From Terriglobia bacterium (lineage in GTDB: Bacteria > Acidobacteriota > Terriglobia > 20CM-2-55-15): 64,000 nt of DNA. Location: contig CBDAOY010000008.1 of NCBI GenBank assembly GCA_965198225.1, positions 96,001 through 160,000 of the forward strand, given 5' to 3'. This document shows positions 1 through 64,000 of the stretch, in pieces. The notes beneath the pieces were generated by a model. That model had not been told where the DNA came from and ran no database searches. It saw only the letters and a program-made list of their open reading frames with translations. A program made the translations under genes and the position numbers. The stretch's first letter is position 1; each line of letters opens with the position of its first letter.

Positions 1-61
1 TCTATGACCGCACATCTCATGGTTCCGTGGGTATTTGTGCGCTCATAGAGCGCACCTACAC
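1..61. repeat. REP doublet (REPIN/BIME-like), truncated at window start
   Basis: tctatgaccgcac...gtgcgctcatagagcgcacctacac; same inverted REP pair as at 3043, 13109, 19978, 54751 and 62522. Confidence 0.85.
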
Positions 62-120
62 TATCCTCCGCGTGCGGAGATCACCTCTAAATACTCAATA
101 ACGGAAGGTAGACTGAAATA

Positions 121-1302
121 ATGGAATTTCAACTAACCGACAAGATCGGACGTATCTCTGCTTCTCAAACGATGGCCGTGGCGGAAGCGGCCACCCGGCT
201 CCGTGAGAAGGGCCTGGACGTCGTCGACTTTGGCCCCGGTGAGCCGGACTTTCCAACCCCCGATAACATCAAGCAGGCTGGAATTCGCGCGATCGAAGAG
301 AACTTCAGCAAGTACACGGCCGCGGGCGGTATCAAGGAGCTGAAGCAGGCGATCATCGAAAAGCACGCCCGGGATCTGGGATCGGCTTACGACCTGAGCG
401 AAGTGCTGGTCAACGTCGGTGGCAAACACTCCGTCTTCAGCATCTTTTCAGCTCTCGTCGATGACGGCGACGAGGTCATCATTCCGACGCCCTACTGGGT
501 CAGTTTTGCCGACATCACGCGTTACGTCGGTGCGACACCGGTTTTCGTGGACACTCTCGAAGGAGACGGATTTCGGTTGACCGTCGACATGGTGGAAGCC
601 TCGATCACCGCGAAGACACGGGTGCTGATCGTCAATTCCCCCAACAATCCCAGTGGCGCGGTGCTGGATGACGAGGAGTTCATTCGGATCGCGAAGCTGT
701 GTCAGGACCGCGGTGTCATCCTGATGTCGGATGAGTGCTACGTGTTTTTCCTCTACGACGACCGGAAGCCTTTCTCGATCGCGTCACAGCCCGACCTGCG
801 GGACACCATCGTCATCGCGGGCTCACTGTCCAAGACCTATGCCATGACCGGATGGCGCATCGGCTACGTCCTGGGCGACCAGTCTCTCATCAAGGGGATC
901 GGAAAACTCCAGAGCCATTCGACCTCCAACCCGACGTCGATCGCTCAGAAAGCCGCGGTCGAGGCGCTGACCGGGTCCCAGGACTCCGTTGCCGGGATGC
1001 TGGCGGAGTACGCCAAACGCCGGCGCTACGTCGTCGATAGACTGCGCTCGATTCCCGGCGTTTCCTGTCCCGAGCCGGGCGGGGCCTTCTATGCCTATCC
1101 CAACGTGTCGGCCGCCTTCAACTCGGGCATCAAAGACATCGTCGACTGGTCCGTCCAGCTGCTCGAGAAGCACCAGGTGGCGGTCGTGCCGGGCGTTGCC
1201 TTTGGCACCAGGGAGCACGTCCGCATCTCTTATGCCGCGTCCATGGAGGACCTGAAAAAGGGCCTCGACCGCATCGAGACCTTCATGTCCGACCTAGGGT
1301 AA
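121..1302 (+). CDS. PLP-dependent class I/II aminotransferase (aspartate aminotransferase-like)
   Basis: GEPDF, NSPNNPSG, SDECY and SLSKTYAMTGWRIGY (PLP lysine) motifs; 393 aa. Confidence 0.93.
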   Translation: MEFQLTDKIGRISASQTMAVAEAATRLREKGLDVVDFGPGEPDFPTPDNIKQAGIRAIEENFSKYTAAGGIKELKQAIIEKHARDLGSAYDLSEVLVNVGGKHSVFSIFSALVDDGDEVIIPTPYWVSFADITRYVGATPVFVDTLEGDGFRLTVDMVEASITAKTRVLIVNSPNNPSGAVLDDEEFIRIAKLCQDRGVILMSDECYVFFLYDDRKPFSIASQPDLRDTIVIAGSLSKTYAMTGWRIGYVLGDQSLIKGIGKLQSHSTSNPTSIAQKAAVEALTGSQDSVAGMLAEYAKRRRYVVDRLRSIPGVSCPEPGGAFYAYPNVSAAFNSGIKDIVDWSVQLLEKHQVAVVPGVAFGTREHVRISYAASMEDLKKGLDRIETFMSDLG

Positions 1303-1336
1303 GATGTGCACTCCAATCCGATTAGGCGAGGTTTTA

Positions 1337-2143
1337 ATGAAACGTGTGGTAACAGGAATGTTGCTGGTTCTGCTAGCGGCATCGACCGGTCTGGCGCAGG
1401 TGCCGGACTCTGTCTTTCTCGAGGAATTTACGTGGGTTGAAGTCCGGGATCTGATCGCGGATGGATTCACGACGATCATCATCGCCACGGGAGGAACCGA
1501 GCAGAATGGACCGCACATGGTCCTGGGAAAGCACAATTTTGTGTTGAAGCAAACGACCGACAGGGTGGCGCGAGCGCTGGGGAAGACGCTGGTGGCTCCG
1601 ATATTGGCTTACGTTCCGGAAGGAGACTGGGATGAGCCCTCCGGTCACATGCGCTATGCCGGGACGATCTCGCTGCCGAACGATGTCTTCATGGAAGTCC
1701 TCGAGCACGCCGTCCGCAGCTTTCGCCCCGCCGGCTTCACCGACATCGTCCTGCTGGGCGATTCCGGAGGAAACCAGAACGGGATGCAGCAGGTGGCCGA
1801 CAAGGTCAACGCGGACTGGCAGGGCAGTGGCTACCGCGTCCATTTCGCCAGCGACTACTACCGCAAAGCGATGGACACTCAGCGCGCCTTCCTGATCGAC
1901 AACTACGGCGAGACGCTAGAATCGATCGGATCCCACGCGGGAATCCTGGATACGTCCGAGGTGCTTGCGGTGAACCCGCACCTGATCCGAAAGAGTGAGA
2001 TCGCCATCAACGGAGGGTACGAAGGCAGCGGGGTCACCGGCGATCCGACGCGGGCTTCGGTGGCCCGCGGCGAATTGTTTCTCGCTATCAAGGTCAACAG
2101 CGCAGTCGAACAGATCCGCAAGAGCATAGAGGGAGGGCAGTAA
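1337..2143 (+). CDS. creatininase-family amidohydrolase with Sec signal peptide
   Basis: Start placed at ATG 1337 (MKRVVTGMLLVLLAASTGLA-Q signal); GGTEQNGPH, GDSGGN, HAGILDTS and GDPTRAS motifs. Confidence 0.85.
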   Translation: MKRVVTGMLLVLLAASTGLAQVPDSVFLEEFTWVEVRDLIADGFTTIIIATGGTEQNGPHMVLGKHNFVLKQTTDRVARALGKTLVAPILAYVPEGDWDEPSGHMRYAGTISLPNDVFMEVLEHAVRSFRPAGFTDIVLLGDSGGNQNGMQQVADKVNADWQGSGYRVHFASDYYRKAMDTQRAFLIDNYGETLESIGSHAGILDTSEVLAVNPHLIRKSEIAINGGYEGSGVTGDPTRASVARGELFLAIKVNSAVEQIRKSIEGGQ

Positions 2144-2144
2144 C

Positions 2145-3008
2145 GTGACCATCAATCGGAATCGGACGATCGCAGCCGCAGCCGTCCTCCTGGTGTCGAC
2201 CCTGAGCGTCGGCGCCCAGACCCCGGACACCGTGTTCCTGGAAGATCTGACGTGGGTCGAGGTGCGGGCGATGATCGACGACGGCAAGACCGTCGTGATC
2301 ATTCCGACCGGCGGGACGGAACAGAACGGTCCGCACATGCTCCTGGGCAAGCACAACTACATCATCCGCCACACCGCCGAGCAGATGGCGCGCCGGCTCG
2401 GCAACGCCCTGGTGGCGCCCGTCCTCCAGTACGTTCCCGAGGGTGATTACAACCGGGAGGGATTCGGCGACAAACCCGGTGTCATTACAAACCCAACGCC
2501 GACCTTCACGAAGGTCCTCGAATCGGCGGCGCACAGCCTCCAGGCTCACGGGTTCAAGGACATTCTGATCATCGGCGACAGCGGTGGCAACCAGGCGGGC
2601 ATGGAGGCCGCGGCCGACAACGTTAACGCAGAGTGGGCCGGGACCGATTCCCGCGTGTTCGCCCTGAGGGACTACTACGCTGTCGGTGCGGCCAACTACC
2701 GCGCCTGGATGCTCGCGCAGTTCGGGTACGGCCAGGAGACGATTGGCGGGCACGCCGGCATTTCCGACACCTCGCAGGTGCTGGCCGTCTATCCCGCGGG
2801 TATCCGTCTGGAGGAGCGGGCTCCGCTGGGCGGGTTCCCGGATGCGGGCGTTTCGGGCGATCCGACGAAAGCGACGGCTGACATCGGCCGTATGGGACTG
2901 GAGTTCAAGATAAACGCCGGTCTGGCCCAATACCGCGAGATGAAGAACCCTTCGCGTGGGAGGGATGGTCGTGGCGGTCGAGGTCGTGGTAGAGGGCCGG
3001 GCGGCTAG
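2145..3008 (+). CDS. creatininase-family amidohydrolase paralogue with signal peptide
   Basis: GTG start 1 nt after the upstream stop; GGTEQNGPH, GDSGGN, HAGISDTS, GDPTKAT; Gly/Arg-rich C-terminal tail. Confidence 0.85.
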   Translation: MTINRNRTIAAAAVLLVSTLSVGAQTPDTVFLEDLTWVEVRAMIDDGKTVVIIPTGGTEQNGPHMLLGKHNYIIRHTAEQMARRLGNALVAPVLQYVPEGDYNREGFGDKPGVITNPTPTFTKVLESAAHSLQAHGFKDILIIGDSGGNQAGMEAAADNVNAEWAGTDSRVFALRDYYAVGAANYRAWMLAQFGYGQETIGGHAGISDTSQVLAVYPAGIRLEERAPLGGFPDAGVSGDPTKATADIGRMGLEFKINAGLAQYREMKNPSRGRDGRGGRGRGRGPGG

Positions 3009-3042
3009 TGAGGGGCTTTCCAGGCCGCTCATCGCGTATCCC

Positions 3043-3114
3043 GGTGTAGGTGCGGTCTATGACCGCACAGTCTTCGAGCCGAAACAATGTGCGCTCATAG
3101 AGCGCACCTACACC
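3043..3114. repeat. REP doublet between convergent genes
   Basis: ggtgtaggtgcggtctatgaccgcac...gtgcgctcatagagcgcacctacacc. Confidence 0.9.
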
Positions 3115-4040
3115 TTCCGGTCGGTAATCGCGTGAATCTTTCTGGTCAAAGAGGTAACCGGTAGATCTCCAAACGCGACTCGGCGATAGCCTCTCCTTCG
3201 TCCGAGCTTGCCTGTAAACACATCCACCGCGATCCGGTGGTGGGTGATCGTGTGGCGGCAGTTCCCGAGCTTCGCGAACGATCCGTGTGGCAGTTCGTCG
3301 AAGGTCGGGAATTCCCAGAAACCGCCCGACTCCCGCATCAGGAACCCCCGCTCGTTCCGGTCGACGACGGCGAAGAAACGGACGTGCACGGTCTTCCGAC
3401 GTTTTCGGGGCGCCGGGAGACTCTCCGGGCTTCCGCCGGCGAACGCCTTGCAGCGCGGACCAAGCGGGCACGACACACATTTTGGCGCCTTGAACGTGCA
3501 GACCGTCGCGCCCAACTCCATCAAAGCCTGGTTGACGATCCGCGGTTCGGCCGACTGGACCATCTCCGTGGCCGCATTCCAGAGGGACTTGGGATCCTCC
3601 ACAGCCCACCCGTTCAGGCGCGACAGCACGCGTCGCACGTTGCCGTCCACGATCGGGTACGGCTTGCTGAACGCGATGCTCATGATCGCCCCGGCCATGT
3701 AGCGACCGATCCCCGGTAGAGCCAGCAGGGCATCGTAGTCGTTCGGAATCGTTCCGTCGTGATCGTCGGCCACACGCCTTGCCGCCTCGTGGAAGTTTCT
3801 GGCGCGGCTGTAGTAGCCCAGCCCGGACCAGAGGCGAAGCACCTCCTCTAGATCGGCGGCTGCGAGGTCTTCGAGTCCCGGAAAGCGTTCGAGGAAGCGG
3901 TCGTAGTAAGGAAGTACCGTATCGACCTGGGTCTGCTGCAGCATCACCTCTGAGACCCAGACATGGTAGGGATCGTAGGATTCGCGCCAGGGAAGTGCCC
4001 GGTGGCTGGCTTCGAACCAGTCGACCAGAGCCTGAATCAT
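3108..4040 (-). CDS. mutY: A/G-specific adenine DNA glycosylase
   Basis: VWVSEVMLQQTQV, WSGLGYYSRARN, HhH LPGIGRY, VDGNVRRV, 4Fe-4S motif CTFKAPKCVSCPLGPRC; short C-terminal domain. Confidence 0.93.
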   Translation of the reverse strand: MIQALVDWFEASHRALPWRESYDPYHVWVSEVMLQQTQVDTVLPYYDRFLERFPGLEDLAAADLEEVLRLWSGLGYYSRARNFHEAARRVADDHDGTIPNDYDALLALPGIGRYMAGAIMSIAFSKPYPIVDGNVRRVLSRLNGWAVEDPKSLWNAATEMVQSAEPRIVNQALMELGATVCTFKAPKCVSCPLGPRCKAFAGGSPESLPAPRKRRKTVHVRFFAVVDRNERGFLMRESGGFWEFPTFDELPHGSFAKLGNCRHTITHHRIAVDVFTGKLGRRRGYRRVAFGDLPVTSLTRKIHAITDRKV

Positions 4041-4043
4041 CGT

Positions 4044-5189
4044 CTAACCGGCGGTGGACAGCTGGCCTTCGCGGATTTCGGCCGATTCACGCAGGTCCTG
4101 TTCGATCTTCTTGATCTGAACCAGGTGCTGAGGATTGAACGCGAGTGACGGGTAGTAGCAGTTGCTTTCGTGCGTGCAGAAGCAACCGTCGGCGACCTGC
4201 TCCCGCCTGGCATCCATTTTTGGGGAATACCAGAGCTTCGAAAAGTCCCAGTCGTAGTCGCGCAGGTTGCCGACGCCCTCCAGGATCTCGCAGCTGGAAA
4301 CCGTGCCTTCGTCGTAGATCACCCCTCCGGCGTCGCCGGCAAAGCATCGGAGCTGCGGACGGCCTTCCAGGGCGGTTTTCGCGATGAGCTCGTGCATGTA
4401 CACGTCGATGGCTGCCTTGAAGAAGCCGGCATCTCCTCCGTAGCTGTTCTTCAGGGCCGCGTGGGCCGAGTCCTGCCCGATTGATTCGGTCAACTTGTAG
4501 TAGCGGGAGATATCGATGTCGAGCTCCTTGGGGACGGCGGAAGGAGGCCGGATGTAGTTGACGTTCACCTTGTCGGGCTTCAGGTCGTTCTTCAGGAAAT
4601 CGTACCACTCGAAAATCCGGTCCTGGTTGCTGTTCATGAAGCAGGTGCAGGTCTGGATGTCGAGCTGCGGGTGATCTTTCTTGATTCCCTGGAGCTGCCG
4701 CGCCGTGTCGATGACCCGATCCCAGCTTCCCGGCTTCTGCCGGATCTTGTCGTGCTCTTCGGCGAGGCCGTCGATTCCGAGAGCCACAGTGACGTTCAGC
4801 TTTGGACACTCCTCGAGTATTCGACTGACATCGGGCAGGACCCTTTGCTGGATCTGGCCGTTCGACATCAAATAGATCGACTCAAGGCGGTTGTTTTCGT
4901 GGAACGCCCGCGCGATCTCGGGAAGATCCTTGCGGGTAAACGGTTCGCCGCCGGCGATGACCAGGACCCCGAGGTTCGCCCCGAGCGTCTCGCTGATGCG
5001 CGCGATCTCGTGGGTCTTCATCTGCAGCTTCTTGCGGGGCTTGTCGTCCAATTCGTCGGTGAAGAAACAGTGCACGCACCGCATGTCACACACCGAGGTA
5101 ACGAGGATGTTCAGCAGGATCGGCGCAAACGGGCGTCCCGTAACCATCCGAGCGTACCGTTTCAGTATTTCTTTATTGTGAAAGTCCAT
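4044..5189 (-). CDS. radical SAM protein with C-terminal SPASM/twitch-type domain
   Basis: CDMRCVHC, GGEPF, C-terminal CFAG...SCE...CFCTHESNC. Confidence 0.85.
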   Translation of the reverse strand: MDFHNKEILKRYARMVTGRPFAPILLNILVTSVCDMRCVHCFFTDELDDKPRKKLQMKTHEIARISETLGANLGVLVIAGGEPFTRKDLPEIARAFHENNRLESIYLMSNGQIQQRVLPDVSRILEECPKLNVTVALGIDGLAEEHDKIRQKPGSWDRVIDTARQLQGIKKDHPQLDIQTCTCFMNSNQDRIFEWYDFLKNDLKPDKVNVNYIRPPSAVPKELDIDISRYYKLTESIGQDSAHAALKNSYGGDAGFFKAAIDVYMHELIAKTALEGRPQLRCFAGDAGGVIYDEGTVSSCEILEGVGNLRDYDWDFSKLWYSPKMDARREQVADGCFCTHESNCYYPSLAFNPQHLVQIKKIEQDLRESAEIREGQLSTAG

Positions 5190-5200
5190 GGGGGCTTTGC

Positions 5201-5292
5201 CAGTAGTCAGTTGTCAGTAGTCGGTAGTCAGTTATCGAACCACCCCGTCTGCACCTGCGGTGCAGCCACCCCTCCTTATCCAAGGAGGGGAG
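5201..5292. repeat. heptamer tandem repeat followed by a two-hairpin REP-like element
   Basis: cagtagt-cagttgt-cagtagt-cggtagt-cagttat (5201-5235); hairpins ctgcacc/ggtgcag and cccctcctt/aaggagggg. Confidence 0.6.
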
Positions 5293-5320
5293 TTTTCGCG
5301 CCTCTCTTGCTGGTGACTCC

Positions 5321-6862
5321 TCAAGAGACCGAGTATACAGTTTTTCCACCCAGGATCGTCATCAGAACATCCAGGTTGTGGATGTTGTCGGTGTCGAACG
5401 GATCTTCGGAAACCACGACCATGTCGGCGAGCTTGCCGACGTCAATCGATCCCTTGCCGTTCTCCTCCCCGGAGGCGTACGCACCGCCGATTGTGAAAGC
5501 CTGGAGCACCTCGCGAAGTGACAGGGCCTCTTCGGTGAAGAAATCCTGGCCGCCGAGGGAGCGCCGGTTCCGGGCGACTTCGATCGACGGCAGCACGGCG
5601 GGGGACTCGACCGGGCAGTCCGATCCGAATGCCAGCTTCATCCCCGCCTCTCTCAGGCTCTTGAACGCGTACGCATATCGGCTGCGCCCACCCCAGTATT
5701 CGTGCGCGATTTCCGCGTCGGAGCTCATGTGGATCGGCTGGACCGACGCGATGAGGTTGAGGGCACCGAGACGGCTGAGGTCGTCGGGGTCGATCAACTG
5801 GACGTGCTCGATGCGGTGGCGTAGGCTCGAGCTCGGGACGCGCTCGAAATGATCGATCGCGCGCCGGACCGCCTTGTCGCCGATCGCGTGCATCGCCACC
5901 GAGATTCCGGACTCTGTCGCGCGATCGACGAGGGAGGCGAGTTCCTCATCCCTCGTGTAGGTGATGCCGCAACTGCCGGAGCGCTCGAAGGGCTGGAGCA
6001 TCTCGGCGGTCTGTGACCCGAGGGTTCCGTCGAGAAATATCTTCAGCGGACCGACGCGCAGGAACTCGTCGCCGAAACCGGTCCTGATCCCATTGTCAGT
6101 GAACTCGTCGAGGTTCGTCTTCGCGATCAATGTATGGAATCGAAGCCCCAGCCCCTCGGTCTGGTTCAGGTAGGACAGGGTTTTGAATTCGTCGAGTCCC
6201 TCCATCGTGTGGACGGAGGTGATCCCGAAGCGATGAAAGTCGGGTGTTGCGGCACGGACCGAATCGATCCAATCCTGGCGGGACGGCGGCGGGATGAGGT
6301 TGCGGAACTCCTCCATCGCCCTTTCCCGAATGACGCCCGTCAGTTCGCCGGTAACGGGATCGCGATCGATCCGGCCCCCTTGAGGGTCCGGAGTGTGAGG
6401 TCCCCACCCGACCGCTTCCAGCGCACGGGTGTTTACCCAGAACAGGTGAACATCCTTGCGTGTGAGAACAACCGGGTTGTCCGGAGCGACTTCGTCCAGG
6501 TCCTGCCGCGTCGGCCAGCGGTCCCAGAGGTTCTGATTCCAGCCAATTCCCCGAATCCATTCGCCCGCGGGTTTCTTCGAGACAAACTGCCGGACGCACT
6601 CGACCGCTTCTTCGATCGGAGCCACTCGGTCGAGGTCGATTCCCGACAGGCTCAGGCCGTAGTAGCAGAAGTGGGTGTGGGAGTCGATAAAGCCGGGGAC
6701 CACCGTTCGACCCCCGAGATCGATGACCTCTGTCTTGGGACCCCGACTGACATCCCCCACTTCCGCGATGCGGCCGGCCAGTACCGAGACCGAGGAGACA
6801 GTACGGTCAAAAGAGGAGCCGACGTAGATCCTTCCGTTGGTCAGGACGACATCGGGTTCCAT
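5321..6862 (-). CDS. metal-dependent amidohydrolase (amidohydro_3, YtcJ-like)
   Basis: PGFIDSHTH, LKIFLDG, HAIGD, HRIEH and FGSDCPV motifs; start placed at ATG 6862 because the upstream extension runs into the MITE. Confidence 0.9.
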   Translation of the reverse strand: MEPDVVLTNGRIYVGSSFDRTVSSVSVLAGRIAEVGDVSRGPKTEVIDLGGRTVVPGFIDSHTHFCYYGLSLSGIDLDRVAPIEEAVECVRQFVSKKPAGEWIRGIGWNQNLWDRWPTRQDLDEVAPDNPVVLTRKDVHLFWVNTRALEAVGWGPHTPDPQGGRIDRDPVTGELTGVIRERAMEEFRNLIPPPSRQDWIDSVRAATPDFHRFGITSVHTMEGLDEFKTLSYLNQTEGLGLRFHTLIAKTNLDEFTDNGIRTGFGDEFLRVGPLKIFLDGTLGSQTAEMLQPFERSGSCGITYTRDEELASLVDRATESGISVAMHAIGDKAVRRAIDHFERVPSSSLRHRIEHVQLIDPDDLSRLGALNLIASVQPIHMSSDAEIAHEYWGGRSRYAYAFKSLREAGMKLAFGSDCPVESPAVLPSIEVARNRRSLGGQDFFTEEALSLREVLQAFTIGGAYASGEENGKGSIDVGKLADMVVVSEDPFDTDNIHNLDVLMTILGGKTVYSVS

Positions 6863-6873
6863 TCGGTGGCTAG

Positions 6874-7143
6874 TGGCCTGCAACGGAGATATCGGCACCA
6901 TCGCCGATGGGTCTTGCCAGTCGAGGTCGAGGAGAGAGGAGGAATTGATGCGGTTTCATCATGACGACGAACGACAAAGAGATCGACGGCAACCCCCATC
7001 GGCCCGGAGGGTTGCGGCGGAACGGTGGGGTCTTCGTTGCCGCTACCATTTCATTGTAAGACCCGCTTCTCACGGGTTGTCGGCTCCTAGAATCCGGCGC
7101 CGTTCCACCGCAACGCTGGTACCGATATCTCCGTTACAGGCCA
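6874..7143. mobile_element. non-autonomous MITE-like element, copy 1
   Basis: Terminal inverted repeats tggcctgcaacggagatatcggcacca / tggtaccgatatctccgttacaggcca, flanked by CTAG/CTCG; second copy at 58824-59090. Confidence 0.75.
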
Positions 7144-7147
7144 CTCG

Positions 7148-8113
7148 TTACCGATTCTGCGCAGTCGGCTTGCCGTCAGGCGCGCGGTAGCCTGGCTTGG
7201 TCCGAACCGACATCTTCGGGAATCCACGCGGGGCGTTCACCTTGACTTCGACGTCGCGCCAGGTTCCGTCGAGATTCCTGTTGGACGGGTTGTATCCGAT
7301 CGTGTAGTGGTTGCGGAGGTCATGCGCGATCTGGCGGCACAGCTCCTCGACCTCTGCGAGACTTTTCGGGAAGAAGGCTTCGCCGCCGGTCGTTTCGGCG
7401 ATCTCTTCGAGCGCCTTCTTCGCCTTCTGTGACGGAGACTTCCGGAAGAGTCCGCCCCGCTGATCGTTCTCCTCCAGCAGACCGATCGCGTAGACGGTCA
7501 CGTTGGCGTCGCGGAGCCTCTCGATCACCTCGTCGAACGTGTAGCTGCTCTTGTTGTCTTCGCCGTCCGTGATCACGAGCAGCGCTTTCTTGTCCATCCG
7601 CCCATCCGTTTCGACATGCTCGGTGGACAGATACACTGCATCGTTGAACGCCGTCTCTCCGCGGGTGTCGATGTTGTCCAGCGTGTCCATCAGGTTGCCG
7701 ATACTGCCGGTGAAATTCTGTTCCAGGTAGGCGGAATCGTCGAAGTTCACGATGAATGTTTCGTCCTCGGGATTGCTCTCCCGGACGAAGGTTAGAGCCG
7801 CGCTGTTCACCCGCTCGCGCCTGTTCCGCATGCTGCCGCTGTTGTCGATGACCAGCCCGACGCTGATGGGAACGTCCTCGTGTTTGAAGAGCGCGATCTG
7901 TTGCGGAACCCTGTCCTCGAGCACCTGAAAATGTGCTTGCTCCAGGCCGAGAACAGGCTGTCCATCCCGGTCGACGACCGACACGGGAAGCTGGACCAGC
8001 TGCACATCGACACTGATCTGAAAATCCTTACCTGGTTCTTTCTGGAGTTGCTGGGCCCCGGCGAGCGTTGCCGGAATGATCAGGAGGGCGATTGCGATGA
8101 GACGTCGGTACAC
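7148..8113 (-). CDS. exported VWA-domain protein (acidobacterial VWFA type)
   Basis: Signal peptide; MIDAS DNSGS, ITDGEDN, TGG..FFP, LRNHYTIGY and RTKPGY. Confidence 0.88.
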   Translation of the reverse strand: MYRRLIAIALLIIPATLAGAQQLQKEPGKDFQISVDVQLVQLPVSVVDRDGQPVLGLEQAHFQVLEDRVPQQIALFKHEDVPISVGLVIDNSGSMRNRRERVNSAALTFVRESNPEDETFIVNFDDSAYLEQNFTGSIGNLMDTLDNIDTRGETAFNDAVYLSTEHVETDGRMDKKALLVITDGEDNKSSYTFDEVIERLRDANVTVYAIGLLEENDQRGGLFRKSPSQKAKKALEEIAETTGGEAFFPKSLAEVEELCRQIAHDLRNHYTIGYNPSNRNLDGTWRDVEVKVNAPRGFPKMSVRTKPGYRAPDGKPTAQNR

Positions 8114-8144
8114 TTCAACTCAGGCTGTCCATCCGGAGGCGGTG

Positions 8145-9071
8145 CTACTGAACCGGTCCGTAGTAACCTTGTTTGGCCCGAACGGTGAGGCGCGGGAGAC
8201 CGCGCGGAGGGTTGACCTTGACCTGAACCTTACGCCACTTACCGTCCTTGCCCTCGTTTGTAGAAAAGTATCCGATGACGTACTGGTTCTTCAGCTCCAC
8301 GGCGATCTTCGTCGTAATGTCTTCGAGCTCGTAGACCGAGTTCGGGAAAAAGGATCGACCGCCGGTGACCTCGGACAGTTCCTCGATCAACGCGCGGCCC
8401 GTCCGCCCCATCGCCAGTTGCGAGTTCCAGTTGTTGACGATCCCGATCGAGTAGATCTGGACGTCGGACTCCTTGACGAACTCCCGGACGTTGCCGAAGG
8501 TGTAGCGGCTGCGGTTGTCCTCGCCGTCGGTGATCATCAGCAGCGCTTTCTTCGGGTTCGAACCTTCGTCGACTTTTTCCAGCGCGAGGTAAACGGCGTC
8601 GTAGAGCGCCGTCATGCCCTTGGCCGGTGTGAAGATCAACTGGTTCTGCAGTCGGGAAATGTCGGTCGTGAAGTCCTGGGCGATCGATGGCTTGGCGCTG
8701 AACTCGGCCAGAAAGTACTCGTCTTCGGGGCTACCTGTCTTGAGGAACGTCACCGCGGCGTCGCGTGCGATGGACAGCTTGTCCTTCATGCTTCCGCTGA
8801 CGTCGAATACGATGCCGAGGCTGAGTGCAACGTCCTCTGCTGAAAAGTACTGGAGTTCCTGCTCGACGCGGTCTTCGAAGATCTCGAAATGCTCGCCTTC
8901 CAGACCCGTGACGTAACGATTCTGAGGGTCCGTTACGGTCGCGTTGATCAGCACGAGATCGACGTCGACCTTGAGGGTCTGGTTCAGCGCCTGCCGCATG
9001 TCCTGCGAATATGCGACCACCGCAACCAGCATGAAGGCAGATATGGTTAGAACCCACTTCTTACCCTTCAT
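8145..9071 (-). CDS. exported VWA-domain protein (acidobacterial VWFA type), paralogue
   Basis: Signal peptide; DVSGS, TALYDA, ITDGEDN, LKNQYVIGY and RAKQGYY. Confidence 0.88.
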   Translation of the reverse strand: MKGKKWVLTISAFMLVAVVAYSQDMRQALNQTLKVDVDLVLINATVTDPQNRYVTGLEGEHFEIFEDRVEQELQYFSAEDVALSLGIVFDVSGSMKDKLSIARDAAVTFLKTGSPEDEYFLAEFSAKPSIAQDFTTDISRLQNQLIFTPAKGMTALYDAVYLALEKVDEGSNPKKALLMITDGEDNRSRYTFGNVREFVKESDVQIYSIGIVNNWNSQLAMGRTGRALIEELSEVTGGRSFFPNSVYELEDITTKIAVELKNQYVIGYFSTNEGKDGKWRKVQVKVNPPRGLPRLTVRAKQGYYGPVQ

Positions 9072-9346
9072 CGGCAACACTCCCTTTGCCGGCCCTCTCT
9101 AGAGCCCCTAAATAGAGTAAGTTGAACAAGTTGTCAGACTTGTTTGACCCGATTATAGTCATTCGTCATTCCCAGCGCAAGTCCGGATTCCCACACGACC
9201 TTTGTATGCTTAGAGTTAGGTCAAAACTGGTCCCGTCGACTACTTTTCTTTTCCGTCCTAAAGCTCCCAATCCGCTCCTGACGGTGTGCTATAGTCACCG
9301 TTGGATTTACAGAGATACGACCACCCGTTACGGGTTTTCGGTCTTG

Positions 9347-10066
9347 ATGAACGCTAACGGCTCAATCGCGATCATACCTGCACGCTACCAGTCGAGCCGT
9401 CTCCCCGGTAAACCTCTCAGAGAAATCAACGGTCGCACCCTGATCGAACACGTCTACCGCAGGGTCGAGCTGGCGCGCGGTCTGGACCGAATTCTCGTCG
9501 CGACCGACGACGATCGGATCCAGGAGGCCGTCAAGAGTTTCGGCGGAGACGCCGTCCTGACACGGACCGATCACGAAAGCGGAACCGACCGGCTGGCCGA
9601 GGCAGCAGCCGACCTGCCGGACGACACGATCGTCGTTAACGTCCAGGGTGACGAGCCGCTGATCGAGCCCGAAGTCATCGAGAAAGCTCTCGATGCCGCG
9701 CGAACTCGGGAGGGAGACGTCGTCACATTGATGACGACGCTCGGCGACCCCTCGGCCATTGCCGATCCCAACCGCGTCAAGGTTGTTGTCGACCGCGCCG
9801 GATACGCGTTGTATTTCTCGCGGTCCCCGATTCCCTCATCGGGGGACTGCTTCCTCCATCTTGGACTCTACGCATACCGGGTTGGTTTTATTAAATTCTT
9901 TACTACGTTGGAACAGACACCGCTCGAACGAGCCGAGCGGCTGGAACAGTTGAGGATGGTTGAGCACGGGTTCAAGATCCGTGTGGTTGAAGTCCAGAGT
10001 CAGTCGTGGGGAATCGACACCCCGGCCGATCTGGAAGAATTTCAGAAGCTGTTGGGGCGTAATTAA
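9347..10066 (+). CDS. kdsB: 3-deoxy-manno-octulosonate cytidylyltransferase
   Basis: [33 protein letters not shown]; start placed at ATG 9347. Confidence 0.95.
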
Positions 10067-11697
10067 TGGACAAGAAGTTCATATTCGTAACTGGAGGCGT
10101 CGTTTCGTCCCTTGGCAAAGGGCTGGCGTCGGCCTCGATCGGGTGCCTGCTGGAGAGCCGCGGATTTCGGGTCAGCATTCTCAAATTCGACCCGTACCTC
10201 AACGTCGATCCGGGGACGATGAGTCCCTACCAGCATGGTGAAGTCTACGTGACCGATGACGGGGCCGAGACGGACCTGGATCTGGGTCACTACGAACGGT
10301 ACACGCACGCGGAACTCACGCGCAGGAACAACGTCACGGCCGGACGAATCTACGAGACCATCGTCCAGAAGGAGCGGCGGGGCGATTACCTTGGAAACAC
10401 GGTCCAGGTGATTCCCCACGTCACCAACGAGATCAAGGCGGCCGTGCACCGCGTCGCCGAGAAGACCGACATCACGATCGTGGAAGTCGGCGGCACGGTC
10501 GGCGACATCGAGTCTCTTCCGTTTCTCGAGGCGATCCGGCAGTTTCGGCACGGAATCGGCCGTGGCAACGCAATATTCATTCACCTCACCCTGGTGCCGT
10601 TCATCTCGACAGCCGGCGAACTCAAGACCAAGCCGACACAGCACAGCGTGAAGGAACTGCGCGAGATAGGTATTCAGCCCGACATTCTCCTCTGTCGGAC
10701 GGACCGCTACCTGTCGAACGACTTGAAGGCTAAAGTCGCGTTGTTCTGCAACGTAAACGAAGAGGCCGTCATCACGGCCAAGGACGTCGAGAGTATCTAT
10801 GAGGTGCCGCTCGTCCTGAGCGGGGAGGGGCTGGACGACCAGATCGTGAACCTCCTGGATCTGCCCGAATCCGAGAGAAAGATGGACAGGTGGGAGGGTT
10901 TGATCCAGCGGCTTCATGATCTTGGCGACGAGGTGAAGATCGGTGTCGTCGGGAAGTACGTCGAGCTCGAAGACGCGTACAAGAGCCTGCGCGAGGCGTT
11001 GATTCATGGCGGCATCGCTCACGGGCTTCGGACCCGCATCGAGTGGGTCGAGGCTGAGCGTCTCGAAGGTCGCAACGACGTTCCGGAGTTACACGAGTTT
11101 GACGGCATCCTGGTGCCCGGGGGCTTCGGGAAGCGTGGGATCCTCGGGATGGTTCGTGCGATCCAGTTCGCCAGGGAGTCGCGTGTTCCTTACTTCGGTA
11201 TCTGTCTCGGGATGCAGTGCGCCGTCATCGAGTACGCACGCAATGTTGCGGGATTGGAGAAGGCCGACAGCACCGAGTTCGACATCAACACATCCAACCC
11301 GGTGATCTACAAGTTGAGGGATCTGCTCGGCGTCGATACGATCGGCGGAACCATGAGACTGGGTGCGTATCCGTGCGAGCTGGCGCCGCGATCGTTGGTC
11401 AACAGAATCTACGAGCAGTCGGTCATTTCCGAGCGGCACCGGCACCGGTATGAGTTCAACCGTGGTTTCGAGGACATCCTGAGGGATGCGGGCCTGGTGA
11501 TTTCCGGTGTTTCCCCCGATAAGAATTTCGTCGAAGTCGTTGAACTTCAGGACCATCCATGGTTCCTGGGATGCCAGTTCCATCCGGAGTTCAAGTCCAG
11601 GCCGTTGGAACCTCACCCCCTGTTCGTGTCATTCCTCGGCGCGGCCTACGAACACCAGAAGCTGCGGCAGCAGGCAGACCAGGTTGTCGCCAAATAG
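10066..11697 (+). CDS. pyrG: CTP synthase
   Basis: [31 protein letters not shown] and QFHPEF. Confidence 0.98.
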
Positions 11698-11713
11698 ACC
11701 GGCTGCTCGCGCC

Positions 11714-12532
11714 ATGACCGCCAGCTACGGCATTTCCGATTACGACCTTTCGCGCGATTTCTTCCTGATCGGCGGGCCCTGCGTTGTCGAAAGCGCGGAC
11801 CACGCGAAGTTCATGGCCACCGAGATCAGGAAGATCACTTCCGACCTGGGTCTGCCCTTCATATTCAAGGCGTCTTACGACAAGGCGAACCGGACATCGG
11901 TTCGCTCCTACCGCGGTCCGGGCCTGGAGAAAGGTCTGGAGATCCTGTCCGAGGTCCGGGAAGAGGTCGGTGTTCCCGTTCTTTCGGACATTCATGAGCC
12001 ATCCCACGCTGCAGCGGCTGGGGAAGTACTCGACATCCTCCAGATTCCGGCGTTTCTGTGTCGGCAGACCGATCTGATCGTGGCGGCGGCCGAGACGGGC
12101 AGGATCGTCAACATCAAGAAAGGGCAGTTCGTCGGGCCGCACGACATGGAGCATGCGGTAGAGAAAGCCCGGCAGGCGGGCAACGAGCGGGTCATCTTGA
12201 CCGAGCGTGGAAGTTCCTTCGGCTACAACAACCTCGTGGTGGACTTCCGGTCGTTTTCGATCATGCAGAGTATGGGCTGTCCCGTGGTTTTCGACATCAC
12301 GCACAGCCTGCAACTCCCAGGAGGGCAGGGAAGCGCTTCGGGGGGACAACCGGAGTTTATCCCGAACCTGGCCCGGGCCGGCGTCGCGGCAGGAGTCGAC
12401 GGCGTGTTCATGGAGATCCACGACGATCCCTCGAAAGCCCTGTCCGATGGTCCGAATGCCTTGAACCTCTCCCTGTTGCCGGATCTGCTGGAAGAGCTGC
12501 TTTCCATTCGCCGATGTCTCAAGAAGAACTGA
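11714..12532 (+). CDS. kdsA: KDO-8-phosphate synthase
   Basis: GPCVVES, KASYDKANRTS, QIPAFLCRQTDL, KKGQF, ALSDGPN; ATG 11714. Confidence 0.96.
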   Translation: MTASYGISDYDLSRDFFLIGGPCVVESADHAKFMATEIRKITSDLGLPFIFKASYDKANRTSVRSYRGPGLEKGLEILSEVREEVGVPVLSDIHEPSHAAAAGEVLDILQIPAFLCRQTDLIVAAAETGRIVNIKKGQFVGPHDMEHAVEKARQAGNERVILTERGSSFGYNNLVVDFRSFSIMQSMGCPVVFDITHSLQLPGGQGSASGGQPEFIPNLARAGVAAGVDGVFMEIHDDPSKALSDGPNALNLSLLPDLLEELLSIRRCLKKN

Positions 12533-13053
12533 CGGACCTGGTCCGCGACATCGAGCTCATCCTGATGGATGTCGATGGCGTCCTGACCGACGGCAAGCTC
12601 TCGTTCGTGCCGAACGGGGAGGAACTCGTCGAGGTGAAGTCCTTCAGCGTCCTGGACGGGGCCGGAATAGCTCTGGCCCACCGCGCAGGGTTGAAGACGG
12701 GCTGGGTGTCGGCAAGAGGCTCGCCGGTCGTCAAGAAGCGGGCGGCGGAGCTATCGGTCGAGTTCGTTTATCTAGAAGTGCGCGACAAGCGTTCGGCACT
12801 CGACGAGATTCTTGCCGACAGCGGCATCGCGTCCGAACGTGTCTGCTTCATCGGAGACGAAGTCGTCGACCTCCCGGCGATGACGCGCGTCCGGTTCCCC
12901 GTCGCGGTGGCGAACGCGGCTTCCGAGGTCAAGGCGCGTGCGGCCTACCTGACCCGCGCGTCGGGCGGGAACGGTGCCGTCCGGGAGACGATCGAGTTGA
13001 TCCTGAAGGCACAGGGAAAGTGGGACGCCGCGATCGCCGAGTTTCTCGCCTGA
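12514..13053 (+). CDS. kdsC: KDO-8-phosphate phosphatase (HAD family)
   Basis: DVDGVLTDG, GDEVVD, GGNGAVRE; ATG 12514 overlaps the kdsA end. Confidence 0.92.
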   Translation: MSQEELTDLVRDIELILMDVDGVLTDGKLSFVPNGEELVEVKSFSVLDGAGIALAHRAGLKTGWVSARGSPVVKKRAAELSVEFVYLEVRDKRSALDEILADSGIASERVCFIGDEVVDLPAMTRVRFPVAVANAASEVKARAAYLTRASGGNGAVRETIELILKAQGKWDAAIAEFLA

Positions 13054-13090
13054 GCGTCGTACGAACGGTTCTGCTTACGCAACCGCTCAA

Positions 13091-13827
13091 GCAAAACTCC
13101 GGGATCGAGTGTAGGTGCGCTCTATGAGCGCACAGAGTTTCAGTTCGAAGAATGTGCGGTCATAGACCGCCCCTACACCGGCGTGTGGAGTTGGGCTCCT
13201 CCAAAACCCACTCCCCTCACGCAAAACTCCGGGATCGAGTGTAGGTGCGCTCTATGAGCGCACAGAGTTTCGGTTCGAAGAATGTGCGGTCATAGACCGC
13301 CCCTACACCGGCGTGTGGAGTTGGGCTCCTCCAAGACCCACTCCCCTCACGCAAAACTCCGGGATCGAGTGTAGGTGCGCTCTATGAGCGCACAGAGTTT
13401 CGGTTCGAAGAATGTGCGGTCATAGACCGCCCCTACACCGGCGTGTGGAGTTGGGCTCCTCCAAGATCCACTCCCCTCAAGCGAACTCCCGGATCGAGTG
13501 TAGGTGCGCTCTATGAGCGCACAGAGTTTCAGTTCGAAGAATGTGCGGTCATAGACCGCCCCTACACCGCCGTGTGGAGTTGGGCTCGTCCAAAATCCAC
13601 TCCCCTCACGCAAAACTCCGGGATCGAGTGTAGGTGCGCTCTATGAGCGCACAGAGTTTCGGTTCGAAGAATGTGCGGTCATAGACCGCCCCTACACCGC
13701 CGTGTGGAGTTGGGCTCCTCCAAAACCCACTCCCCTCAAGCGAACTCCAGGATCGAGTGTAGGTGGGCTCTATGAGCGCACAGAGTTTGGGTTCGAAGAA
13801 TGTGCGGTCATAGACCGCCCCTACACC
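13091..13827. repeat. tandem array of ~130-bp units, each holding a REP doublet (BIME-2-like)
   Basis: Units start near 13091, 13221, 13351, 13481, 13610 and 13740 and are near-identical along their whole length. Confidence 0.93.
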
Positions 13828-13967
13828 ACGTTCTTCAATTGTTTCCCCCCATTCCGACGCGTAACATAACTCCAGACTCCTTAACGATTACTCGGGTGCT
13901 GGGGCGGCGACTGTTTTGCCCTGGCAGGGCCAAAGAGACTCCAATAAAGTGAGTTCTCATTGACAGT

Positions 13968-15797
13968 ATGCTGCGCGCGCCACTGATTCTTGTTCTTCTG
14001 GCTGCCCTTGCGGGCGGGGACGATCCTTACTGTCCCGCCTATCCCAAACCGGTGCGTCAAGCCCACCTGGCCCGGCTTGAAATGGAGCGTTCGGCCCAGG
14101 CTCTGTCGACCAACCTCGTCGAGCCGGTCGTGAACTGGTCCGGCCCCAGGAACATACCGACCCTGGCCGGAAACAACTTCATCGACGACTACATCTTCGC
14201 CAAGATGGAGAGCGGAGGAGTCGAACCTGCCCCGCTGACGACCGATACCGACATCCTCCGGCGCATGTCTCTCGACCTGACGGGCCGGATTCCCGCGATC
14301 GAACAGGTGCAAAGCTTCGTCGCCGACCCGGACCCGGCCAAGCGCGCCAAGTTGATCGAACAGCTGATCAACTCCCCGGCTTTCGTCGACTACTGGACAG
14401 CGTTCTTTGCGAATCATTTCGAGGTCACGAGCGAGTACTACTATTTCATCGGTATTCCGGGTCGCAACCTCTTCTACAACTACCTGCGTGATTTCGTCGC
14501 CAGCGATCGCTCTTACAGGGATGTCGTCAACGAGTTGATTTCATCCAGCGGGGACTCGCTGGAGCGGGGAGAGCTGAACTTCCTGGTGCGAGGTGTCCAG
14601 CAGGGGGATCCCATCCAGGACACCTGGGATGTCGTGACCGATCGGATCACGACGAAGTTCCTCGGCGTCCAGACGGAGTGCGTGTCCTGTCACCACGGAT
14701 CGAATCACCTGGAAGAGATCAATCTCTACCTGGCGGAGCGGACCCGGGAGGAATTCTGGGGCCTCTCCGCATTCCTGTCGCGGACCAATTTCATTCAACT
14801 GGCCGCCGACGCGTTCGATGAGCAGTCGCACTTTCTGATCAACGACCGTTCAAGGGGCGCCTACACCGGTTCGGTTGACCCAAACAATCCGGGTCCTCGC
14901 CCTTTCCGAACCAGTACCGCCGTGACGCCGGCCTACATGTTCGGCGGTGAGGCGCTCGGGTCGGGAGCCTGGAGGTCGGAGCTGGCCCGCATGGTTGTTT
15001 CGGATCGGCAATTCGCCCGTGCGACGGTGAATTACCTGTGGGCCCATTTCTTCGGGTCCGGGATCGTGGACCCCGTCGACGGTTGGGATCTGTCGCGCAT
15101 CGATCCGGCCAACCCGCCGCCGGCACCCTGGGCGTTGCAGCCGACGCACCCGAGGCTGATCGAAGCCCTGGCTGACGAGTTCATCCGCAGTGACTACAGC
15201 ATCCGGAGCGTGGTTCGACTGATCGTCCAGTCGCGGACGTACCAGCTGTCGAGCAGCTACCCCGGCGACTGGCGGCCGGAATACGAACTCTATTTCGGCA
15301 AGCACCAACCCCGCCGCCTGAAGCCCGAGGAAATCTACGACGCCCTCACTACGGCGACGATGACCGAGACCCCGATGTACGTCGAAGGATTCGATAACCC
15401 GCTGTATTACGCGATGCAGTTGCCCGACCCCAGCGAGCCTCGGAGTAACTACCAGATCATGGACTTCCTGGACAAGCTAGGCCGGGGGGATTGGTGGCAG
15501 AGGCCCCCGAGCCAAGATTCCACCGTCCTTCAGGCATTGCTGCTGATGAACGACTACACCCTCAACTCCCGGGCGTTCGCCAACCGCGGCGTTTTGACGA
15601 ATGTCACCCGTGTGGCGCAGGCCGGCCTGGGCGATCGGGAGGCGATCGATCGACTGTTTCTGTCCACGCTGGGCCGATGGTCCACGGACGAGGAATTCGA
15701 GATTCTGCTCAGTACAAAGACTGCCAACTATGAGCGATGGCTCGCGGACTGCCAGTGGGCCCTGCTGAACAAGCTCTATTTTATTTTCAACTACTGA
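13968..15797 (+). CDS. DUF1549/DUF1553 (PSCyt/PSD1-type) exported protein with CxxCH
   Basis: NFIDDYI, LRRMSLDLTGRIP, FLGVQTECVSCHH, FARATVNYLWAHFFGSGIV, PTHPRL, SRTYQLSS. Confidence 0.88.
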   Translation: MLRAPLILVLLAALAGGDDPYCPAYPKPVRQAHLARLEMERSAQALSTNLVEPVVNWSGPRNIPTLAGNNFIDDYIFAKMESGGVEPAPLTTDTDILRRMSLDLTGRIPAIEQVQSFVADPDPAKRAKLIEQLINSPAFVDYWTAFFANHFEVTSEYYYFIGIPGRNLFYNYLRDFVASDRSYRDVVNELISSSGDSLERGELNFLVRGVQQGDPIQDTWDVVTDRITTKFLGVQTECVSCHHGSNHLEEINLYLAERTREEFWGLSAFLSRTNFIQLAADAFDEQSHFLINDRSRGAYTGSVDPNNPGPRPFRTSTAVTPAYMFGGEALGSGAWRSELARMVVSDRQFARATVNYLWAHFFGSGIVDPVDGWDLSRIDPANPPPAPWALQPTHPRLIEALADEFIRSDYSIRSVVRLIVQSRTYQLSSSYPGDWRPEYELYFGKHQPRRLKPEEIYDALTTATMTETPMYVEGFDNPLYYAMQLPDPSEPRSNYQIMDFLDKLGRGDWWQRPPSQDSTVLQALLLMNDYTLNSRAFANRGVLTNVTRVAQAGLGDREAIDRLFLSTLGRWSTDEEFEILLSTKTANYERWLADCQWALLNKLYFIFNY

Positions 15798-15838
15798 TCG
15801 GAGATCAGTGGTTGAAGTAGTCGGTAGTCAGTAAAGAG

Positions 15839-17179
15839 ATGAAAGACTGTACCAGCTGCAACAAGATGACGCGTCGTGAGTGGATGAAGCAGGCCGCTTC
15901 GTGGGCGGCTTTCACGGCGCTGGCCCGGCGGGGCGATGCCCAGGTTGTCACCGGCAATGCCCAGGTCCGCGGGACGGCTCGCTCCTGCATTCTCGTCTAC
16001 CTGAACGGTGCCCCGTCCCAGCTGGACACGTTCGACGTCAAAGACAACTCCTGGAATCCCGCCGACATCGACATCCAGCAGCACGGCGATATCGCGCTGT
16101 CGAACACCCTGTTCCCCAAGTTCTCCTCGCTCACCGATGATCTGTGCATCCTGCGCTCGGTCCGAAGCTGGGAAGCCATTCATGAGCGCGGTGTCTTCTA
16201 CATGCAGACCGCCCATCCGGCGAACCCAGCGTTCCTGGTCGAAACGCCCCACATGGGAGCGATCATCGCGACGGAGTTGGGCGGTGCCGGCCCGATGCCG
16301 CCGTTTCTCTCGCTGAATCAGCAAGGGACCGTCCAGGGTTCGACGTTTCTCGGCGGGTCCGTGGCGCCCCTGGCCGCCCCCACCGAAGGGGACGGGCTTT
16401 CGGTAATCCGGCACGACTATTTCGGCGAGGACAGCGAGGCCCGCTTTGCCGAGCGCTCCAGCCTGCTGGACCGGCTTGACGCGCGACTTCGCAATGCCCC
16501 GTTTTCGCAAGCGATGGCCGATCACGCGGCGCACTACGAATCGGCGAAGAGGATGATGTTCGACGAGTCGATCGCCTCGGTGTTCCGGCTTTCCGAGGAG
16601 GAGAACGCGCGCTACGGCGACACGTCGCTCGGGAGAGCTGCCCGAGTCGCGCGAAACGCCATTCGCGCGAAGAACGGAACGGTGTTCGCCGCCCTGACAC
16701 ACTCGGGTTGGGACACGCACCAGAGGATGTTCGACCGCAACAACGACCCGAACATGTACACCCTGTGCAACGAACTGGACAGCGCTATCGGCTCGCTTGT
16801 GGAGGACCTCAAGGCGTCTGGCGATTTCGATCAGACCCTTATCGTCATGCTCGGGGAATTCGGTCGCACACCGGGAGCGCTGAACCTTCAGGGCGGTCGC
16901 GACCATCACAGGGACGCGATGAGCGTTGTCATGATGGGCGGAGGCATCGCCGGGGGGCGCGTCATCGGTGCGACCGATCCCAATGGAGCCGCCATGACGG
17001 AGCCGGGCTGGAGCAGAGGGCGTGCCATCGTGATGGAGGATCTCGCTGCAACGATCTATTCAGCGCTCGGTATCGACTGGACCAAGAGCCTCCTGGACAC
17101 GCCCTCGGGCCGGAAGTTCGAATACGTGCCCAGTGGTCTGAGCGGCGTCTACACGTCGGTCGAGGAAGTATTCAGATGA
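15839..17179 (+). CDS. DUF1501-family protein with Tat signal
   Basis: TRREWM twin-arginine, GAPSQLDTFD, GWDTH, GEFGRTP, GRDH. Confidence 0.9.
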   Translation: MKDCTSCNKMTRREWMKQAASWAAFTALARRGDAQVVTGNAQVRGTARSCILVYLNGAPSQLDTFDVKDNSWNPADIDIQQHGDIALSNTLFPKFSSLTDDLCILRSVRSWEAIHERGVFYMQTAHPANPAFLVETPHMGAIIATELGGAGPMPPFLSLNQQGTVQGSTFLGGSVAPLAAPTEGDGLSVIRHDYFGEDSEARFAERSSLLDRLDARLRNAPFSQAMADHAAHYESAKRMMFDESIASVFRLSEEENARYGDTSLGRAARVARNAIRAKNGTVFAALTHSGWDTHQRMFDRNNDPNMYTLCNELDSAIGSLVEDLKASGDFDQTLIVMLGEFGRTPGALNLQGGRDHHRDAMSVVMMGGGIAGGRVIGATDPNGAAMTEPGWSRGRAIVMEDLAATIYSALGIDWTKSLLDTPSGRKFEYVPSGLSGVYTSVEEVFR

Positions 17180-19974
17180 GAAGCGTTCGCCATCTGATCC
17201 TGCTCGGCCTGATCCTGGTATCGCACCAGAACGCGCACGCGCAGTTCGAAGCGCGCAGTATCGTCGTCAGTGCGCCGAAGACGACCATAGTTGCCGGCGA
17301 GCGGGTTTCCCTGTTTGCCGTGGCGCGGGACGAGAACGGCGCCACGCGCTCCGATGGTTTCCGGTGGGAGTCGGACGATGAAGGAATCCTTACGGTCGAT
17401 CAGCAGGGCATGGTGACCGCTCGGCGAGTCGGCACAACGAACGTCAACGTCAACATCGATGGTGCGTGGACTTTCCTGTCCTTGGTCGTGGTACCGCTGC
17501 GGGTCGACGTAGGGACGAACGCTTCTGAGGTGTTCGTCGGAGACGCCGTTCAGTTCACTGCAACAGCCCGCGACATCAACGGTGCACCGATACCGGACAC
17601 CGAGTTCTACTGGGCTGTGTCGGGTCCGAACGGCTACTACACGCAAACGGCGTCGATCAGCCAGTCGGGGCTGATGCAGGCTCGGGAGGCCGGACAGGTC
17701 ACAGTCAAAGCGACGCTCGAATTCTTTGGGCAGCCGGGCCAGCCGGAGAGGTTTATCGCTTTCACCGATGTCGTCATCACGCGCAGAGCCGAGTTCCGAC
17801 TCTCACGAGTGCTGGCAACCAATCCCGTCGAAGGTCCGTTTGCGATCCGGCAGATCGACTGGTTCGGTCTGGCCGGTAACGATGCCGGACAATTCGGTTT
17901 CGTTTCGTTGCTCGGGGGGGTGACCAGCGGAATCGTTCTCTACAACAACCCCACGCTGGACCTGCTTGCGTCAGCGGGAACTCCAGGAGCCTTTCCACGA
18001 AGTGTCCTGTGGTCGTTCGGGGGAGTGGCCCTGAACAACGAGGGACAGGTCCTGTCGACTGCCGGCACCCGGGGTGCCCCGGGAAGCCTCGTTTTGTCAT
18101 CGGTGAGAGGCACATCTGTCGTCCTGGTAGAGAACCAGACGCAGGGCAGCTTTCAACAGATTCGGAATTTCCAAATCACCCGGTACTCGTTGAACGACAG
18201 CGGCGACATCGTGTTTCGCGGCCAGTACGACCTGTCGGGCGGCCCGGAGGAAAACGGAATATTCAAACTGTCAGGCGGGAACCTCCGTGCGGTCTGGGGG
18301 ACCACGCTGCCTCTTGCGGACTTTCCGGATGGATTCCAGTTTTTCCAGGAGTTTGGCATCGATGGAAACGGAGTGACTTTTTTCACCGTTCAGGATGGAG
18401 CAGCGCGGGCGATCTTTCGCGCGGACGGACTGTCTGCGCCGCAGAAGCTCGTCTCGACCGGCGATTCCCTAGGCGGATCGACGATTGAGTACCTTGCGAA
18501 CATGGCCATCTCGCCGAACGGAACGATCGCCTTCGATGCGGTCCTGACGAACGGCAGGCAGGGCCCGGCCAGGTATGACAGCGCCGGCAACATCGTCATG
18601 ATGGAGGTCGACAACTTCTACCGGACTCATTCGGTCAACGATCGGGGAGAGGTCGCCTTCACCGGCGATGCGGGAGATAACTTCGGCTTCTATCGCTGGG
18701 ACGGGAACAAGGCGACTGCCCTCCTCGTCTGGGGAGATCCGGTCGGCGGTGGAGGCGCCGGACCGTTCAACGACGCCTATATCACTTCTTCCGGCACGGT
18801 TTACGGCCTCATCGGAACGACTGAAGACAACAATGTAGTTGTCGAAGCCGAGTCCAGGCGCGTCCTCTTCAAGGACGGTGATCTTGTGAACGCCAGCGCT
18901 ACCCTGAGCTTCCTGGGTTTTGTTCCCGGAGCCCAGTCCGGTTTCCCATACGTCTACACCGGAGGACAGATACCGAGTATCTTCGAGGTTGCTCCGGCAG
19001 GTCTGGTACCGGTCTGGATGGAAGGGGAACGGCCGGGGGGAGAGACTTCGGACCGCAGCCTGAACACCGCTGCCCGGAACCCGAGGGGTGACCTCTATCT
19101 GGCTCCTGGAGACGGCGTGTTCCGACATACCGGTTCTCTGGAAACGCTTGTCGATTACTCCGAAAGCATTTCAATCAACCCGTTTCAGTCCATCACCCTG
19201 GACTGGACCAATGGTTGGTACGAGGGGGCGAATGAACTCGCGGCCAACGACGCCGGAACGCTCGTCTGGCGAGCCCAGTCCGACTCCTTCAGCCGGCTGC
19301 TTTCATTCGAGAACGGACGCGTGACGGTGTTGGCCAACTTCGGCGGAGACGATCAGACTCCAGCCCCTGGCGGTGGCGTCTTCGAAGACTTGTTCGGAAC
19401 CGGCCGCACTGCCAGTTCGATCGCGATGGACGACCTCGGTCGCGTGATGGTGAGTGCGCAGGTTCGAGACGGCCCCGACGGCGTCTATCTCCATGAGAAC
19501 GGCCAGTGGCAGACGGCGGCCTTGTTCGACCAGACGGTGATCGGGGGTACCGCTGTCAACCGCGTCAACATGTTCCGTGCTGCCGGGGAAAGATTCTTCG
19601 CGGTGTTCAACCGACCATCAAGCGGGCCGGTTCTGGCGGAGTACGTCAAACAGCAGTGGGTGCCGGTAATCCAGACACGCGATACGATGCCCAACGGTGC
19701 CGACATCTATTGGGTGAACGACACGTTCGACGTAAACCGGCGTGGAGACATCGCTCTCTCCCTCAGCGTAACCGGGGGAAGCGCGTTGTTCCTGCGCACC
19801 TCCGATGGAACGATGCACACCGTCTACCGGACCAGTGAGGAGACTGATCAGGGCGATCGGTTCTGGCAATGGCAGGACTTCGATCTCGACCTCCGCGACG
19901 ACGGAAGCCTCTATTTCATCGGAATCGATCTGCTCGACCGCCACGTCATATACCTGGCCGAACCGCTTTTCTGA
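17176..19974 (+). CDS. large exported protein with two Ig-like (Big_2-type) domains and NxxGxxAF-like tandem repeats
   Basis: ATG 17176 overlaps the DUF1501 stop; signal peptide; WESDDEGILTVDQQGMVTA; repeats NDAGQFGF, NNEGQV, NDSGDIVF, NDRGEVAF, NRRGDIAL. Confidence 0.75.
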   Translation: MRSVRHLILLGLILVSHQNAHAQFEARSIVVSAPKTTIVAGERVSLFAVARDENGATRSDGFRWESDDEGILTVDQQGMVTARRVGTTNVNVNIDGAWTFLSLVVVPLRVDVGTNASEVFVGDAVQFTATARDINGAPIPDTEFYWAVSGPNGYYTQTASISQSGLMQAREAGQVTVKATLEFFGQPGQPERFIAFTDVVITRRAEFRLSRVLATNPVEGPFAIRQIDWFGLAGNDAGQFGFVSLLGGVTSGIVLYNNPTLDLLASAGTPGAFPRSVLWSFGGVALNNEGQVLSTAGTRGAPGSLVLSSVRGTSVVLVENQTQGSFQQIRNFQITRYSLNDSGDIVFRGQYDLSGGPEENGIFKLSGGNLRAVWGTTLPLADFPDGFQFFQEFGIDGNGVTFFTVQDGAARAIFRADGLSAPQKLVSTGDSLGGSTIEYLANMAISPNGTIAFDAVLTNGRQGPARYDSAGNIVMMEVDNFYRTHSVNDRGEVAFTGDAGDNFGFYRWDGNKATALLVWGDPVGGGGAGPFNDAYITSSGTVYGLIGTTEDNNVVVEAESRRVLFKDGDLVNASATLSFLGFVPGAQSGFPYVYTGGQIPSIFEVAPAGLVPVWMEGERPGGETSDRSLNTAARNPRGDLYLAPGDGVFRHTGSLETLVDYSESISINPFQSITLDWTNGWYEGANELAANDAGTLVWRAQSDSFSRLLSFENGRVTVLANFGGDDQTPAPGGGVFEDLFGTGRTASSIAMDDLGRVMVSAQVRDGPDGVYLHENGQWQTAALFDQTVIGGTAVNRVNMFRAAGERFFAVFNRPSSGPVLAEYVKQQWVPVIQTRDTMPNGADIYWVNDTFDVNRRGDIALSLSVTGGSALFLRTSDGTMHTVYRTSEETDQGDRFWQWQDFDLDLRDDGSLYFIGIDLLDRHVIYLAEPLF

Positions 19975-19977
19975 GCC

Positions 19978-20175
19978 GTGTACGTGCGGTCTAAGACCGC
20001 ACGTTTCCTCTGGCCGCGACGATGTGCGCTCATAGAGCGCCCCTACACCCGGGCGAGAGACAAGTGTACGCGCGGTCTACGACCGCACGTTTCTACTGGC
20101 CGCGACGATGTGAGCTCATAGAGCGCCCCTACACCCTGGCGATAGATGAAGTGTAGGAATGGTCTATGACCGCAC
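19978..20175. repeat. cluster of two degenerate REP doublets plus one single REP
   Basis: gtgtacgtgcggtctaagaccgcac...gagcgcccctacac, repeated, then gtgtaggaatggtctatgaccgcac. Confidence 0.85.
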
Positions 20176-20179
20176 ATCC

Positions 20180-21109
20180 TCATTCCCCCTCACTCACAAC
20201 CGGCCGCGTCGGCTTCTCATTCACGTGCAACTGGAACACATCCGGCCGCGCATAATGCCCCACCACGTCGAAATCGTATTTCCCCCGCGCAATCTCTCCC
20301 AGATCGATCTCAGCGGTTAGAATCCCGTCCTCGTTGTACAACGGGCCAGCCAGGACTTTCCCGAGCGGGCTGATGATTGCGCTTCCACCACGCATGATGA
20401 CGGTTTCCGGATCGTCACCCTGTATAGCCGGGTAGTCTTCGGGGCAGTCTCCTCGCCTCAGATGCTGGCAGCAGGAAAAGACGTAGCACCGCCCTTCCAG
20501 CGCCACGTGAATCATCGAGGAATGCCAGCTGTCGCGGTCATCGGCGGTTGGCGCGCAGTAGAGTTGAATCCCTTTCCCATACATCGCCGTCCGCATCAGC
20601 GGCATGTAGTTCTCCCAGCAGATGACGGCGCCCAGCTTACCGAGCGGCGTGTCGTAGATCGGTAGCGTTGAACCGTCGCCGAAACCCCAGATGATACGTT
20701 CCATGCCGGTCGGCATGAGCTTGCGGTGTTTGCCCAGGTAGTTGCCGCTGTCGTCGAAAAAGACCGCGGTGCAGTAGAGTGTCCCGTTGTCCCGCTCGAT
20801 GACGCCGACGACCAGGTAGACTCCGGCTTCGCCCGCGATCGTCGCCAGCCGGTCGATCCCCGCCCCCGGAATGTCGACGGCACTCTCCCAATACCGCTTG
20901 AAGTACTCCCGTCCCTCGGGAGACCGGCCTCCGACGCGCGCGCCAAAGTCGAGTCCCTTGGGGTAGGACGAGACGAACGCTTCAGGAAAGACGACCAACT
21001 TCGCTCCCTGGCGTGCGGCATCGGCCGTCAGGTCCCCGATCTTGTCGAGCGTGCGCTCGCAGTCGAAAACGACCGGTGAGGCCTGAACGACGGCGGCAGT
21101 GAAAGACAT
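20180..21109 (-). CDS. nitrilase (carbon-nitrogen hydrolase)
   Basis: Catalytic triad in VFPEAF, HRKLMPT and ICWENYMP; DVVGHYARPD; ATG 21109. Confidence 0.92.
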   Translation of the reverse strand: MSFTAAVVQASPVVFDCERTLDKIGDLTADAARQGAKLVVFPEAFVSSYPKGLDFGARVGGRSPEGREYFKRYWESAVDIPGAGIDRLATIAGEAGVYLVVGVIERDNGTLYCTAVFFDDSGNYLGKHRKLMPTGMERIIWGFGDGSTLPIYDTPLGKLGAVICWENYMPLMRTAMYGKGIQLYCAPTADDRDSWHSSMIHVALEGRCYVFSCCQHLRRGDCPEDYPAIQGDDPETVIMRGGSAIISPLGKVLAGPLYNEDGILTAEIDLGEIARGKYDFDVVGHYARPDVFQLHVNEKPTRPVVSEGE

Positions 21110-21360
21110 CGTGGGTTCTCCTTCGTGGTAGCTGACGTTCAGCGCGCCATTGTACATCTCCAAGCGCCTTTCGCTGGAAGCTGACGCCCGTGGGAACCTG
21201 GTGCCGGACGCGTGGTTCGCAGCTCTGGCTGTCGAGTCCGGCTGCGAACGGATCACCCTGGATCGTGATTACGCCAGGTTCGAGGGACTGAAATGGAGCC
21301 TTCCACGACTCGCCTGACTCGTTGCGTCCGCACCCACGGAGCTAACATCCGGAACTAAGG

Positions 21361-22182
21361 TCAAGAATTTGCAGCCTTGTAGCGGCCGTGTTGAGGACCA
21401 AAATACTCGCCGAGATCGGTACCCATATGCGACGCGTCGGAGAACATCCACGCATTAACGTCTGCACCAACCCGCATCGCCGCGTGCTCCCGAACCGCGT
21501 GCGTCTTCGTCCAGTCCCGATGGAGCGTTGCGCGCTTCCACTCGGCACGCGACTCCGAGGCGTGCCACATCATCGAGTTGTACAGCAGGCAATCTCCCGG
21601 TTCGAGAACGACGTTCATCGCACCAGGCATCCCCGCGCACATGTTTGGGTCGACAGCAGCGTAGACATCGAAGGGCGCTACCAACCCCTCCACACCGAGC
21701 GCCTCGAACTTGGCAGCGTGAGCGGCCTCGTCTGCGCGGTTGACCCGGATATGACTGCCGGGCACGATCCAGAGGCTGCGATCCGGATACAGCGCGCAGT
21801 TGCTGAAGGCGAACATCTGCGGATCCTGGATCATATCCGCCATGACGAAATAGGGTTCCTCGAAGTCACGATGCCAGCGGCATGCTGTATGGCCATCCGA
21901 ACCCAGGAAGGCAGACATCCCGCCGCAGGCAAGATCGCTGGTCCCCAGTACCTCCGCTGCCGCGTCGTTCAGCTTGGCCACGTTGAGGTAGTCGATCAGG
22001 CAGCGGTGGAAAGTCTTTGGACTCAAAAGCGCCTGTTGGCGTGTGTAGTGGTCTGTCTCGCCCCGGTCCCGCAGCGTGTAGAGATATTCAAAGTGCTCGC
22101 GAAGGCGCCGAATCAAATCGGCGTCGATCGCGTCGCGCACGATGACCCATCCATCCCTCACGAACTGGTCACGACTATGCAT
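21361..22182 (-). CDS. phytanoyl-CoA dioxygenase (PhyH)-family Fe(II)/2OG oxygenase
   Basis: RDGWVIVRDA start, WHRD (HxD), LWIVPGSH, PGDCLLY...WH...R. Confidence 0.85.
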   Translation of the reverse strand: MHSRDQFVRDGWVIVRDAIDADLIRRLREHFEYLYTLRDRGETDHYTRQQALLSPKTFHRCLIDYLNVAKLNDAAAEVLGTSDLACGGMSAFLGSDGHTACRWHRDFEEPYFVMADMIQDPQMFAFSNCALYPDRSLWIVPGSHIRVNRADEAAHAAKFEALGVEGLVAPFDVYAAVDPNMCAGMPGAMNVVLEPGDCLLYNSMMWHASESRAEWKRATLHRDWTKTHAVREHAAMRVGADVNAWMFSDASHMGTDLGEYFGPQHGRYKAANS

Positions 22183-22210
22183 CCGTGCAACACTACAGTA
22201 CCCTCAGCGC
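22183..22210. promoter_or_regulatory. putative bidirectional promoter for two leaderless transcripts
   Basis: 28-bp spacer with no RBS; TACCCT 6 nt before ATG 22211 (+) and TAGTGT 7 nt before ATG 22182 (-). Confidence 0.4.
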
Positions 22211-22867
22211 ATGTCGCAACAGCCTGAAATCGACCGTTCGGTTGAGCCCACACTGATCGAATTCGGGGCCCAAGGTGGTGTCGTGGTGTTCGACGGGTTC
22301 TTTGCCAACCCCCACGAATTACGCGCCCTTGCGCTCGAGCAGCGATTCGAGCCGGTCGCTGAAACGCTGTTCCCCGGGGAGCGCGTCGAGGTGCCCTTCG
22401 ACCATCGTCATATCATCGAGCATCTCAGCGCGTTCGTGGATTGGGACATTTCCACATTTACTTCCGAATGTCATTTCAACATCTTCACGCTCAAGGACGC
22501 GGACCGGTCGCCTTCTCAACGTGTGCCGCACGTCGACACGATCAAACGGCGGGTTCTCGTGGCGCTGACCTACCTCAACCTGCCCGATCAGTGCCGGGGA
22601 GGCACAAGCTTTTTCAGACATCTTCCCACCGGCCTGGAACGCGTCGCGCCAACCTGCCCCGAGACACTGATCGCCGACCTATACCATCCGCCTGAACCGG
22701 CGGAGTGGGAGCGCGTCTGCACCATCGAAATGCGTTTCAATCGCGTCGTGGTTTACCGCGGCAATCTCTTTCATTCCGCGACGGTCTCAGACGAGGATTT
22801 CGGAGCTGCACCTGAGGCACGCAGGCTAACCATGAACCTGGTTATGGAGTCTGAAATAACCCTGTGA
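22211..22867 (+). CDS. DUF6445-like Fe(II)/2OG oxygenase-fold protein
   Basis: VVFDGFFANP, PHVD (HxD), YLN...GGTSFFRH, FNRVVVYRGNLFHS, RRLT. Confidence 0.75.
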   Translation: MSQQPEIDRSVEPTLIEFGAQGGVVVFDGFFANPHELRALALEQRFEPVAETLFPGERVEVPFDHRHIIEHLSAFVDWDISTFTSECHFNIFTLKDADRSPSQRVPHVDTIKRRVLVALTYLNLPDQCRGGTSFFRHLPTGLERVAPTCPETLIADLYHPPEPAEWERVCTIEMRFNRVVVYRGNLFHSATVSDEDFGAAPEARRLTMNLVMESEITL

Positions 22868-22980
22868 TCCGAACCATGTTGTCGACCGGAGGCCAGAGTT
22901 GACGGTGCCGTGTCATCTGTGTGATAACTGAGCCCGTCAGAATTTCCGCAGCCTATCAGTTCACAATCGGGGAGAGAATC

Positions 22981-23316
22981 ATGTCAGAAAAAGCGCTTGG
23001 CGAGTTCATCAATAAGATCAACGGTTCGGCGGATCTCTCGAAGCAGGTTGAAGGTCTCATCTCCGGCCAGCGCGATTGGGCCGGATTTATAGCCCTCGGC
23101 AGGGACAATGGCTTTGAGTTCACCCATGACGAGCTACAGGCCAACCTGGACGCGATCCGTAGCTTGGGCGGCGGGGCAGATGGTGAGCTGAGCCAGGCAG
23201 ACCTCGAAATGGCTGCTGGTGGCGCGGGGATAAGCGGGCCCGGAAAGATCTCGGGTATCGGTGGTGTTGACATCCCGACGACCGAATCCGCGATAAAGTG
23301 GGCGCGCTGCTGGTAA
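22981..23316 (+). CDS. Nif11-family leader RiPP precursor peptide (111 aa; 81-aa leader, 30-aa core)
   Basis: RBS ggggag; MSEKALGEFINK...GFEFTHDEL...ELSQADLEMAAGG double-Gly motif; core AGISGPGKISGIGGVDIPTTESAIKWARCW. Confidence 0.9.
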   Translation: MSEKALGEFINKINGSADLSKQVEGLISGQRDWAGFIALGRDNGFEFTHDELQANLDAIRSLGGGADGELSQADLEMAAGGAGISGPGKISGIGGVDIPTTESAIKWARCW

Positions 23317-23335
23317 CGCGCGCCGCGCGTCACAC

Positions 23336-24919
23336 GTGAAGATTCTGCTCGTCTACCCCCCGATGCTCAATGTGCACGGGGCGATAGCGCCACCTCTCGG
23401 TATCCTCAACATTGCCGCGGTTCTCGAGAAGAACGGTTACACCGTCCAGGTCGCGGATTTCGTTTTCGAGCTGGCGAACGGCACGACTGAGGCGGGGCCC
23501 AACGTCTACGACGACGTTGCCCGAAGGATCATCGCCTTTGAAGCCGATGTCATTGGCTTCTCGACTCTCTGTGCCTCCTACCCGGGCGCCATCCAGCTTT
23601 CAGACCGTGTGAAGGCGGCCCGACCGAACACCAAGATAGTGTTCGGCGGCATGAACGCTGCGTTTGTCGCCGTAGAGACCCTCGAAGCGTTCGAATCTAT
23701 CGACGTGGTGTGCCGCGGCGAGGGTGAACTCGCCTTTCTGGACATTGTGCAGGCTCTCGAAGGCGACAAGCCGATCTCCCGGGTGCCGGGAATCGCATAC
23801 CGCGACGGATCTCGCGTGGAGGTCACCCCCGACCGGCCGCAGATCCGCAATCTCGACGATCTCCCACTGCCCGCGTATCATCTTGCGCCTTCGTTCGCGG
23901 ACTACGCAGAGTGCAATGTGGGTTTCGGACGCACCGAGGCCCTGGTCGAAGCTGGGCGAGGTTGTTCGTTCAATTGCATGTTCTGCTCGATCTGCGGTTT
24001 CTACGAGGAAAAGGCCCGCCACTACTCTCCCGAGCGCGTCGTCGAGGAAATCGAACTGGTGACCGGCCTCGGCGCGGACTCGATCTACTTTACCTACGAT
24101 ATCCTCACCGAAGACGCGCCCTATGTTCGCCGAATCTGCGAGCTGCTGAAGGAACGCGATATACGCGTGCCGTGGGTGTCGCGGTCACGTCTCGATCTCG
24201 TCGACTATGATCTCATCGACACGATGGTGGAGGCCGGTTGCCGTGAGATGTTCTTTGGCATGGAGTCCGGATCTAAGAAGATCCTCGCCTCATTGCACGG
24301 CAAGAACATCGGGGAAGAGCACAAGATCGACTATGCACGCGAAAACGGCGTGCAGGTTTCGCTCAGTTTCACCATCGGCTATCTCCAGGAGAACCAGGAC
24401 GAAGTCAACGCAACTTTGATGTGCTGCGTCGAATACGCGGCGCGTGGTGTGTTCTGCACGCCCCTGCTTATCTCCGTTCTGCCGGGCACCAAGCTGTATC
24501 ACGCCTATAAGGACCGCCTGGTACAGACGATCACGCCCAAGTTCTCATTCGGCATCGAGTACGATGACGGCCGCAAGTTGGCGAGCGACCAAGCCATGAT
24601 TGCCCGCTACCCACACATATTTTCGTCCTTCTACAATATCCAGCCGAGCCACCTTGACCTGACTCTGCTCGGCCACATCAACTACTACGGGGGCGACGTG
24701 ATGCTGCGTCACAACGCGTTGATGAGAGACATCGTGGCAAAGACCGGGCGGACACCCTACGAGCTCTTTGGTGACTTCTTTCGGTGGGCGGAGCATCAGG
24801 GCATGGCATTGGATCGTCTACAGTTCACGCCGTTACGAGTCGCCGACACCTTCGTTCAGTTCGCAGATCAGGGCGCCGTCGACAACCTTGAAGGCGTAAG
24901 CAGCAGGAGAGCACCGTGA
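23336..24919 (+). CDS. cobalamin-dependent (class B) radical SAM protein, probable methyltransferase
   Basis: B12-binding N-terminus (LVYPP...PPLGILNIAAVL, GEGE), GRGCSFNCMFC, GMESGS. Confidence 0.9.
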   Translation: MKILLVYPPMLNVHGAIAPPLGILNIAAVLEKNGYTVQVADFVFELANGTTEAGPNVYDDVARRIIAFEADVIGFSTLCASYPGAIQLSDRVKAARPNTKIVFGGMNAAFVAVETLEAFESIDVVCRGEGELAFLDIVQALEGDKPISRVPGIAYRDGSRVEVTPDRPQIRNLDDLPLPAYHLAPSFADYAECNVGFGRTEALVEAGRGCSFNCMFCSICGFYEEKARHYSPERVVEEIELVTGLGADSIYFTYDILTEDAPYVRRICELLKERDIRVPWVSRSRLDLVDYDLIDTMVEAGCREMFFGMESGSKKILASLHGKNIGEEHKIDYARENGVQVSLSFTIGYLQENQDEVNATLMCCVEYAARGVFCTPLLISVLPGTKLYHAYKDRLVQTITPKFSFGIEYDDGRKLASDQAMIARYPHIFSSFYNIQPSHLDLTLLGHINYYGGDVMLRHNALMRDIVAKTGRTPYELFGDFFRWAEHQGMALDRLQFTPLRVADTFVQFADQGAVDNLEGVSSRRAP

Positions 24920-26313
24920 CTGAGTTGACTAAGTATTTCAAGGGCAAGAATATGCGGCGCATCGAGAGAATCGTGGAGCATCGCTTCGACGATGCGACCG
25001 TATTGCTCAATCCTTACAACCTGGAGACGATCGAAGTGCCCGAGGAGGCGGTTGCGACCCTCAACTCGCTTGCCGCCGCCCGGACCGAGGAAGAGTTTCG
25101 AGCAGCCAACAATGGAAATGCAGTGGACGAAGAACTGTTCCAGAAGGGCTTCATTGTTCCTGATTCCTATGAGGAACGGGCGATTACCAAGGCTATGGGC
25201 GACGCTCTCGCTCGGCCCACAGAAGTATCGACTTTGTTTGTAGTGCCCACAATGGGCTGCAATCTGAACTGCAGCTATTGCTTCGTCTACCAGAACGGGC
25301 GCGATTTCGAAAAACAAACCCTGGCCTGGCCCGTCTATGAGCGCGGCGTCGAAGCGTATCTTCGCTCCTTCGACAAGACCCAACCCGGCCTCAACAAGAT
25401 CGTCTTCTACGGCGGCGAGCCCCTGATGCGCCCGGCCTTCGTGAAGGACGTCATTGAAGACATCCAGGGCAAGATCGAGGAGGGACGGTTCGGCAAGCGC
25501 GATGTGATTTTTGGCATGACGACGAACGGCACCCAGATCAACGACGAAGTCGCCACGTGGATGGCTGAGAACCAGGTGCACACTTTCGTGTCACTCGACG
25601 GTGACTTCACCGCCAACAGCCGCCGGTTGACCCTCGCCAACGCCAGCGCCAGTTTCGACGCCGCCGTCAACGGCATCAGACTTCTGGAAGCACACGGATT
25701 GAATCCGAGCATCTCCGTGGTCATCGGCAAACACAACATCGACCGCTTCGAAAGCGGCCTCGATTGGCTCGCCGACAATTTCAGAACGCGGACGATCAGC
25801 ATTTGCTTCGTCAACAACAAGCCCGACGGCTCGGAGCGCGACGAGGGCCTACCGCTCGATGCGAGTCAAATTGAAGCGATCTACCGTACCGCCTATGCGA
25901 AAGGGTTCGCCGAGAAGAGCGTGGAATCCTACAGGCAGACCATCGAGCATCGGAGCTTGTCCGCGCCACATTGCGGCGCCGTCGGCGGACACATGATTTT
26001 GCGACCGGACGGCAAGACCTCGCTCTGCCCTTTGCTGATCGACGGGGACGAAACCGCCGTCGAGGTCGAAGAAGAGACGATCGTATCCGAACAGGCGATC
26101 TGGCTGGAGTGGACCCAGCGCCGCCCGCTTAACCCCAGGATGAAGAAGTGCAACGAGAGTTGCGAATACCTGACGGTTTGCACGGGCGGATGTTCCTACG
26201 AGTCACCCGCACGCTACGGGAGCATCTGGGAGGTCAACCCAGAGGAATGTGACAAGCAGCAGGGCGCGATCAACGTCGCCCTCGAACACATCGTCGTCGA
26301 CCGACGGACCTAG
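24916..26313 (+). CDS. radical SAM/SPASM peptide maturase with probable N-terminal RRE
   Basis: CNLNCSYC, YGGEPL, TTNGT, VSLDG; SPASM CGA...DGKTSLCP...CNESCEYLTVCTGGC...C; GTGA overlap with the upstream gene. Confidence 0.9.
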   Translation: MTELTKYFKGKNMRRIERIVEHRFDDATVLLNPYNLETIEVPEEAVATLNSLAAARTEEEFRAANNGNAVDEELFQKGFIVPDSYEERAITKAMGDALARPTEVSTLFVVPTMGCNLNCSYCFVYQNGRDFEKQTLAWPVYERGVEAYLRSFDKTQPGLNKIVFYGGEPLMRPAFVKDVIEDIQGKIEEGRFGKRDVIFGMTTNGTQINDEVATWMAENQVHTFVSLDGDFTANSRRLTLANASASFDAAVNGIRLLEAHGLNPSISVVIGKHNIDRFESGLDWLADNFRTRTISICFVNNKPDGSERDEGLPLDASQIEAIYRTAYAKGFAEKSVESYRQTIEHRSLSAPHCGAVGGHMILRPDGKTSLCPLLIDGDETAVEVEEETIVSEQAIWLEWTQRRPLNPRMKKCNESCEYLTVCTGGCSYESPARYGSIWEVNPEECDKQQGAINVALEHIVVDRRT

Positions 26314-26351
26314 CAGCCACGGGCTGCTAAACGCTGAAACCGACCCGTTCG

Positions 26352-28250
26352 ATGAGCCAACCCACATTGCAGCTGGTGTCGATGCCGTGGGCCTCTCCGG
26401 CTTCGTCTTCCATCCAGATCGGGTGTCTCAAGGCTTACGCGGACCAGGTGTTCGCCGGCCGGTTGGATATTACCGCTCACTCCGGATTCTTCAGCATCCT
26501 CGATGTGCTCTTTGAATCCCCGTTTGAAGGCTATGACGCGCTTTCGGGATACCAGGAATATCCCTACTTTCTGCTCTATGCTCGACGCTACCTGGACGCC
26601 GAAGTCGACATTGACGATCTCATCGACCGGCTCAACACGTCTCAACACACGTCCGGGGTCCTCACACCGGAGCTACTGGACCGCCTCGAAACGGCGACGA
26701 TTGCTGATCTCGACTCTTCGATCGTACCGCGTCTCACCGGTCGCGATGTCATTGGTTTCACCCTGAACTTTTTCCAGGTATACGCGTCGCTCTTTGCAGC
26801 CCGACATCTGCAGGACGTGTGCGGCGCAGATGGGCCGCTCTTTCTTCTCGGTGGTTCGAGCGTGAACTTCCCGGAAGTCGCTCAAGTGGTCCGGCGCACC
26901 GGCATCCCCGGCCTCGGCGTCATTGGAGAGGGCGAGAGAAAGCTCGAGTTGATTGTCGGTTCATGGCTGGAGGACTCCGCTACCGTCCAGATTGCCAGCG
27001 ACATTCCCGGTGTCTACGAGCTCGGCGACAAAGCGGCAGGCCTGTTCGAGCGCAACGTCGCCAACTACAAGACGCAGTTCGCAGCGATGGACGAATTACC
27101 GATCCCTGATTTCGACGAATACTTCGATCGGGTACGGAAAGCCTGTTCTGCGGAAGTGGTCGAGAAGACCATCGCTTTTCCAATGGAAGGTAGCCGGGGT
27201 TGCTTTGCACATTGCGACTTCTGTGGTGACAATGTCATCTGGAACGGCTTCCGCAGTCGAGCGTCGAAGCGCGTCTTTGAACAGGCGATGACGCTCACCG
27301 AACGGTACGGTCACCATTCTTCACATTTCGTCGACAACGTTTGCGACAGCTGGGCCGAGTCATTTGCCGACGACTTGATTCGACGTGGTCAGACCCATGC
27401 GACACGCATGGAGATGCGCGTTCATCATCCGGAACGATTCTGGACCAAGCTGGCCCTCGCCGGTGTCTGGGCCGTACAAACAGGCATCGAAGCGCTATCC
27501 GAGCCGCTCCTCCAGGGTATGAACAAGGGGACGACGGTGATGCAGAACTTGATGGCTCACAAGTACCTGTGCGAACTGGGCGTGCAATCGCGCGCGAACC
27601 TGATCATCAATCACCCCAAATCGACACTCGCAGACATCGACGAAACGCGGCGTGTCATCGAACACATCCGGCACATGGGGCGCCTTCGCCTTTCCGACTT
27701 CTCGTTGACCATCGGAAGCCCACTCTACGATGCGCTGAAGCCGGAGGAGCGCCGCAACCTGAAGCAATGGACGTGGGCCACTCTCCCCGAGCACCTCGCA
27801 CCCCACTTTGTGTCTCTTTACGTTCGAATGCCAGACGGCCATGAGCTCGATCCGGAGGTCCGCCGCGGCTGGTATGGATTCGGTCAATGGTATGAAGATC
27901 TGGTTGCGACCTCCGATGTAGATCCCTTCGAGCTCTCCGCGACGCAGATCACGAATACGGCGACGCACATCCGGGGATCGAATATCGACCAGCGAATCGA
28001 AGGGAACGAGCACCACGTCTACGCCCTGGCACACCGGCCACGCACAGTCGAGGCCCTTGCCGCCAAGGCGTGTCTGCCGCCGGGCGGTGTCGCAGTGATC
28101 GTTGCTCAGTTCGTCACCGATCGACTGATGATCCGGGTCGGTGACGAGTACTTGTCTCTGGCATTGCGGCCTCGCTCGGAACTGGTCGCTCGCTATGAGG
28201 GGAAGCAGGCACAGCCGGCGACAGGATCGGTTTCGCGAGTTCTTTCGTGA
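26352..28250 (+). CDS. RiPP-maturation cobalamin-dependent radical SAM C-methyltransferase-like protein (TIGR03975-like)
   Basis: N-terminal LVSMPWA..SIQIGCLKAY, GEGE, PIPDFDEYF, EGSRGCFAHCDFC, VDN, QTGIEALS..LLQGMNKG. Confidence 0.85.
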   Translation: MSQPTLQLVSMPWASPASSSIQIGCLKAYADQVFAGRLDITAHSGFFSILDVLFESPFEGYDALSGYQEYPYFLLYARRYLDAEVDIDDLIDRLNTSQHTSGVLTPELLDRLETATIADLDSSIVPRLTGRDVIGFTLNFFQVYASLFAARHLQDVCGADGPLFLLGGSSVNFPEVAQVVRRTGIPGLGVIGEGERKLELIVGSWLEDSATVQIASDIPGVYELGDKAAGLFERNVANYKTQFAAMDELPIPDFDEYFDRVRKACSAEVVEKTIAFPMEGSRGCFAHCDFCGDNVIWNGFRSRASKRVFEQAMTLTERYGHHSSHFVDNVCDSWAESFADDLIRRGQTHATRMEMRVHHPERFWTKLALAGVWAVQTGIEALSEPLLQGMNKGTTVMQNLMAHKYLCELGVQSRANLIINHPKSTLADIDETRRVIEHIRHMGRLRLSDFSLTIGSPLYDALKPEERRNLKQWTWATLPEHLAPHFVSLYVRMPDGHELDPEVRRGWYGFGQWYEDLVATSDVDPFELSATQITNTATHIRGSNIDQRIEGNEHHVYALAHRPRTVEALAAKACLPPGGVAVIVAQFVTDRLMIRVGDEYLSLALRPRSELVARYEGKQAQPATGSVSRVLS

Positions 28251-29095
28251 CGGTGGGGATCGTTCGCCGGAAGCTGCCGGTCATCCTCAATAAGCACCCG
28301 CTCGCCTTCGTCGACGTGAACGACGTCCGGAAGCACTTCGTTTACAGTCTTGAAGTCAATGCGGTCGATCACTGCAACTTGCGTTGCAGACAGTGCACTC
28401 ACATGTCACCGGCTTACCGGGAGGCGTTTCGCACCCCCGAGGAACTGTACCGTGTCCTGAGTCGGACGGCCGAAGCCGTGTACGCCAACACGCTCTCGGT
28501 TCTGGGTGGAGAACCGCTGCTGCACCCCAACCTGACGGAAGTACTCGACGCGTGCCGCGCGTCGGGGATCAGCCGCCACATTTACGTAACGACCAACGGC
28601 GTCCTGGCCAGGGAGCAGCCGAAATCGTTGTGGAAGCACATGGACTTTGTGGTCATCAGCGTCCATGGCGGCGGTCTGTCGCTAAAAGAGGCGCAAGGGC
28701 TCGCGGATGAATTATCCCCTTACGTGATCGCACGCGTCGTCAAAGACGCGTTTCGGCAGATTTTTCTGCCGCACGCGTTAAGCGACAACGACACGGACTA
28801 CGTGTGGCGCACATGCGCGCAGGCCCATGAAATGCGCTGCCACTTTGTCCACGCCGGCAAGTACTACCGGTGCCCGCCACAACGCTTTATTCACGAACGA
28901 TTGGCAGATGCGACCGGAGTGGAGATCCAGGATGATGGTCTCGACCTGTCAGGTCCGAACCTCTTTGACCGCCTCACCCGATACCTCCAGCGCACCGACG
29001 CTCTTGAAGCGTGTCGCTACTGCCTGGGCAGCAGCGGCGGGCGTATCCTTCGGCACGACACGAGAAAAGGCCAGCCGTGGAGGCTGTTCGAGTGA
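28247..29095 (+). CDS. short radical SAM protein with twitch-like C-terminal cysteines
   Basis: CNLRCRQC, GGEPLLHP, TTNG; C-terminal C...C...GKYYRC...ACRYC; GTGA overlap. Confidence 0.85.
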   Translation: MTVGIVRRKLPVILNKHPLAFVDVNDVRKHFVYSLEVNAVDHCNLRCRQCTHMSPAYREAFRTPEELYRVLSRTAEAVYANTLSVLGGEPLLHPNLTEVLDACRASGISRHIYVTTNGVLAREQPKSLWKHMDFVVISVHGGGLSLKEAQGLADELSPYVIARVVKDAFRQIFLPHALSDNDTDYVWRTCAQAHEMRCHFVHAGKYYRCPPQRFIHERLADATGVEIQDDGLDLSGPNLFDRLTRYLQRTDALEACRYCLGSSGGRILRHDTRKGQPWRLFE

Positions 29096-30309
29096 TCCGG
29101 ACGGTCGGCGTTCTAACCCATGAGCGCCCTGATGTTCTCGAGCGGTGCCTCGACTCCCTGCAGGACAACCTGAAACGCCACGGGCGCGATGCGGTAGAGA
29201 TTCTTGTCGTAGACGACTCCAAGCCACCCAACGCACGTCTGAATCGGAGCCTGGTTGAGAGCCGGGAATGTGCTCGATACTTCGGAGCAGATGACAAGCA
29301 ACGGATGATCGAGCATATCGGAGCAGAGACCGGCGGAGCCCGCGAGCTGTTGGAGTTCGCGTTCCTTCCAGCCGGAGATGATCTCTTCTGTGCGGGCGCC
29401 AATCGCAACGTACTGCTGGCCCTCGGTTCCGGCCAGCGCTTCATTACCGCCGACGACGACAGCCTGGCCGAGTCGCGGCGCAGGGGTGATCCGGAGCCAA
29501 CCCGCTATCTGGACGCGCCGGAGCGCCGACCCTATGCGGAGGGACGGGATCTGTTCGAATCCGTTGAAGCGCTTGATGCAGCGTATCCCGAGGTTGATGT
29601 CGATCTCGTCGGCGCCCACGAAGAGTGGTTGGGCTCGAACGGTGTCCGCGTCACCCAATCACGAATCGCGGGTGCCCCCGACATGCCGGGTGACGCCCTC
29701 TTACAGATGTATGTCCAGTCCAGGAACCCCGCGTTGCTCGAGGGCATCGTTCCCTTCGTGGAAATAGACAAGGCTCGGGGCGCCGAGATCGTTACAGGAG
29801 GCGACGTTTGCTACCATGTGTGCGGCCTCGACCACACAGAGATCCTCTGGCCCAACCTGCCTTGCTACGAGGATGAGGATCTGATTTTCGCGCGCATACA
29901 CAGAGAACTGGCGGCACCGTTCATCACGATGAAGCTCCCCGTCAATCACTGGCACGACAAGGGAAACTTCGGCGACCCGGTCGCAGACGCCGTCCGTTAT
30001 TTTCCTGCTCGTTTTTGTCGCGATGTTGCCGATGCCATCGCGGCCCCATCGATCGAGGAGATTTGCTCGCGGGTGCAGGCACTCAAAGGGCCACGGGACC
30101 GTTTTGACGAGGCGCGTGAGCTTTTCGGTGGTTTCGTGGCAGCGGCACCAAACTTCTCCGTACAACTCGCTCCGTTTCTGCAACGCGACTCATACGAGGT
30201 CTACGCAAACCAGACTTTCACGGAGGTCCTCGCAGTCTACAATCGCTGGGCCGACGTGCTGCTTGTCTGGGATTCCTGGATGCAAGCGATGAGGAGTTTT
30301 CGTCGGTGA
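29092..30309 (+). CDS. GT-A-fold (family 2-like) glycosyltransferase-like protein
   Basis: GTG 29092 overlaps the upstream stop; VLTHERPDVLERCLDSL, ILVVDDS, GANRN, TADDD (DxD), EDEDL. Confidence 0.7.
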   Translation: MIRTVGVLTHERPDVLERCLDSLQDNLKRHGRDAVEILVVDDSKPPNARLNRSLVESRECARYFGADDKQRMIEHIGAETGGARELLEFAFLPAGDDLFCAGANRNVLLALGSGQRFITADDDSLAESRRRGDPEPTRYLDAPERRPYAEGRDLFESVEALDAAYPEVDVDLVGAHEEWLGSNGVRVTQSRIAGAPDMPGDALLQMYVQSRNPALLEGIVPFVEIDKARGAEIVTGGDVCYHVCGLDHTEILWPNLPCYEDEDLIFARIHRELAAPFITMKLPVNHWHDKGNFGDPVADAVRYFPARFCRDVADAIAAPSIEEICSRVQALKGPRDRFDEARELFGGFVAAAPNFSVQLAPFLQRDSYEVYANQTFTEVLAVYNRWADVLLVWDSWMQAMRSFRR

Positions 30310-30369
30310 GACGCAGGTCTGGCGGAAAGGAATCCGAGCGCATTCCGCCACCGAACTCGAAAGCGAAGA

Positions 30370-30399
30370 TTGACTTCAGGAGTTTAGGGTCATGATAAT
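30370..30399 (+). promoter_or_regulatory. sigma70-like promoter of tRNA-Gly
   Basis: TTGACT (30370-30375), 18-nt spacer, GATAAT (30394-30399), 19 nt upstream of the tRNA. Confidence 0.5.
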
Positions 30400-30418
30400 G
30401 TTGACGGATCCGAACTAA

Positions 30419-30490
<72 letters not shown>

Positions 30491-30496
30491 CTTTAG

Positions 30497-30548
30497 TTTC
30501 AACCACTTGGAAGGTAGGCTGAAAAGTTATACCGCATTTATACCGCGT
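30497..30548. promoter_or_regulatory. att-arm region: IHF-like site and 11-bp direct repeats
   Basis: TTTCAACCACTTG matches WATCAANNNNTTR at 12 of 13 positions; ttataccgcat-ttataccgcgt lies between the tRNA and the integrase stop. Confidence 0.5.
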
Positions 30549-31692
30549 TTAGTTCACAAACGCCGATTCGAGCATCTCCGCCGCTTCAAGCCGACGTTCC
30601 AGCGAAGACTGGTTGTAGACCTCCATGTGTACCCCCAATCCGTGGCCTTGTTGATCGCTGATGACCTTAGGATCGGCTCCCAGGTTATTCATCAAGGTTG
30701 CGTGGGTTCTGCGCATTACGTGAAAATCCACCCACCCTAGACCTACCTCCCTGAGTGCTGGACGAATGTAGCGACGCATCGCGTTGTTTTTTGCTAGGGG
30801 CGTTCCTACAGCTTCGGAAGCGAATAGCCACCCATTTGGACCAGTGTCGGGAGAGCCTGCCAACCAGGAATCCATATCACGAACGACCATAGTTGAAAGT
30901 GCTACCAGACGCTTCGACCTCCGTGTTTTAGGTGTTCCGAGTTTGCCGCGATAAAGGCGCTCTTGCACGTCCACTGCATTCTCAGCGACCCGCCCGCGAC
31001 GCAATGCAAAGATCTCGCCGGGACGCATCCCGCCCAGAATCGCTAGTTTGACGATCAGACGTTCCCTAAGCGGTTGGATGGCGGCGGCGATCTTTACGTC
31101 CGCCAGGGTCATGCACCGACGCTCCGGCTTCGAGCATTCCGCTGGCGTAAATAACGACCTTGCGGCGTTCCGATCCGTGACTCGTTCCTCCTGAGCCAAC
31201 CCGAGAATCTGTCGAAGGTCCCAGCGAAGATGATCTGTTGTGCTGAATGACAGGCCGGATCTCGAATCGAGAAAGTCCTGAAGTTCGTCCCTCGTGAGTG
31301 TCCGTATCTGGCGATCACCGAGGCCGGCCACTATCTCTCGATCCACCCTGTCCCTGTTCGTCATGTAAGTCGATGCTTTCCATTTGCGCCGGTAGAAGGG
31401 AAGGTACACCTCTTCGATGAACTCCCTGACGGTACAATCTGGCGACACATCCACACGGGTATTGATCGGTTTCAAAATCGATGAACTCCCTGACGGTACA
31501 ATCTGGCCGGGTATTGATCGGTTTCAAAATGTCCGCTAGCTTGTCCCGTGCTTCCGACTTCGTGATCTTGTTCCCGCCCTTGCACGCACCGAGCAGTTTC
31601 GTCTTGTGGTTGCCTTCTTCTCTGTACTTACCGACCCAGTAGCGTCCGTCGCCGGACTTCGTTACCGAGCCTTTTTGATACCGTTTCCGCAT
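30549..31692 (-). pseudogene. tyrosine recombinase/integrase frameshifted by an internal tandem duplication
   Basis: N-terminus MRKRYQKGS in one frame; catalytic R (GMRPGE), K (PKT), HxxR (HVMRRT), GH and Y in another; duplicated segments 31414-31477 and 31478-31529. Confidence 0.85.
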
Positions 31693-31866
31693 GTGCACCA
31701 CCTCGAGGCCACGGTCCATGGTGATAGCGGCGTCGCAACTTACTACACAACCGGGACAACAAGGTACCCGGATGGGACAATCCTGCAGGGCATCTTTCGG
31801 GCTTCAATAGTGGCGATAAGGCAGGGAAACCAGTGGAAGTGGGCACACCTCCATGCCCAGCTCTAA
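31693..31866 (+). pseudogene. 3' fragment of an NTF2/SnoaL-like (DUF4440-type) gene
   Basis: HLEATVHGDSGVATYY...RASIVAIRQGNQWKWAHLH with no start of its own. Confidence 0.55.
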
Positions 31867-32506
31867 ACACAACAAGTTTCGCGGAAATCATTCGCCGACT
31901 CACGAGACCCCTCCACGCTTCGTCTCCGGCGTAGAGTCTTGTGGCGCCGGGCTTCGGCAGTTTTTCGCCGGGCTGTCCTACTGCGACTAGGGGTCCGATT
32001 GGACGAATGGCATTACGAAGCTCTTCTTCTGGAGTCGTTAGGCCGGAAAGCATCTGCACTACGCTGAGTCCAGTAAGAGTCCTGTGTGAGGCAAAATGCT
32101 TGACGGGCGAGGCGTCGGCTTGAAACGAGCGTAAATACAAGACCCCAGAGTTAGTAGTGCCTGAGCGTAGAGCTTCCAACGCAGCGTGTTGCCGGTGGCG
32201 CCACAGCAGAAAACTCCCGACCAGGAACGTCAACAAAGAGAAGGCCATCAATTCAAGCTGGACCTGTGGGGCCCACGGTACCAATCGAATCCTGGGTGTG
32301 ATCCACCGCCCGAACTGAACAAGCCCACTCAGGGCGAGCAAGACAATCGCGATTGCTCTTGTGACAGGATTCGCTAGAAAGCCTAAGGGCCGGTCCGACG
32401 GTTCAAGATACGACTCCTCCATCTGCCCAGAAAAATCGTATCCACAATCGCATCGGAGGGCGGCGTCGGGGTTGATGAGACCACATTGTGGGCAATCCAT
32501 GGGCAT
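31855..32506 (-). pseudogene. Zn-ribbon membrane protein whose recognisable sequence appears to end after LVVFRAG
   Basis: CPQC..CDC N-terminus, two TM helices, VLYLRSF..D, GQPGEKLP..GA.R.Y; the frame then runs into antisense NTF2 sequence. Confidence 0.55.
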
Positions 32507-32591
32507 GGTTGCTCTCCCAATTGACAGCCTCAGTGCCACGGAGACAAACAGGCAGTTTCGGACACGATGGCACGTTGGCATAGTGCTCAAC

Positions 32592-35225
32592 CTATGGCAC
32601 CGGCACCCGTTCCTTCAGTTCTTCAAACCAGTTGAGGACTATGTTGATTTGGGGTTCATCCGTTTCCGGCTGTTCCGCTGGAAAGACCATCAGGAATTGT
32701 TTGCCATCAGGCGTGATGTCGTAGTTTCTATAAGTGCCAACTACGAGAAACCCTTGTATTGGAAGTGGCTGCTCATTTCCAAATCCAAAAGCACCATCGG
32801 TTGAAACGGCCACGCCCGTTATTCCTACCCTCCGCCTGCTCGCGCCAGCGGCCCGGTAGAACAGCTCGCTTCCGTCCGGCGACCACAGTGGGAATAAACC
32901 TATATCCTGCGTAATCTGATGCCTTGCCGTTGTCGCGGGAAACGGCTGTACGAAAACCTGCCGAGATTGCCCCCCTTCACTCGAATAGTAGGCAAGCCAC
33001 TTCCCATCCGGTGAGAATAAGGAACCAAGCTCGATGGATTGTGGTAGGTCATAAAAGACTTCTGGGGTGGACCCACCATCAAGCGATAGCGTCCATATAC
33101 CGTAATCTCCGTCACGTTGTACGGCGAATGAAAGAACGTTCCCATCGGGGGACCATGATTCCGGTAAATGGCTGGTTCCTTCTTCGGCGGTAGTCAGCCG
33201 TTCGGCGCCCCCGCTTCCATCTGCTGGTTGCCACCAAATGCTCGTGCTTCCATCTCTGTCTGAAGCGAACGTAATACGTTTACTATCAGGCGTCCATATG
33301 GGTCGGCTGTTGTTGCCTTCTTGCGTTAGCTGCCGAATCGACGTGTCACCAGACACATCGTAAACCCAGATGTCGTTTTGCCCATCGTCTTCAAGTGTTT
33401 GGACCGCAAGCTGCATCCCACCCGGCGACAGGCGGGGACTCAAATACGGGGCGGGCCGCACGTTGAGGCGTTCCACCTCGCCGCTACGGTCTACGAGGGC
33501 AAGAATACGGTCGGTGGTGCCCAAGACAGAACCCACAACATAAACAAGCGAGCCACGGTCGGAAAAACCATAATTCGCAGTGCCCGTGACAGCGGTCCGC
33601 CGAACACCTTCAACAATTGGAACTGGTCCGCCCAACACTTCAAGACTGCCCACGTCAAACGGGGCAGCAAGAAGTACGTCTGCTAACGCATAAACGAGGT
33701 GGCTGGTCGCCACATAACGAGCATCGCTGCCACCTTCGATCAGCGTCCTACGCTTGCCCGTGTCCAGCGACTGCACGACAATGTGGGCCTCGTCCCACCG
33801 GGTTCCACCGCTCGTGGTTGCCAGCGTAAACAGCACCGATTCCCCATCTGGCAACATCTGGGGACCCTGAACTTGCTCCGGCGGCTCGGTTTCAACCAGC
33901 AATTCTGGCGTGCCTCCGTTGGCGGAAACACGCGTGATGCCTTCGGGCTGGCCAAACAGAATGGTGTCATCTTCGCCCCAACTCGGACCGAAGGTAGGAC
34001 CAGAGATATCGCACAGGACGACTGGCGCTCCGCCGCTGATAGAAATCCTCTTCAACTGTTGGTCGGTAACAGACCCGTAACCAACCCATTGTCCGTCCGG
34101 AGAGAAGAACGGCTCGGCTGGGTCGTCATCGGTTCCCGGAATGGGATGCGCCTCCAACTCACCCATCGAGCGGGAATAGAGTTGTCCGTTTGCGACATAA
34201 ACGAATTGACTACCGTCGGGCGACACGGCGAGAAGAGAAGCGGCTGTGCGTGTGAATCGTTGGTCCTCGGGCAGGTCGTAATCAAAGCGGGTGATGATAC
34301 GGGGTTCGGATGGCTTCACATTCCAGACTGCTACACCAACGATGATCGCGCTGATAACGGCGGTAGCTGCGATCCATCGGAGCATCGGTCGTGGCGGTGC
34401 CTGAATAACATCGGCGCCGGGCTGCACAAACAGGCCATCTGGGTCTGACAGCAACTGCTCCACCTCGACCCGCACATCCCCGACAGCCTGCCAGCGGTTC
34501 TTGGGCTCCTTTTCCAGACACCTACGTAACAATTCCTGAATCCGGGGATTGATATTGACCGGCAGGAGCGTGAAGTCGGCGTCCTTTGCAACCGCGGCAG
34601 CGATCATGTCCGTTACCGTCGGTCCTGCCCATGTCTGGCGTCCCGTCAGCATCTCGTACAGGACACACCCAAAGGCCCATACATCGGCCCTCTTATCGAC
34701 TTCCTGCCCTCGGGCCTACTCAGGGCTCATGTACGCCGCTGTTCCGAGGATCATTCCCTGCTGAGTTGCCGCCATGCTCAAGGTCGGTGACTGCGAAAGA
34801 TTCACATCCGACCCATCCCCCGCAAACGCCTTCGCCAGACCAAAATCGAGAACCTTCACCTTGCCATCCGGCGTGACCTTGATGTTTGCGGGCTTCAGAT
34901 CACGATGGATGACACCTTTTTCATGCGCAGCTTCGAGGGCCTCGGCGATCTGGAGGGCGAGCTTGAGGGACTCCTCTACCGTGATAGCACCCCTCTTCAA
35001 CCGATCCGCCAACGTGTCGCCTTCCACGAGTTCAAGGACGAGGAAGCGTGTGCCGTTATCTTCTTCCAGCCCGTAGATGGCGGCGATGTTCGGATGGTTC
35101 AGTGATGCCAGCAGCTTCGCTTCACGCCCGAGCTTGGTGTCCCGCGCACGCCAGACTTCTCCCATTCCGCCGTTGCCGAGCGGGGAGAGGATCTCGTAGC
35201 TGCCGAGTTGGGTGCCGGGGTTCAT
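32592..35225 (-). pseudogene. Ser/Thr kinase-TM-beta-propeller gene K1, inactivated
   Basis: In-frame TAG at 34716-34718 (MSPE*ARG) and loss of 23 codons including VAIK relative to the paralogue at 39542; PD40-like SPDG repeats; C-terminus NWFEELKERVPVP. Confidence 0.88.
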
Positions 35226-37407
35226 TGGTTTTCTTCGATCAGCGCCTTCCAGTTTCTTATTACTTTGATCGAACGAGGTTCAGCGGTCAGGTCGATGGCA
35301 TTGAAGATGAATCGTTCACCGTTGTCCAAGACCGCAAACTGTCGCCGGACCTCGTCCGTAACCTGTGGGGAGTCGAACAACTTTGTAGAAACGAAATCGA
35401 TATCCGTGGTCGTCTGCCGGACCGCTGCAACCATGAAACGATTGTCGGGACCGAGGTAATAGAGTTCTTGGCCATCTGGACGCCACAGCGGATGCTCACC
35501 CAACCCAACGACATGCTTGTTCCCGGGTCGAGGAAACGAATCCACGTAGACCGCGAACTCTCCGCCTTCGTCCGACGCATATGCCAGCCATTCTCCATTT
35601 GGAGACACACTGGCTTGCTGCTCTCTGAACGCAGAGCTGGCGTACGGCTCTTCTTGCCCATCTGCGAGTGAAACTATCGTGAGGTCCACTTTCGTTTCAA
35701 GACCGGCTCGACTCAAAACAAGCGTGTTGCCGTGAGGTGACCAATCCCACGCAATTGAGCTTCTCTCAAGGGGCGAACTCGACTCACTCGCGCCTATCGC
35801 CTGAACGTGAACGCCCAACCCGTCGTCTACGAACAGCAACTCGCTCCCTTCAGGTGAGAACATGGGGTGGCTCGTCCACCCATTGCCAAATGTAAACTGC
35901 CTAACGAGCGTTGTCGCCAGATTCATCAGGTAAATATTCACCGAGTTCGTACCCGGGTCCCAGCGCTCCAACGCGGCTGTGCTCCCGTCCGGGCTGACCA
36001 CGAATCCGAACGTCACCGCAGGCGTTCCAATCGAGCCTATTGATCGTCCAGCGCGGTCGTAGGCCAGCAAATGACTTTCCGGGAGCGAGCCTCCACCCGA
36101 GTACACCAGCACGTCGTCTGAAACCGAGAAGGCACTGGTCGAAAGCTCTCCGAAAGACAGTCCGAGGCCATCCGCAACATGGATTGGCTCCCCGGACAGT
36201 TCCAGCAAATCCGGGTCGAATCTCTGAGCGAAGAGCGTTCCCTGTTGGCCGAAGAATAGATAGCCATTGGCGTATTCGACCCGGGAAGCAAACTCGCCAA
36301 TTCCTGTCACCTCGGATGAATCGAGAGAGCCGGCAGACACTCTGTAGCTGCTGCTAGCCGCATCCTGCTCGAAGAACAGAAACCGCCGCCCTTCCGGAAG
36401 GAAGTGCGGGTGCATTATCAAAATGTCTTCATCCGGTAGGAGCACCGGGTTCATCTGCCCGTTGGATACCGAAGCTGGGATTGTTTGCAGCCCTACTACT
36501 TGCCGGGCGGGAGCGAGTAGTATGACACCGTCGGAATTCCAGTCCGCACCCCGTGGGTTCTCGACTTCTGTCAAAACCTGAGGGGTTCCTTCACGGTCGA
36601 GGTCCATTCGCTTCAGTGAGGGGTCGAGTTGAGGCGCGAAGAAACCGACCGACCGTCGCTGGAAAAGAACGGGAGATACGCTTCCTCAGTCCCCGGCAAC
36701 TCTCGTTGGCTTGGGGAATCGAAAGACTGCTCCCAAAGTGTGATCACTCCAGAGTCGTTGCGGGCACGAAAAATGATCGACTGCCCATCCGGCGAGACAA
36801 TCGGTTCGGGCGCAACCCCCGAAGTACTGTTCGGCGGCAGGATGGTGAGCCACTCTACAGATGGGGATGCCGCTGGGAGGAAAACCCACATTGTGGCGGA
36901 CCCAGCGAGAAAGATGGAAAGACATGCAACAGCGGTAACCCATGCCTTTTGGGGCCTCTGAGCCCGATCCGATTTTCCCTGAATCGCGTCACGTTCCCCT
37001 CCCAGACTGATCTCTTTCAGATGGAAAACGAGATCGCTCGCGCTGTGCCAGCGATCATCTGGAGTCTTCGACAGACAATGCGATAGTGTGCTCCCCAAAG
37101 CAGGTGGAGATACCGGCTGTAGCTCCGTGATCTGCTGGGGCTCGGAGTTCATGATCGCTCCGATCAGACTCGCCTGACTCGCCCCCTCAAACGCCTTCTT
37201 CCCAGTCACCACCTCGTACACCACCGCACCGAACGCGAAGATGTCGGTTCGGGCGCCGGCCTCCTTGCCCTCCAACTGCTCGGGAGCCATGTACTGGAGC
37301 GTGCCGATGATGGTCCCTTCGGCTGTGAGGGGCGCTGAGGCGTCCTGAGTGGGCATTTGGGACAGGGGCGATACTGCACCAGCATCGCCCTTCAACTTCG
37401 CCAACCA
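35222..37407 (-). pseudogene. kinase-TM-beta-propeller gene K2, 5'-truncated and frameshifted
   Basis: Begins just after the DFG position (LAKLKG...GTLQYMAPEQ); frameshift at (CGGT)3 near 36644-36655; ends IRNWKALIE. Confidence 0.82.
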
Positions 37408-39391
37408 GGCGAGTTTGATCGGGGCGATCATGAATCATCAGCCCTCGCCAGTCGCCGAGGTTCAGCCGGTTTCGCCACCCTTGCTAGATCACGTCATCAA
37501 CGCATGCCTCGCCAAGAATCCTGAAGATCGGTGTCAAACCGCGATGGACCTGATGCGGGAGTTGAAATGGGTCGTCTCGATGCCGGTCTCTGACTCAGTC
37601 GAGGATGTCTCAATGGAGCAAGTGTCGGCGTCGTGGCGGTTCTTGCCGTGGGCGGTCACGGCACTCATGCTCGCAATCGCAGCGGCGGCTAGCTGGAACT
37701 TGTGGCGTGTTGAGAGCGGTCCTGGAAGGGCTGTCGCCCGCCTCGTTATCACGCTACCCGATGGCCAACGTTTCACGGGCGCGGGTGAGTCCTTTGCTCC
37801 GCCCGTCGCCGTATCCCCAGACAGGACTCAGATCGTCTATGCAGCAACCGAGGGGGGCTTGCCCCAACTGTATCGCCGCAGCCTGGATGAGTTCGACACC
37901 GTCGCGCTCCCCGGAACGGAGGGTGCAACGTCGCCCGTGTATTCGCCGGATGGGCGCTGGATTGCGTTTCATGCGAATGGCCGTTTGCAAAGAGTCCCAT
38001 TGGAAGGCGGTCCTCCAGTGACCATCTGTGAAGCTCCGAACTTCAGAGGGACGGGCATGGATTGGACCGCAAACGGCGAGATCCTGTTCACCGCAAGCGG
38101 GCTTGGCTCGGGCCTCTTCCGGGTGCCCGCGTCGGGGGGAACACCGGAACCGCTTACGACGCTGGATGTCGAGCGGGGCGAGTACGCTCATTCCTGGCCA
38201 CAGTTGCTACCGGATGGCCGGCACGTCCTCTTTTCGGTGTGGAAGGCGGGAGAACGGGCAGCGATCCTATCTTTGGACACACTCGAATGGCACGAAATCC
38301 TGCCCGACGCCGGTGGCGCTCGCTTCATTCCGACGGGCCACATCGTCTACAGAACTCCGCTTGGTTCCGTGGAGGCGCGGGCGTTTGACGCGGACACGCT
38401 CAATATCGTCGGCGATTCGGTCCCGCTGGCGGACCGTATCGACGTCATCCCCCGCGCGGGTAGTTTCAGTGCGTCGGTATCGGCGAGTGGTGTGCTTGTC
38501 TACGTTCCGGTCGATCCACGCGAGCGGACGCTCGTCTGGGTCAATCGCCAGGGGCAGTCATCGGAGGTCACCGGCGACCGTGGATCGTATGAGTTTCCTC
38601 GGGTATCGCCTGATGGGACCCGCGTATCGTTCCAGGAGGGAGAGGGAGGGATACTGTCCCCGTGGGTTATCGACCTCGAACGTGGAACGCGGACCAGGAT
38701 CACGACGGCTGAGGGATTCAACAACAAACCCGAGTGGACCCCTGACGGCACCCAAATCTCGTTTGCGAATAACAGGACGGGTCCGTGGAATCTGTATTCA
38801 AAACTGGTTGATGGAGACGCGCCAGCCACGCCGATGCTGCCGAGCGACGGCACCAACTTCCCTTATGCGTGGTCCCCAAACGGTCAATTGCTGGCGTTTT
38901 CAGACTACACCCCAGAAACCGCCGGGGACATCTGGATCATACCGACGGGCGGCGATGCCGAGCCGTTCATTGCGACTCGGTTCGAAGAAGGCTGGGCGCG
39001 GTTCTCTCGCGATGGTCGCTTCATCGCGTACGCTTCAAATGAATCGGGGCGTTTCGAGGTTTACGTACAGCCCTATCCGGTCGGTCAGCGTGTGACCATC
39101 TCAACAGAAGGTGGGGTGGAGCCGGTATGGTCGCCTGACGGTCGCGAGTTGTTCTACCGACAGGGTGACACAATGATGATTGTCGATGTGAGTACGGCTG
39201 CCGAGTTCCAAGCAGGGCGGCCGCGCGAGCTGTTCGTGGGACGGTATGAGGTTGACATCTGGACTAACTACGACATCTCGGCTGATGGAGAGCGTTTTCT
39301 GATGGTGCGCCCTGATCCGAACGCTCCGCGAGAACTGAGAGTAGTTCTGAATTGGTTCCAAGAGTTGCGCGAGCGCGTGCCCGTGGACTGA
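37399..39391 (+). pseudogene. kinase-TM-beta-propeller gene K3, lacking most of the kinase domain
   Basis: Begins at QASLIGAIMN (late C-lobe); TM helix; propeller repeats; ends NWFQELRERVPVD. Confidence 0.8.
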
Positions 39392-39479
39392 ATCTTTCGT
39401 CCACGCGGCGCGCTTCGCTGGCTCCGCGAAACGCTATGAACATCAAGGTCCTAGATGTCGGGAAGCTCTTCATGAGTGA

Positions 39480-39537
39480 GGACGTTTTTCGATCCTGGTT
39501 CGATGAACTGAACCGTCTTGCCCCGAAGGGCAGATGA
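39480..39537 (+). pseudogene. C-terminal remnant of a further kinase-propeller paralogue
   Basis: SWFDELNRLAPKGR* resembles the family NWFEEL terminus and sits directly before K4. Confidence 0.45.
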
Positions 39538-39541
39538 AACC

Positions 39542-42223
39542 ATGACCCCCGGCACCCAACTCGGCAGCTACGAGATCCTCTCCCCGCTCGGCAAGGGCGG
39601 CATGGGCGAGGTGTGGCGTGCGCGGGATCAGAAACTCGGTCGCGAAGTTGCCATCAAGACCCTACCCGAAGAGTTCGCGCAGGACGAAGAACGTCTCGCC
39701 CGGTTTGAGCGCGAAGCCAAGCTGCTGGCCTCGTTGAACCATCCCAACATCGCGACGATTCACGGTCTCGAAGAACACGACGGTATGCGGTTCCTCGTCT
39801 TGGAGTTGGTCGAGGGCGATACGCTCGCGGACCGGCTGAAGCGCGGCGCGATCCCGGTTGAAGAATCCCTCAAGTTCGCCCTCCAGATCGCCGAGGCCCT
39901 CGAAGCCGCGCACGAGAAGGGTGTTATTCACCGCGACCTGAAACCCGCCAACATCAAGGTCACGCCTGACGGCAAGGTCAAGGTGCTCGATTTTGGGTTG
40001 GCGAAGGCGTTTGCCGGTGATGGGAGTGAGCCGAACCTGTCGCAGTCACCTACGCTTAGTTTGGCGGCGACGCAGCAGGGTGTGATTCTCGGTACCGCAG
40101 CCTACATGTCGCCCGAGCAAGCACGGGGTGTGACAGTAGACAAGCGAGCCGATATATGGGCTCTTGGCTGCGTCCTGTACGAAATGTTGACGGGAAAGCA
40201 GGTGTTCCAGGGCGAGTTGATGTCCGACGTGATGGCATCGGTGTTGAAGTCCGAGCCCGACTACAAAGGTTTGCCGCCGACTATCCACCCGAAGCTGCGA
40301 GAGCTCTTGCGTCGATGTCTGGAGAAGGAACCGAAGCAAAGATGGCACGATATCGGCGATGTACGGGTCGAGTTGGAGCAAGTCTTGGCCGACCCGAGCG
40401 GGACTCTGATACAGCCGGCTGGGTACCTTGGTCAGGTTCCAGCCAGAACGTCGCTGGTGTGGATCGCGGCAAGTGTACTTGTCAGTGTCGTTGTTGGTGG
40501 AATCGCGGTCTGGAATCTCAAGCCCTCGGATCCTCGGTCGGCGTGGCGGTTTACTCATAACCTACCGAAAGACCAGACGTTCACAAGTCGAGGACGTCCA
40601 GTCGTGGCCAGCTCACCCGACGGAACCAAATTCGTATATCTCGCAAATAATCAACTGTACGTGCGGTCCATGAATGACCTTACGGCTGTTCCCATTCAGG
40701 GAACTGAAGACAACATCTCTAGCCCATTCTTTTCCCGTGACGGGCAATGGATCGGCTATTGGTCTCGGGTAGACGGACAACTCAAGAAGATTCCAGTGAC
40801 TGGAGGTACCCCGATACCTTTATGTGATGCTGCGAATCCCTTCGGTGCGAGCTGGGGAGAGGACGACAACATCGTGTTTGGTCAAGACGTTGGGATCATG
40901 CGTGTTTCCGCCAGCGGCCAGGAGCCAGAACTTCTGATTGCCACCGAGGACGGTGAACAAGCTCACGGTCCTCAGATCCTCCCTGACGGGAGTGTGTTGT
41001 TCACCCTCACGAAAGGGTCGGAAGACACTCGCTGGAACGACGCCCAAATCGTCGTGCAGTCACTGGAAACGGATGTGCGCAAAACCGTGTTTGAAGGGGG
41101 TAGTGACGCCCGGTACGTACCAACGGGCCACCTCGTTTACGCTTGGGAGAACATCCTGTTTGGCGCGGGTTTCGACGTGGCCAATCTCGAACTCGTGGGA
41201 GCGGCTGTTCCGATTGTTGAAGACCTGCGGCGTGCTGATGATCCATCAGGTAACACGGCGAGTGCGAATTATGGTTTCTCCGTAGACGGAACCCTGGTCT
41301 ACGCCGTCGGAGGGTTGGACGCTGCAGACTTAAAAAGACTAATCCTGATGGACCGTGATGGCACCGTCGAGAATCTGCCGGGGCCGCCCAAAGACTACAG
41401 TCGTCCGCGGTTTTCACCGAATGGGAATCAGATAGCAGTAGAAAGCGAGGAATCTGGGGAGGACAGTATCTGGGTTTACCCTTTGGCCGGTGACACCTCG
41501 ATCCGGAGACTGACATTGGAGGGTAACAATCGATACCCGGAATGGACTCCCGATGGTGAACGCATAACCTTCGAGTCAGATCGGGCAGAGCAGCCCAATA
41601 TCTTCTGGAAACGGGCCGACGGCACGGGTGTTGCCGAGCCTCTTACCGACAGAGAGGGTGGACAAGTACCAGAGTCGTGGTCTCCCGACGGGCAGCATCT
41701 GACTTTCCGGGAGCAGAGAGACATCTGGGTCAGGACAGGCGACGCCACGCCAGAGCCATTTGCCGTTATGGAAAGTACTCAAACTGCATCGAAGTTTTCG
41801 CCCGACGGTAAATGGGTGGCATACAGCTCCAACCACGACCAGGACATATTCAAGGTTTACGTAGAGCCCTTTCCCAAGACCGGGACGCAGTATCAGATTA
41901 CAAGCAAGCCGACCGGACCTCCCGTTTGGTCACCTGACGGGCGGGAACTGGTGTATGCGGACCCGACTCACACCCTCTGGTCGGTGCCAATCTCGACAGA
42001 ACCATCCTTTAGCTTCGGAAACGCGGCACCCCTGCCACAGCCCCCAGCCGGTACGCTCCTTTTTGTCAGTGGAGTAGAAAGAAACTATGACATCAGCCCG
42101 GACGGTGAGCAGTTCCTGTTCGCATCACCGGTCCAATCGGAATCAAGGGAAACTCCAAGCTTGCAGATCAACATCGTCCTGAACTGGTTCGAAGAACTGA
42201 AGGAACGGGTGCCGGTGCCATGA
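39542..42223 (+). CDS. intact Hanks-type Ser/Thr kinase with TM helix and TolB-like beta-propeller (K4)
   Basis: GKGGMG, VAIK, HRDLKPAN, DFG, YMSPE; TM LVWIAASVLVSVVVGGIAVW; multiple SPDG/PD40 repeats; ATG 39542. Confidence 0.93.
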   Translation: MTPGTQLGSYEILSPLGKGGMGEVWRARDQKLGREVAIKTLPEEFAQDEERLARFEREAKLLASLNHPNIATIHGLEEHDGMRFLVLELVEGDTLADRLKRGAIPVEESLKFALQIAEALEAAHEKGVIHRDLKPANIKVTPDGKVKVLDFGLAKAFAGDGSEPNLSQSPTLSLAATQQGVILGTAAYMSPEQARGVTVDKRADIWALGCVLYEMLTGKQVFQGELMSDVMASVLKSEPDYKGLPPTIHPKLRELLRRCLEKEPKQRWHDIGDVRVELEQVLADPSGTLIQPAGYLGQVPARTSLVWIAASVLVSVVVGGIAVWNLKPSDPRSAWRFTHNLPKDQTFTSRGRPVVASSPDGTKFVYLANNQLYVRSMNDLTAVPIQGTEDNISSPFFSRDGQWIGYWSRVDGQLKKIPVTGGTPIPLCDAANPFGASWGEDDNIVFGQDVGIMRVSASGQEPELLIATEDGEQAHGPQILPDGSVLFTLTKGSEDTRWNDAQIVVQSLETDVRKTVFEGGSDARYVPTGHLVYAWENILFGAGFDVANLELVGAAVPIVEDLRRADDPSGNTASANYGFSVDGTLVYAVGGLDAADLKRLILMDRDGTVENLPGPPKDYSRPRFSPNGNQIAVESEESGEDSIWVYPLAGDTSIRRLTLEGNNRYPEWTPDGERITFESDRAEQPNIFWKRADGTGVAEPLTDREGGQVPESWSPDGQHLTFREQRDIWVRTGDATPEPFAVMESTQTASKFSPDGKWVAYSSNHDQDIFKVYVEPFPKTGTQYQITSKPTGPPVWSPDGRELVYADPTHTLWSVPISTEPSFSFGNAAPLPQPPAGTLLFVSGVERNYDISPDGEQFLFASPVQSESRETPSLQINIVLNWFEELKERVPVP

Positions 42224-42244
42224 ACGGTGCTGATGGTGCGTTGA

Positions 42245-42940
42245 ATGGATGACAAGAGACCACCTTATCGCGATCACGACTTTAACAAGATTCGTAACTG
42301 CACTTTTACCTACGAATGCACACTCGACTGGGATGACCTCCGTCGGACTGAAGATCAGCAACTTCGACACTGCGACAAGTGTGAAGAGTTCGTGTATCTG
42401 TGCGAGACCGACGAAGAGTTCATAGCCCACGTCAGTGAGGGTCATTGCGTAGCGAAACTTATGCCCAGGGGAATGAAGCCGGAGCATCGGCACACATTGG
42501 GAAGGGGTGATGAAGTTGGTGCGGCAAACGAGTTGTTCTTCATTCCGAAGGAGTTGGCCAAGGACGATGCGGTTAGGGGACTGAAGGCAGACCACAGCAG
42601 TTACTGTCTCGATTGCGGTTTTCCGCTCGCTGATGGAGCGAAATGCAACGTGTGTCCACCGTCGCTTGGACCTCGGCTTCAGCGGACTGATCCGTCTGAA
42701 GAGGCCATCGACGAGATCGATCAGGAAACAGAGCAACAGCGGCTTCAGGCACACAACGATGCGTGTCTTCGCATAGCAGAGCTGAAGCCGGCGTGTCCCT
42801 ACTGTGACTCGGCTGAGAACTTGGAGTTCTTCGACAAGAGTCCTGAAAGCAAGTGCTACTTCATCTGTCGAATCTGCGCGAGATCCTCTCGACCCGAGGA
42901 CTTTGTGGCAGACGGACCATCCGACTGGATACACAAGTAA
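42245..42940 (+). CDS. Cys-rich multi-zinc-ribbon hypothetical protein
   Basis: CTFTYEC..CDKC..C..HC domain followed by CLDC/CNVC and CPYC/CRIC pairs. Confidence 0.7.
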
Positions 42941-42942
42941 CG

Positions 42943-43125
42943 ATGATCGGCCAGACCTTATCCCACTACAAAGTCCTCGAACAGATCGGGGGCGGCGGGA
43001 TGGGTGTGGTCTACCGTGCCGAAGACACGAAGCTGCATCGACAGGTGGCGTTGAAGTTCCTACCTCCCGACATGATCCAGACGGCGTGGCTGATGATCTC
43101 AGGTGGGAGTCGGTGCGTCTGGTAG
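42943..43125 (+). pseudogene. 5' fragment of another Ser/Thr kinase (K5)
   Basis: [41 protein letters not shown], then unrelated sequence and a stop. Confidence 0.85.
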
Positions 43126-43234
43126 CAGGAGCGTCGCGTTTTCATCCCTTCAGTCTGCACTCGGAAGACTTAACCTGGCAATTCCGTCGGGACAATAGCC
43201 GGCACTCGTTGCGGCGCCATTGATTCAGAAAGAT

Positions 43235-43269
43235 ACAGCCCGTTTCGGAATGGTTCCGGAACGGGCTGT
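43235..43269 (-). terminator. intrinsic terminator-like hairpin
   Basis: acagcccgtttcggaa-tgg-ttccggaacgggctgt downstream of the minus-strand gene, followed by atctttct on that strand. Confidence 0.6.
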
Positions 43270-43345
43270 CCTGATCGCGAGAAAACCGAGCTAGTTTTGG
43301 CCGTCCTGGCCTACGACTCGTTTGTTGCGCTGCTTGACCGGCCGA

Positions 43346-43741
43346 CTATTGAAGTGCCTCCAGCTTGGCTTTGGCTTCTTCGCTAAGCCTATGATTCGTC
43401 TCAGCCACGATGCCCGCTAACGTTCTCTCCGCATCTGTAGCCGATCCATCCCCGACGATCGCCGTGAGTGCTTCTTTATCGGCTTCATTGGCTCTGTGTT
43501 CGAAGTTGTGTAGCACCATGGCGATTTTCCGAATGGCCTCACTGTTGGACGAGTCGTTGGCGATCTCCATCAACATCGCTTTGTCCGCGTCAGACGGGAA
43601 GTGTTCCAAGCCCACCAGCATCTTGGCTATCGACTTGGAGCCATCCATCTGTGCCGCCGCGGAGAACTGGGGAAACAGAGCGGTACAGAGCACCACCAAA
43701 CCGACAACGATCAAGCCTTTCTTGACAGCGTGACTGTTCAT
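43346..43741 (-). CDS. secreted alpha-helical hypothetical protein
   Basis: RBS aaggaggg; signal peptide ending AAA; internal repeat (HFPSDADK / HRANEADK / HRLSEEAK). Confidence 0.75.
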   Translation of the reverse strand: MNSHAVKKGLIVVGLVVLCTALFPQFSAAAQMDGSKSIAKMLVGLEHFPSDADKAMLMEIANDSSNSEAIRKIAMVLHNFEHRANEADKEALTAIVGDGSATDAERTLAGIVAETNHRLSEEAKAKLEALQ

Positions 43742-44115
43742 CTTTCCCTCCTTTAATTTGTTATAGCGGTCGGAACTCCCTCCCTGCATCGACTCGAGGT
43801 TCCGACCATTCATCACCCTCGGAGATTCTTCCGAACACTCCGGTAGTCGCCTCCGACGCCTGCCATGTTGGGGCGGTTCGACGATAGCCGCTAGTTTCAA
43901 CTGGAAATCGAGTGTCAGTATACTCCTTCCTCTGCACGGAACATCAGATTTTGGACCCTACAGTGGATCGATCGCTACTCGCCCGGTTACGGTTGCTCGG
44001 GACCGCTTCGCGTGCCCGGGACATCGGACTCTTCCTGGCTAGCTTTGCGTTTAGCTTTGCCATCAGCCTCCTGGCTGGCACAGGATGCGAACCCCTCTTG
44101 TTTTACACATCGCCA

Positions 44116-45159
44116 TCAGTCCAGCAAGACCTCCACATGCGCGGCAGCGGCGAGGGCATTGCCCTCGATGTTGTAGCCACCCTCCAGGAGCGAGACGAGT
44201 CGTCCGCCGGCGTAGTCATCAGCCAGATCCATGGCCGTGCGGGTCATGCGCCTGAACACGTCGTCCGTCAGGTCGAAGCATCCCAGCAGATCGTCTTGGC
44301 GGCTGTCGAAGCCGGCCGACACGATGATGAAATCCGGCCGGAACTTGGTCGCCGCAGACAGAAGCTTCGCGTCCCAGTGCCGCAGCATGTCCACATCGCG
44401 GGATCCACAATCCAGGTGAGCGTTGATGTTGAGGCCGGATCCCTCTCCCTCTCCTGTCAGGGACGGGTCGCCGGTTCCGGGGTAGGCCTGCCAGTTGTGC
44501 GTGCTGAAGAAAAGCACACTTGGGTCATCGTAGAACGCGTTTTGCGTGCCGTTCCCGTGGTGGTAGTCCCAGTCGATGACGAGCACCCGCTCGAAGCCGT
44601 GGACCCGCTGGGCATAGCGCGTCGCGACAGCGGCGTTGCTGTAGAAGCAGAAACCCTCCCCGGCACCCGTGTTGTTCGCGTGGTGCCCGGGAGGCCGGCT
44701 GGCGCAGAAGGCGTTCTTGACCTGTCCGCGAGCCACCGCGTCCACCGCACCGAGGGCGCCCGAGACGGCGAGCTCGGCGACCGGACCCGTCACCTCGATG
44801 CGGCGAACCGACTCCACGTGCTCGGGCGTGTGATGGGCTCGAATGGCGGACAGGGGATCCTCTGACAGCGAGAGTGGAATCAACTCCTGGTCGAGACCTC
44901 GCTCGGCGAACACCTCCATCATCCGGACCAGACGAAGGGCTCGCTCGGGATGCGTCTCGCCCCGGCGAGAGGGAAGCACGTGATCCAGGTACCGGACGTC
45001 GTAGACCAGCCCGGTGCCTATGGCCGGCTCCCCGAGGGTTGGAGTCTCCTCGAGGGTGGGTTTGTGTCCGAGGGCGGAGATCCGCCCGAACGCTGAGATC
45101 GCTCCGAGGCCCAGCAGCCCCTTCGAAGCGCCGGAAATGAATCCTCTTCGTGTCGTCAC
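44116..45159 (-). CDS. histone deacetylase-family (AcuC/HDAH-like) amidohydrolase with Tat signal
   Basis: TRRGFI; HPE, RPPGHHA, GFC, DWDYHHGNGTQ, SAGFD, LEGGY. Confidence 0.92.
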   Translation of the reverse strand: MTTRRGFISGASKGLLGLGAISAFGRISALGHKPTLEETPTLGEPAIGTGLVYDVRYLDHVLPSRRGETHPERALRLVRMMEVFAERGLDQELIPLSLSEDPLSAIRAHHTPEHVESVRRIEVTGPVAELAVSGALGAVDAVARGQVKNAFCASRPPGHHANNTGAGEGFCFYSNAAVATRYAQRVHGFERVLVIDWDYHHGNGTQNAFYDDPSVLFFSTHNWQAYPGTGDPSLTGEGEGSGLNINAHLDCGSRDVDMLRHWDAKLLSAATKFRPDFIIVSAGFDSRQDDLLGCFDLTDDVFRRMTRTAMDLADDYAGGRLVSLLEGGYNIEGNALAAAAHVEVLLD

Positions 45160-45261
45160 TTGTAGCCTCCTACCGCGTGGATCCCAACGTAGCCGCCAAC
45201 AGCAACACGTGCTACGCGGCCCTCATCATAGCATCGGTATCAGCGCACTCGGTGGGCAACG

Positions 45262-45387
45262 GGTATTGTCAGGTCAACTCCTCGGCGGGCTGACTGACGG
45301 GATGAAAACTCGCCGATCCCGCTACATTAGATATCGCTTTCCGCCAGGGATCATCAGCCACGCCGTCTGGCTCTACTATCGATTCCT
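45262..45387 (+). mobile_element. IS6-family remnant (left IR and first ~28 transposase codons)
   Basis: ggtattgtca IR-like end; MKTRRSRYIRYRFPPGIISHAVWLYYRF is the IS6 N-terminal motif. Confidence 0.75.
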
Positions 45388-45421
45388 CGTGGTCAGCGCG
45401 TTAGACCGCAGTTTGTCATGA

Positions 45422-45742
45422 TTACGGGATCTCGACTTCGGTATAGCTTCCCGGCGCCGCTCGATCAATCGCTTCAACGACCGATCCAACCGCCAGTTGA
45501 ATCCTGGGCCAGCTTGTGGACAGTAGGACGACCATCCCAAGACGCCGCCCTTCTAGATTCTGGTGATGTTTGAGGTTGGAGTCTGTCGTTACCAGAACCG
45601 CGTATCCCTCCCGCTCAGCCGCTTCGAGTAGCTCACCGTTCCCCAGCTTCGACCAACCGCGTTCATAGGCGGTCGATACGTCGTGGTGCGTCAGGGTTCG
45701 CCGCAGTGGGTCGGGGGTGCCTTGGTCGAACAGTATGCGCAC
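45422..45742 (-). CDS. DUF5615-type PIN-domain toxin (VapC45-like)
   Basis: MRILFDQG, NGELLEAAE, LVTTDSNL; directly downstream of a DUF433 gene. Confidence 0.8.
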   Translation of the reverse strand: MRILFDQGTPDPLRRTLTHHDVSTAYERGWSKLGNGELLEAAEREGYAVLVTTDSNLKHHQNLEGRRLGMVVLLSTSWPRIQLAVGSVVEAIDRAAPGSYTEVEIP

Positions 45743-45970
45743 TTATACTTGAGCCAAAGCGCTCCGGCCGGCATGATCGAGAACGGCCCGGACCTGTTCA
45801 AGCGTGACTCCGGGAAACCACTCGACAAATTGCGAAGCGGAAGCTCCGTCCTCGAGATTCTCAAAAAGTGCAGCCACAGGGATCCGGGTACCGCGGAACA
45901 CCCAGGCGCCGCTGGCACGTTCCGGGTCCCTCTCGACAGCCGGACAAGAGGACCAATCAATCATGCTCAA
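45743..45970 (-). CDS. DUF433-family antitoxin
   Basis: VERDPERASGAWVFRGTRIPV...LEDGAS...FP.VT.EQV. Confidence 0.85.
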   Translation of the reverse strand: MSMIDWSSCPAVERDPERASGAWVFRGTRIPVAALFENLEDGASASQFVEWFPGVTLEQVRAVLDHAGRSALAQV

Positions 45971-46077
45971 ATAGTACCATCGCCGACGCGGCGGTAAGAT
46001 AACTCAGGATCCGGCGTAGCGCCGATTGGCCTTCACGAGGTTTTCCGGTCCAGATCAGGTAGTCTCTCTCGGCGGGA

Positions 46078-47583
46078 TTACCGGTTCAGACTATAGAGTC
46101 CCACCTCCGGGCTGCCGGTACCACTGCAGCCGGTCGCCCCATAGCGCAGAAACTTCTGGATTCGTTGCCCGCTGTCTACCTCGCCGGTGAAGACGTTCCC
46201 CGCCGAATCGACCGCCAAGGCGTGAATCCAATGGAACTCGCCGATCTGCCGTCCCGACCGGCCAATTCGATCCAGCTCGGTCAGGTTCTCGCGGTTGATG
46301 ACGTAGAACGTGCCGTTTGCCAGATCCGCTATGTAAAGGCAGGTCTGGCCCGGATCGGTGGACAGGGCCGCCGAACCTGCAGTACCACTTGCGGTGTGCG
46401 GAGCAACGTGGATCTCTCCCACGAATCCGCACTGGCCGGGCTCCGCGTTCGGGTTGCTGCACGGGCTCCCGACTTCGTCCACATCGAAGATCTGAATGCG
46501 GTTGTTGCCACGGTCACAGGCATACAACAGCCCATCCACACTGAGGCTCGCACAGTGGAGCGGGCTTCTGAAGAACATCGGCGTCAGATTGCCCGCCTGG
46601 TAGTCGGCGGCCCATGGGCCGGCGTCATAGGGGTCAATGTCGGTGCCGTCCGGATCGTCCACCGGGTTCTGTCCGTACGCGCCGAAGTGACCCACATACT
46701 GGCCGGTCTCGGCGTCCACAATCAGAATGCGCCGGTTTCCGTAACCATCGGCGACGTAGAGGCGGTTCGTCTCCGGGTCCACGCTCATGTCGGCCACCAG
46801 GTAGGGCTGCGGCCTTTGGTTGGGGCCCCCGTCAACGTTTTCGCTGTCGGGAGCTTCCATACCGGCATACCCGATCTGGTAAACAAAATCTCCATCGGAG
46901 GTGAACTTCAGGATGTGCGAATCATCCCCGAAGGTGGCCGCCCACGGGAACTGTCCGGTGAAGTCCTGTCCGTTTCCGGAGATGTAGACGAAGTCGTTGT
47001 GGTCCACGAAGATTCCGTGCTCGCGACCCGGCCAGAAGCATCCGTCCTCCTCTCGACATTTTTCTTCGAGGAAGCCTGGGTCCGCCGGTCCACCCCAGGC
47101 GTCGAGCAGATTTCCTTCCGTGTCGAACTTGAGCACTGAGGGTGCGGGAACGCAGCAACCGGAAATCTGTTCGGCGAAAGCTCTCGGATTTCCCAACCCG
47201 TCAACCGGTGTGCCGGCCTCGTTTGTGCCGGCCACGCCCAGACCGGCGGCGGCGCTGGACTCCAAAGCCCGGGGCCTGTGATACACCCAGACGTTGTCCT
47301 GCTGGTCGACGGCGATTCCGCCGACCTGACTGATGCGCCAGTTGTTGGGCAGAGGCTTCGGCCAGCCGGGATCAACGACGAAGCCCGGGGCCGACGCGCC
47401 TGCGGGAACCCTTGGAGCTGAGCGCTCGCCGAGGCGCCCTATGGCGCCGGTCTGGTTCAATAGCACGGCGGCTTCTCCCTGTCCCGCGTCTCCCAGTTCG
47501 GCTTCGTCAGTACCAGTACATGCGGAAGTACCCAATGCGCAGCCCAGCAGACCGGCGAAGACGATGCACCTTGCGTTTGTCAT
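46078..47583 (-). CDS. NHL-repeat beta-propeller lipoprotein (PAL-like)
   Basis: Lipobox TSAC; VDPGWPKPLP, EHGIFVD, YVADGYGNRR, CDRGNNRIQ, HALAVDSAGN; ATG 47583. Confidence 0.8.
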   Translation of the reverse strand: MTNARCIVFAGLLGCALGTSACTGTDEAELGDAGQGEAAVLLNQTGAIGRLGERSAPRVPAGASAPGFVVDPGWPKPLPNNWRISQVGGIAVDQQDNVWVYHRPRALESSAAAGLGVAGTNEAGTPVDGLGNPRAFAEQISGCCVPAPSVLKFDTEGNLLDAWGGPADPGFLEEKCREEDGCFWPGREHGIFVDHNDFVYISGNGQDFTGQFPWAATFGDDSHILKFTSDGDFVYQIGYAGMEAPDSENVDGGPNQRPQPYLVADMSVDPETNRLYVADGYGNRRILIVDAETGQYVGHFGAYGQNPVDDPDGTDIDPYDAGPWAADYQAGNLTPMFFRSPLHCASLSVDGLLYACDRGNNRIQIFDVDEVGSPCSNPNAEPGQCGFVGEIHVAPHTASGTAGSAALSTDPGQTCLYIADLANGTFYVINRENLTELDRIGRSGRQIGEFHWIHALAVDSAGNVFTGEVDSGQRIQKFLRYGATGCSGTGSPEVGLYSLNR

Positions 47584-47848
47584 GATCCCCCCTTGGGACG
47601 TTCGACCTTCCGACGGGTCCATCCATTTCTCTTCTAGTGAAGCGGAAAAACGACAGTGTAGAATGCCGTTCCCTGATTGGCAATCCGAACTTCTCTTGGG
47701 AGAGCGGGGAGAGAGCACAGAGGGTACTGGCCGCTGCTCATACCCACTCCGAGTGACTCATGTGACACTTTGATTGCTTCAAATCCCCGCCTTCCGTAGT
47801 ATTTACGCAAGATTCACCAAACCGGCGAAGGAACGCCTTCCAATAGAA

Positions 47849-47873
47849 GTGTAGGTGCGGTCTGTGACCGCAC
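47849..47873. repeat. single REP
   Basis: gtgtaggtgcggtctgtgaccgcac. Confidence 0.75.
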
Positions 47874-48055
47874 ATCTTCAGGAGGCAAGCGGTGTCGCCC
47901 GCAGCTGGCCTACGCTCAGGCCCCTGCGACGCCGACCAGCTCGGTGCTGGCGGTATGCCCGGACCGCCCGATTGGGGTCGGTCCGACCCGAGCCGGTCGT
48001 TGGTGGATATAGAAACAAAGAGTACGCACAAAACAAATGAAGAGGGAGACACGTC

Positions 48056-48748
48056 GTGACCTATAGACACATTGTTCTTGCCACAATCGCTGCCATCGCT
48101 TTGAGTTCGACCGCTGTTTGGGCCCAGGCCCAGGAATCGGAGTTTCCGCTGGGTTTCTTCGTCACCAGCACCACCCATAGCGGCAATCTCGGCGGCCTCG
48201 CCGGTGCCGACGCCGAGTGCCAGCGTCTGGCGGCCGCCGTCGGCGCGGGCAATCGCACGTGGCGCGCTTATCTCAGCACCCAGGGTGGCCGAGGAGCCGT
48301 GCCGTCCGTCAACGCACGGGATCGTATCGGCAACGGACCTTGGTACAACGCCAACGGGATCATGATAGCGGGCAACGTCGCAGATCTGCATGGCGATGTT
48401 CAGCGTGACGCCAACCTCGTCAATGTGAGAACTGCGGTAACGGAAGCTGGCGAGCTTGTGAACGGGTTTGGTCGTCCCGAGGGCACCCCGCAGGAGCACG
48501 ACATCCTTACGGGATCGGATTCGCATGGTCGGGCATTTCCGGCAGGCATGTCCAACCAGGCCGACGACCGCACTTGCAACAACTGGACGTCCGATAGCGC
48601 CGATGCCCGTGGCATGATCGGCCACCATGACCGTATGAGTGGCTGGAATACATCGTGGAATTCCTCGCACTCGACCGCGGGCTGTAGCCTGGAGGCGTTT
48701 AACGGCACCGGCGGCGCTGGACGCTTTTATTGCTTCGCCGCTAACTGA
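48056..48748 (+). CDS. secreted endostatin/C-type-lectin-fold protein
   Basis: Signal peptide; FFVTS..GNLGGLAGADAECQRLA, WRAYLS, HDILTGS, TCNNWTS, RFYCFA. Confidence 0.8.
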   Translation: MTYRHIVLATIAAIALSSTAVWAQAQESEFPLGFFVTSTTHSGNLGGLAGADAECQRLAAAVGAGNRTWRAYLSTQGGRGAVPSVNARDRIGNGPWYNANGIMIAGNVADLHGDVQRDANLVNVRTAVTEAGELVNGFGRPEGTPQEHDILTGSDSHGRAFPAGMSNQADDRTCNNWTSDSADARGMIGHHDRMSGWNTSWNSSHSTAGCSLEAFNGTGGAGRFYCFAAN

Positions 48749-48759
48749 CATGGCGCGAA

Positions 48760-48985
48760 TAGGGTATCGCTCGCCAGCCGTCCGAACTGCCTCGTCGGTC
48801 TGCTGTTCCCGAATCGCTCCACCGCCGCCCGCGTGCTTCGGGACAGGGCGACCAGCCGGGTCGATTGCCGGGTCTTCGGCCGGTCGATCTTGCCCTGTAG
48901 AGCCGCTGTGTGACTTCGACTTGGTCGTTGTTTACGCGCTTCCACTGCAGCGCGGGGACTTCGCCGAGTCTCATCTCGGAGAAGA
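48760..48985 (-). pseudogene. frameshifted remnant of a second tyrosine integrase
   Basis: MRLGEVPALQWKRV..VEVTQRLYR / GKIDRPKTRQSTRLVAL aligns with MRPGEIFALRRGRV..VDVQERLYRGKLGTPKTRRSKRLVAL of the 30549 integrase. Confidence 0.7.
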
Positions 48986-48999
48986 CGGTGATCTATCTT

Positions 49000-49563
49000 A
49001 TGAACAGGTTTCTTTTGTCGGCACTTAGTGTTGTTGCGATGTTTCTTCTGGTAAGTGGTCATCAAAGCGCCGCTCAACAAAACGAGCTTGACGCTAGTGG
49101 CTATGATCCCGAAGCACGACTTGAAGAATTGGGTATTACGCTGCCTGATCCACCCAGCCCCGTTGCTAACTACGTAAACGGTGTGCGGACCGGCAACTTG
49201 ATATTTCTAGCGGGTAAAGGGCCGCGCCGCGCTGACGGCAGTGAGATAACCGGCAAGCTGGGCGCCGGTGTCACCATCGAAGAGGGATACGAAGGTGCGC
49301 GGCTGACCGCGATTAACCAGCTGGCGGTCTTGAAAGCAATGCTGGGCGATTTGAACCGGGTTGTGCGCGTCGTGAAAGTATTGGGCATGGTCAACTCTGA
49401 TCCGTCATTTGTGGAGCAGCCCGCAGTGATTAACGGTTTTTCAGATTTGATTGTCGCCGTCTTTGGCGAGCGAGGACGCCATGCCCGCGCTGCCGTGGGT
49501 ATGGCTTCCTTACCCAGAGGCCAGGCGGTTGAAATTGAAATGATTGTAGAAGTAAGAGATTAA
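49000..49563 (+). CDS. RidA/YjgF-family protein with signal peptide
   Basis: LEELGITLP..PVANYV, GNLIFLAG, NGFSDL, GRHARAAVG..LP..AVEIE; ATG 49000. Confidence 0.88.
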   Translation: MNRFLLSALSVVAMFLLVSGHQSAAQQNELDASGYDPEARLEELGITLPDPPSPVANYVNGVRTGNLIFLAGKGPRRADGSEITGKLGAGVTIEEGYEGARLTAINQLAVLKAMLGDLNRVVRVVKVLGMVNSDPSFVEQPAVINGFSDLIVAVFGERGRHARAAVGMASLPRGQAVEIEMIVEVRD

Positions 49564-49672
49564 GAGGGACCAACTTCCGGTGCGTTTCTTACTTTCGGAT
49601 CTTTGATCTGGCTGACATTCGACCCGTTTCGGATGTCGATTCGGCCTCCGAGGGGCAAGTTCACGATGCCCC

Positions 49673-50848
49673 TCACCTTCGACCTCGCTTGCGCCTGGGA
49701 AACAGATCCTCCGCCGTAGCCCCGGCGAGCGCCTCGAGCGGCACGACGTCGATGCGTTTGCCCAGCGAATAACGCCGTGACCCCGGATACAACACGATCA
49801 TCTGATCGAGTCCGAGATCTTCCATAGCAATACGCATCGACGGAGTGATTGCGGGTGCGTCCGATCGCTTCACCTCCACGCCCAGGCGCCGGCCGCGCTT
49901 GAATAGAAGCAGATCCAGTTCGGCGCCCTGATGGGTCGCCCAGAAATACGCCTCGTCGGGGTCCACGGCTTTCAGGGTTTCCTCGACGGCGTAGCCTTCC
50001 CACGACGCACCGATCTTCGGATGCAGCAGCAGGTCCCTCTGAGTTCGTATACCAAGAAGCTGGTGGAGCAGGCCGCTGTCGCGCAGGTAGATCTTGGGGC
50101 TCTTGACTTGACGTTTCTTCAGGTTCTCGTGCCAGGGGGTCAACTGGCGGACCATGAACAGATCCGTCAGCAAATCCAGGTAGCGGCGGACGGTGGGCTC
50201 GCTGACACCGAGCGAGCGGGCGGGCTCGGCAGAGTTCCACACGGCGCCGTGACGGTGAGCGACCATGGACCAGTAACGTAAGAGCGCCGAGGCCGGAATC
50301 CTAATTCCAAACTGAGGCACGTCCCGTTCCAGAAACATCTGGATAAACTGTTGCCGCCAGATGAAACTGTCGTTTTCTGAGCGGGCGAGAAAAGACAGCG
50401 GAAAACCGCCTCGGCGCCAGTGGCGTTCCAATTTCCGCGTCCCGGTTTCGGACAGACTGAGACCTGACAGCACCAGGACCTCCATCCGGCCGGCCAAGGA
50501 CTCCGAACTCTGTCGCAGCAAGCCTGGCGATGCGCTACCCAGAATCAGGAAACGTGCCGGTAGCGGTTTCCTGTCGGTCAGGACGCGAAGAATCGGAAAC
50601 AACTCCGGTCGGCGCTGGACTTCGTCAATAACCACGATGCCGCGCAAGCCGGCCAGAGCCGTCATCGGCTCAGCCAGGCGAGCCAGGCTCTGAGGATGTT
50701 CGAGATCGAAGTAGTTGATTGAATCCGCCGGCAGAATCTGCCGGGCGAGCGTCGTCTTTCCGCCCTGGCGCGGGCCGATCAACGCCAATGCGCGACTCCG
50801 CTTCAAGCCTGCGCGAATCCTGCCAAGGACTTGAGATCGGGCGATCAC
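49673..50848 (-). CDS. AAA_14 ATPase with DUF4143 domain
   Basis: Walker A GPRQGGKT, IDEVQ, LGSAS, ESLAGR, GGFP, KSPKIYLRDSG, ELDLL..GVEVK. Confidence 0.9.
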   Translation of the reverse strand: MIARSQVLGRIRAGLKRSRALALIGPRQGGKTTLARQILPADSINYFDLEHPQSLARLAEPMTALAGLRGIVVIDEVQRRPELFPILRVLTDRKPLPARFLILGSASPGLLRQSSESLAGRMEVLVLSGLSLSETGTRKLERHWRRGGFPLSFLARSENDSFIWRQQFIQMFLERDVPQFGIRIPASALLRYWSMVAHRHGAVWNSAEPARSLGVSEPTVRRYLDLLTDLFMVRQLTPWHENLKKRQVKSPKIYLRDSGLLHQLLGIRTQRDLLLHPKIGASWEGYAVEETLKAVDPDEAYFWATHQGAELDLLLFKRGRRLGVEVKRSDAPAITPSMRIAMEDLGLDQMIVLYPGSRRYSLGKRIDVVPLEALAGATAEDLFPRRKRGRR

Positions 50849-51003
50849 GGCAGAGATGATACCATGATATTCGAACGATCTATATTAGATAGTCATGATC
50901 TATTTCTTGAGAGACCACAGTTTAAGACATACCCTTGCCTTCCTACCAGTTCCAGCATAACAACAGCGTTACCTCAAACACCGGTCGCGTTTCGATTCGC
51001 CAA

Positions 51004-51279
51004 TCACTCAATGCGTTTATTGAGCGTGTGGCTGCTCGCACTGGGTACGTCGTCGTGCCGGAGCTCCATCGGTAGGGCGACCCGAGGCCGGTCCTTCGCC
51101 GGTCGCTCCAGCCACTCTTCAATGCCGTTAAGAACAACCAGAGCAGCGATCGCGGCATGTAGAAACCCGACAGCGGGGCTCCAGTCCGACGGAGCAAAGA
51201 AGAGCGCTGTGAAGATGACCAGCAGCCCAATTCTACGTGGAAAGGAACTCAGCGCTGAAGACATGTCGATCGTCTCCAT
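51004..51279 (-). CDS. small putative membrane protein
   Basis: Two hydrophobic segments; no family recognised; surrounding DNA looks weakly coding. Confidence 0.3.
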   Translation of the reverse strand: METIDMSSALSSFPRRIGLLVIFTALFFAPSDWSPAVGFLHAAIAALVVLNGIEEWLERPAKDRPRVALPMELRHDDVPSASSHTLNKRIE

Positions 51280-52380
51280 AGGTTGGTCTTGTTCTTCCGC
51301 CGGGCACGGTGAACACTCTGCCGAAAGGGAATCCCCGAAGGAGCGCGGTTCCGAACAGCGTTGTCACGAGAGCCATGCTACCAGCGTAGCGCCAAGCGGG
51401 GAGCGCCACAAGGAATTGTCCCATTACGAAGGGCTCAGATTCTATGTTTCGCGTGGCGCAAAAGCTGCCGTCGCATGAAAGGTGGGGCCGGCGCCTTCTT
51501 CGCTGCCCTCAACTGGCGAATCCGAACTCCGTGTTCTGGTGTGAGAGATCACGTCCGTCAGCGCAAGGCTGGGGTTGGCATAGGAAAACAGTTGATAGAT
51601 CTCGGGTGCGGTTCCCAGGCTGATGTCCACAGTGTTCTTCATTTCTTTTATCCGATAGCTAGCTCAGTGATTCTTGGTTTTCACTGAGTGATTCAAAATC
51701 TGTTCCGATCGGGAAGGCCCTGGCTTCAGTCGGTTGACTACCGAATGGCATGAACGTTCCCCGCGCGGGCAGCGGTGACCCCAGCCTGATCTCGGGCCAA
51801 CTCGCACCCATGTCGAGAGCTTCGTTACTTGTTAACGAGCTTTCGAACGCCGTCGAGGATTCTCTTGCGTTCTGCTCTGACGGCCAGCTTCGCGATGCGT
51901 TGTATCTTGGGGCGGTCTCCCATTGGGAAGGCCATCAACCCCTTGCGCACTTCTGCATTCGTCCCGATCTCGATATTTGCTCGATCTACTGCCATTACGC
52001 CCTCCAGTGTGGTCGCCAGATGAGTAGCGGATCATCGCGAAACTCAACTCAGGCCGAGTTCTGGAGGGATTCTATCTGGTTTCTCTCCCGCCCGAAAGCT
52101 GTGCATGGAGGATTGCTGACTCGTCGCGCACTTCCCCTGGATTTAGTCGGTCCAGCTCGGGTAGGCTGTCATGCGTTCTGCATAACGTCGCTGGCGCCCA
52201 TCGCGTTACTGGAGGTACACCTGGCACATATGCGTAAGACGCCTATCCGCCCGAGTGACTGTTTGATTGCGTCCAACTCCCTCCTTTCGCAATAATTACC
52301 CGATTTCTCAACCAATTGGAGGAATGCCTTGAGACAGAACTGGTTGTCGTCAGGTTGGGCTGAGACTGGGCCGCTGTGAG

Positions 52381-54639
52381 ATGCCTATGATTCAGGTGTC
52401 GATGGCTTTCCTTCTGACGTTCCTGCTGGTGGGCCACGGCTTCGCCCAGTCGGATCCGGACAACCTCGGTGAGAGAGCAATTGCAGCGCGCGGCTCAACC
52501 GACTACGAAGCAATCCGCCAGGCCCACACCTACCACATCACGCGCACTACGGGCAAAATCGTCATCGACGGCAATATCGACGAGGAGGCGTGGCAGGCTG
52601 CCGAGGCTTCTGACGCCTTCCTCCAGCAGGAACCCTACATCGGACCCCCCCCTACCGAACGCACCGAGATGCGCCTGCTCTACGACGACACGAACCTGTA
52701 CGTTTCCTTCATTTGTCATCAGAAGTGGCCCATTGTCGTAAACGAACTGCGACGCGACTACTCGCCGGCCGATACAGATTCGGTCAACATTGTCTTCGAT
52801 ACTTTCGATGACGACCGCAACGGGTTCCTGTTTCAGATGAACCCCGGCAGTGCTCTGCGGGACATGCAGATCGTCGGCGGCAGCTTCAGTGCCGATTGGA
52901 ACGGCGTGTTTGACGGTCGGGCGAAGGTCCAACCTCCCGGGTGGACGGCCGAGATGGCAATCCCCCTGAAGACTCTCCGGTTCAATGCGGATCCGTCCCA
53001 GAGATGGGGTTTGAATGCGCTACGGATCACGCGGCACACGAATGAATGGGTGATGTGGAGTCTCGGGCCACGCCCCTTTCAGCTGTTCGACGTGGCCATA
53101 GCCGGTTCCCTGGAAGGACTGGAGAACATCCAACAGGGAAGCAACCTCAACATCAAACCGTTCATGGTGACCAACTACCGCCCCGATGCCACAGCCGGGT
53201 TCCTGAAGAAACACGACACGGACGTCGGATTGGACGTGAAATACGGCGTGACGTCGGAACTCACGCTGGACCTGACTGTCAACACCGATTTTTCGCAGGT
53301 CGAAGCCGATGAACAGCAGGTAAACCTGACCCGCTTCAGCCTGTTCTTCCCTGAGAAGCGGGAATTCTTTCTGGAAAACGCCGGCATCTTTCAGATCGGC
53401 GGGCAAGCCGGCTCCGGTCCCCGCGGAGGCGGCGCGGCTCGTGAAGGCGGTGGAGGCCGAGGAAACAGGGGCGAAGGCCGCCGGGACATCATCCCTTTCT
53501 TCAGCCGGCGGATCGGACTTCACAATGCACAACCGCTGCCGATCCGCGGGGGAGCTCGGCTCACCGGGAAGCTCGGGCCGTTTCAGATCGGCATGCTCAA
53601 CATGCAGGTCGGATCTCAGGGAGACATCCCGTCCGCGAACTGGACGGCCCTTAGAGTCAAACAGGAGGTCCTCTCGAATTCCGACTACGGAGGTTTTTTC
53701 TTCAATCGCTCTTCCGACGCCGACAACTGGAACCGCGCCGGTGGCGTCGACGGGACGTTCCGGTTTCTGAGAAGACGGTTGGTATTCAGCGGATTTGCGA
53801 TGAACACGTTCACGCCGTTGGAGGACAAGAAAAATCTTGCTGCCGAAATCCAGGGATCCTACACGGACCCCCTGTTCCACTTTCGCAGCTCATTCGTCAC
53901 CGTCGAGGATGAATTCAGGAACGACTTTGGATTCGTCCCGAGGGGATCCATCCGGAAGACAAGGGTAGCGGGTTCCATTCGGCCACGACCTCGCTCCGGC
54001 CCCGTTCGGGACATCGGTCCGAATTTCGAAACGAACTACGTTACCGACCAGCAGGGGCAGCTGCTCACCCGGACCCATCGCGCTGTGATCGAGGTTCGAA
54101 CCCATTCGGGAGATTCCGCTCACTTCGATCGAGAGATGAATTTCGAGCGGCTTTACGAACCGTTCGAAATCCGGGACGGGGTCCTGCTCCCTCCGGGCGA
54201 TCATGCCTTTGACGATTGGAACATGGGAGTGGCGACGTCACGCGGCCGGAAGTTCTACGGAAGCCTCGGGCACAAGACCGGCGAGTTCTGGACGGGGATG
54301 ATACGGGAAAACCGTAGCGTCGTCGGCTTCCGGCCTTCCCCTCACTTTCGAACCGAGGTCAGCTGGATCCGCAATCACGTGCAGCTTCCGGAAGGTGATT
54401 TTGAAACCGACCTGGTCCGGCTGCGGCTGAATATGCACTTTTCGCCACGGGTGCAGCTGGAAAACTTCATCCAGTACAACACAGATGCGCAGACCGTTGC
54501 CTACAACGTGCGTTTTCGGTTCATTCACCATCCGCTCAGCGATTTCTTTGTGGTTTACAACGAGACAAGGGGGATTCGAGGGAACGACGAACTGAGTCGT
54601 GCAGTCAGCATCAAATTGACCAACTTATTCGTTTTCTAG
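52381..54639 (+). CDS. CBM9-like/DUF5916 outer-membrane protein
   Basis: Signal peptide; IDG.IDE..W, YDDTNLYV, TVNTDFSQVEAD, LFFPEKREFFLE, FFSRRIG; C-terminal Phe. Confidence 0.88.
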   Translation: MPMIQVSMAFLLTFLLVGHGFAQSDPDNLGERAIAARGSTDYEAIRQAHTYHITRTTGKIVIDGNIDEEAWQAAEASDAFLQQEPYIGPPPTERTEMRLLYDDTNLYVSFICHQKWPIVVNELRRDYSPADTDSVNIVFDTFDDDRNGFLFQMNPGSALRDMQIVGGSFSADWNGVFDGRAKVQPPGWTAEMAIPLKTLRFNADPSQRWGLNALRITRHTNEWVMWSLGPRPFQLFDVAIAGSLEGLENIQQGSNLNIKPFMVTNYRPDATAGFLKKHDTDVGLDVKYGVTSELTLDLTVNTDFSQVEADEQQVNLTRFSLFFPEKREFFLENAGIFQIGGQAGSGPRGGGAAREGGGGRGNRGEGRRDIIPFFSRRIGLHNAQPLPIRGGARLTGKLGPFQIGMLNMQVGSQGDIPSANWTALRVKQEVLSNSDYGGFFFNRSSDADNWNRAGGVDGTFRFLRRRLVFSGFAMNTFTPLEDKKNLAAEIQGSYTDPLFHFRSSFVTVEDEFRNDFGFVPRGSIRKTRVAGSIRPRPRSGPVRDIGPNFETNYVTDQQGQLLTRTHRAVIEVRTHSGDSAHFDREMNFERLYEPFEIRDGVLLPPGDHAFDDWNMGVATSRGRKFYGSLGHKTGEFWTGMIRENRSVVGFRPSPHFRTEVSWIRNHVQLPEGDFETDLVRLRLNMHFSPRVQLENFIQYNTDAQTVAYNVRFRFIHHPLSDFFVVYNETRGIRGNDELSRAVSIKLTNLFVF

Positions 54640-54750
54640 CGGCCTTCAAACTCTGCGAGTAGAACTACAACTTCCGACCAGTAGACGTGGGATACGGGAC
54701 AAGCCCAGCGGAGGTCTCGCTGCCTAAGACAAGCGAAACTCTAGGATCGG

Positions 54751-54819
54751 GTGTAGGTGCGCTCTATGAGCGCACGTGCTTTGGTTCGAAGACTGTGCGG
54801 TCATAGACCGCACCTACAC
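54751..54819. repeat. REP doublet between convergent genes
   Basis: gtgtaggtgcgctctatgagcgcac...gtgcggtcatagaccgcacctacac; upstream flank resembles the 13.1-kb unit. Confidence 0.9.
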
Positions 54820-54877
54820 CTCCTCGGAAGATAAGCCCCTTCCAGAGAAGGAGCCCGTTGCCCTTGGGCAAAGGTTG

Positions 54878-57241
54878 TCAGGGGCGCTCTTCGAGCGCGG
54901 CCTTGACACGTTCGGGGGTAAACGGAACCTGACGCACGCGGGCGCCCGTGCCGTCGAAGATTGCGTTCCCGATGGCTCCCGCCACGAGGGTGACAGCGGT
55001 CTCTCCGACACCCATCGCCTCCCCCTCCGATCGGTTGATCAGCACCGTTTCGATCTGGGGAATCCCAGCACCCAGGTACAAGGGGCGATACGTTCGCCAG
55101 TCGATCGACGTGATTTTCTCGTTGTCCCAGGTGACCTCTTCCAGCAGCGTCCGGCTCACGCCGTGAAGGGCGCCACCTTCCAGCTGGTTCCGCACGCCAT
55201 CGGGGTTGGAAATCGGGCCGCAATCGTTCGCAATTACGAGTCGCGAGACGGCCACTGCGCCCGTGTTCTGATCGACTTCGACTTCGGCCACCATCGCGCA
55301 ATATCCGTTACCCCCCTCGTAGAGCACGCACGAGATGCCACGACCCTCCGCGACCCCCGTTCGACGAGCGTCAGGTCGAGGCGAGGTTCGCGTTTGCCAA
55401 TTGGCGGCATTTGCCACGGCTTTCACTACTTCGATCAGGCGGGGGTCCTTCAGGTGACGGAGGCGATACTCGAGTGGATCCTGCCCGACGCTCGCCGCGA
55501 TCTCATCCATGAACGACTCGTGGGCAAACGTGTTCTGCAAGCGGGCCGGTGAGCGCAAAGGCCCCGTCCAGAAGGGCGATTGCACCGAGTGTGTCAGGAC
55601 ACGCTCGCTGGCGACGGTGCCCGTCCCTCCGCACCGTCCATCGACGCACCCCGCGACGTAGGAGGGAGCCGCGTTGCCTCTGTTGTTGAAGTTTCTGGGG
55701 TCCGATGCCGGAGACGGCGCGAAGGCGGCCGGCGCGAAGCCAGCCAGGAAACCCGTGATGACGTTGCCGGGATTGTTCGAACCCGGCCGGCCTCCAAGTC
55801 TTGGCGACCAGGATTCGTGATCCCAGCCGATGATTGTTCCGTCGGCATCCACGCCCGCGCGTTGGTCGATGACGAAAGCGACGCCGTAGTTTTCCCACGC
55901 CATCTCGTCCTTCCGTGTTAACTGAACGCGGACCGGCCTGCCCACGGCCGCCGACAAGAGCGCAGCGTCGTACGAAACGGTGTCCGCGCCGTTGACGCCG
56001 TAGCATCCAGAACCCATCCTGAAGATGACGCGCACGTTTTCGGGCGTGAGCCCCAGAACCATGGCGGCGGTCCTTTTGAGAGGGAAGACTGCCTGCGTCG
56101 CCGACCAGATCGTGGCTTCCCCGTCCCCAACATCGGCAACCGCGCAGGAGCTGCCGACCGAGCCGTGCATTTGATACGGATAGTGGTAGGTGGCTTCGAC
56201 GAGGGTGGCCGCACCGGCCAGCCGCCGATCGACGTCCTTCGAGTTCACGCGCGATGTGTCTCGCGTGGGCTTCTGATTTCGTAAGTGTTCGTAGAAGTCT
56301 TGTTGCGTCGGTAGCTCCGCCCCCTCTGTCCAGGTGACCCGCAGTCGATTGGCCGCCTGAACGGCCTGCCAGGACTTCTCGGCCACCACGCCGACGAAAT
56401 CGTTGTTGACGACGACGTCCACGAGGCCGGCCATACCTTGAACGGATCCTTCATCGACACTGACCAACGTGGATCCCACTCTCGGCGGCCTCACCACCCG
56501 TCCGTGCAACATGCCGGGCACGCGGACGTTGTGAACGTATTCGAACTGACCGGTGGCCATCGCGGGGATCTCCACCCGTGGCACCGACTGTCCAAGAACC
56601 GTCCAGTCGTCCGGGCGCCTGCGGCGTGCCCCAGGGTCGAGCTCCATGGCGAACGTCCGTCCTCCGACGAGTTCACCGTAGCTGACGCTCCGGGACGGGT
56701 CCGTCCTAGCGCTGATCGTCCCGTCACTCACGTCGAGCTGGCCGACGGGGACACCCAGCCGTGTCGACGCCCTTTCGAACAGCGCCTCACGGGCGGTCGC
56801 GCCGGCGAGGGCGAGGTTGCGTTGATTGAAATTCGTGGGATGGGACTGCGCTCCTGAAGTCGTACCCTGGTCCGGAGTGAGCGCGGTATCGCACTGGATG
56901 AGTGTCACGCGATCGAACTCTACGCCGAGCTCTTCGGCGATCAACTGTGTCTGAGCGGTGTAGAGCCCGTGTCCCAGTTCACATTTGCCCGTGTAGGCCC
57001 TCACGCCCCCGTCCGCAGCGATGGCGATCCATGAATCCAGTTGATCACTGCTCGGACCGTTAAAGCCCTGAGCCGACGCTCGAGCGGGCACCAGACCCAG
57101 TCGGGCAGGCAGTCCCGCCATACTGAAGCCGACGACCAACATGCCGGAGCGTTCGATAAACGTCCGGCGCGACATTTCCGCGCCCTCGAGAGCGACAAGC
57201 GCGTCCGGGGCCAGTGCTTTCAAGGAATCCGGAGGTCTCAT
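54878..57241 (-). CDS. xanthine dehydrogenase-family molybdopterin-binding subunit (IorB/NicB-like) with Tat signal
   Basis: SRRTFI; GKCELGHG, AEEL, HGSVG, LRSP, FAHESFMDE, NQLEGG, GVGE; ATG 57241. Confidence 0.9.
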   Translation of the reverse strand: MRPPDSLKALAPDALVALEGAEMSRRTFIERSGMLVVGFSMAGLPARLGLVPARASAQGFNGPSSDQLDSWIAIAADGGVRAYTGKCELGHGLYTAQTQLIAEELGVEFDRVTLIQCDTALTPDQGTTSGAQSHPTNFNQRNLALAGATAREALFERASTRLGVPVGQLDVSDGTISARTDPSRSVSYGELVGGRTFAMELDPGARRRRPDDWTVLGQSVPRVEIPAMATGQFEYVHNVRVPGMLHGRVVRPPRVGSTLVSVDEGSVQGMAGLVDVVVNNDFVGVVAEKSWQAVQAANRLRVTWTEGAELPTQQDFYEHLRNQKPTRDTSRVNSKDVDRRLAGAATLVEATYHYPYQMHGSVGSSCAVADVGDGEATIWSATQAVFPLKRTAAMVLGLTPENVRVIFRMGSGCYGVNGADTVSYDAALLSAAVGRPVRVQLTRKDEMAWENYGVAFVIDQRAGVDADGTIIGWDHESWSPRLGGRPGSNNPGNVITGFLAGFAPAAFAPSPASDPRNFNNRGNAAPSYVAGCVDGRCGGTGTVASERVLTHSVQSPFWTGPLRSPARLQNTFAHESFMDEIAASVGQDPLEYRLRHLKDPRLIEVVKAVANAANWQTRTSPRPDARRTGVAEGRGISCVLYEGGNGYCAMVAEVEVDQNTGAVAVSRLVIANDCGPISNPDGVRNQLEGGALHGVSRTLLEEVTWDNEKITSIDWRTYRPLYLGAGIPQIETVLINRSEGEAMGVGETAVTLVAGAIGNAIFDGTGARVRQVPFTPERVKAALEERP

Positions 57242-57705
57242 GCGTTCACCTCCTCCGCGTACCGCTTGACGGCGCGCATGATTCGCACATGCGTCCCGCA
57301 CCGGCACAGCAGGCCGGACAATGCCTGCTCGATTTCGGTATCCGAGGCCTTCGGATTGCGGTCCAGAAACGCTTTCGCCGTCAGGATGATGCCGCTGATG
57401 CAGAACCCACATTGCATCGCCTGCTCTTCGATGAACGCTTCTTGAATCGCATGCGGCTCTTCGACGCTCCCGAGTCCCTCGAGTGTCGTGATTTCCGAAC
57501 CTTCAACGCTGTGGACCGGCGTGATACAGGAACGCACCGCCTGCCCCCCGACGATGACAGCGCACGATCCACACTGACCCAGCCCACAGCCGAACTTCGG
57601 CCCAAGGAGCTCGAGATCATCACTGAGCACGTACAGCAGTGGTGTTGCCGGGTCCACATCCACCGTGCGGATCCGACCGTTGACGTTCAAATTCAAGACG
57701 GCCAT
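57238..57705 (-). CDS. (2Fe-2S)-binding small subunit
   Basis: KFGCGLGQCGSC, RSC, QCGFC, LCRCGT. Confidence 0.93.
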   Translation of the reverse strand: MAVLNLNVNGRIRTVDVDPATPLLYVLSDDLELLGPKFGCGLGQCGSCAVIVGGQAVRSCITPVHSVEGSEITTLEGLGSVEEPHAIQEAFIEEQAMQCGFCISGIILTAKAFLDRNPKASDTEIEQALSGLLCRCGTHVRIMRAVKRYAEEVNA

Positions 57706-57760
57706 ATCAGCTCCTTCCGGCTACGCCAGCGTCGGCCAACCGCGTTCGAGCGGAAGCGGT

Positions 57761-58732
57761 TCAGACTGCCGCCCAACGGGGATCTTCACCGTCCAGTATC
57801 CGGACGACATCTTTCACAACCCAGCTCATGTTCTCCAGCGCGACGTCCGTCCTGGCCGCCACGTGCGGCAGCAACCTGATGTTCGGGCGTCCCCACAACG
57901 GATAGTCTTCGCCGGGCGGTTCGGGTTCGTGGACATCCAGGATGGCCATGCCCCCTGTATCGTGTACCTTTTTCGCCCACGCGGACAGGGCGGGGACGTC
58001 GATCACGAAACCCCGGGAGGTGTTGATCAAGAGGCAGGATGGCTTCAGCTGATCCAGGACCCCGGAATCGATGATCTGTCGGTTTTCCCCTCGTCCATCG
58101 ACGTGAATCGTCAGGATATCCGCGCTCCGCCAGAGGGTCTCCTTGTCCACAAACGTCACTGGCCGGGCGGGCTCCAGATTGAGCTCATCGGGACGGAGCA
58201 GATCGTTGCAGATTGCGCGCATGCCCATGCCAACGGCAGCCTTCGCCACGTGTCGTCCGATTCGACCGACACCAAGAATGCCCAGGACCAATTTATCAAG
58301 TTGCCTTCCGGCGACTTGGGCGCGCCAGCGATGGAAGTCCTCGCTGCTGATCGGCTGGTCCATGTACACGCGCGGGCGCACCGCGTCGAGGATCAGGCCA
58401 AAAACGTATTCCACTACCGCCTGGGCGTTGGCCTCGGGCGTGTAGACGACCCGGACTCCGCGTTCGCGGCACGCATCGAGGTCAATGTTGTCGAGCCCGA
58501 CGCCTGCCCTGCCGACAACTTTCAGGCGGGATGCCCCCTCGAGCAGTTGTGCGTCCACCCTGGTGTAGGTGCGCACGACCACGCCGTCGGCATCTGCGAG
58601 TTCGTCCCTCAGGGCCGGTATGTCGTCTACGGAAGGCCGCACCACCCGAGCCCGCTGATCCAGCCAGCTCTCAGCCTCCGCGTCCAGGTGTTCCAGAACG
58701 ACGACCTTGGGTTTGCCCGTTTCCTCGCTCAT
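57761..58732 (-). CDS. D-isomer-specific 2-hydroxyacid dehydrogenase
   Basis: RAGVGLDNID, GVGRIG, INTSRG, LDVHEPEP, LPHVA. Confidence 0.9.
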   Translation of the reverse strand: MSEETGKPKVVVLEHLDAEAESWLDQRARVVRPSVDDIPALRDELADADGVVVRTYTRVDAQLLEGASRLKVVGRAGVGLDNIDLDACRERGVRVVYTPEANAQAVVEYVFGLILDAVRPRVYMDQPISSEDFHRWRAQVAGRQLDKLVLGILGVGRIGRHVAKAAVGMGMRAICNDLLRPDELNLEPARPVTFVDKETLWRSADILTIHVDGRGENRQIIDSGVLDQLKPSCLLINTSRGFVIDVPALSAWAKKVHDTGGMAILDVHEPEPPGEDYPLWGRPNIRLLPHVAARTDVALENMSWVVKDVVRILDGEDPRWAAV

Positions 58733-58823
58733 CGATTACGCGGTCTCGCTGTCGAGCGTTCGGAGGCAACCCGACCGCTTTCAGGCCTCGCCTGGCGCTC
58801 GTTGTTCAACGATGGGTCCCTAG

Positions 58824-59090
58824 TGGCCTGTAACGGAGATAGCGGCACCATCGCCGATGGGTCTTGCCAGTCGAGGTCGAGGAGAGAGGAGGAATTGATG
58901 CGGTTTCATCATGACGACGAACGACAAAGAGATCGACGGCAACCCCCATCGGCCCGGAGGGTTGCGGCGGAACGGCACCGTCTTCGTTGTCGCTCCTCCT
59001 CGCAATGTAGGAGCATTACCTCGTCGTCGGCTCCTAGAATCCGGTGCCGTTCCGCCGCAACGCTGGTACCGCTATCTCCGTTACAGGCCA
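58824..59090. mobile_element. non-autonomous MITE-like element, copy 2
   Basis: TIRs tggcctgtaacggagatagcggcacca / tggtaccgctatctccgttacaggcca with CTAG on both sides. Confidence 0.8.
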
Positions 59091-59159
59091 CTAGACGGTC
59101 TGCCGGCGGGGAAGGGTCGGAGCGCCGGCCGTGTCCATCCTCCCGGCTCGCAATCACGT

Positions 59160-60308
59160 TCAATCCTGGTTGGGGCCCTCCGGCGCAAGACGGGCGCCGG
59201 TGCCCGGCGGTGGCGGCTCTTCGGCCACCACGGGAATCCGCAGCGTGCCAATCCCGTCGATCGTGGCCACGATCTCCTCGCCCGGCTGCAGGAACCGCTG
59301 TTCCCCGCGGACCGCCGTGCCCGCCCCGGTGCCGCCCGACGTTCCGTTGTTGATGACGTCGCCCGGATAGAGGGTGATGATCGACGAGGCGTACTCGATC
59401 AACTCGTACAGAGTGTGAATCATGTCACCCGCAGTCGCTTCCTGCATCTGCGTGTCCCCGACACTCAGCGTCTGCCTGAGGTTCTCCATCGGATCACCAT
59501 AGAATTCCTTTGGCACGATCCACGGGCCCGTGGGCGCGAAGGTGTCGTGACCTTTCCCGACGAACCAGTCGGATCGCAACGGATTTCCCCCGGCAGGGCG
59601 GCCACCGCGATCGGAGATGTCGAGCGAGACCATGTAGCCGAAGATGTAGTCCTGGGCTTCGGTCGCGGGAACATACTTTCCCGCGCGGCCGATCACGGTC
59701 GCGAGCTCGACCTCCCAGTCGATTCGGTTGCGGCCGTGCGGAATCACGACCGTATCGCCATTGCCGATGACGGCCCCTCGGCTCGGCTTGAGGAACAAGT
59801 AGGGCACCCCGCGGTTGTCCCGCCGCGCGCGTCGCGCTGCCGCTCGCTCCTCGGGGGTGCCGGACTCGTCGACGTGGCTGTAAAAATTGACTGCCGCGTT
59901 GAGGATCTTTCCCGGGTAGATGATCGGCGGGAGCGTCCGAACCTGCCCGAGGTCGTACACGAAGTCTGGCCTGGAGGCCCCGCTGAGCCGGCTGTTGTCG
60001 ACCAGGTCGTTGACGATCTCGTACAGCCGGTGCTTCAAGCCATACTCATAGCGGCCGATCAGCTCCAGCATATCGGCCGGCATCGGGATCTTCGGGTAGG
60101 CCGGATTCATCTCGAGGGCGGCGTTCGCCACGTCGAGACCCACGACCAGGCTGCCGCGCAGGACGATCCCCACCTCCGGAGCGCCATGGATCTCAAACGT
60201 CCCGACGTTGAACGGTTCGGCACTTGTCGTCGCCGGTCCACTTTGTGCCCAGAGCAGAGCGGGGCTCGTTAGGGACACGAGCAGAGTGAAGACTAGGGTG
60301 AGTCGCAT
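59160..60308 (-). CDS. fumarylacetoacetate hydrolase-family protein with signal peptide
   Basis: PGKIL..AVNF..H, DWEVEL, DISDR, GKGHDTFAPTGP, TLYPGDVI..GT. Confidence 0.88.
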   Translation of the reverse strand: MRLTLVFTLLVSLTSPALLWAQSGPATTSAEPFNVGTFEIHGAPEVGIVLRGSLVVGLDVANAALEMNPAYPKIPMPADMLELIGRYEYGLKHRLYEIVNDLVDNSRLSGASRPDFVYDLGQVRTLPPIIYPGKILNAAVNFYSHVDESGTPEERAAARRARRDNRGVPYLFLKPSRGAVIGNGDTVVIPHGRNRIDWEVELATVIGRAGKYVPATEAQDYIFGYMVSLDISDRGGRPAGGNPLRSDWFVGKGHDTFAPTGPWIVPKEFYGDPMENLRQTLSVGDTQMQEATAGDMIHTLYELIEYASSIITLYPGDVINNGTSGGTGAGTAVRGEQRFLQPGEEIVATIDGIGTLRIPVVAEEPPPPGTGARLAPEGPNQD

Positions 60309-60566
60309 GTTCCTCCTTATGAGTAGCCACCAAGTGAACAGCGTGAGGCCGGCGGCCTCTCAATCCTTCCTGCCGGTTTTACTCTCGCGCATGGGGCCTG
60401 TCAAGGGTCGAGATTGGTGCGACGCGAACGATCTTCCGGGCGTTTGGCTCCTTCCAGACCACGATTCTCGAATCGCCTGGAATTGACAGCGCCCGCTCAG
60501 GGTGATATCAATCCCCGTCTCCTACGAACAAACCCATGCTGTTCCATTAAGATGCGGAGGAAAGCG

Positions 60567-60830
60567 ATGCAGGAACCGACACCCCCACCGGAGCCGACCG
60601 ACGAGGAGCTCGATAGGTACATCCACACGCGCTACGCGTTGCTCGGCATCGACATTTCTGTACTTCCTGTGGCTAACGAGGATGCGCCGATGGATCAGGA
60701 CCGTCTGCTTGCCAACGCCCGATCCATCCTCCGTCAGGACGTAGCTGCCGCGAACTTCGAGATCGATCCGCAGTTCACGCTGCCTCAGCCGTTCCCGGCC
60801 CCGTTCACCGCCTGGACCGAAGAGGAGTAG
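60567..60830 (+). CDS. small acidic protein upstream of the amidase
   Basis: RBS ggagg before ATG 60567; 87 aa; ends 8 nt before the amidase start. Confidence 0.65.
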   Translation: MQEPTPPPEPTDEELDRYIHTRYALLGIDISVLPVANEDAPMDQDRLLANARSILRQDVAAANFEIDPQFTLPQPFPAPFTAWTEEE

Positions 60831-60838
60831 TCATCGTC

Positions 60839-62431
60839 ATGAGTAAACCGAGGCTTCACCACGACCGCAACGCGACCGGGGAGACCGGTCGGCCCCAGGA
60901 CCAGGAGGTTTCCCGCCGCTGGTTCCTCAATCGCATGGCCTGGGTCTCATCGGCGACGGCAACAGGCACACTCCTGGCGAAGATCCCGGCCACCGCCAGC
61001 CCGCGAGGGGCCGGCGTCACCGAAGAAGCCTTCGCGTCCTCCGTGCGCCCCCAGGCGCTGGACGATCTCACCGAGCTGACGCTGTCGGAGACGATGTCGC
61101 TCGTTCGGAACGGGACGCTCGTTCCGGCCGATCTCGTCAATGCCTATGTGGACCGGATTGAGGCCTACGACGAAATCTACCAGGCCTACGCGGCCCGGCC
61201 AGCACGCGAAGATCTGCTCGCTCAGGCTGAGCGAATCCCTGCCGGCGGCATCAACTCCCTTCTGCGCGGGACCTGTTTCACTCCGAAGGATAATTTCTAC
61301 ACCGCGGACCTGCTGACCGAGGGAGGTTCACTGGTCTTCGAAGGCTTCCAGCCCGACTACGACGCGACCGTTGTTTCGCTGGTTCGCGCGGCCGGCGGAC
61401 TGGTGGTGGGTAAGGCTCAGATGGGGAACCTGGCCGGTGGACGTGCCCGCCGGTATGGCACGACGATTCCCACGACGCGAAACGCCTGGGCGCCAAACCA
61501 CCCGGACTACAGCCCCGCCGGGTCTTCTTCAGGGACCGGCACCGCGGTCGCGGCGCGCCTGGCGGTTGTGGGCGTCGGCACGCAAACAGGTGGGTCGGTG
61601 ATCGGTCCGGGCAACGCCCAGGGACTCACGTGCATCAAGCCGACGTTCGGCCGCATCTCGCTTCACGGGGTCATCCCACTGAGCCTGACCCGGGACCACG
61701 TCGGTCCGATGGCGCGCGATGCCTTGGACGCGGCAATCCTGCTCCAGGTACTCGCCAAGCCCGATCCGCACGATCCCCGGACCCTCGGGCTGCCCGCCCC
61801 TCCAAACTACGCCCTGGCCGCTACACCGTTCGGCGGAGAACGCCCACGGGTGCGATGGCCCACCCGGATCGGCATCTGGCCGGAATACCTGTCCGACGAC
61901 AACGAGCGCGTGAACGAGCTGCGCCGCACCTTCATCGCTGAGCTGGAGCAGAATCCGTCGGTCGAGGTCGTGCCCGACGTCACGCTGCCCGAGGAGTGGG
62001 AGGAGCTGACGTCGAGCCCGCTCGGCGGATCGCACGGGGACCCGACTGCCTTCTTCATCGAGCATCTCCGGAAGGACGTGAGGAACTTCGCCGACCGGCT
62101 GCCGCGGTTCCTGAACGGCATGCTGCAGAGCGCCGATACTTACGTGAAGGTCCAGCAGGCCCGTCACCTGCTCCTGCACCGGATGCTCACCCAGCTCTTC
62201 AACCAGTGTGACGTGGTGCTGACGAGATCGACCGGTCCTTTCGACGGGACCGGACTGCCTGTGATGTGCATGCCGATCGGTTTCGACACGGATGAAGACA
62301 GCGGCCGAAGGGTTCCCCGGGGTGTGGTGATGGCCGCGCCGCCGTTCGGTGAGGAAAGGCTCCTGGCAGTCGCGGCGGCCTACCAGGCCGTCACCGACTT
62401 CCACCGCGAGCGGCCCGAGGATCCAGTGTAG
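60839..62431 (+). CDS. amidase-signature family enzyme with Tat signal
   Basis: SRRWFL; PKDN (Lys), GSSSG, GTQTGGS (nucleophile Ser), KPTFGRIS, DHVGPMAR. Confidence 0.9.
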   Translation: MSKPRLHHDRNATGETGRPQDQEVSRRWFLNRMAWVSSATATGTLLAKIPATASPRGAGVTEEAFASSVRPQALDDLTELTLSETMSLVRNGTLVPADLVNAYVDRIEAYDEIYQAYAARPAREDLLAQAERIPAGGINSLLRGTCFTPKDNFYTADLLTEGGSLVFEGFQPDYDATVVSLVRAAGGLVVGKAQMGNLAGGRARRYGTTIPTTRNAWAPNHPDYSPAGSSSGTGTAVAARLAVVGVGTQTGGSVIGPGNAQGLTCIKPTFGRISLHGVIPLSLTRDHVGPMARDALDAAILLQVLAKPDPHDPRTLGLPAPPNYALAATPFGGERPRVRWPTRIGIWPEYLSDDNERVNELRRTFIAELEQNPSVEVVPDVTLPEEWEELTSSPLGGSHGDPTAFFIEHLRKDVRNFADRLPRFLNGMLQSADTYVKVQQARHLLLHRMLTQLFNQCDVVLTRSTGPFDGTGLPVMCMPIGFDTDEDSGRRVPRGVVMAAPPFGEERLLAVAAAYQAVTDFHRERPEDPV

Positions 62432-62521
62432 GGAGCGACATTCCGTGCAAGCTCTACCACGGCATCCAAATCCGAAACTCCGCGTTTTCGGGCGCGAGAA
62501 CTTATTCCGACCCCATCTTTT

Positions 62522-62625
62522 GTGTAGGTGCGGTCTATGACCGCACGTTCTTCGAATGGCGACGATGTGCGCTCATAGAGCGCACCTACACCCCATCCTG
62601 ATGTCCGGCATAGACCGCACCTACA
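62522..62625. repeat. REP doublet plus half REP
   Basis: gtgtaggtgcggtctatgaccgcac...gagcgcacctacac; catagaccgcacctac. Confidence 0.88.
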
Positions 62626-62734
62626 ATTTCCTGAAAACTCTCGCCTTCCGGGGGGAGCAACAACGGCTCGTGAGAAATGCGGGCTATGAGGTCCGTCAGC
62701 GCATGGATTCAGCCGAGAGCCGGACCGAGCAGTA

Positions 62735-63305
62735 GTGCGTGCCTGGCAGCACGCGTTTCCGGCGGGTTAAAGTCCCGCTCGGCCCGAGGCCACGGGTCGA
62801 TATCCAACAAGTGGGGGTAATGCCTCACTGGCCGAAGTGTAGACAGGTAGTGCAGATGCCTAAACGGGCACGAAGGCGAAAGCCGGATACGGCCAAGGCA
62901 AAGCTGGAGCCAGCTACGGAAACTTTGGAGGGCAGGGCGCCCACCGCGAGGTGGGGTCTGAAGGGCATGAGGAGAACCACCGGGTCGTAATCGACGGGAG
63001 CCATCCCGAGGATGAACCGGTCGGCCAAAGATGGGGAATGGTCGAGCCCGCACTATTGGGGCGAAGGCGCATTGGTTCCACCCCATCGCACCAAGGTGTG
63101 TGCGGGCGACACGGTGGAGAAGAGACGCGAGTGACCCAGGGAGGCCTGGTATCGTCCGGGCGGAAGGTAAGGTCGAGATGATGTGGCACCCGCAGACGAA
63201 AGGGCGGGCAACCGAGAAGACAAACATCGACCTAGAGCCCTGCGCGGTAGGTGCGGATATAAGCGAGAGCGAAATTCCGGCCATCAGGAATCGGATCGGG
63301 GAATA
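62735..63305 (+). mobile_element. group II intron 5' region, copy 1 (interrupted)
   Basis: Starts GTGCG, then a hairpin and gggttaaagtccc; purine-rich, non-coding. Confidence 0.7.
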
Positions 63306-64000
63306 GTGCGTGCCTGGCAGCACGCGTTTCCGGCGGGTTAAAGTCCCGCTCGGCCCGAGGCCACGGGTCGATATCCAACAAGTGGGGGTAATGCCTTGGC
63401 CGAAGTGTAGACAGGTAGTGCAGATGCCTAAACGGGCACGAAGGCGAAAGCCGGATACGAGGCAAAGCTGGAGCCAGCTACGGAAACTTTGGAGGGCAGG
63501 GCGCCCACCCGAGTCTGAAGGGCATGAGGAGAACCACCGGGTCGTAATCGACGGGAGCCATCCCGAGGATGACCGGTCGGCCGTCGAGCCCGCTATTGGG
63601 GCGCGCATTGGATCGCACCAAGGTGTGTGCGGGCGACGGTGGAGAAGAGACGCGAGTGACCCGGCCTGGTATCGTCCGGGCGGAAGGTAAGGTCGAGATG
63701 ATGGCACCCGCAGACGAAAGGGCGGGCAACCGGATCGACCTAGAGCCCTGCGCGGTAGGTGCGGATATAAGCGAGAGGAAATTCCGGCCGACGCGGTGTC
63801 AGGAATCGGATCGGGGAATAGTACTCAGGAACGAGACGGCAAACATCCAAAAGGCCCGTTGGAGGGGGAAGTCCCCGTACTCGTGAATGTGCGAGCGATG
63901 GGAAACGCGGAGATATCGTGGAACTTGGATAGTTCCCTTCGCGGTACGAACGAAGCCGAGCCACACAGCGGCAACTGAGGAAAGCGCTTGCGGGAAAACC
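63306..64000 (+). mobile_element. group II intron 5' region, copy 2, running off the window end
   Basis: Same GTGCG start as copy 1, differing by multiple indels; no RT ORF or domain V within the window. Confidence 0.7.

What the first reader, a model, noticed from the sequence alone, without database searches (positions are those of the whole stretch)
21361..30309. Candidate new RiPP class: Nif11 precursor with four radical SAM enzymes, a glycosyltransferase-like protein and two Fe/2OG oxygenases
Seen: a 111-aa Nif11-type precursor (ELSQADLEMAAGG cleavage motif) is followed by five co-oriented genes, three of whose junctions are GTGA start/stop overlaps. In order they encode a B12-rSAM, an rSAM/SPASM, a TIGR03975-like B12-rSAM, a short rSAM and a GT-A-fold protein. 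PhyH-like and DUF6445-like oxygenase genes lie just upstream. Known: Nif11/NHLP leaders carry cores for lanthipeptides, proteusins and spliceotides; B12-rSAMs methylate unactivated carbons; SPASM enzymes make cross-links. Inference: up to seven enzymes act on one 30-aa core, with no LanM, YcaO or obvious PoyD. I do not recognise this as a described class.
Basis: partly seen in the sequence, partly recalled or inferred. Interest (0 to 1): 0.92.

Follow-up and report, generated by a model that had tools for sequence, protein, structure and literature searches.

The report
Rare Nif11 peptide cluster with sugar enzymes
This is a real and very rare gene cluster for a ribosomal peptide natural product that probably gets methylated, cross-linked and decorated with a sugar that a radical enzyme then remodels, a combination I could not find described.

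Summary
A 111-aa Nif11-leader precursor (22981-23316) is followed by five co-oriented genes, three of them joined by GTGA overlaps. They encode a B12-rSAM (D), an rSAM with a 7-Cys SPASM tail (E), a TIGR03975-like B12-rSAM (F), a short rSAM (G) and a GT-A-fold protein (H). DUF6445 lies upstream; PhyH lies upstream on the opposite strand.

The main correction concerns G. It is not an unassigned peptide rSAM. It belongs to the SpeY/HygY family of twitch rSAM enzymes, whose characterised members oxidise or epimerise sugar carbinols in aminoglycoside pathways (PDB 7WZV, E 2.3e-39, TM 0.84). G is translationally coupled to H, which folds as a GT-A glycosyltransferase with an invariant DDD motif.

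The module D-F-G-H recurs (59/43/52/36 % identity) on one metagenome contig, beside a bona fide TIGR03975 enzyme and further sugar enzymes. It was not found in 3 same-genus or 30 same-family genomes.

Best reading: a horizontally acquired RiPP cluster for a C-methylated, cross-linked, glycosylated peptide whose sugar is edited by G. It is not a proteusin, since no PoyD-type epimerase is present. No paper with this enzyme set turned up in ten full-text searches. I rate it a new variant of a known kind, with moderately high interest. The chemistry is inferred, not shown.

The parts
21361..22182 (-). PhyH-family Fe(II)/2-oxoglutarate oxygenase (273 aa), divergent from the operon. Its role in the pathway is inferred only.
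   Evidence: Pfam PhyH 1.7e-8, 35.4 bits against a cut-off of 22. An HxD motif (H104-R-D106) is read in the sequence. It lies inside the stretch that has no DNA match in 3 same-genus genomes.
22211..22867 (+). DUF6445 protein (218 aa from the ATG at 22211; the ORF can also start at 22142). Probable 2OG-Fe(II) oxygenase-like enzyme.
   Evidence: Pfam DUF6445 1.6e-34. In the Atlas, the nearest clusters are DUF6445; two carry the automatic name '2OG-Fe(II) oxygenase superfamily', and PF13640 is on 47 % of the members of one cluster (a lead only). H107-V-D109 was listed. A later His in ...NLFHS... is my own reading of the translation.
22981..23316 (+). Nif11-leader precursor peptide, 111 aa. The 81-aa leader ends in AAGG. 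The 30-aa core is AGISGPGKISGIGGVDIPTTESAIKWARCW.
   Evidence: TIGR03798 37.8 bits (cut-off 32.3) and Pfam Nif11 4.5e-6. Leader/core split.
23336..24919 (+). D: B12-binding radical SAM enzyme (527 aa). Probable peptide C-methyltransferase.
   Evidence: B12-binding 6.5e-21 and Radical_SAM 6.9e-16. Best NCBIfam match is ApyD, 4.2e-67, 227 bits, below the cut-off of 750. Best solved relative by sequence is TokK, 4.3e-17. A 59 % identical ortholog lies in L090.
24916..26313 (+). E: radical SAM/SPASM peptide maturase (465 aa). Probable cross-link former.
   Evidence: Radical_SAM 6.8e-18. Best NCBIfam match is PapB, 1e-33, 117 bits, below the cut-off of 340. Best PDB match by sequence is 5wgg, 3.4e-15. 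7-Cys SPASM pattern. GTGA overlap with D.
26352..28250 (+). F: TIGR03975-like radical SAM enzyme (632 aa). Probable RiPP C-methyltransferase.
   Evidence: TIGR03975 5.2e-54 over residues 8-605, 183.8 bits against a cut-off of 281.85. Short GG-leader ORFs lie next to relatives in 4 of 15 loci inspected. A 43 % ortholog lies in L090.
28247..29095 (+). G: twitch radical SAM enzyme of the SpeY/HygY family (282 aa). Predicted sugar carbinol epimerase or dehydrogenase.
   Evidence: PDB 7wzv (SpeY): phmmer 2.3e-39 over residues 33-279. Family profile 9.9e-92. Model pLDDT 86.8. Foldseek to SpeY E 1.3e-24, TM 0.84/0.80, rmsd 2.3. GTGA overlap with F. A 52 % ortholog lies in L090.
29092..30309 (+). H: GT-A-fold glycosyltransferase of an unnamed family (405 aa).
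   Evidence: Model pLDDT 76.7, pTM 0.83. In the Foldseek PDB search 38 matches had E <= 1e-3; the rows shown up to that E-value all carry glycosyltransferase or glycan-synthase titles, best MtdL at 1.8e-7. D121-D122-D123 is invariant in 60 aligned relatives. GTGA overlap with G. The L090 ortholog is 36 % identical at E 2e-90.
30419..30491 (+). tRNA-Gly(CCC). It marks the right-hand end of the stretch that congeners lack.
   Evidence: ARAGORN. 100 % / 78-nt match in same-genus genome G402, whereas window 21125-30417 has no listed match.

Best explanation
A roughly 9-kb, probably horizontally acquired RiPP gene cluster.

- The Nif11-leader precursor is made ribosomally, and its 30-aa core is tailored while attached to the leader.
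- The two B12-type radical SAM enzymes (D, F) C-methylate unactivated carbons.
- The SPASM enzyme (E) installs a cross-link. The likeliest is a thioether from the single Cys29; a C-C link at a Trp is an alternative.
- The GT-A enzyme (H) attaches a sugar from a common nucleotide-sugar pool.
- The HygY/SpeY-type twitch enzyme (G) then epimerises (or oxidises) a carbinol carbon of that sugar.
- PhyH and DUF6445 may hydroxylate side chains, possibly creating the glycosylation site.
- The leader is removed after the GG motif by a protease encoded elsewhere. One C39 peptidase gene is present in the genome.

Shown: the gene content, the family and fold assignments, the operon coupling, the rarity, and the recurrence of D-F-G-H. 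Inferred: every chemical step and its order.
For: RiPP nature:
- The precursor passes the curated Nif11-leader cut-off and sits 20 nt upstream of D.
- D's best family is the RiPP Tyr beta-methylase ApyD (passages of bioRxiv 10.1101/2023.10.30.564719 read).
- F aligns end to end with TIGR03975. F relatives sit next to short GG-leader ORFs in 4 of 15 loci inspected.
- E is a 7-Cys SPASM enzyme closest to PapB and to PDB 5wgg.

Sugar branch:
- G matches SpeY (7wzv) at E 2.3e-39 and TM 0.84. The next fold hit, MoaA, reaches only TM 0.40.
- G also matches a gene in Streptomyces hygroscopicus subsp. hygroscopicus that lies among sugar aminotransferase, heptose-kinase-like and inosose-dehydrogenase-like genes.
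- H folds as GT-A and has an invariant DDD.

Linkage:
- F/G and G/H overlap by GTGA.
- D, F, G and H recur together at 59, 43, 52 and 36 % identity on contig L090. That contig also carries a B12-rSAM that passes the TIGR03975 cut-off (288.9 against 281.85) and GT2, GT4, PIG-L deacetylase and acetyltransferase genes.

Acquisition:
- H has no match in 0 of 3 same-genus and 0 of 30 further same-family genomes.
- Window 21125-30417 has no listed DNA match in the 3 congeners, while the flanking nitrilase (77 %) and the tRNA do.
Against: - No product or transcript data exist; the look-up of sequencing runs was unreachable.
- No precursor gene is visible in the 15.1 kb of L090 that I could read. The contig ends inside the D-like gene, and the other half of the contig could not be fetched.
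- E, PhyH and DUF6445 do not recur in L090, so their role is unconfirmed.
- D, E and F all score below the curated cut-offs of their best families.
- The two characterised relatives of G are only about 33-37 % identical to it. Twitch/SPASM dehydrogenases and epimerases that act on peptides also exist (EpeE is a weaker fold hit, TM 0.48).
- Among 80 genome loci holding G relatives, 0 carry an H-like gene, so the G-H pairing is specific to this lineage.
- The cluster has no protease, transporter, immunity gene or sugar-nucleotide gene.
- The genome lacks CobD/CbiB and CobS, so the B12 enzymes depend on imported corrinoid.
Confidence: 0.5

Rival explanations
1. One reading: all four radical SAM enzymes act directly on the peptide core. 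G would epimerise a C-alpha (EpeE-like) or oxidise a Ser/Thr carbinol, and H would glycosylate the peptide independently of G.
For: G sits in a RiPP operon and is translationally coupled to F. EpeE and BtrN-type twitch enzymes appear among the weaker fold hits (TM 0.48-0.49). The core has five Ser/Thr carbinols and many Ile/Val residues.
Against: G's only strong structural and sequence relative is SpeY (E 1.3e-24, against about 1e-6 for EpeE). G relatives in genomes often sit with sugar-type enzymes such as GFO/IDH/MocA, HAD and aminotransferases. G and H stay adjacent in both loci.
Confidence: 0.25
2. It is simply a proteusin (polytheonamide-type) cluster, which is an already known RiPP class.
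For: It has a Nif11-type leader, two B12-type rSAM enzymes and Fe/2OG oxygenase genes. My recollection, from no call, is that this resembles the polytheonamide enzyme repertoire.
Against: [quoted passage not shown] Here E has a 7-Cys SPASM tail, G is a SpeY-like twitch enzyme, and D and F are B12-type. No dehydratase or N-methyltransferase was seen among the eight genes. I made no direct sequence comparison with PoyD.
Confidence: 0.08
3. Mosaic: a RiPP unit (precursor, D, E, F) lies by accident beside an unrelated sugar or small-molecule unit (G, H). There would be two products, not one.
For: G's characterised relatives act on aminoglycosides. L090 carries GT4, PIG-L and an APH-like gene that recall aminoglycoside-type pathways. 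No precursor is visible in L090.
Against: F/G and G/H overlap by 4 nt within one co-oriented operon. RiPP-type D and F travel with G and H in a locus only 36-59 % identical. The window has no scaffold-forming genes for a sugar-based metabolite.
Confidence: 0.08
4. The cluster is a silent or decaying acquisition that makes no product in this organism.
For: The cluster has no protease, exporter or immunity gene. An integrase gene with an internal tandem duplication lies next to the tRNA. The genome lacks late cobalamin genes.
Against: All eight reading frames are intact and full length against their families. Proteins 90-99 % identical for F, G and H are present in other assemblies. This rival is not exclusive of the others.
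Confidence: 0.09

Closest known systems
Proteusins (polytheonamide, landornamide type)
   Same: Long Nif11/NHLP-type leader. My recollection, from no call, is that they also use B12-dependent rSAM C-methylation and Fe/2OG hydroxylation, and carry many modifications on a short core.
   Different: No PoyD-type epimerase (rSAM cluster only, plus a C-terminal RRE; PMC8326336). Instead the cluster has a 7-Cys SPASM enzyme, a SpeY/HygY-type twitch enzyme and a GT-A glycosyltransferase.
ApyD of aminopyruvatide biosynthesis (B12-rSAM, Tyr beta-methylase)
   Same: It is D's best NCBIfam match (4.2e-67), aligned over D residues 17-440. ApyD methylates a peptide side-chain beta-carbon.
   Different: 227 bits against a cut-off of 750. 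D covers only profile positions 22-436 of 645. There is no MNIO, P450 or ApyS-type partner, and the core has no Tyr.
PapB/CteB-type ranthipeptide and sactipeptide thioether synthases
   Same: E has the rSAM motif plus a full 7-Cys SPASM domain. Its best matches are PapB (1e-33) and PDB 5wgg (3.4e-15). That 5wgg is CteB is my recollection; the entry is listed only as 'Radical SAM domain protein'.
   Different: 117 bits against a cut-off of 340. The core has a single Cys rather than a Cys-rich motif.
SpeY (spectinomycin) and HygY (hygromycin B) twitch radical SAM enzymes
   Same: G aligns over nearly its whole length with SpeY (E 2.3e-39; TM 0.84). The rSAM cysteines and four later cysteines are invariant across the family. 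G keeps Cys198, where SpeY has Ser and the S. hygroscopicus homolog has Cys.
   Different: About 33-37 % identity. The genomic context is a RiPP operon, not an aminoglycoside pathway. The substrate would be a peptide-linked sugar, which has not been shown.
Glycosylated RiPPs and RiPP-derived cofactors (glycocins with SunS, mycofactocin with MftF)
   Same: A GT-A/GT2-like enzyme sits in a RiPP cluster. SunS appears among H's fold hits (rank 40, E 1e-3). The extra GT2 in L090 has MftF as its best match.
   Different: H belongs to a separate, unnamed family: no NCBIfam match, and GT2 below the cut-off. My literature searches turned up no radical SAM sugar-editing enzyme in those systems, but this absence comes from listings and recollection, not from reading those papers.

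Membership tests
Nif11-leader RiPP precursors (TIGR03798 / PF07862) | N-terminal Nif11 domain that passes the curated cut-off | tested here: met
   TIGR03798 37.8 bits against 32.3; PF07862 27.3 bits against 23.8.
Nif11-leader RiPP precursors (TIGR03798 / PF07862) | Double-Gly type cleavage motif before a short core | tested here: met
   ...ELSQADLEMAAGG, followed by a 30-aa core. That this motif is the cleavage site is established knowledge of the family; it was not tested.
Proteusins | PoyD-type rSAM epimerase (single [4Fe-4S] cluster, C-terminal RRE) | tested here: not met
   None of the four rSAM proteins fits. D and F are B12-type, E has a 7-Cys SPASM tail, and G is SpeY-like. The criterion is taken from PMC8326336. 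No direct alignment to PoyD was possible.
TIGR03975 RiPP maturation rSAM C-methyltransferase | Score above the curated cut-off (281.85 bits) | tested here: not met
   F scores 183.8 bits, although it is aligned over 8-605 of 632 residues. The extra B12-rSAM in L090 does pass, at 288.9 bits.
ApyD equivalog (NF050148) | Score above 750 bits | tested here: not met
   D scores 227 bits.
PapB ranthipeptide maturase (NF047865) | Score above 340 bits | tested here: not met
   E scores 117 bits.
Radical SAM/SPASM maturases | CX3CX2C motif plus a 7-Cys C-terminal SPASM pattern | tested here: met
   E has C115/119/122 and C353, 371, 412, 416, 422, 426, 445.
SpeY/HygY twitch radical SAM family | Full-length sequence and fold match to SpeY | tested here: met
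   phmmer 2.3e-39 over residues 33-279. Foldseek 1.3e-24, TM 0.84/0.80, rmsd 2.3 A.
SpeY/HygY twitch radical SAM family | Conserved cysteines for an auxiliary cluster | tested here: met
   C190, C209, C256 and C259 are invariant, and C198 is present in at least 90 % of 28 aligned members. Which of them ligate the cluster was not determined.
SpeY/HygY twitch radical SAM family | Acts on a sugar carbinol | not testable with these tools
   Inferred from the PDB title 'Twitch Radical SAM Dehydrogenase SpeY', from the HygY paper title seen in a reference list, and from the sugar-type neighbours of relatives.
GT-A glycosyltransferases | GT-A fold | tested here: met
   Model pTM 0.83. 38 Foldseek hits at E <= 1e-3; the rows shown up to that E-value carry glycosyltransferase or glycan-synthase titles. 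TM scores are moderate, 0.46/0.50 at best.
GT-A glycosyltransferases | DXD metal/nucleotide-sugar motif | tested here: met
   D121-D122-D123 is invariant in 60 aligned relatives.
Pfam Glycos_transf_2 (PF00535) | Score above the gathering cut-off (23.3 bits) | tested here: not met
   21.3 bits, covering residues 5-47 only.
Fe(II)/2OG oxygenases | Family match and HxD...H iron triad | tested here: inconclusive
   PhyH passes its Pfam cut-off and has H104-x-D106. DUF6445 has H107-x-D109 and a later His, but it is tied to the 2OG superfamily only by Atlas labels. It has no PDB or Pfam 2OG match.

The most novel reading that the evidence does not exclude
This operon and its L090 relative would define a new RiPP family. 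In it a ribosomal peptide is C-methylated by B12-radical SAM enzymes, glycosylated by a previously unnamed GT-A family, and the peptide-bound sugar is then epimerised by a HygY-type twitch radical SAM enzyme. That would be radical SAM sugar editing, known so far from aminoglycosides, recruited into peptide natural-product biosynthesis.
Probability: 0.33. Interest if true: 0.8.

Novelty: new variant of a known kind. Interest (0 to 1): 0.6.

Why it matters
If the reading is right, three things follow.

- It would link two fields that have been separate. Radical SAM tailoring of sugars is known from aminoglycoside pathways; multi-rSAM maturation is known from ribosomal peptides.
- It would assign a first function to an unnamed GT-A family. 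That family has more than 1,100 detectable relatives, some fused behind carrier domains of PKS/NRPS proteins.
- It offers a compact eight-gene target for heterologous expression, with clear mass-spectrometric read-outs.

The cluster is very rare. I found it only in this genome, in near-identical assemblies, and in one distant metagenome contig. It would therefore be easy to miss in family-based mining.

Tried and rejected
Synteny through G. I searched one genome per species with a profile of G relatives and ran tblastn of all window proteins against the 80 loci returned. No locus carried H. Three had only weak D/F-like hits (L011, L030, L055) and three had weak E-like hits (L012, L024, L068). 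Pfam scans of L008, L011 and L012 showed mixed contexts, partly sugar-type. The two 102-aa ORFs in L012 look spurious.

Synteny through H. H matched 3 of 401 phylum genomes and 2 of 60 relatives, the own genome included, and the other matches covered only the N-terminal half at 34-38 %. L006 and L007 proved to be an NRPS/PKS-fused form and a stand-alone 628-aa form, not RiPP loci.

Synteny through D. In the 401-genome phylum sample, 59 genomes had a match at E <= 1e-40, but the best outside the own genome was 34 % over most of the protein (39 % over a shorter piece).

Integration site. I looked for a repeat of the tRNA 3' end as an attachment site and found none in the window. Direct repeats of 18 nt or more gave nothing that brackets the cluster.

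Promoter and terminator scan. It found no more sites than in shuffled sequence and was not informative.

Solved structures. PhyH gave 0 hits and DUF6445 gave only chance-level hits (E >= 0.14). A permissive Pfam scan of DUF6445, of the N-terminus of E and of the C-terminus of D found no 2OG or RRE/PqqD domain.

Complex prediction of H with the precursor returned 'no answer' (score 0.00). It counts neither for nor against binding.

Literature. 'DUF6445' and '7WZV' returned 0 papers. No listed paper described this enzyme set. Most hits I saw only as listings. I read passages of PMC8326336, bioRxiv 10.1101/2023.10.30.564719, PMC10991966 (reference list only) and PMC13128918 (irrelevant). The HygY paper (PMC8611816) is not held, so what I say about HygY chemistry beyond its title is recalled. 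Supplementary files were not consulted. antiSMASH, RODEO, RRE-Finder, MIBiG and EFI networks were not available. The organism's taxonomy was not determined.

Full report
**What is in the sequence**

- A 111-aa precursor lies at 22981-23316. It passes the curated Nif11-leader cut-off (TIGR03798, 37.8 against 32.3 bits). It splits after ...ELSQADLEMAAGG into an 81-aa leader and a 30-aa core, AGISGPGKISGIGGVDIPTTESAIKWARCW.
- Twenty nucleotides downstream begins D (23336-24919), with a B12-binding domain and a radical SAM domain.
- Next comes E (24916-26313). It has the radical SAM motif and seven C-terminal cysteines in SPASM spacing.
- F (26352-28250) aligns end to end with TIGR03975 but scores below its cut-off.
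- G (28247-29095) is a short radical SAM protein.
- H (29092-30309) has a weak GT2 hit.

The D/E, F/G and G/H junctions are GTGA overlaps. All four rSAM proteins carry CX3CX2C.

Upstream, DUF6445 (22142 or 22211 to 22867) is co-oriented with the operon. PhyH (21361-22182) is on the opposite strand, divergent from DUF6445. This is a small correction to the finding.

**The short radical SAM enzyme G**

G had no NCBIfam assignment, but it has about 460 detectable relatives. Their alignment shows invariant cysteines beyond the rSAM motif: C190, C209, C256 and C259, with C198 present in at least 90 %.

A profile of this alignment hits one solved structure overwhelmingly: 7wzv at E 9.9e-92. G alone hits it at 2.3e-39 over residues 33-279. 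An AlphaFold model of G (pLDDT 86.8) superposes on that entry, titled 'The structure of a Twitch Radical SAM Dehydrogenase SpeY', with TM 0.84/0.80 and rmsd 2.3 A. The next fold, MoaA, reaches only TM 0.40, and the peptide epimerase EpeE reaches 0.48.

One of the genome loci holding a G relative is from Streptomyces hygroscopicus subsp. hygroscopicus. Its neighbours are two sugar aminotransferases, a heptose-7-phosphate-kinase-like protein, a scyllo-inosose-dehydrogenase-like protein and a GalT-like protein. That context fits an aminocyclitol-glycoside pathway, so this gene is very probably HygY. [quoted passage not shown]

In the alignments, G's Cys198 matches a Cys in the S. hygroscopicus protein and a Ser in SpeY. 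My recollection, not a tool result, is that this is the H-atom-donor cysteine that distinguishes the epimerase from the dehydrogenase. On that basis I predict that G is an epimerase.

**The last gene H**

H has only one close relative in 5.8 billion clustered proteins (90 %). An exhaustive HMMER search found 1,133 relatives at E <= 1e-3 but only that one at E <= 1e-30.

Sixty aligned relatives share an invariant DDD (121-123) and other conserved positions along the whole length. The model built on that alignment (pLDDT 76.7, pTM 0.83) matches GT-A glycosyltransferases: MtdL at 1.8e-7, then PcManGT, AvpGT and TarP, with SunS at rank 40. In total 38 matches have E <= 1e-3. TM scores are moderate (at most 0.50), and about a third of the model has low confidence. 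The fold assignment is therefore sound, but nothing can be said about donor or acceptor.

Of ten relatives scanned, three are C-terminal domains placed just after a phosphopantetheine carrier domain in PKS/NRPS-type proteins (also L006). This suggests a family that glycosylates tethered substrates.

**Is the gene set co-conserved?**

F, G and H homologs at 90-99 % identity occur on other assemblies' contigs of 63,548 and 47,359 bp, so close relatives carry at least part of the operon.

The informative case is more distant. The best non-trivial relatives of F (43 %) and G (52 %) both came from a contig of 30,404 bp. The metagenome scan retrieved half of that contig as L090. Its contents are as follows.

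- A D ortholog (59 %), cut by the contig end.
- An additional B12-rSAM that passes the TIGR03975 cut-off (288.9 bits).
- F (43 %), G (52 %) and H (36 %, E 2e-90), in the same order as in the window.
- On the other strand, a GT2 (best match MftF), a GT4, a PIG-L deacetylase, another rSAM and a hexapeptide acetyltransferase.
- Then an APH-like kinase.

E, PhyH, DUF6445 and a precursor were not seen in the readable half.

RiPP-type methyltransferases and the sugar pair G-H thus travel together in two loci that are only 36-59 % identical. In the second locus the sugar machinery is expanded. That is the main support for one pathway that makes a glycosylated peptide.

Independent support that the F family is peptide-directed comes from its relatives. 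Short ORFs with GG-type leaders lie beside F relatives in 4 of the 15 metagenome loci I printed (L096, L105, L107, L111). SPASM genes lie beside them in 4 of the 35 best loci.

**Rarity and origin**

- H was found in 0 of 3 same-genus and 0 of 30 further same-family genomes.
- In a 401-genome sample of the phylum, only two genomes had distant partial H matches.
- In the same sample D had no relative above 39 %.
- At the DNA level, window 21125-30417 has no listed match in the three congeners. The nitrilase to the left matches at about 77 %. A tRNA-Gly(CCC) at 30419-30491 immediately to the right matches at up to 100 %.
- An integrase gene follows the tRNA.

I found no attachment-site repeat, so the mode of acquisition is open. 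The PhyH-to-H block behaves as a strain- or species-specific island. That is the only evidence tying PhyH and DUF6445 to the pathway.

**How it most likely works**

Shown:
- the gene content,
- the family and fold assignments,
- the operon coupling,
- the rarity of the cluster,
- the recurrence of D-F-G-H.

Inferred:
- D and F C-methylate unactivated carbons of the core. D's nearest named relative, ApyD, beta-methylates a Tyr. The core has no Tyr but has two Trp and many Ile/Val.
- E makes a cross-link. Its nearest relatives make thioethers, and the core has exactly one Cys, next to the C-terminus.
- H transfers a sugar.
- G epimerises or oxidises that sugar after attachment. By recollection, this is analogous to HygY acting on a glycoside intermediate.
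- The oxygenases hydroxylate side chains.
- A C39 peptidase encoded elsewhere removes the leader. One such gene is present in the genome, on contig 5.

The twice-repeated I-S-G in the core would be a natural candidate site for iterative modification. That is speculation.

The genome has no CobD/CbiB or CobS (completeness 97 %). The B12-type enzymes must therefore use imported corrinoid.

**Comparison with known systems**

It works like a proteusin in having a Nif11-type leader and B12-rSAM enzymes. It fails the defining test, however. [quoted passage not shown]

D, E and F each fall below the curated cut-offs of ApyD, PapB and TIGR03975, so they are relatives and not members.

G is a member of the SpeY/HygY family by sequence and fold, but it sits in a context not described for that family. 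H is a GT-A enzyme of an unnamed family.

Ten full-text searches found no paper describing this combination. The library lacks most subscription-journal papers, and supplements were closed. 'Not described' therefore means 'not found there'.

**Verdict**

It is a RiPP cluster with an unusual and rare enzyme set. One of the 'four rSAMs on the core' is better read as a sugar-editing enzyme working with the glycosyltransferase, and the two oxygenases are only circumstantially linked.

I rate it a new variant of a known kind (RiPP clusters), interest 0.6. I give 0.5 to the composite mechanism, made up of roughly:
- 0.9 that it is a RiPP cluster,
- 0.6 that the product is glycosylated,
- 0.45 that G acts on the sugar.

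Noticed in passing
window 30549-31719 (minus strand): The tyrosine-recombinase gene next to tRNA-Gly carries exact repeats spaced 52-64 nt apart (31414-31443 = 31478-31507; 31456-31478 = 31508-31530). The N-terminal part is read in a different frame (ORF 31315-31719), and the peptide ...KPINTR..PDCTVREFI... occurs in both frames. It looks like an integrase disrupted by a short duplication.
   Followed up: partly
window 19978-20146 and 40656-40673: There are two tandem copies of an 83-nt element (92 % identical) between the 1088-aa ORF and the nitrilase, and an 18-nt piece recurs at 40656. Short matches to this region are scattered in same-genus genomes. It is possibly a REP-like dispersed repeat.
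   Followed up: no
window 32592-35225 (minus strand): A kinase gene fragment (169 aa) is followed by a 686-aa ORF with no kinase domain of its own. Together they belong to a large paralog family, with dozens of 65-84 % DNA matches across the two complete same-genus genomes. The kinase reading and my impression that the 686-aa ORF is beta-propeller-like come from the translations; no family scan was run.
   Followed up: no
proteins P0140, P0209, P0234; locus L006 5178-8969: The GT-A family of H also occurs as a C-terminal domain directly after a phosphopantetheine carrier domain in PKS/NRPS-type proteins (KR-ACP-GT, HAD-ACP-GT, A-KR-PCP-GT). I do not recognise this architecture as characterised.
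   Followed up: partly
L001 (own genome, contig 5, 659353-659613, minus strand): The genome holds a second Nif11-leader precursor with an unrelated core (…AVAGG then about 28 aa). It lies next to the C-terminal part of an ABC transporter and a 362-aa protein that I did not scan for families. It may be a second, different RiPP locus.
   Followed up: partly
own genome (whole): Neither CobD/CbiB (PF03186) nor CobS (PF02654) was found in the 97 %-complete genome, although the window alone encodes two B12-type radical SAM enzymes. The organism probably depends on external corrinoids.
   Followed up: partly
L011 (Acidobacteriota MAG contig, 1686-16380): A co-oriented run encodes three B12-rSAM proteins, a URO-D-like protein, an alpha/beta hydrolase, a SpeY/HygY-like rSAM, an rSAM/SPASM protein, an NTP_transf_5 protein, a GFO/IDH/MocA oxidoreductase and an endonuclease/phosphatase-fold protein. 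It is an uncharacterised multi-rSAM cluster of a different make-up.
   Followed up: partly
L090 11801-12856: The syntenic metagenome locus carries an APH-fold kinase whose only NCBIfam match is the hygromycin-B kinase APH(7'')-Ia (47 bits against a cut-off of 640). It lies near the HygY-like gene. The match is weak and may be coincidental.
   Followed up: no
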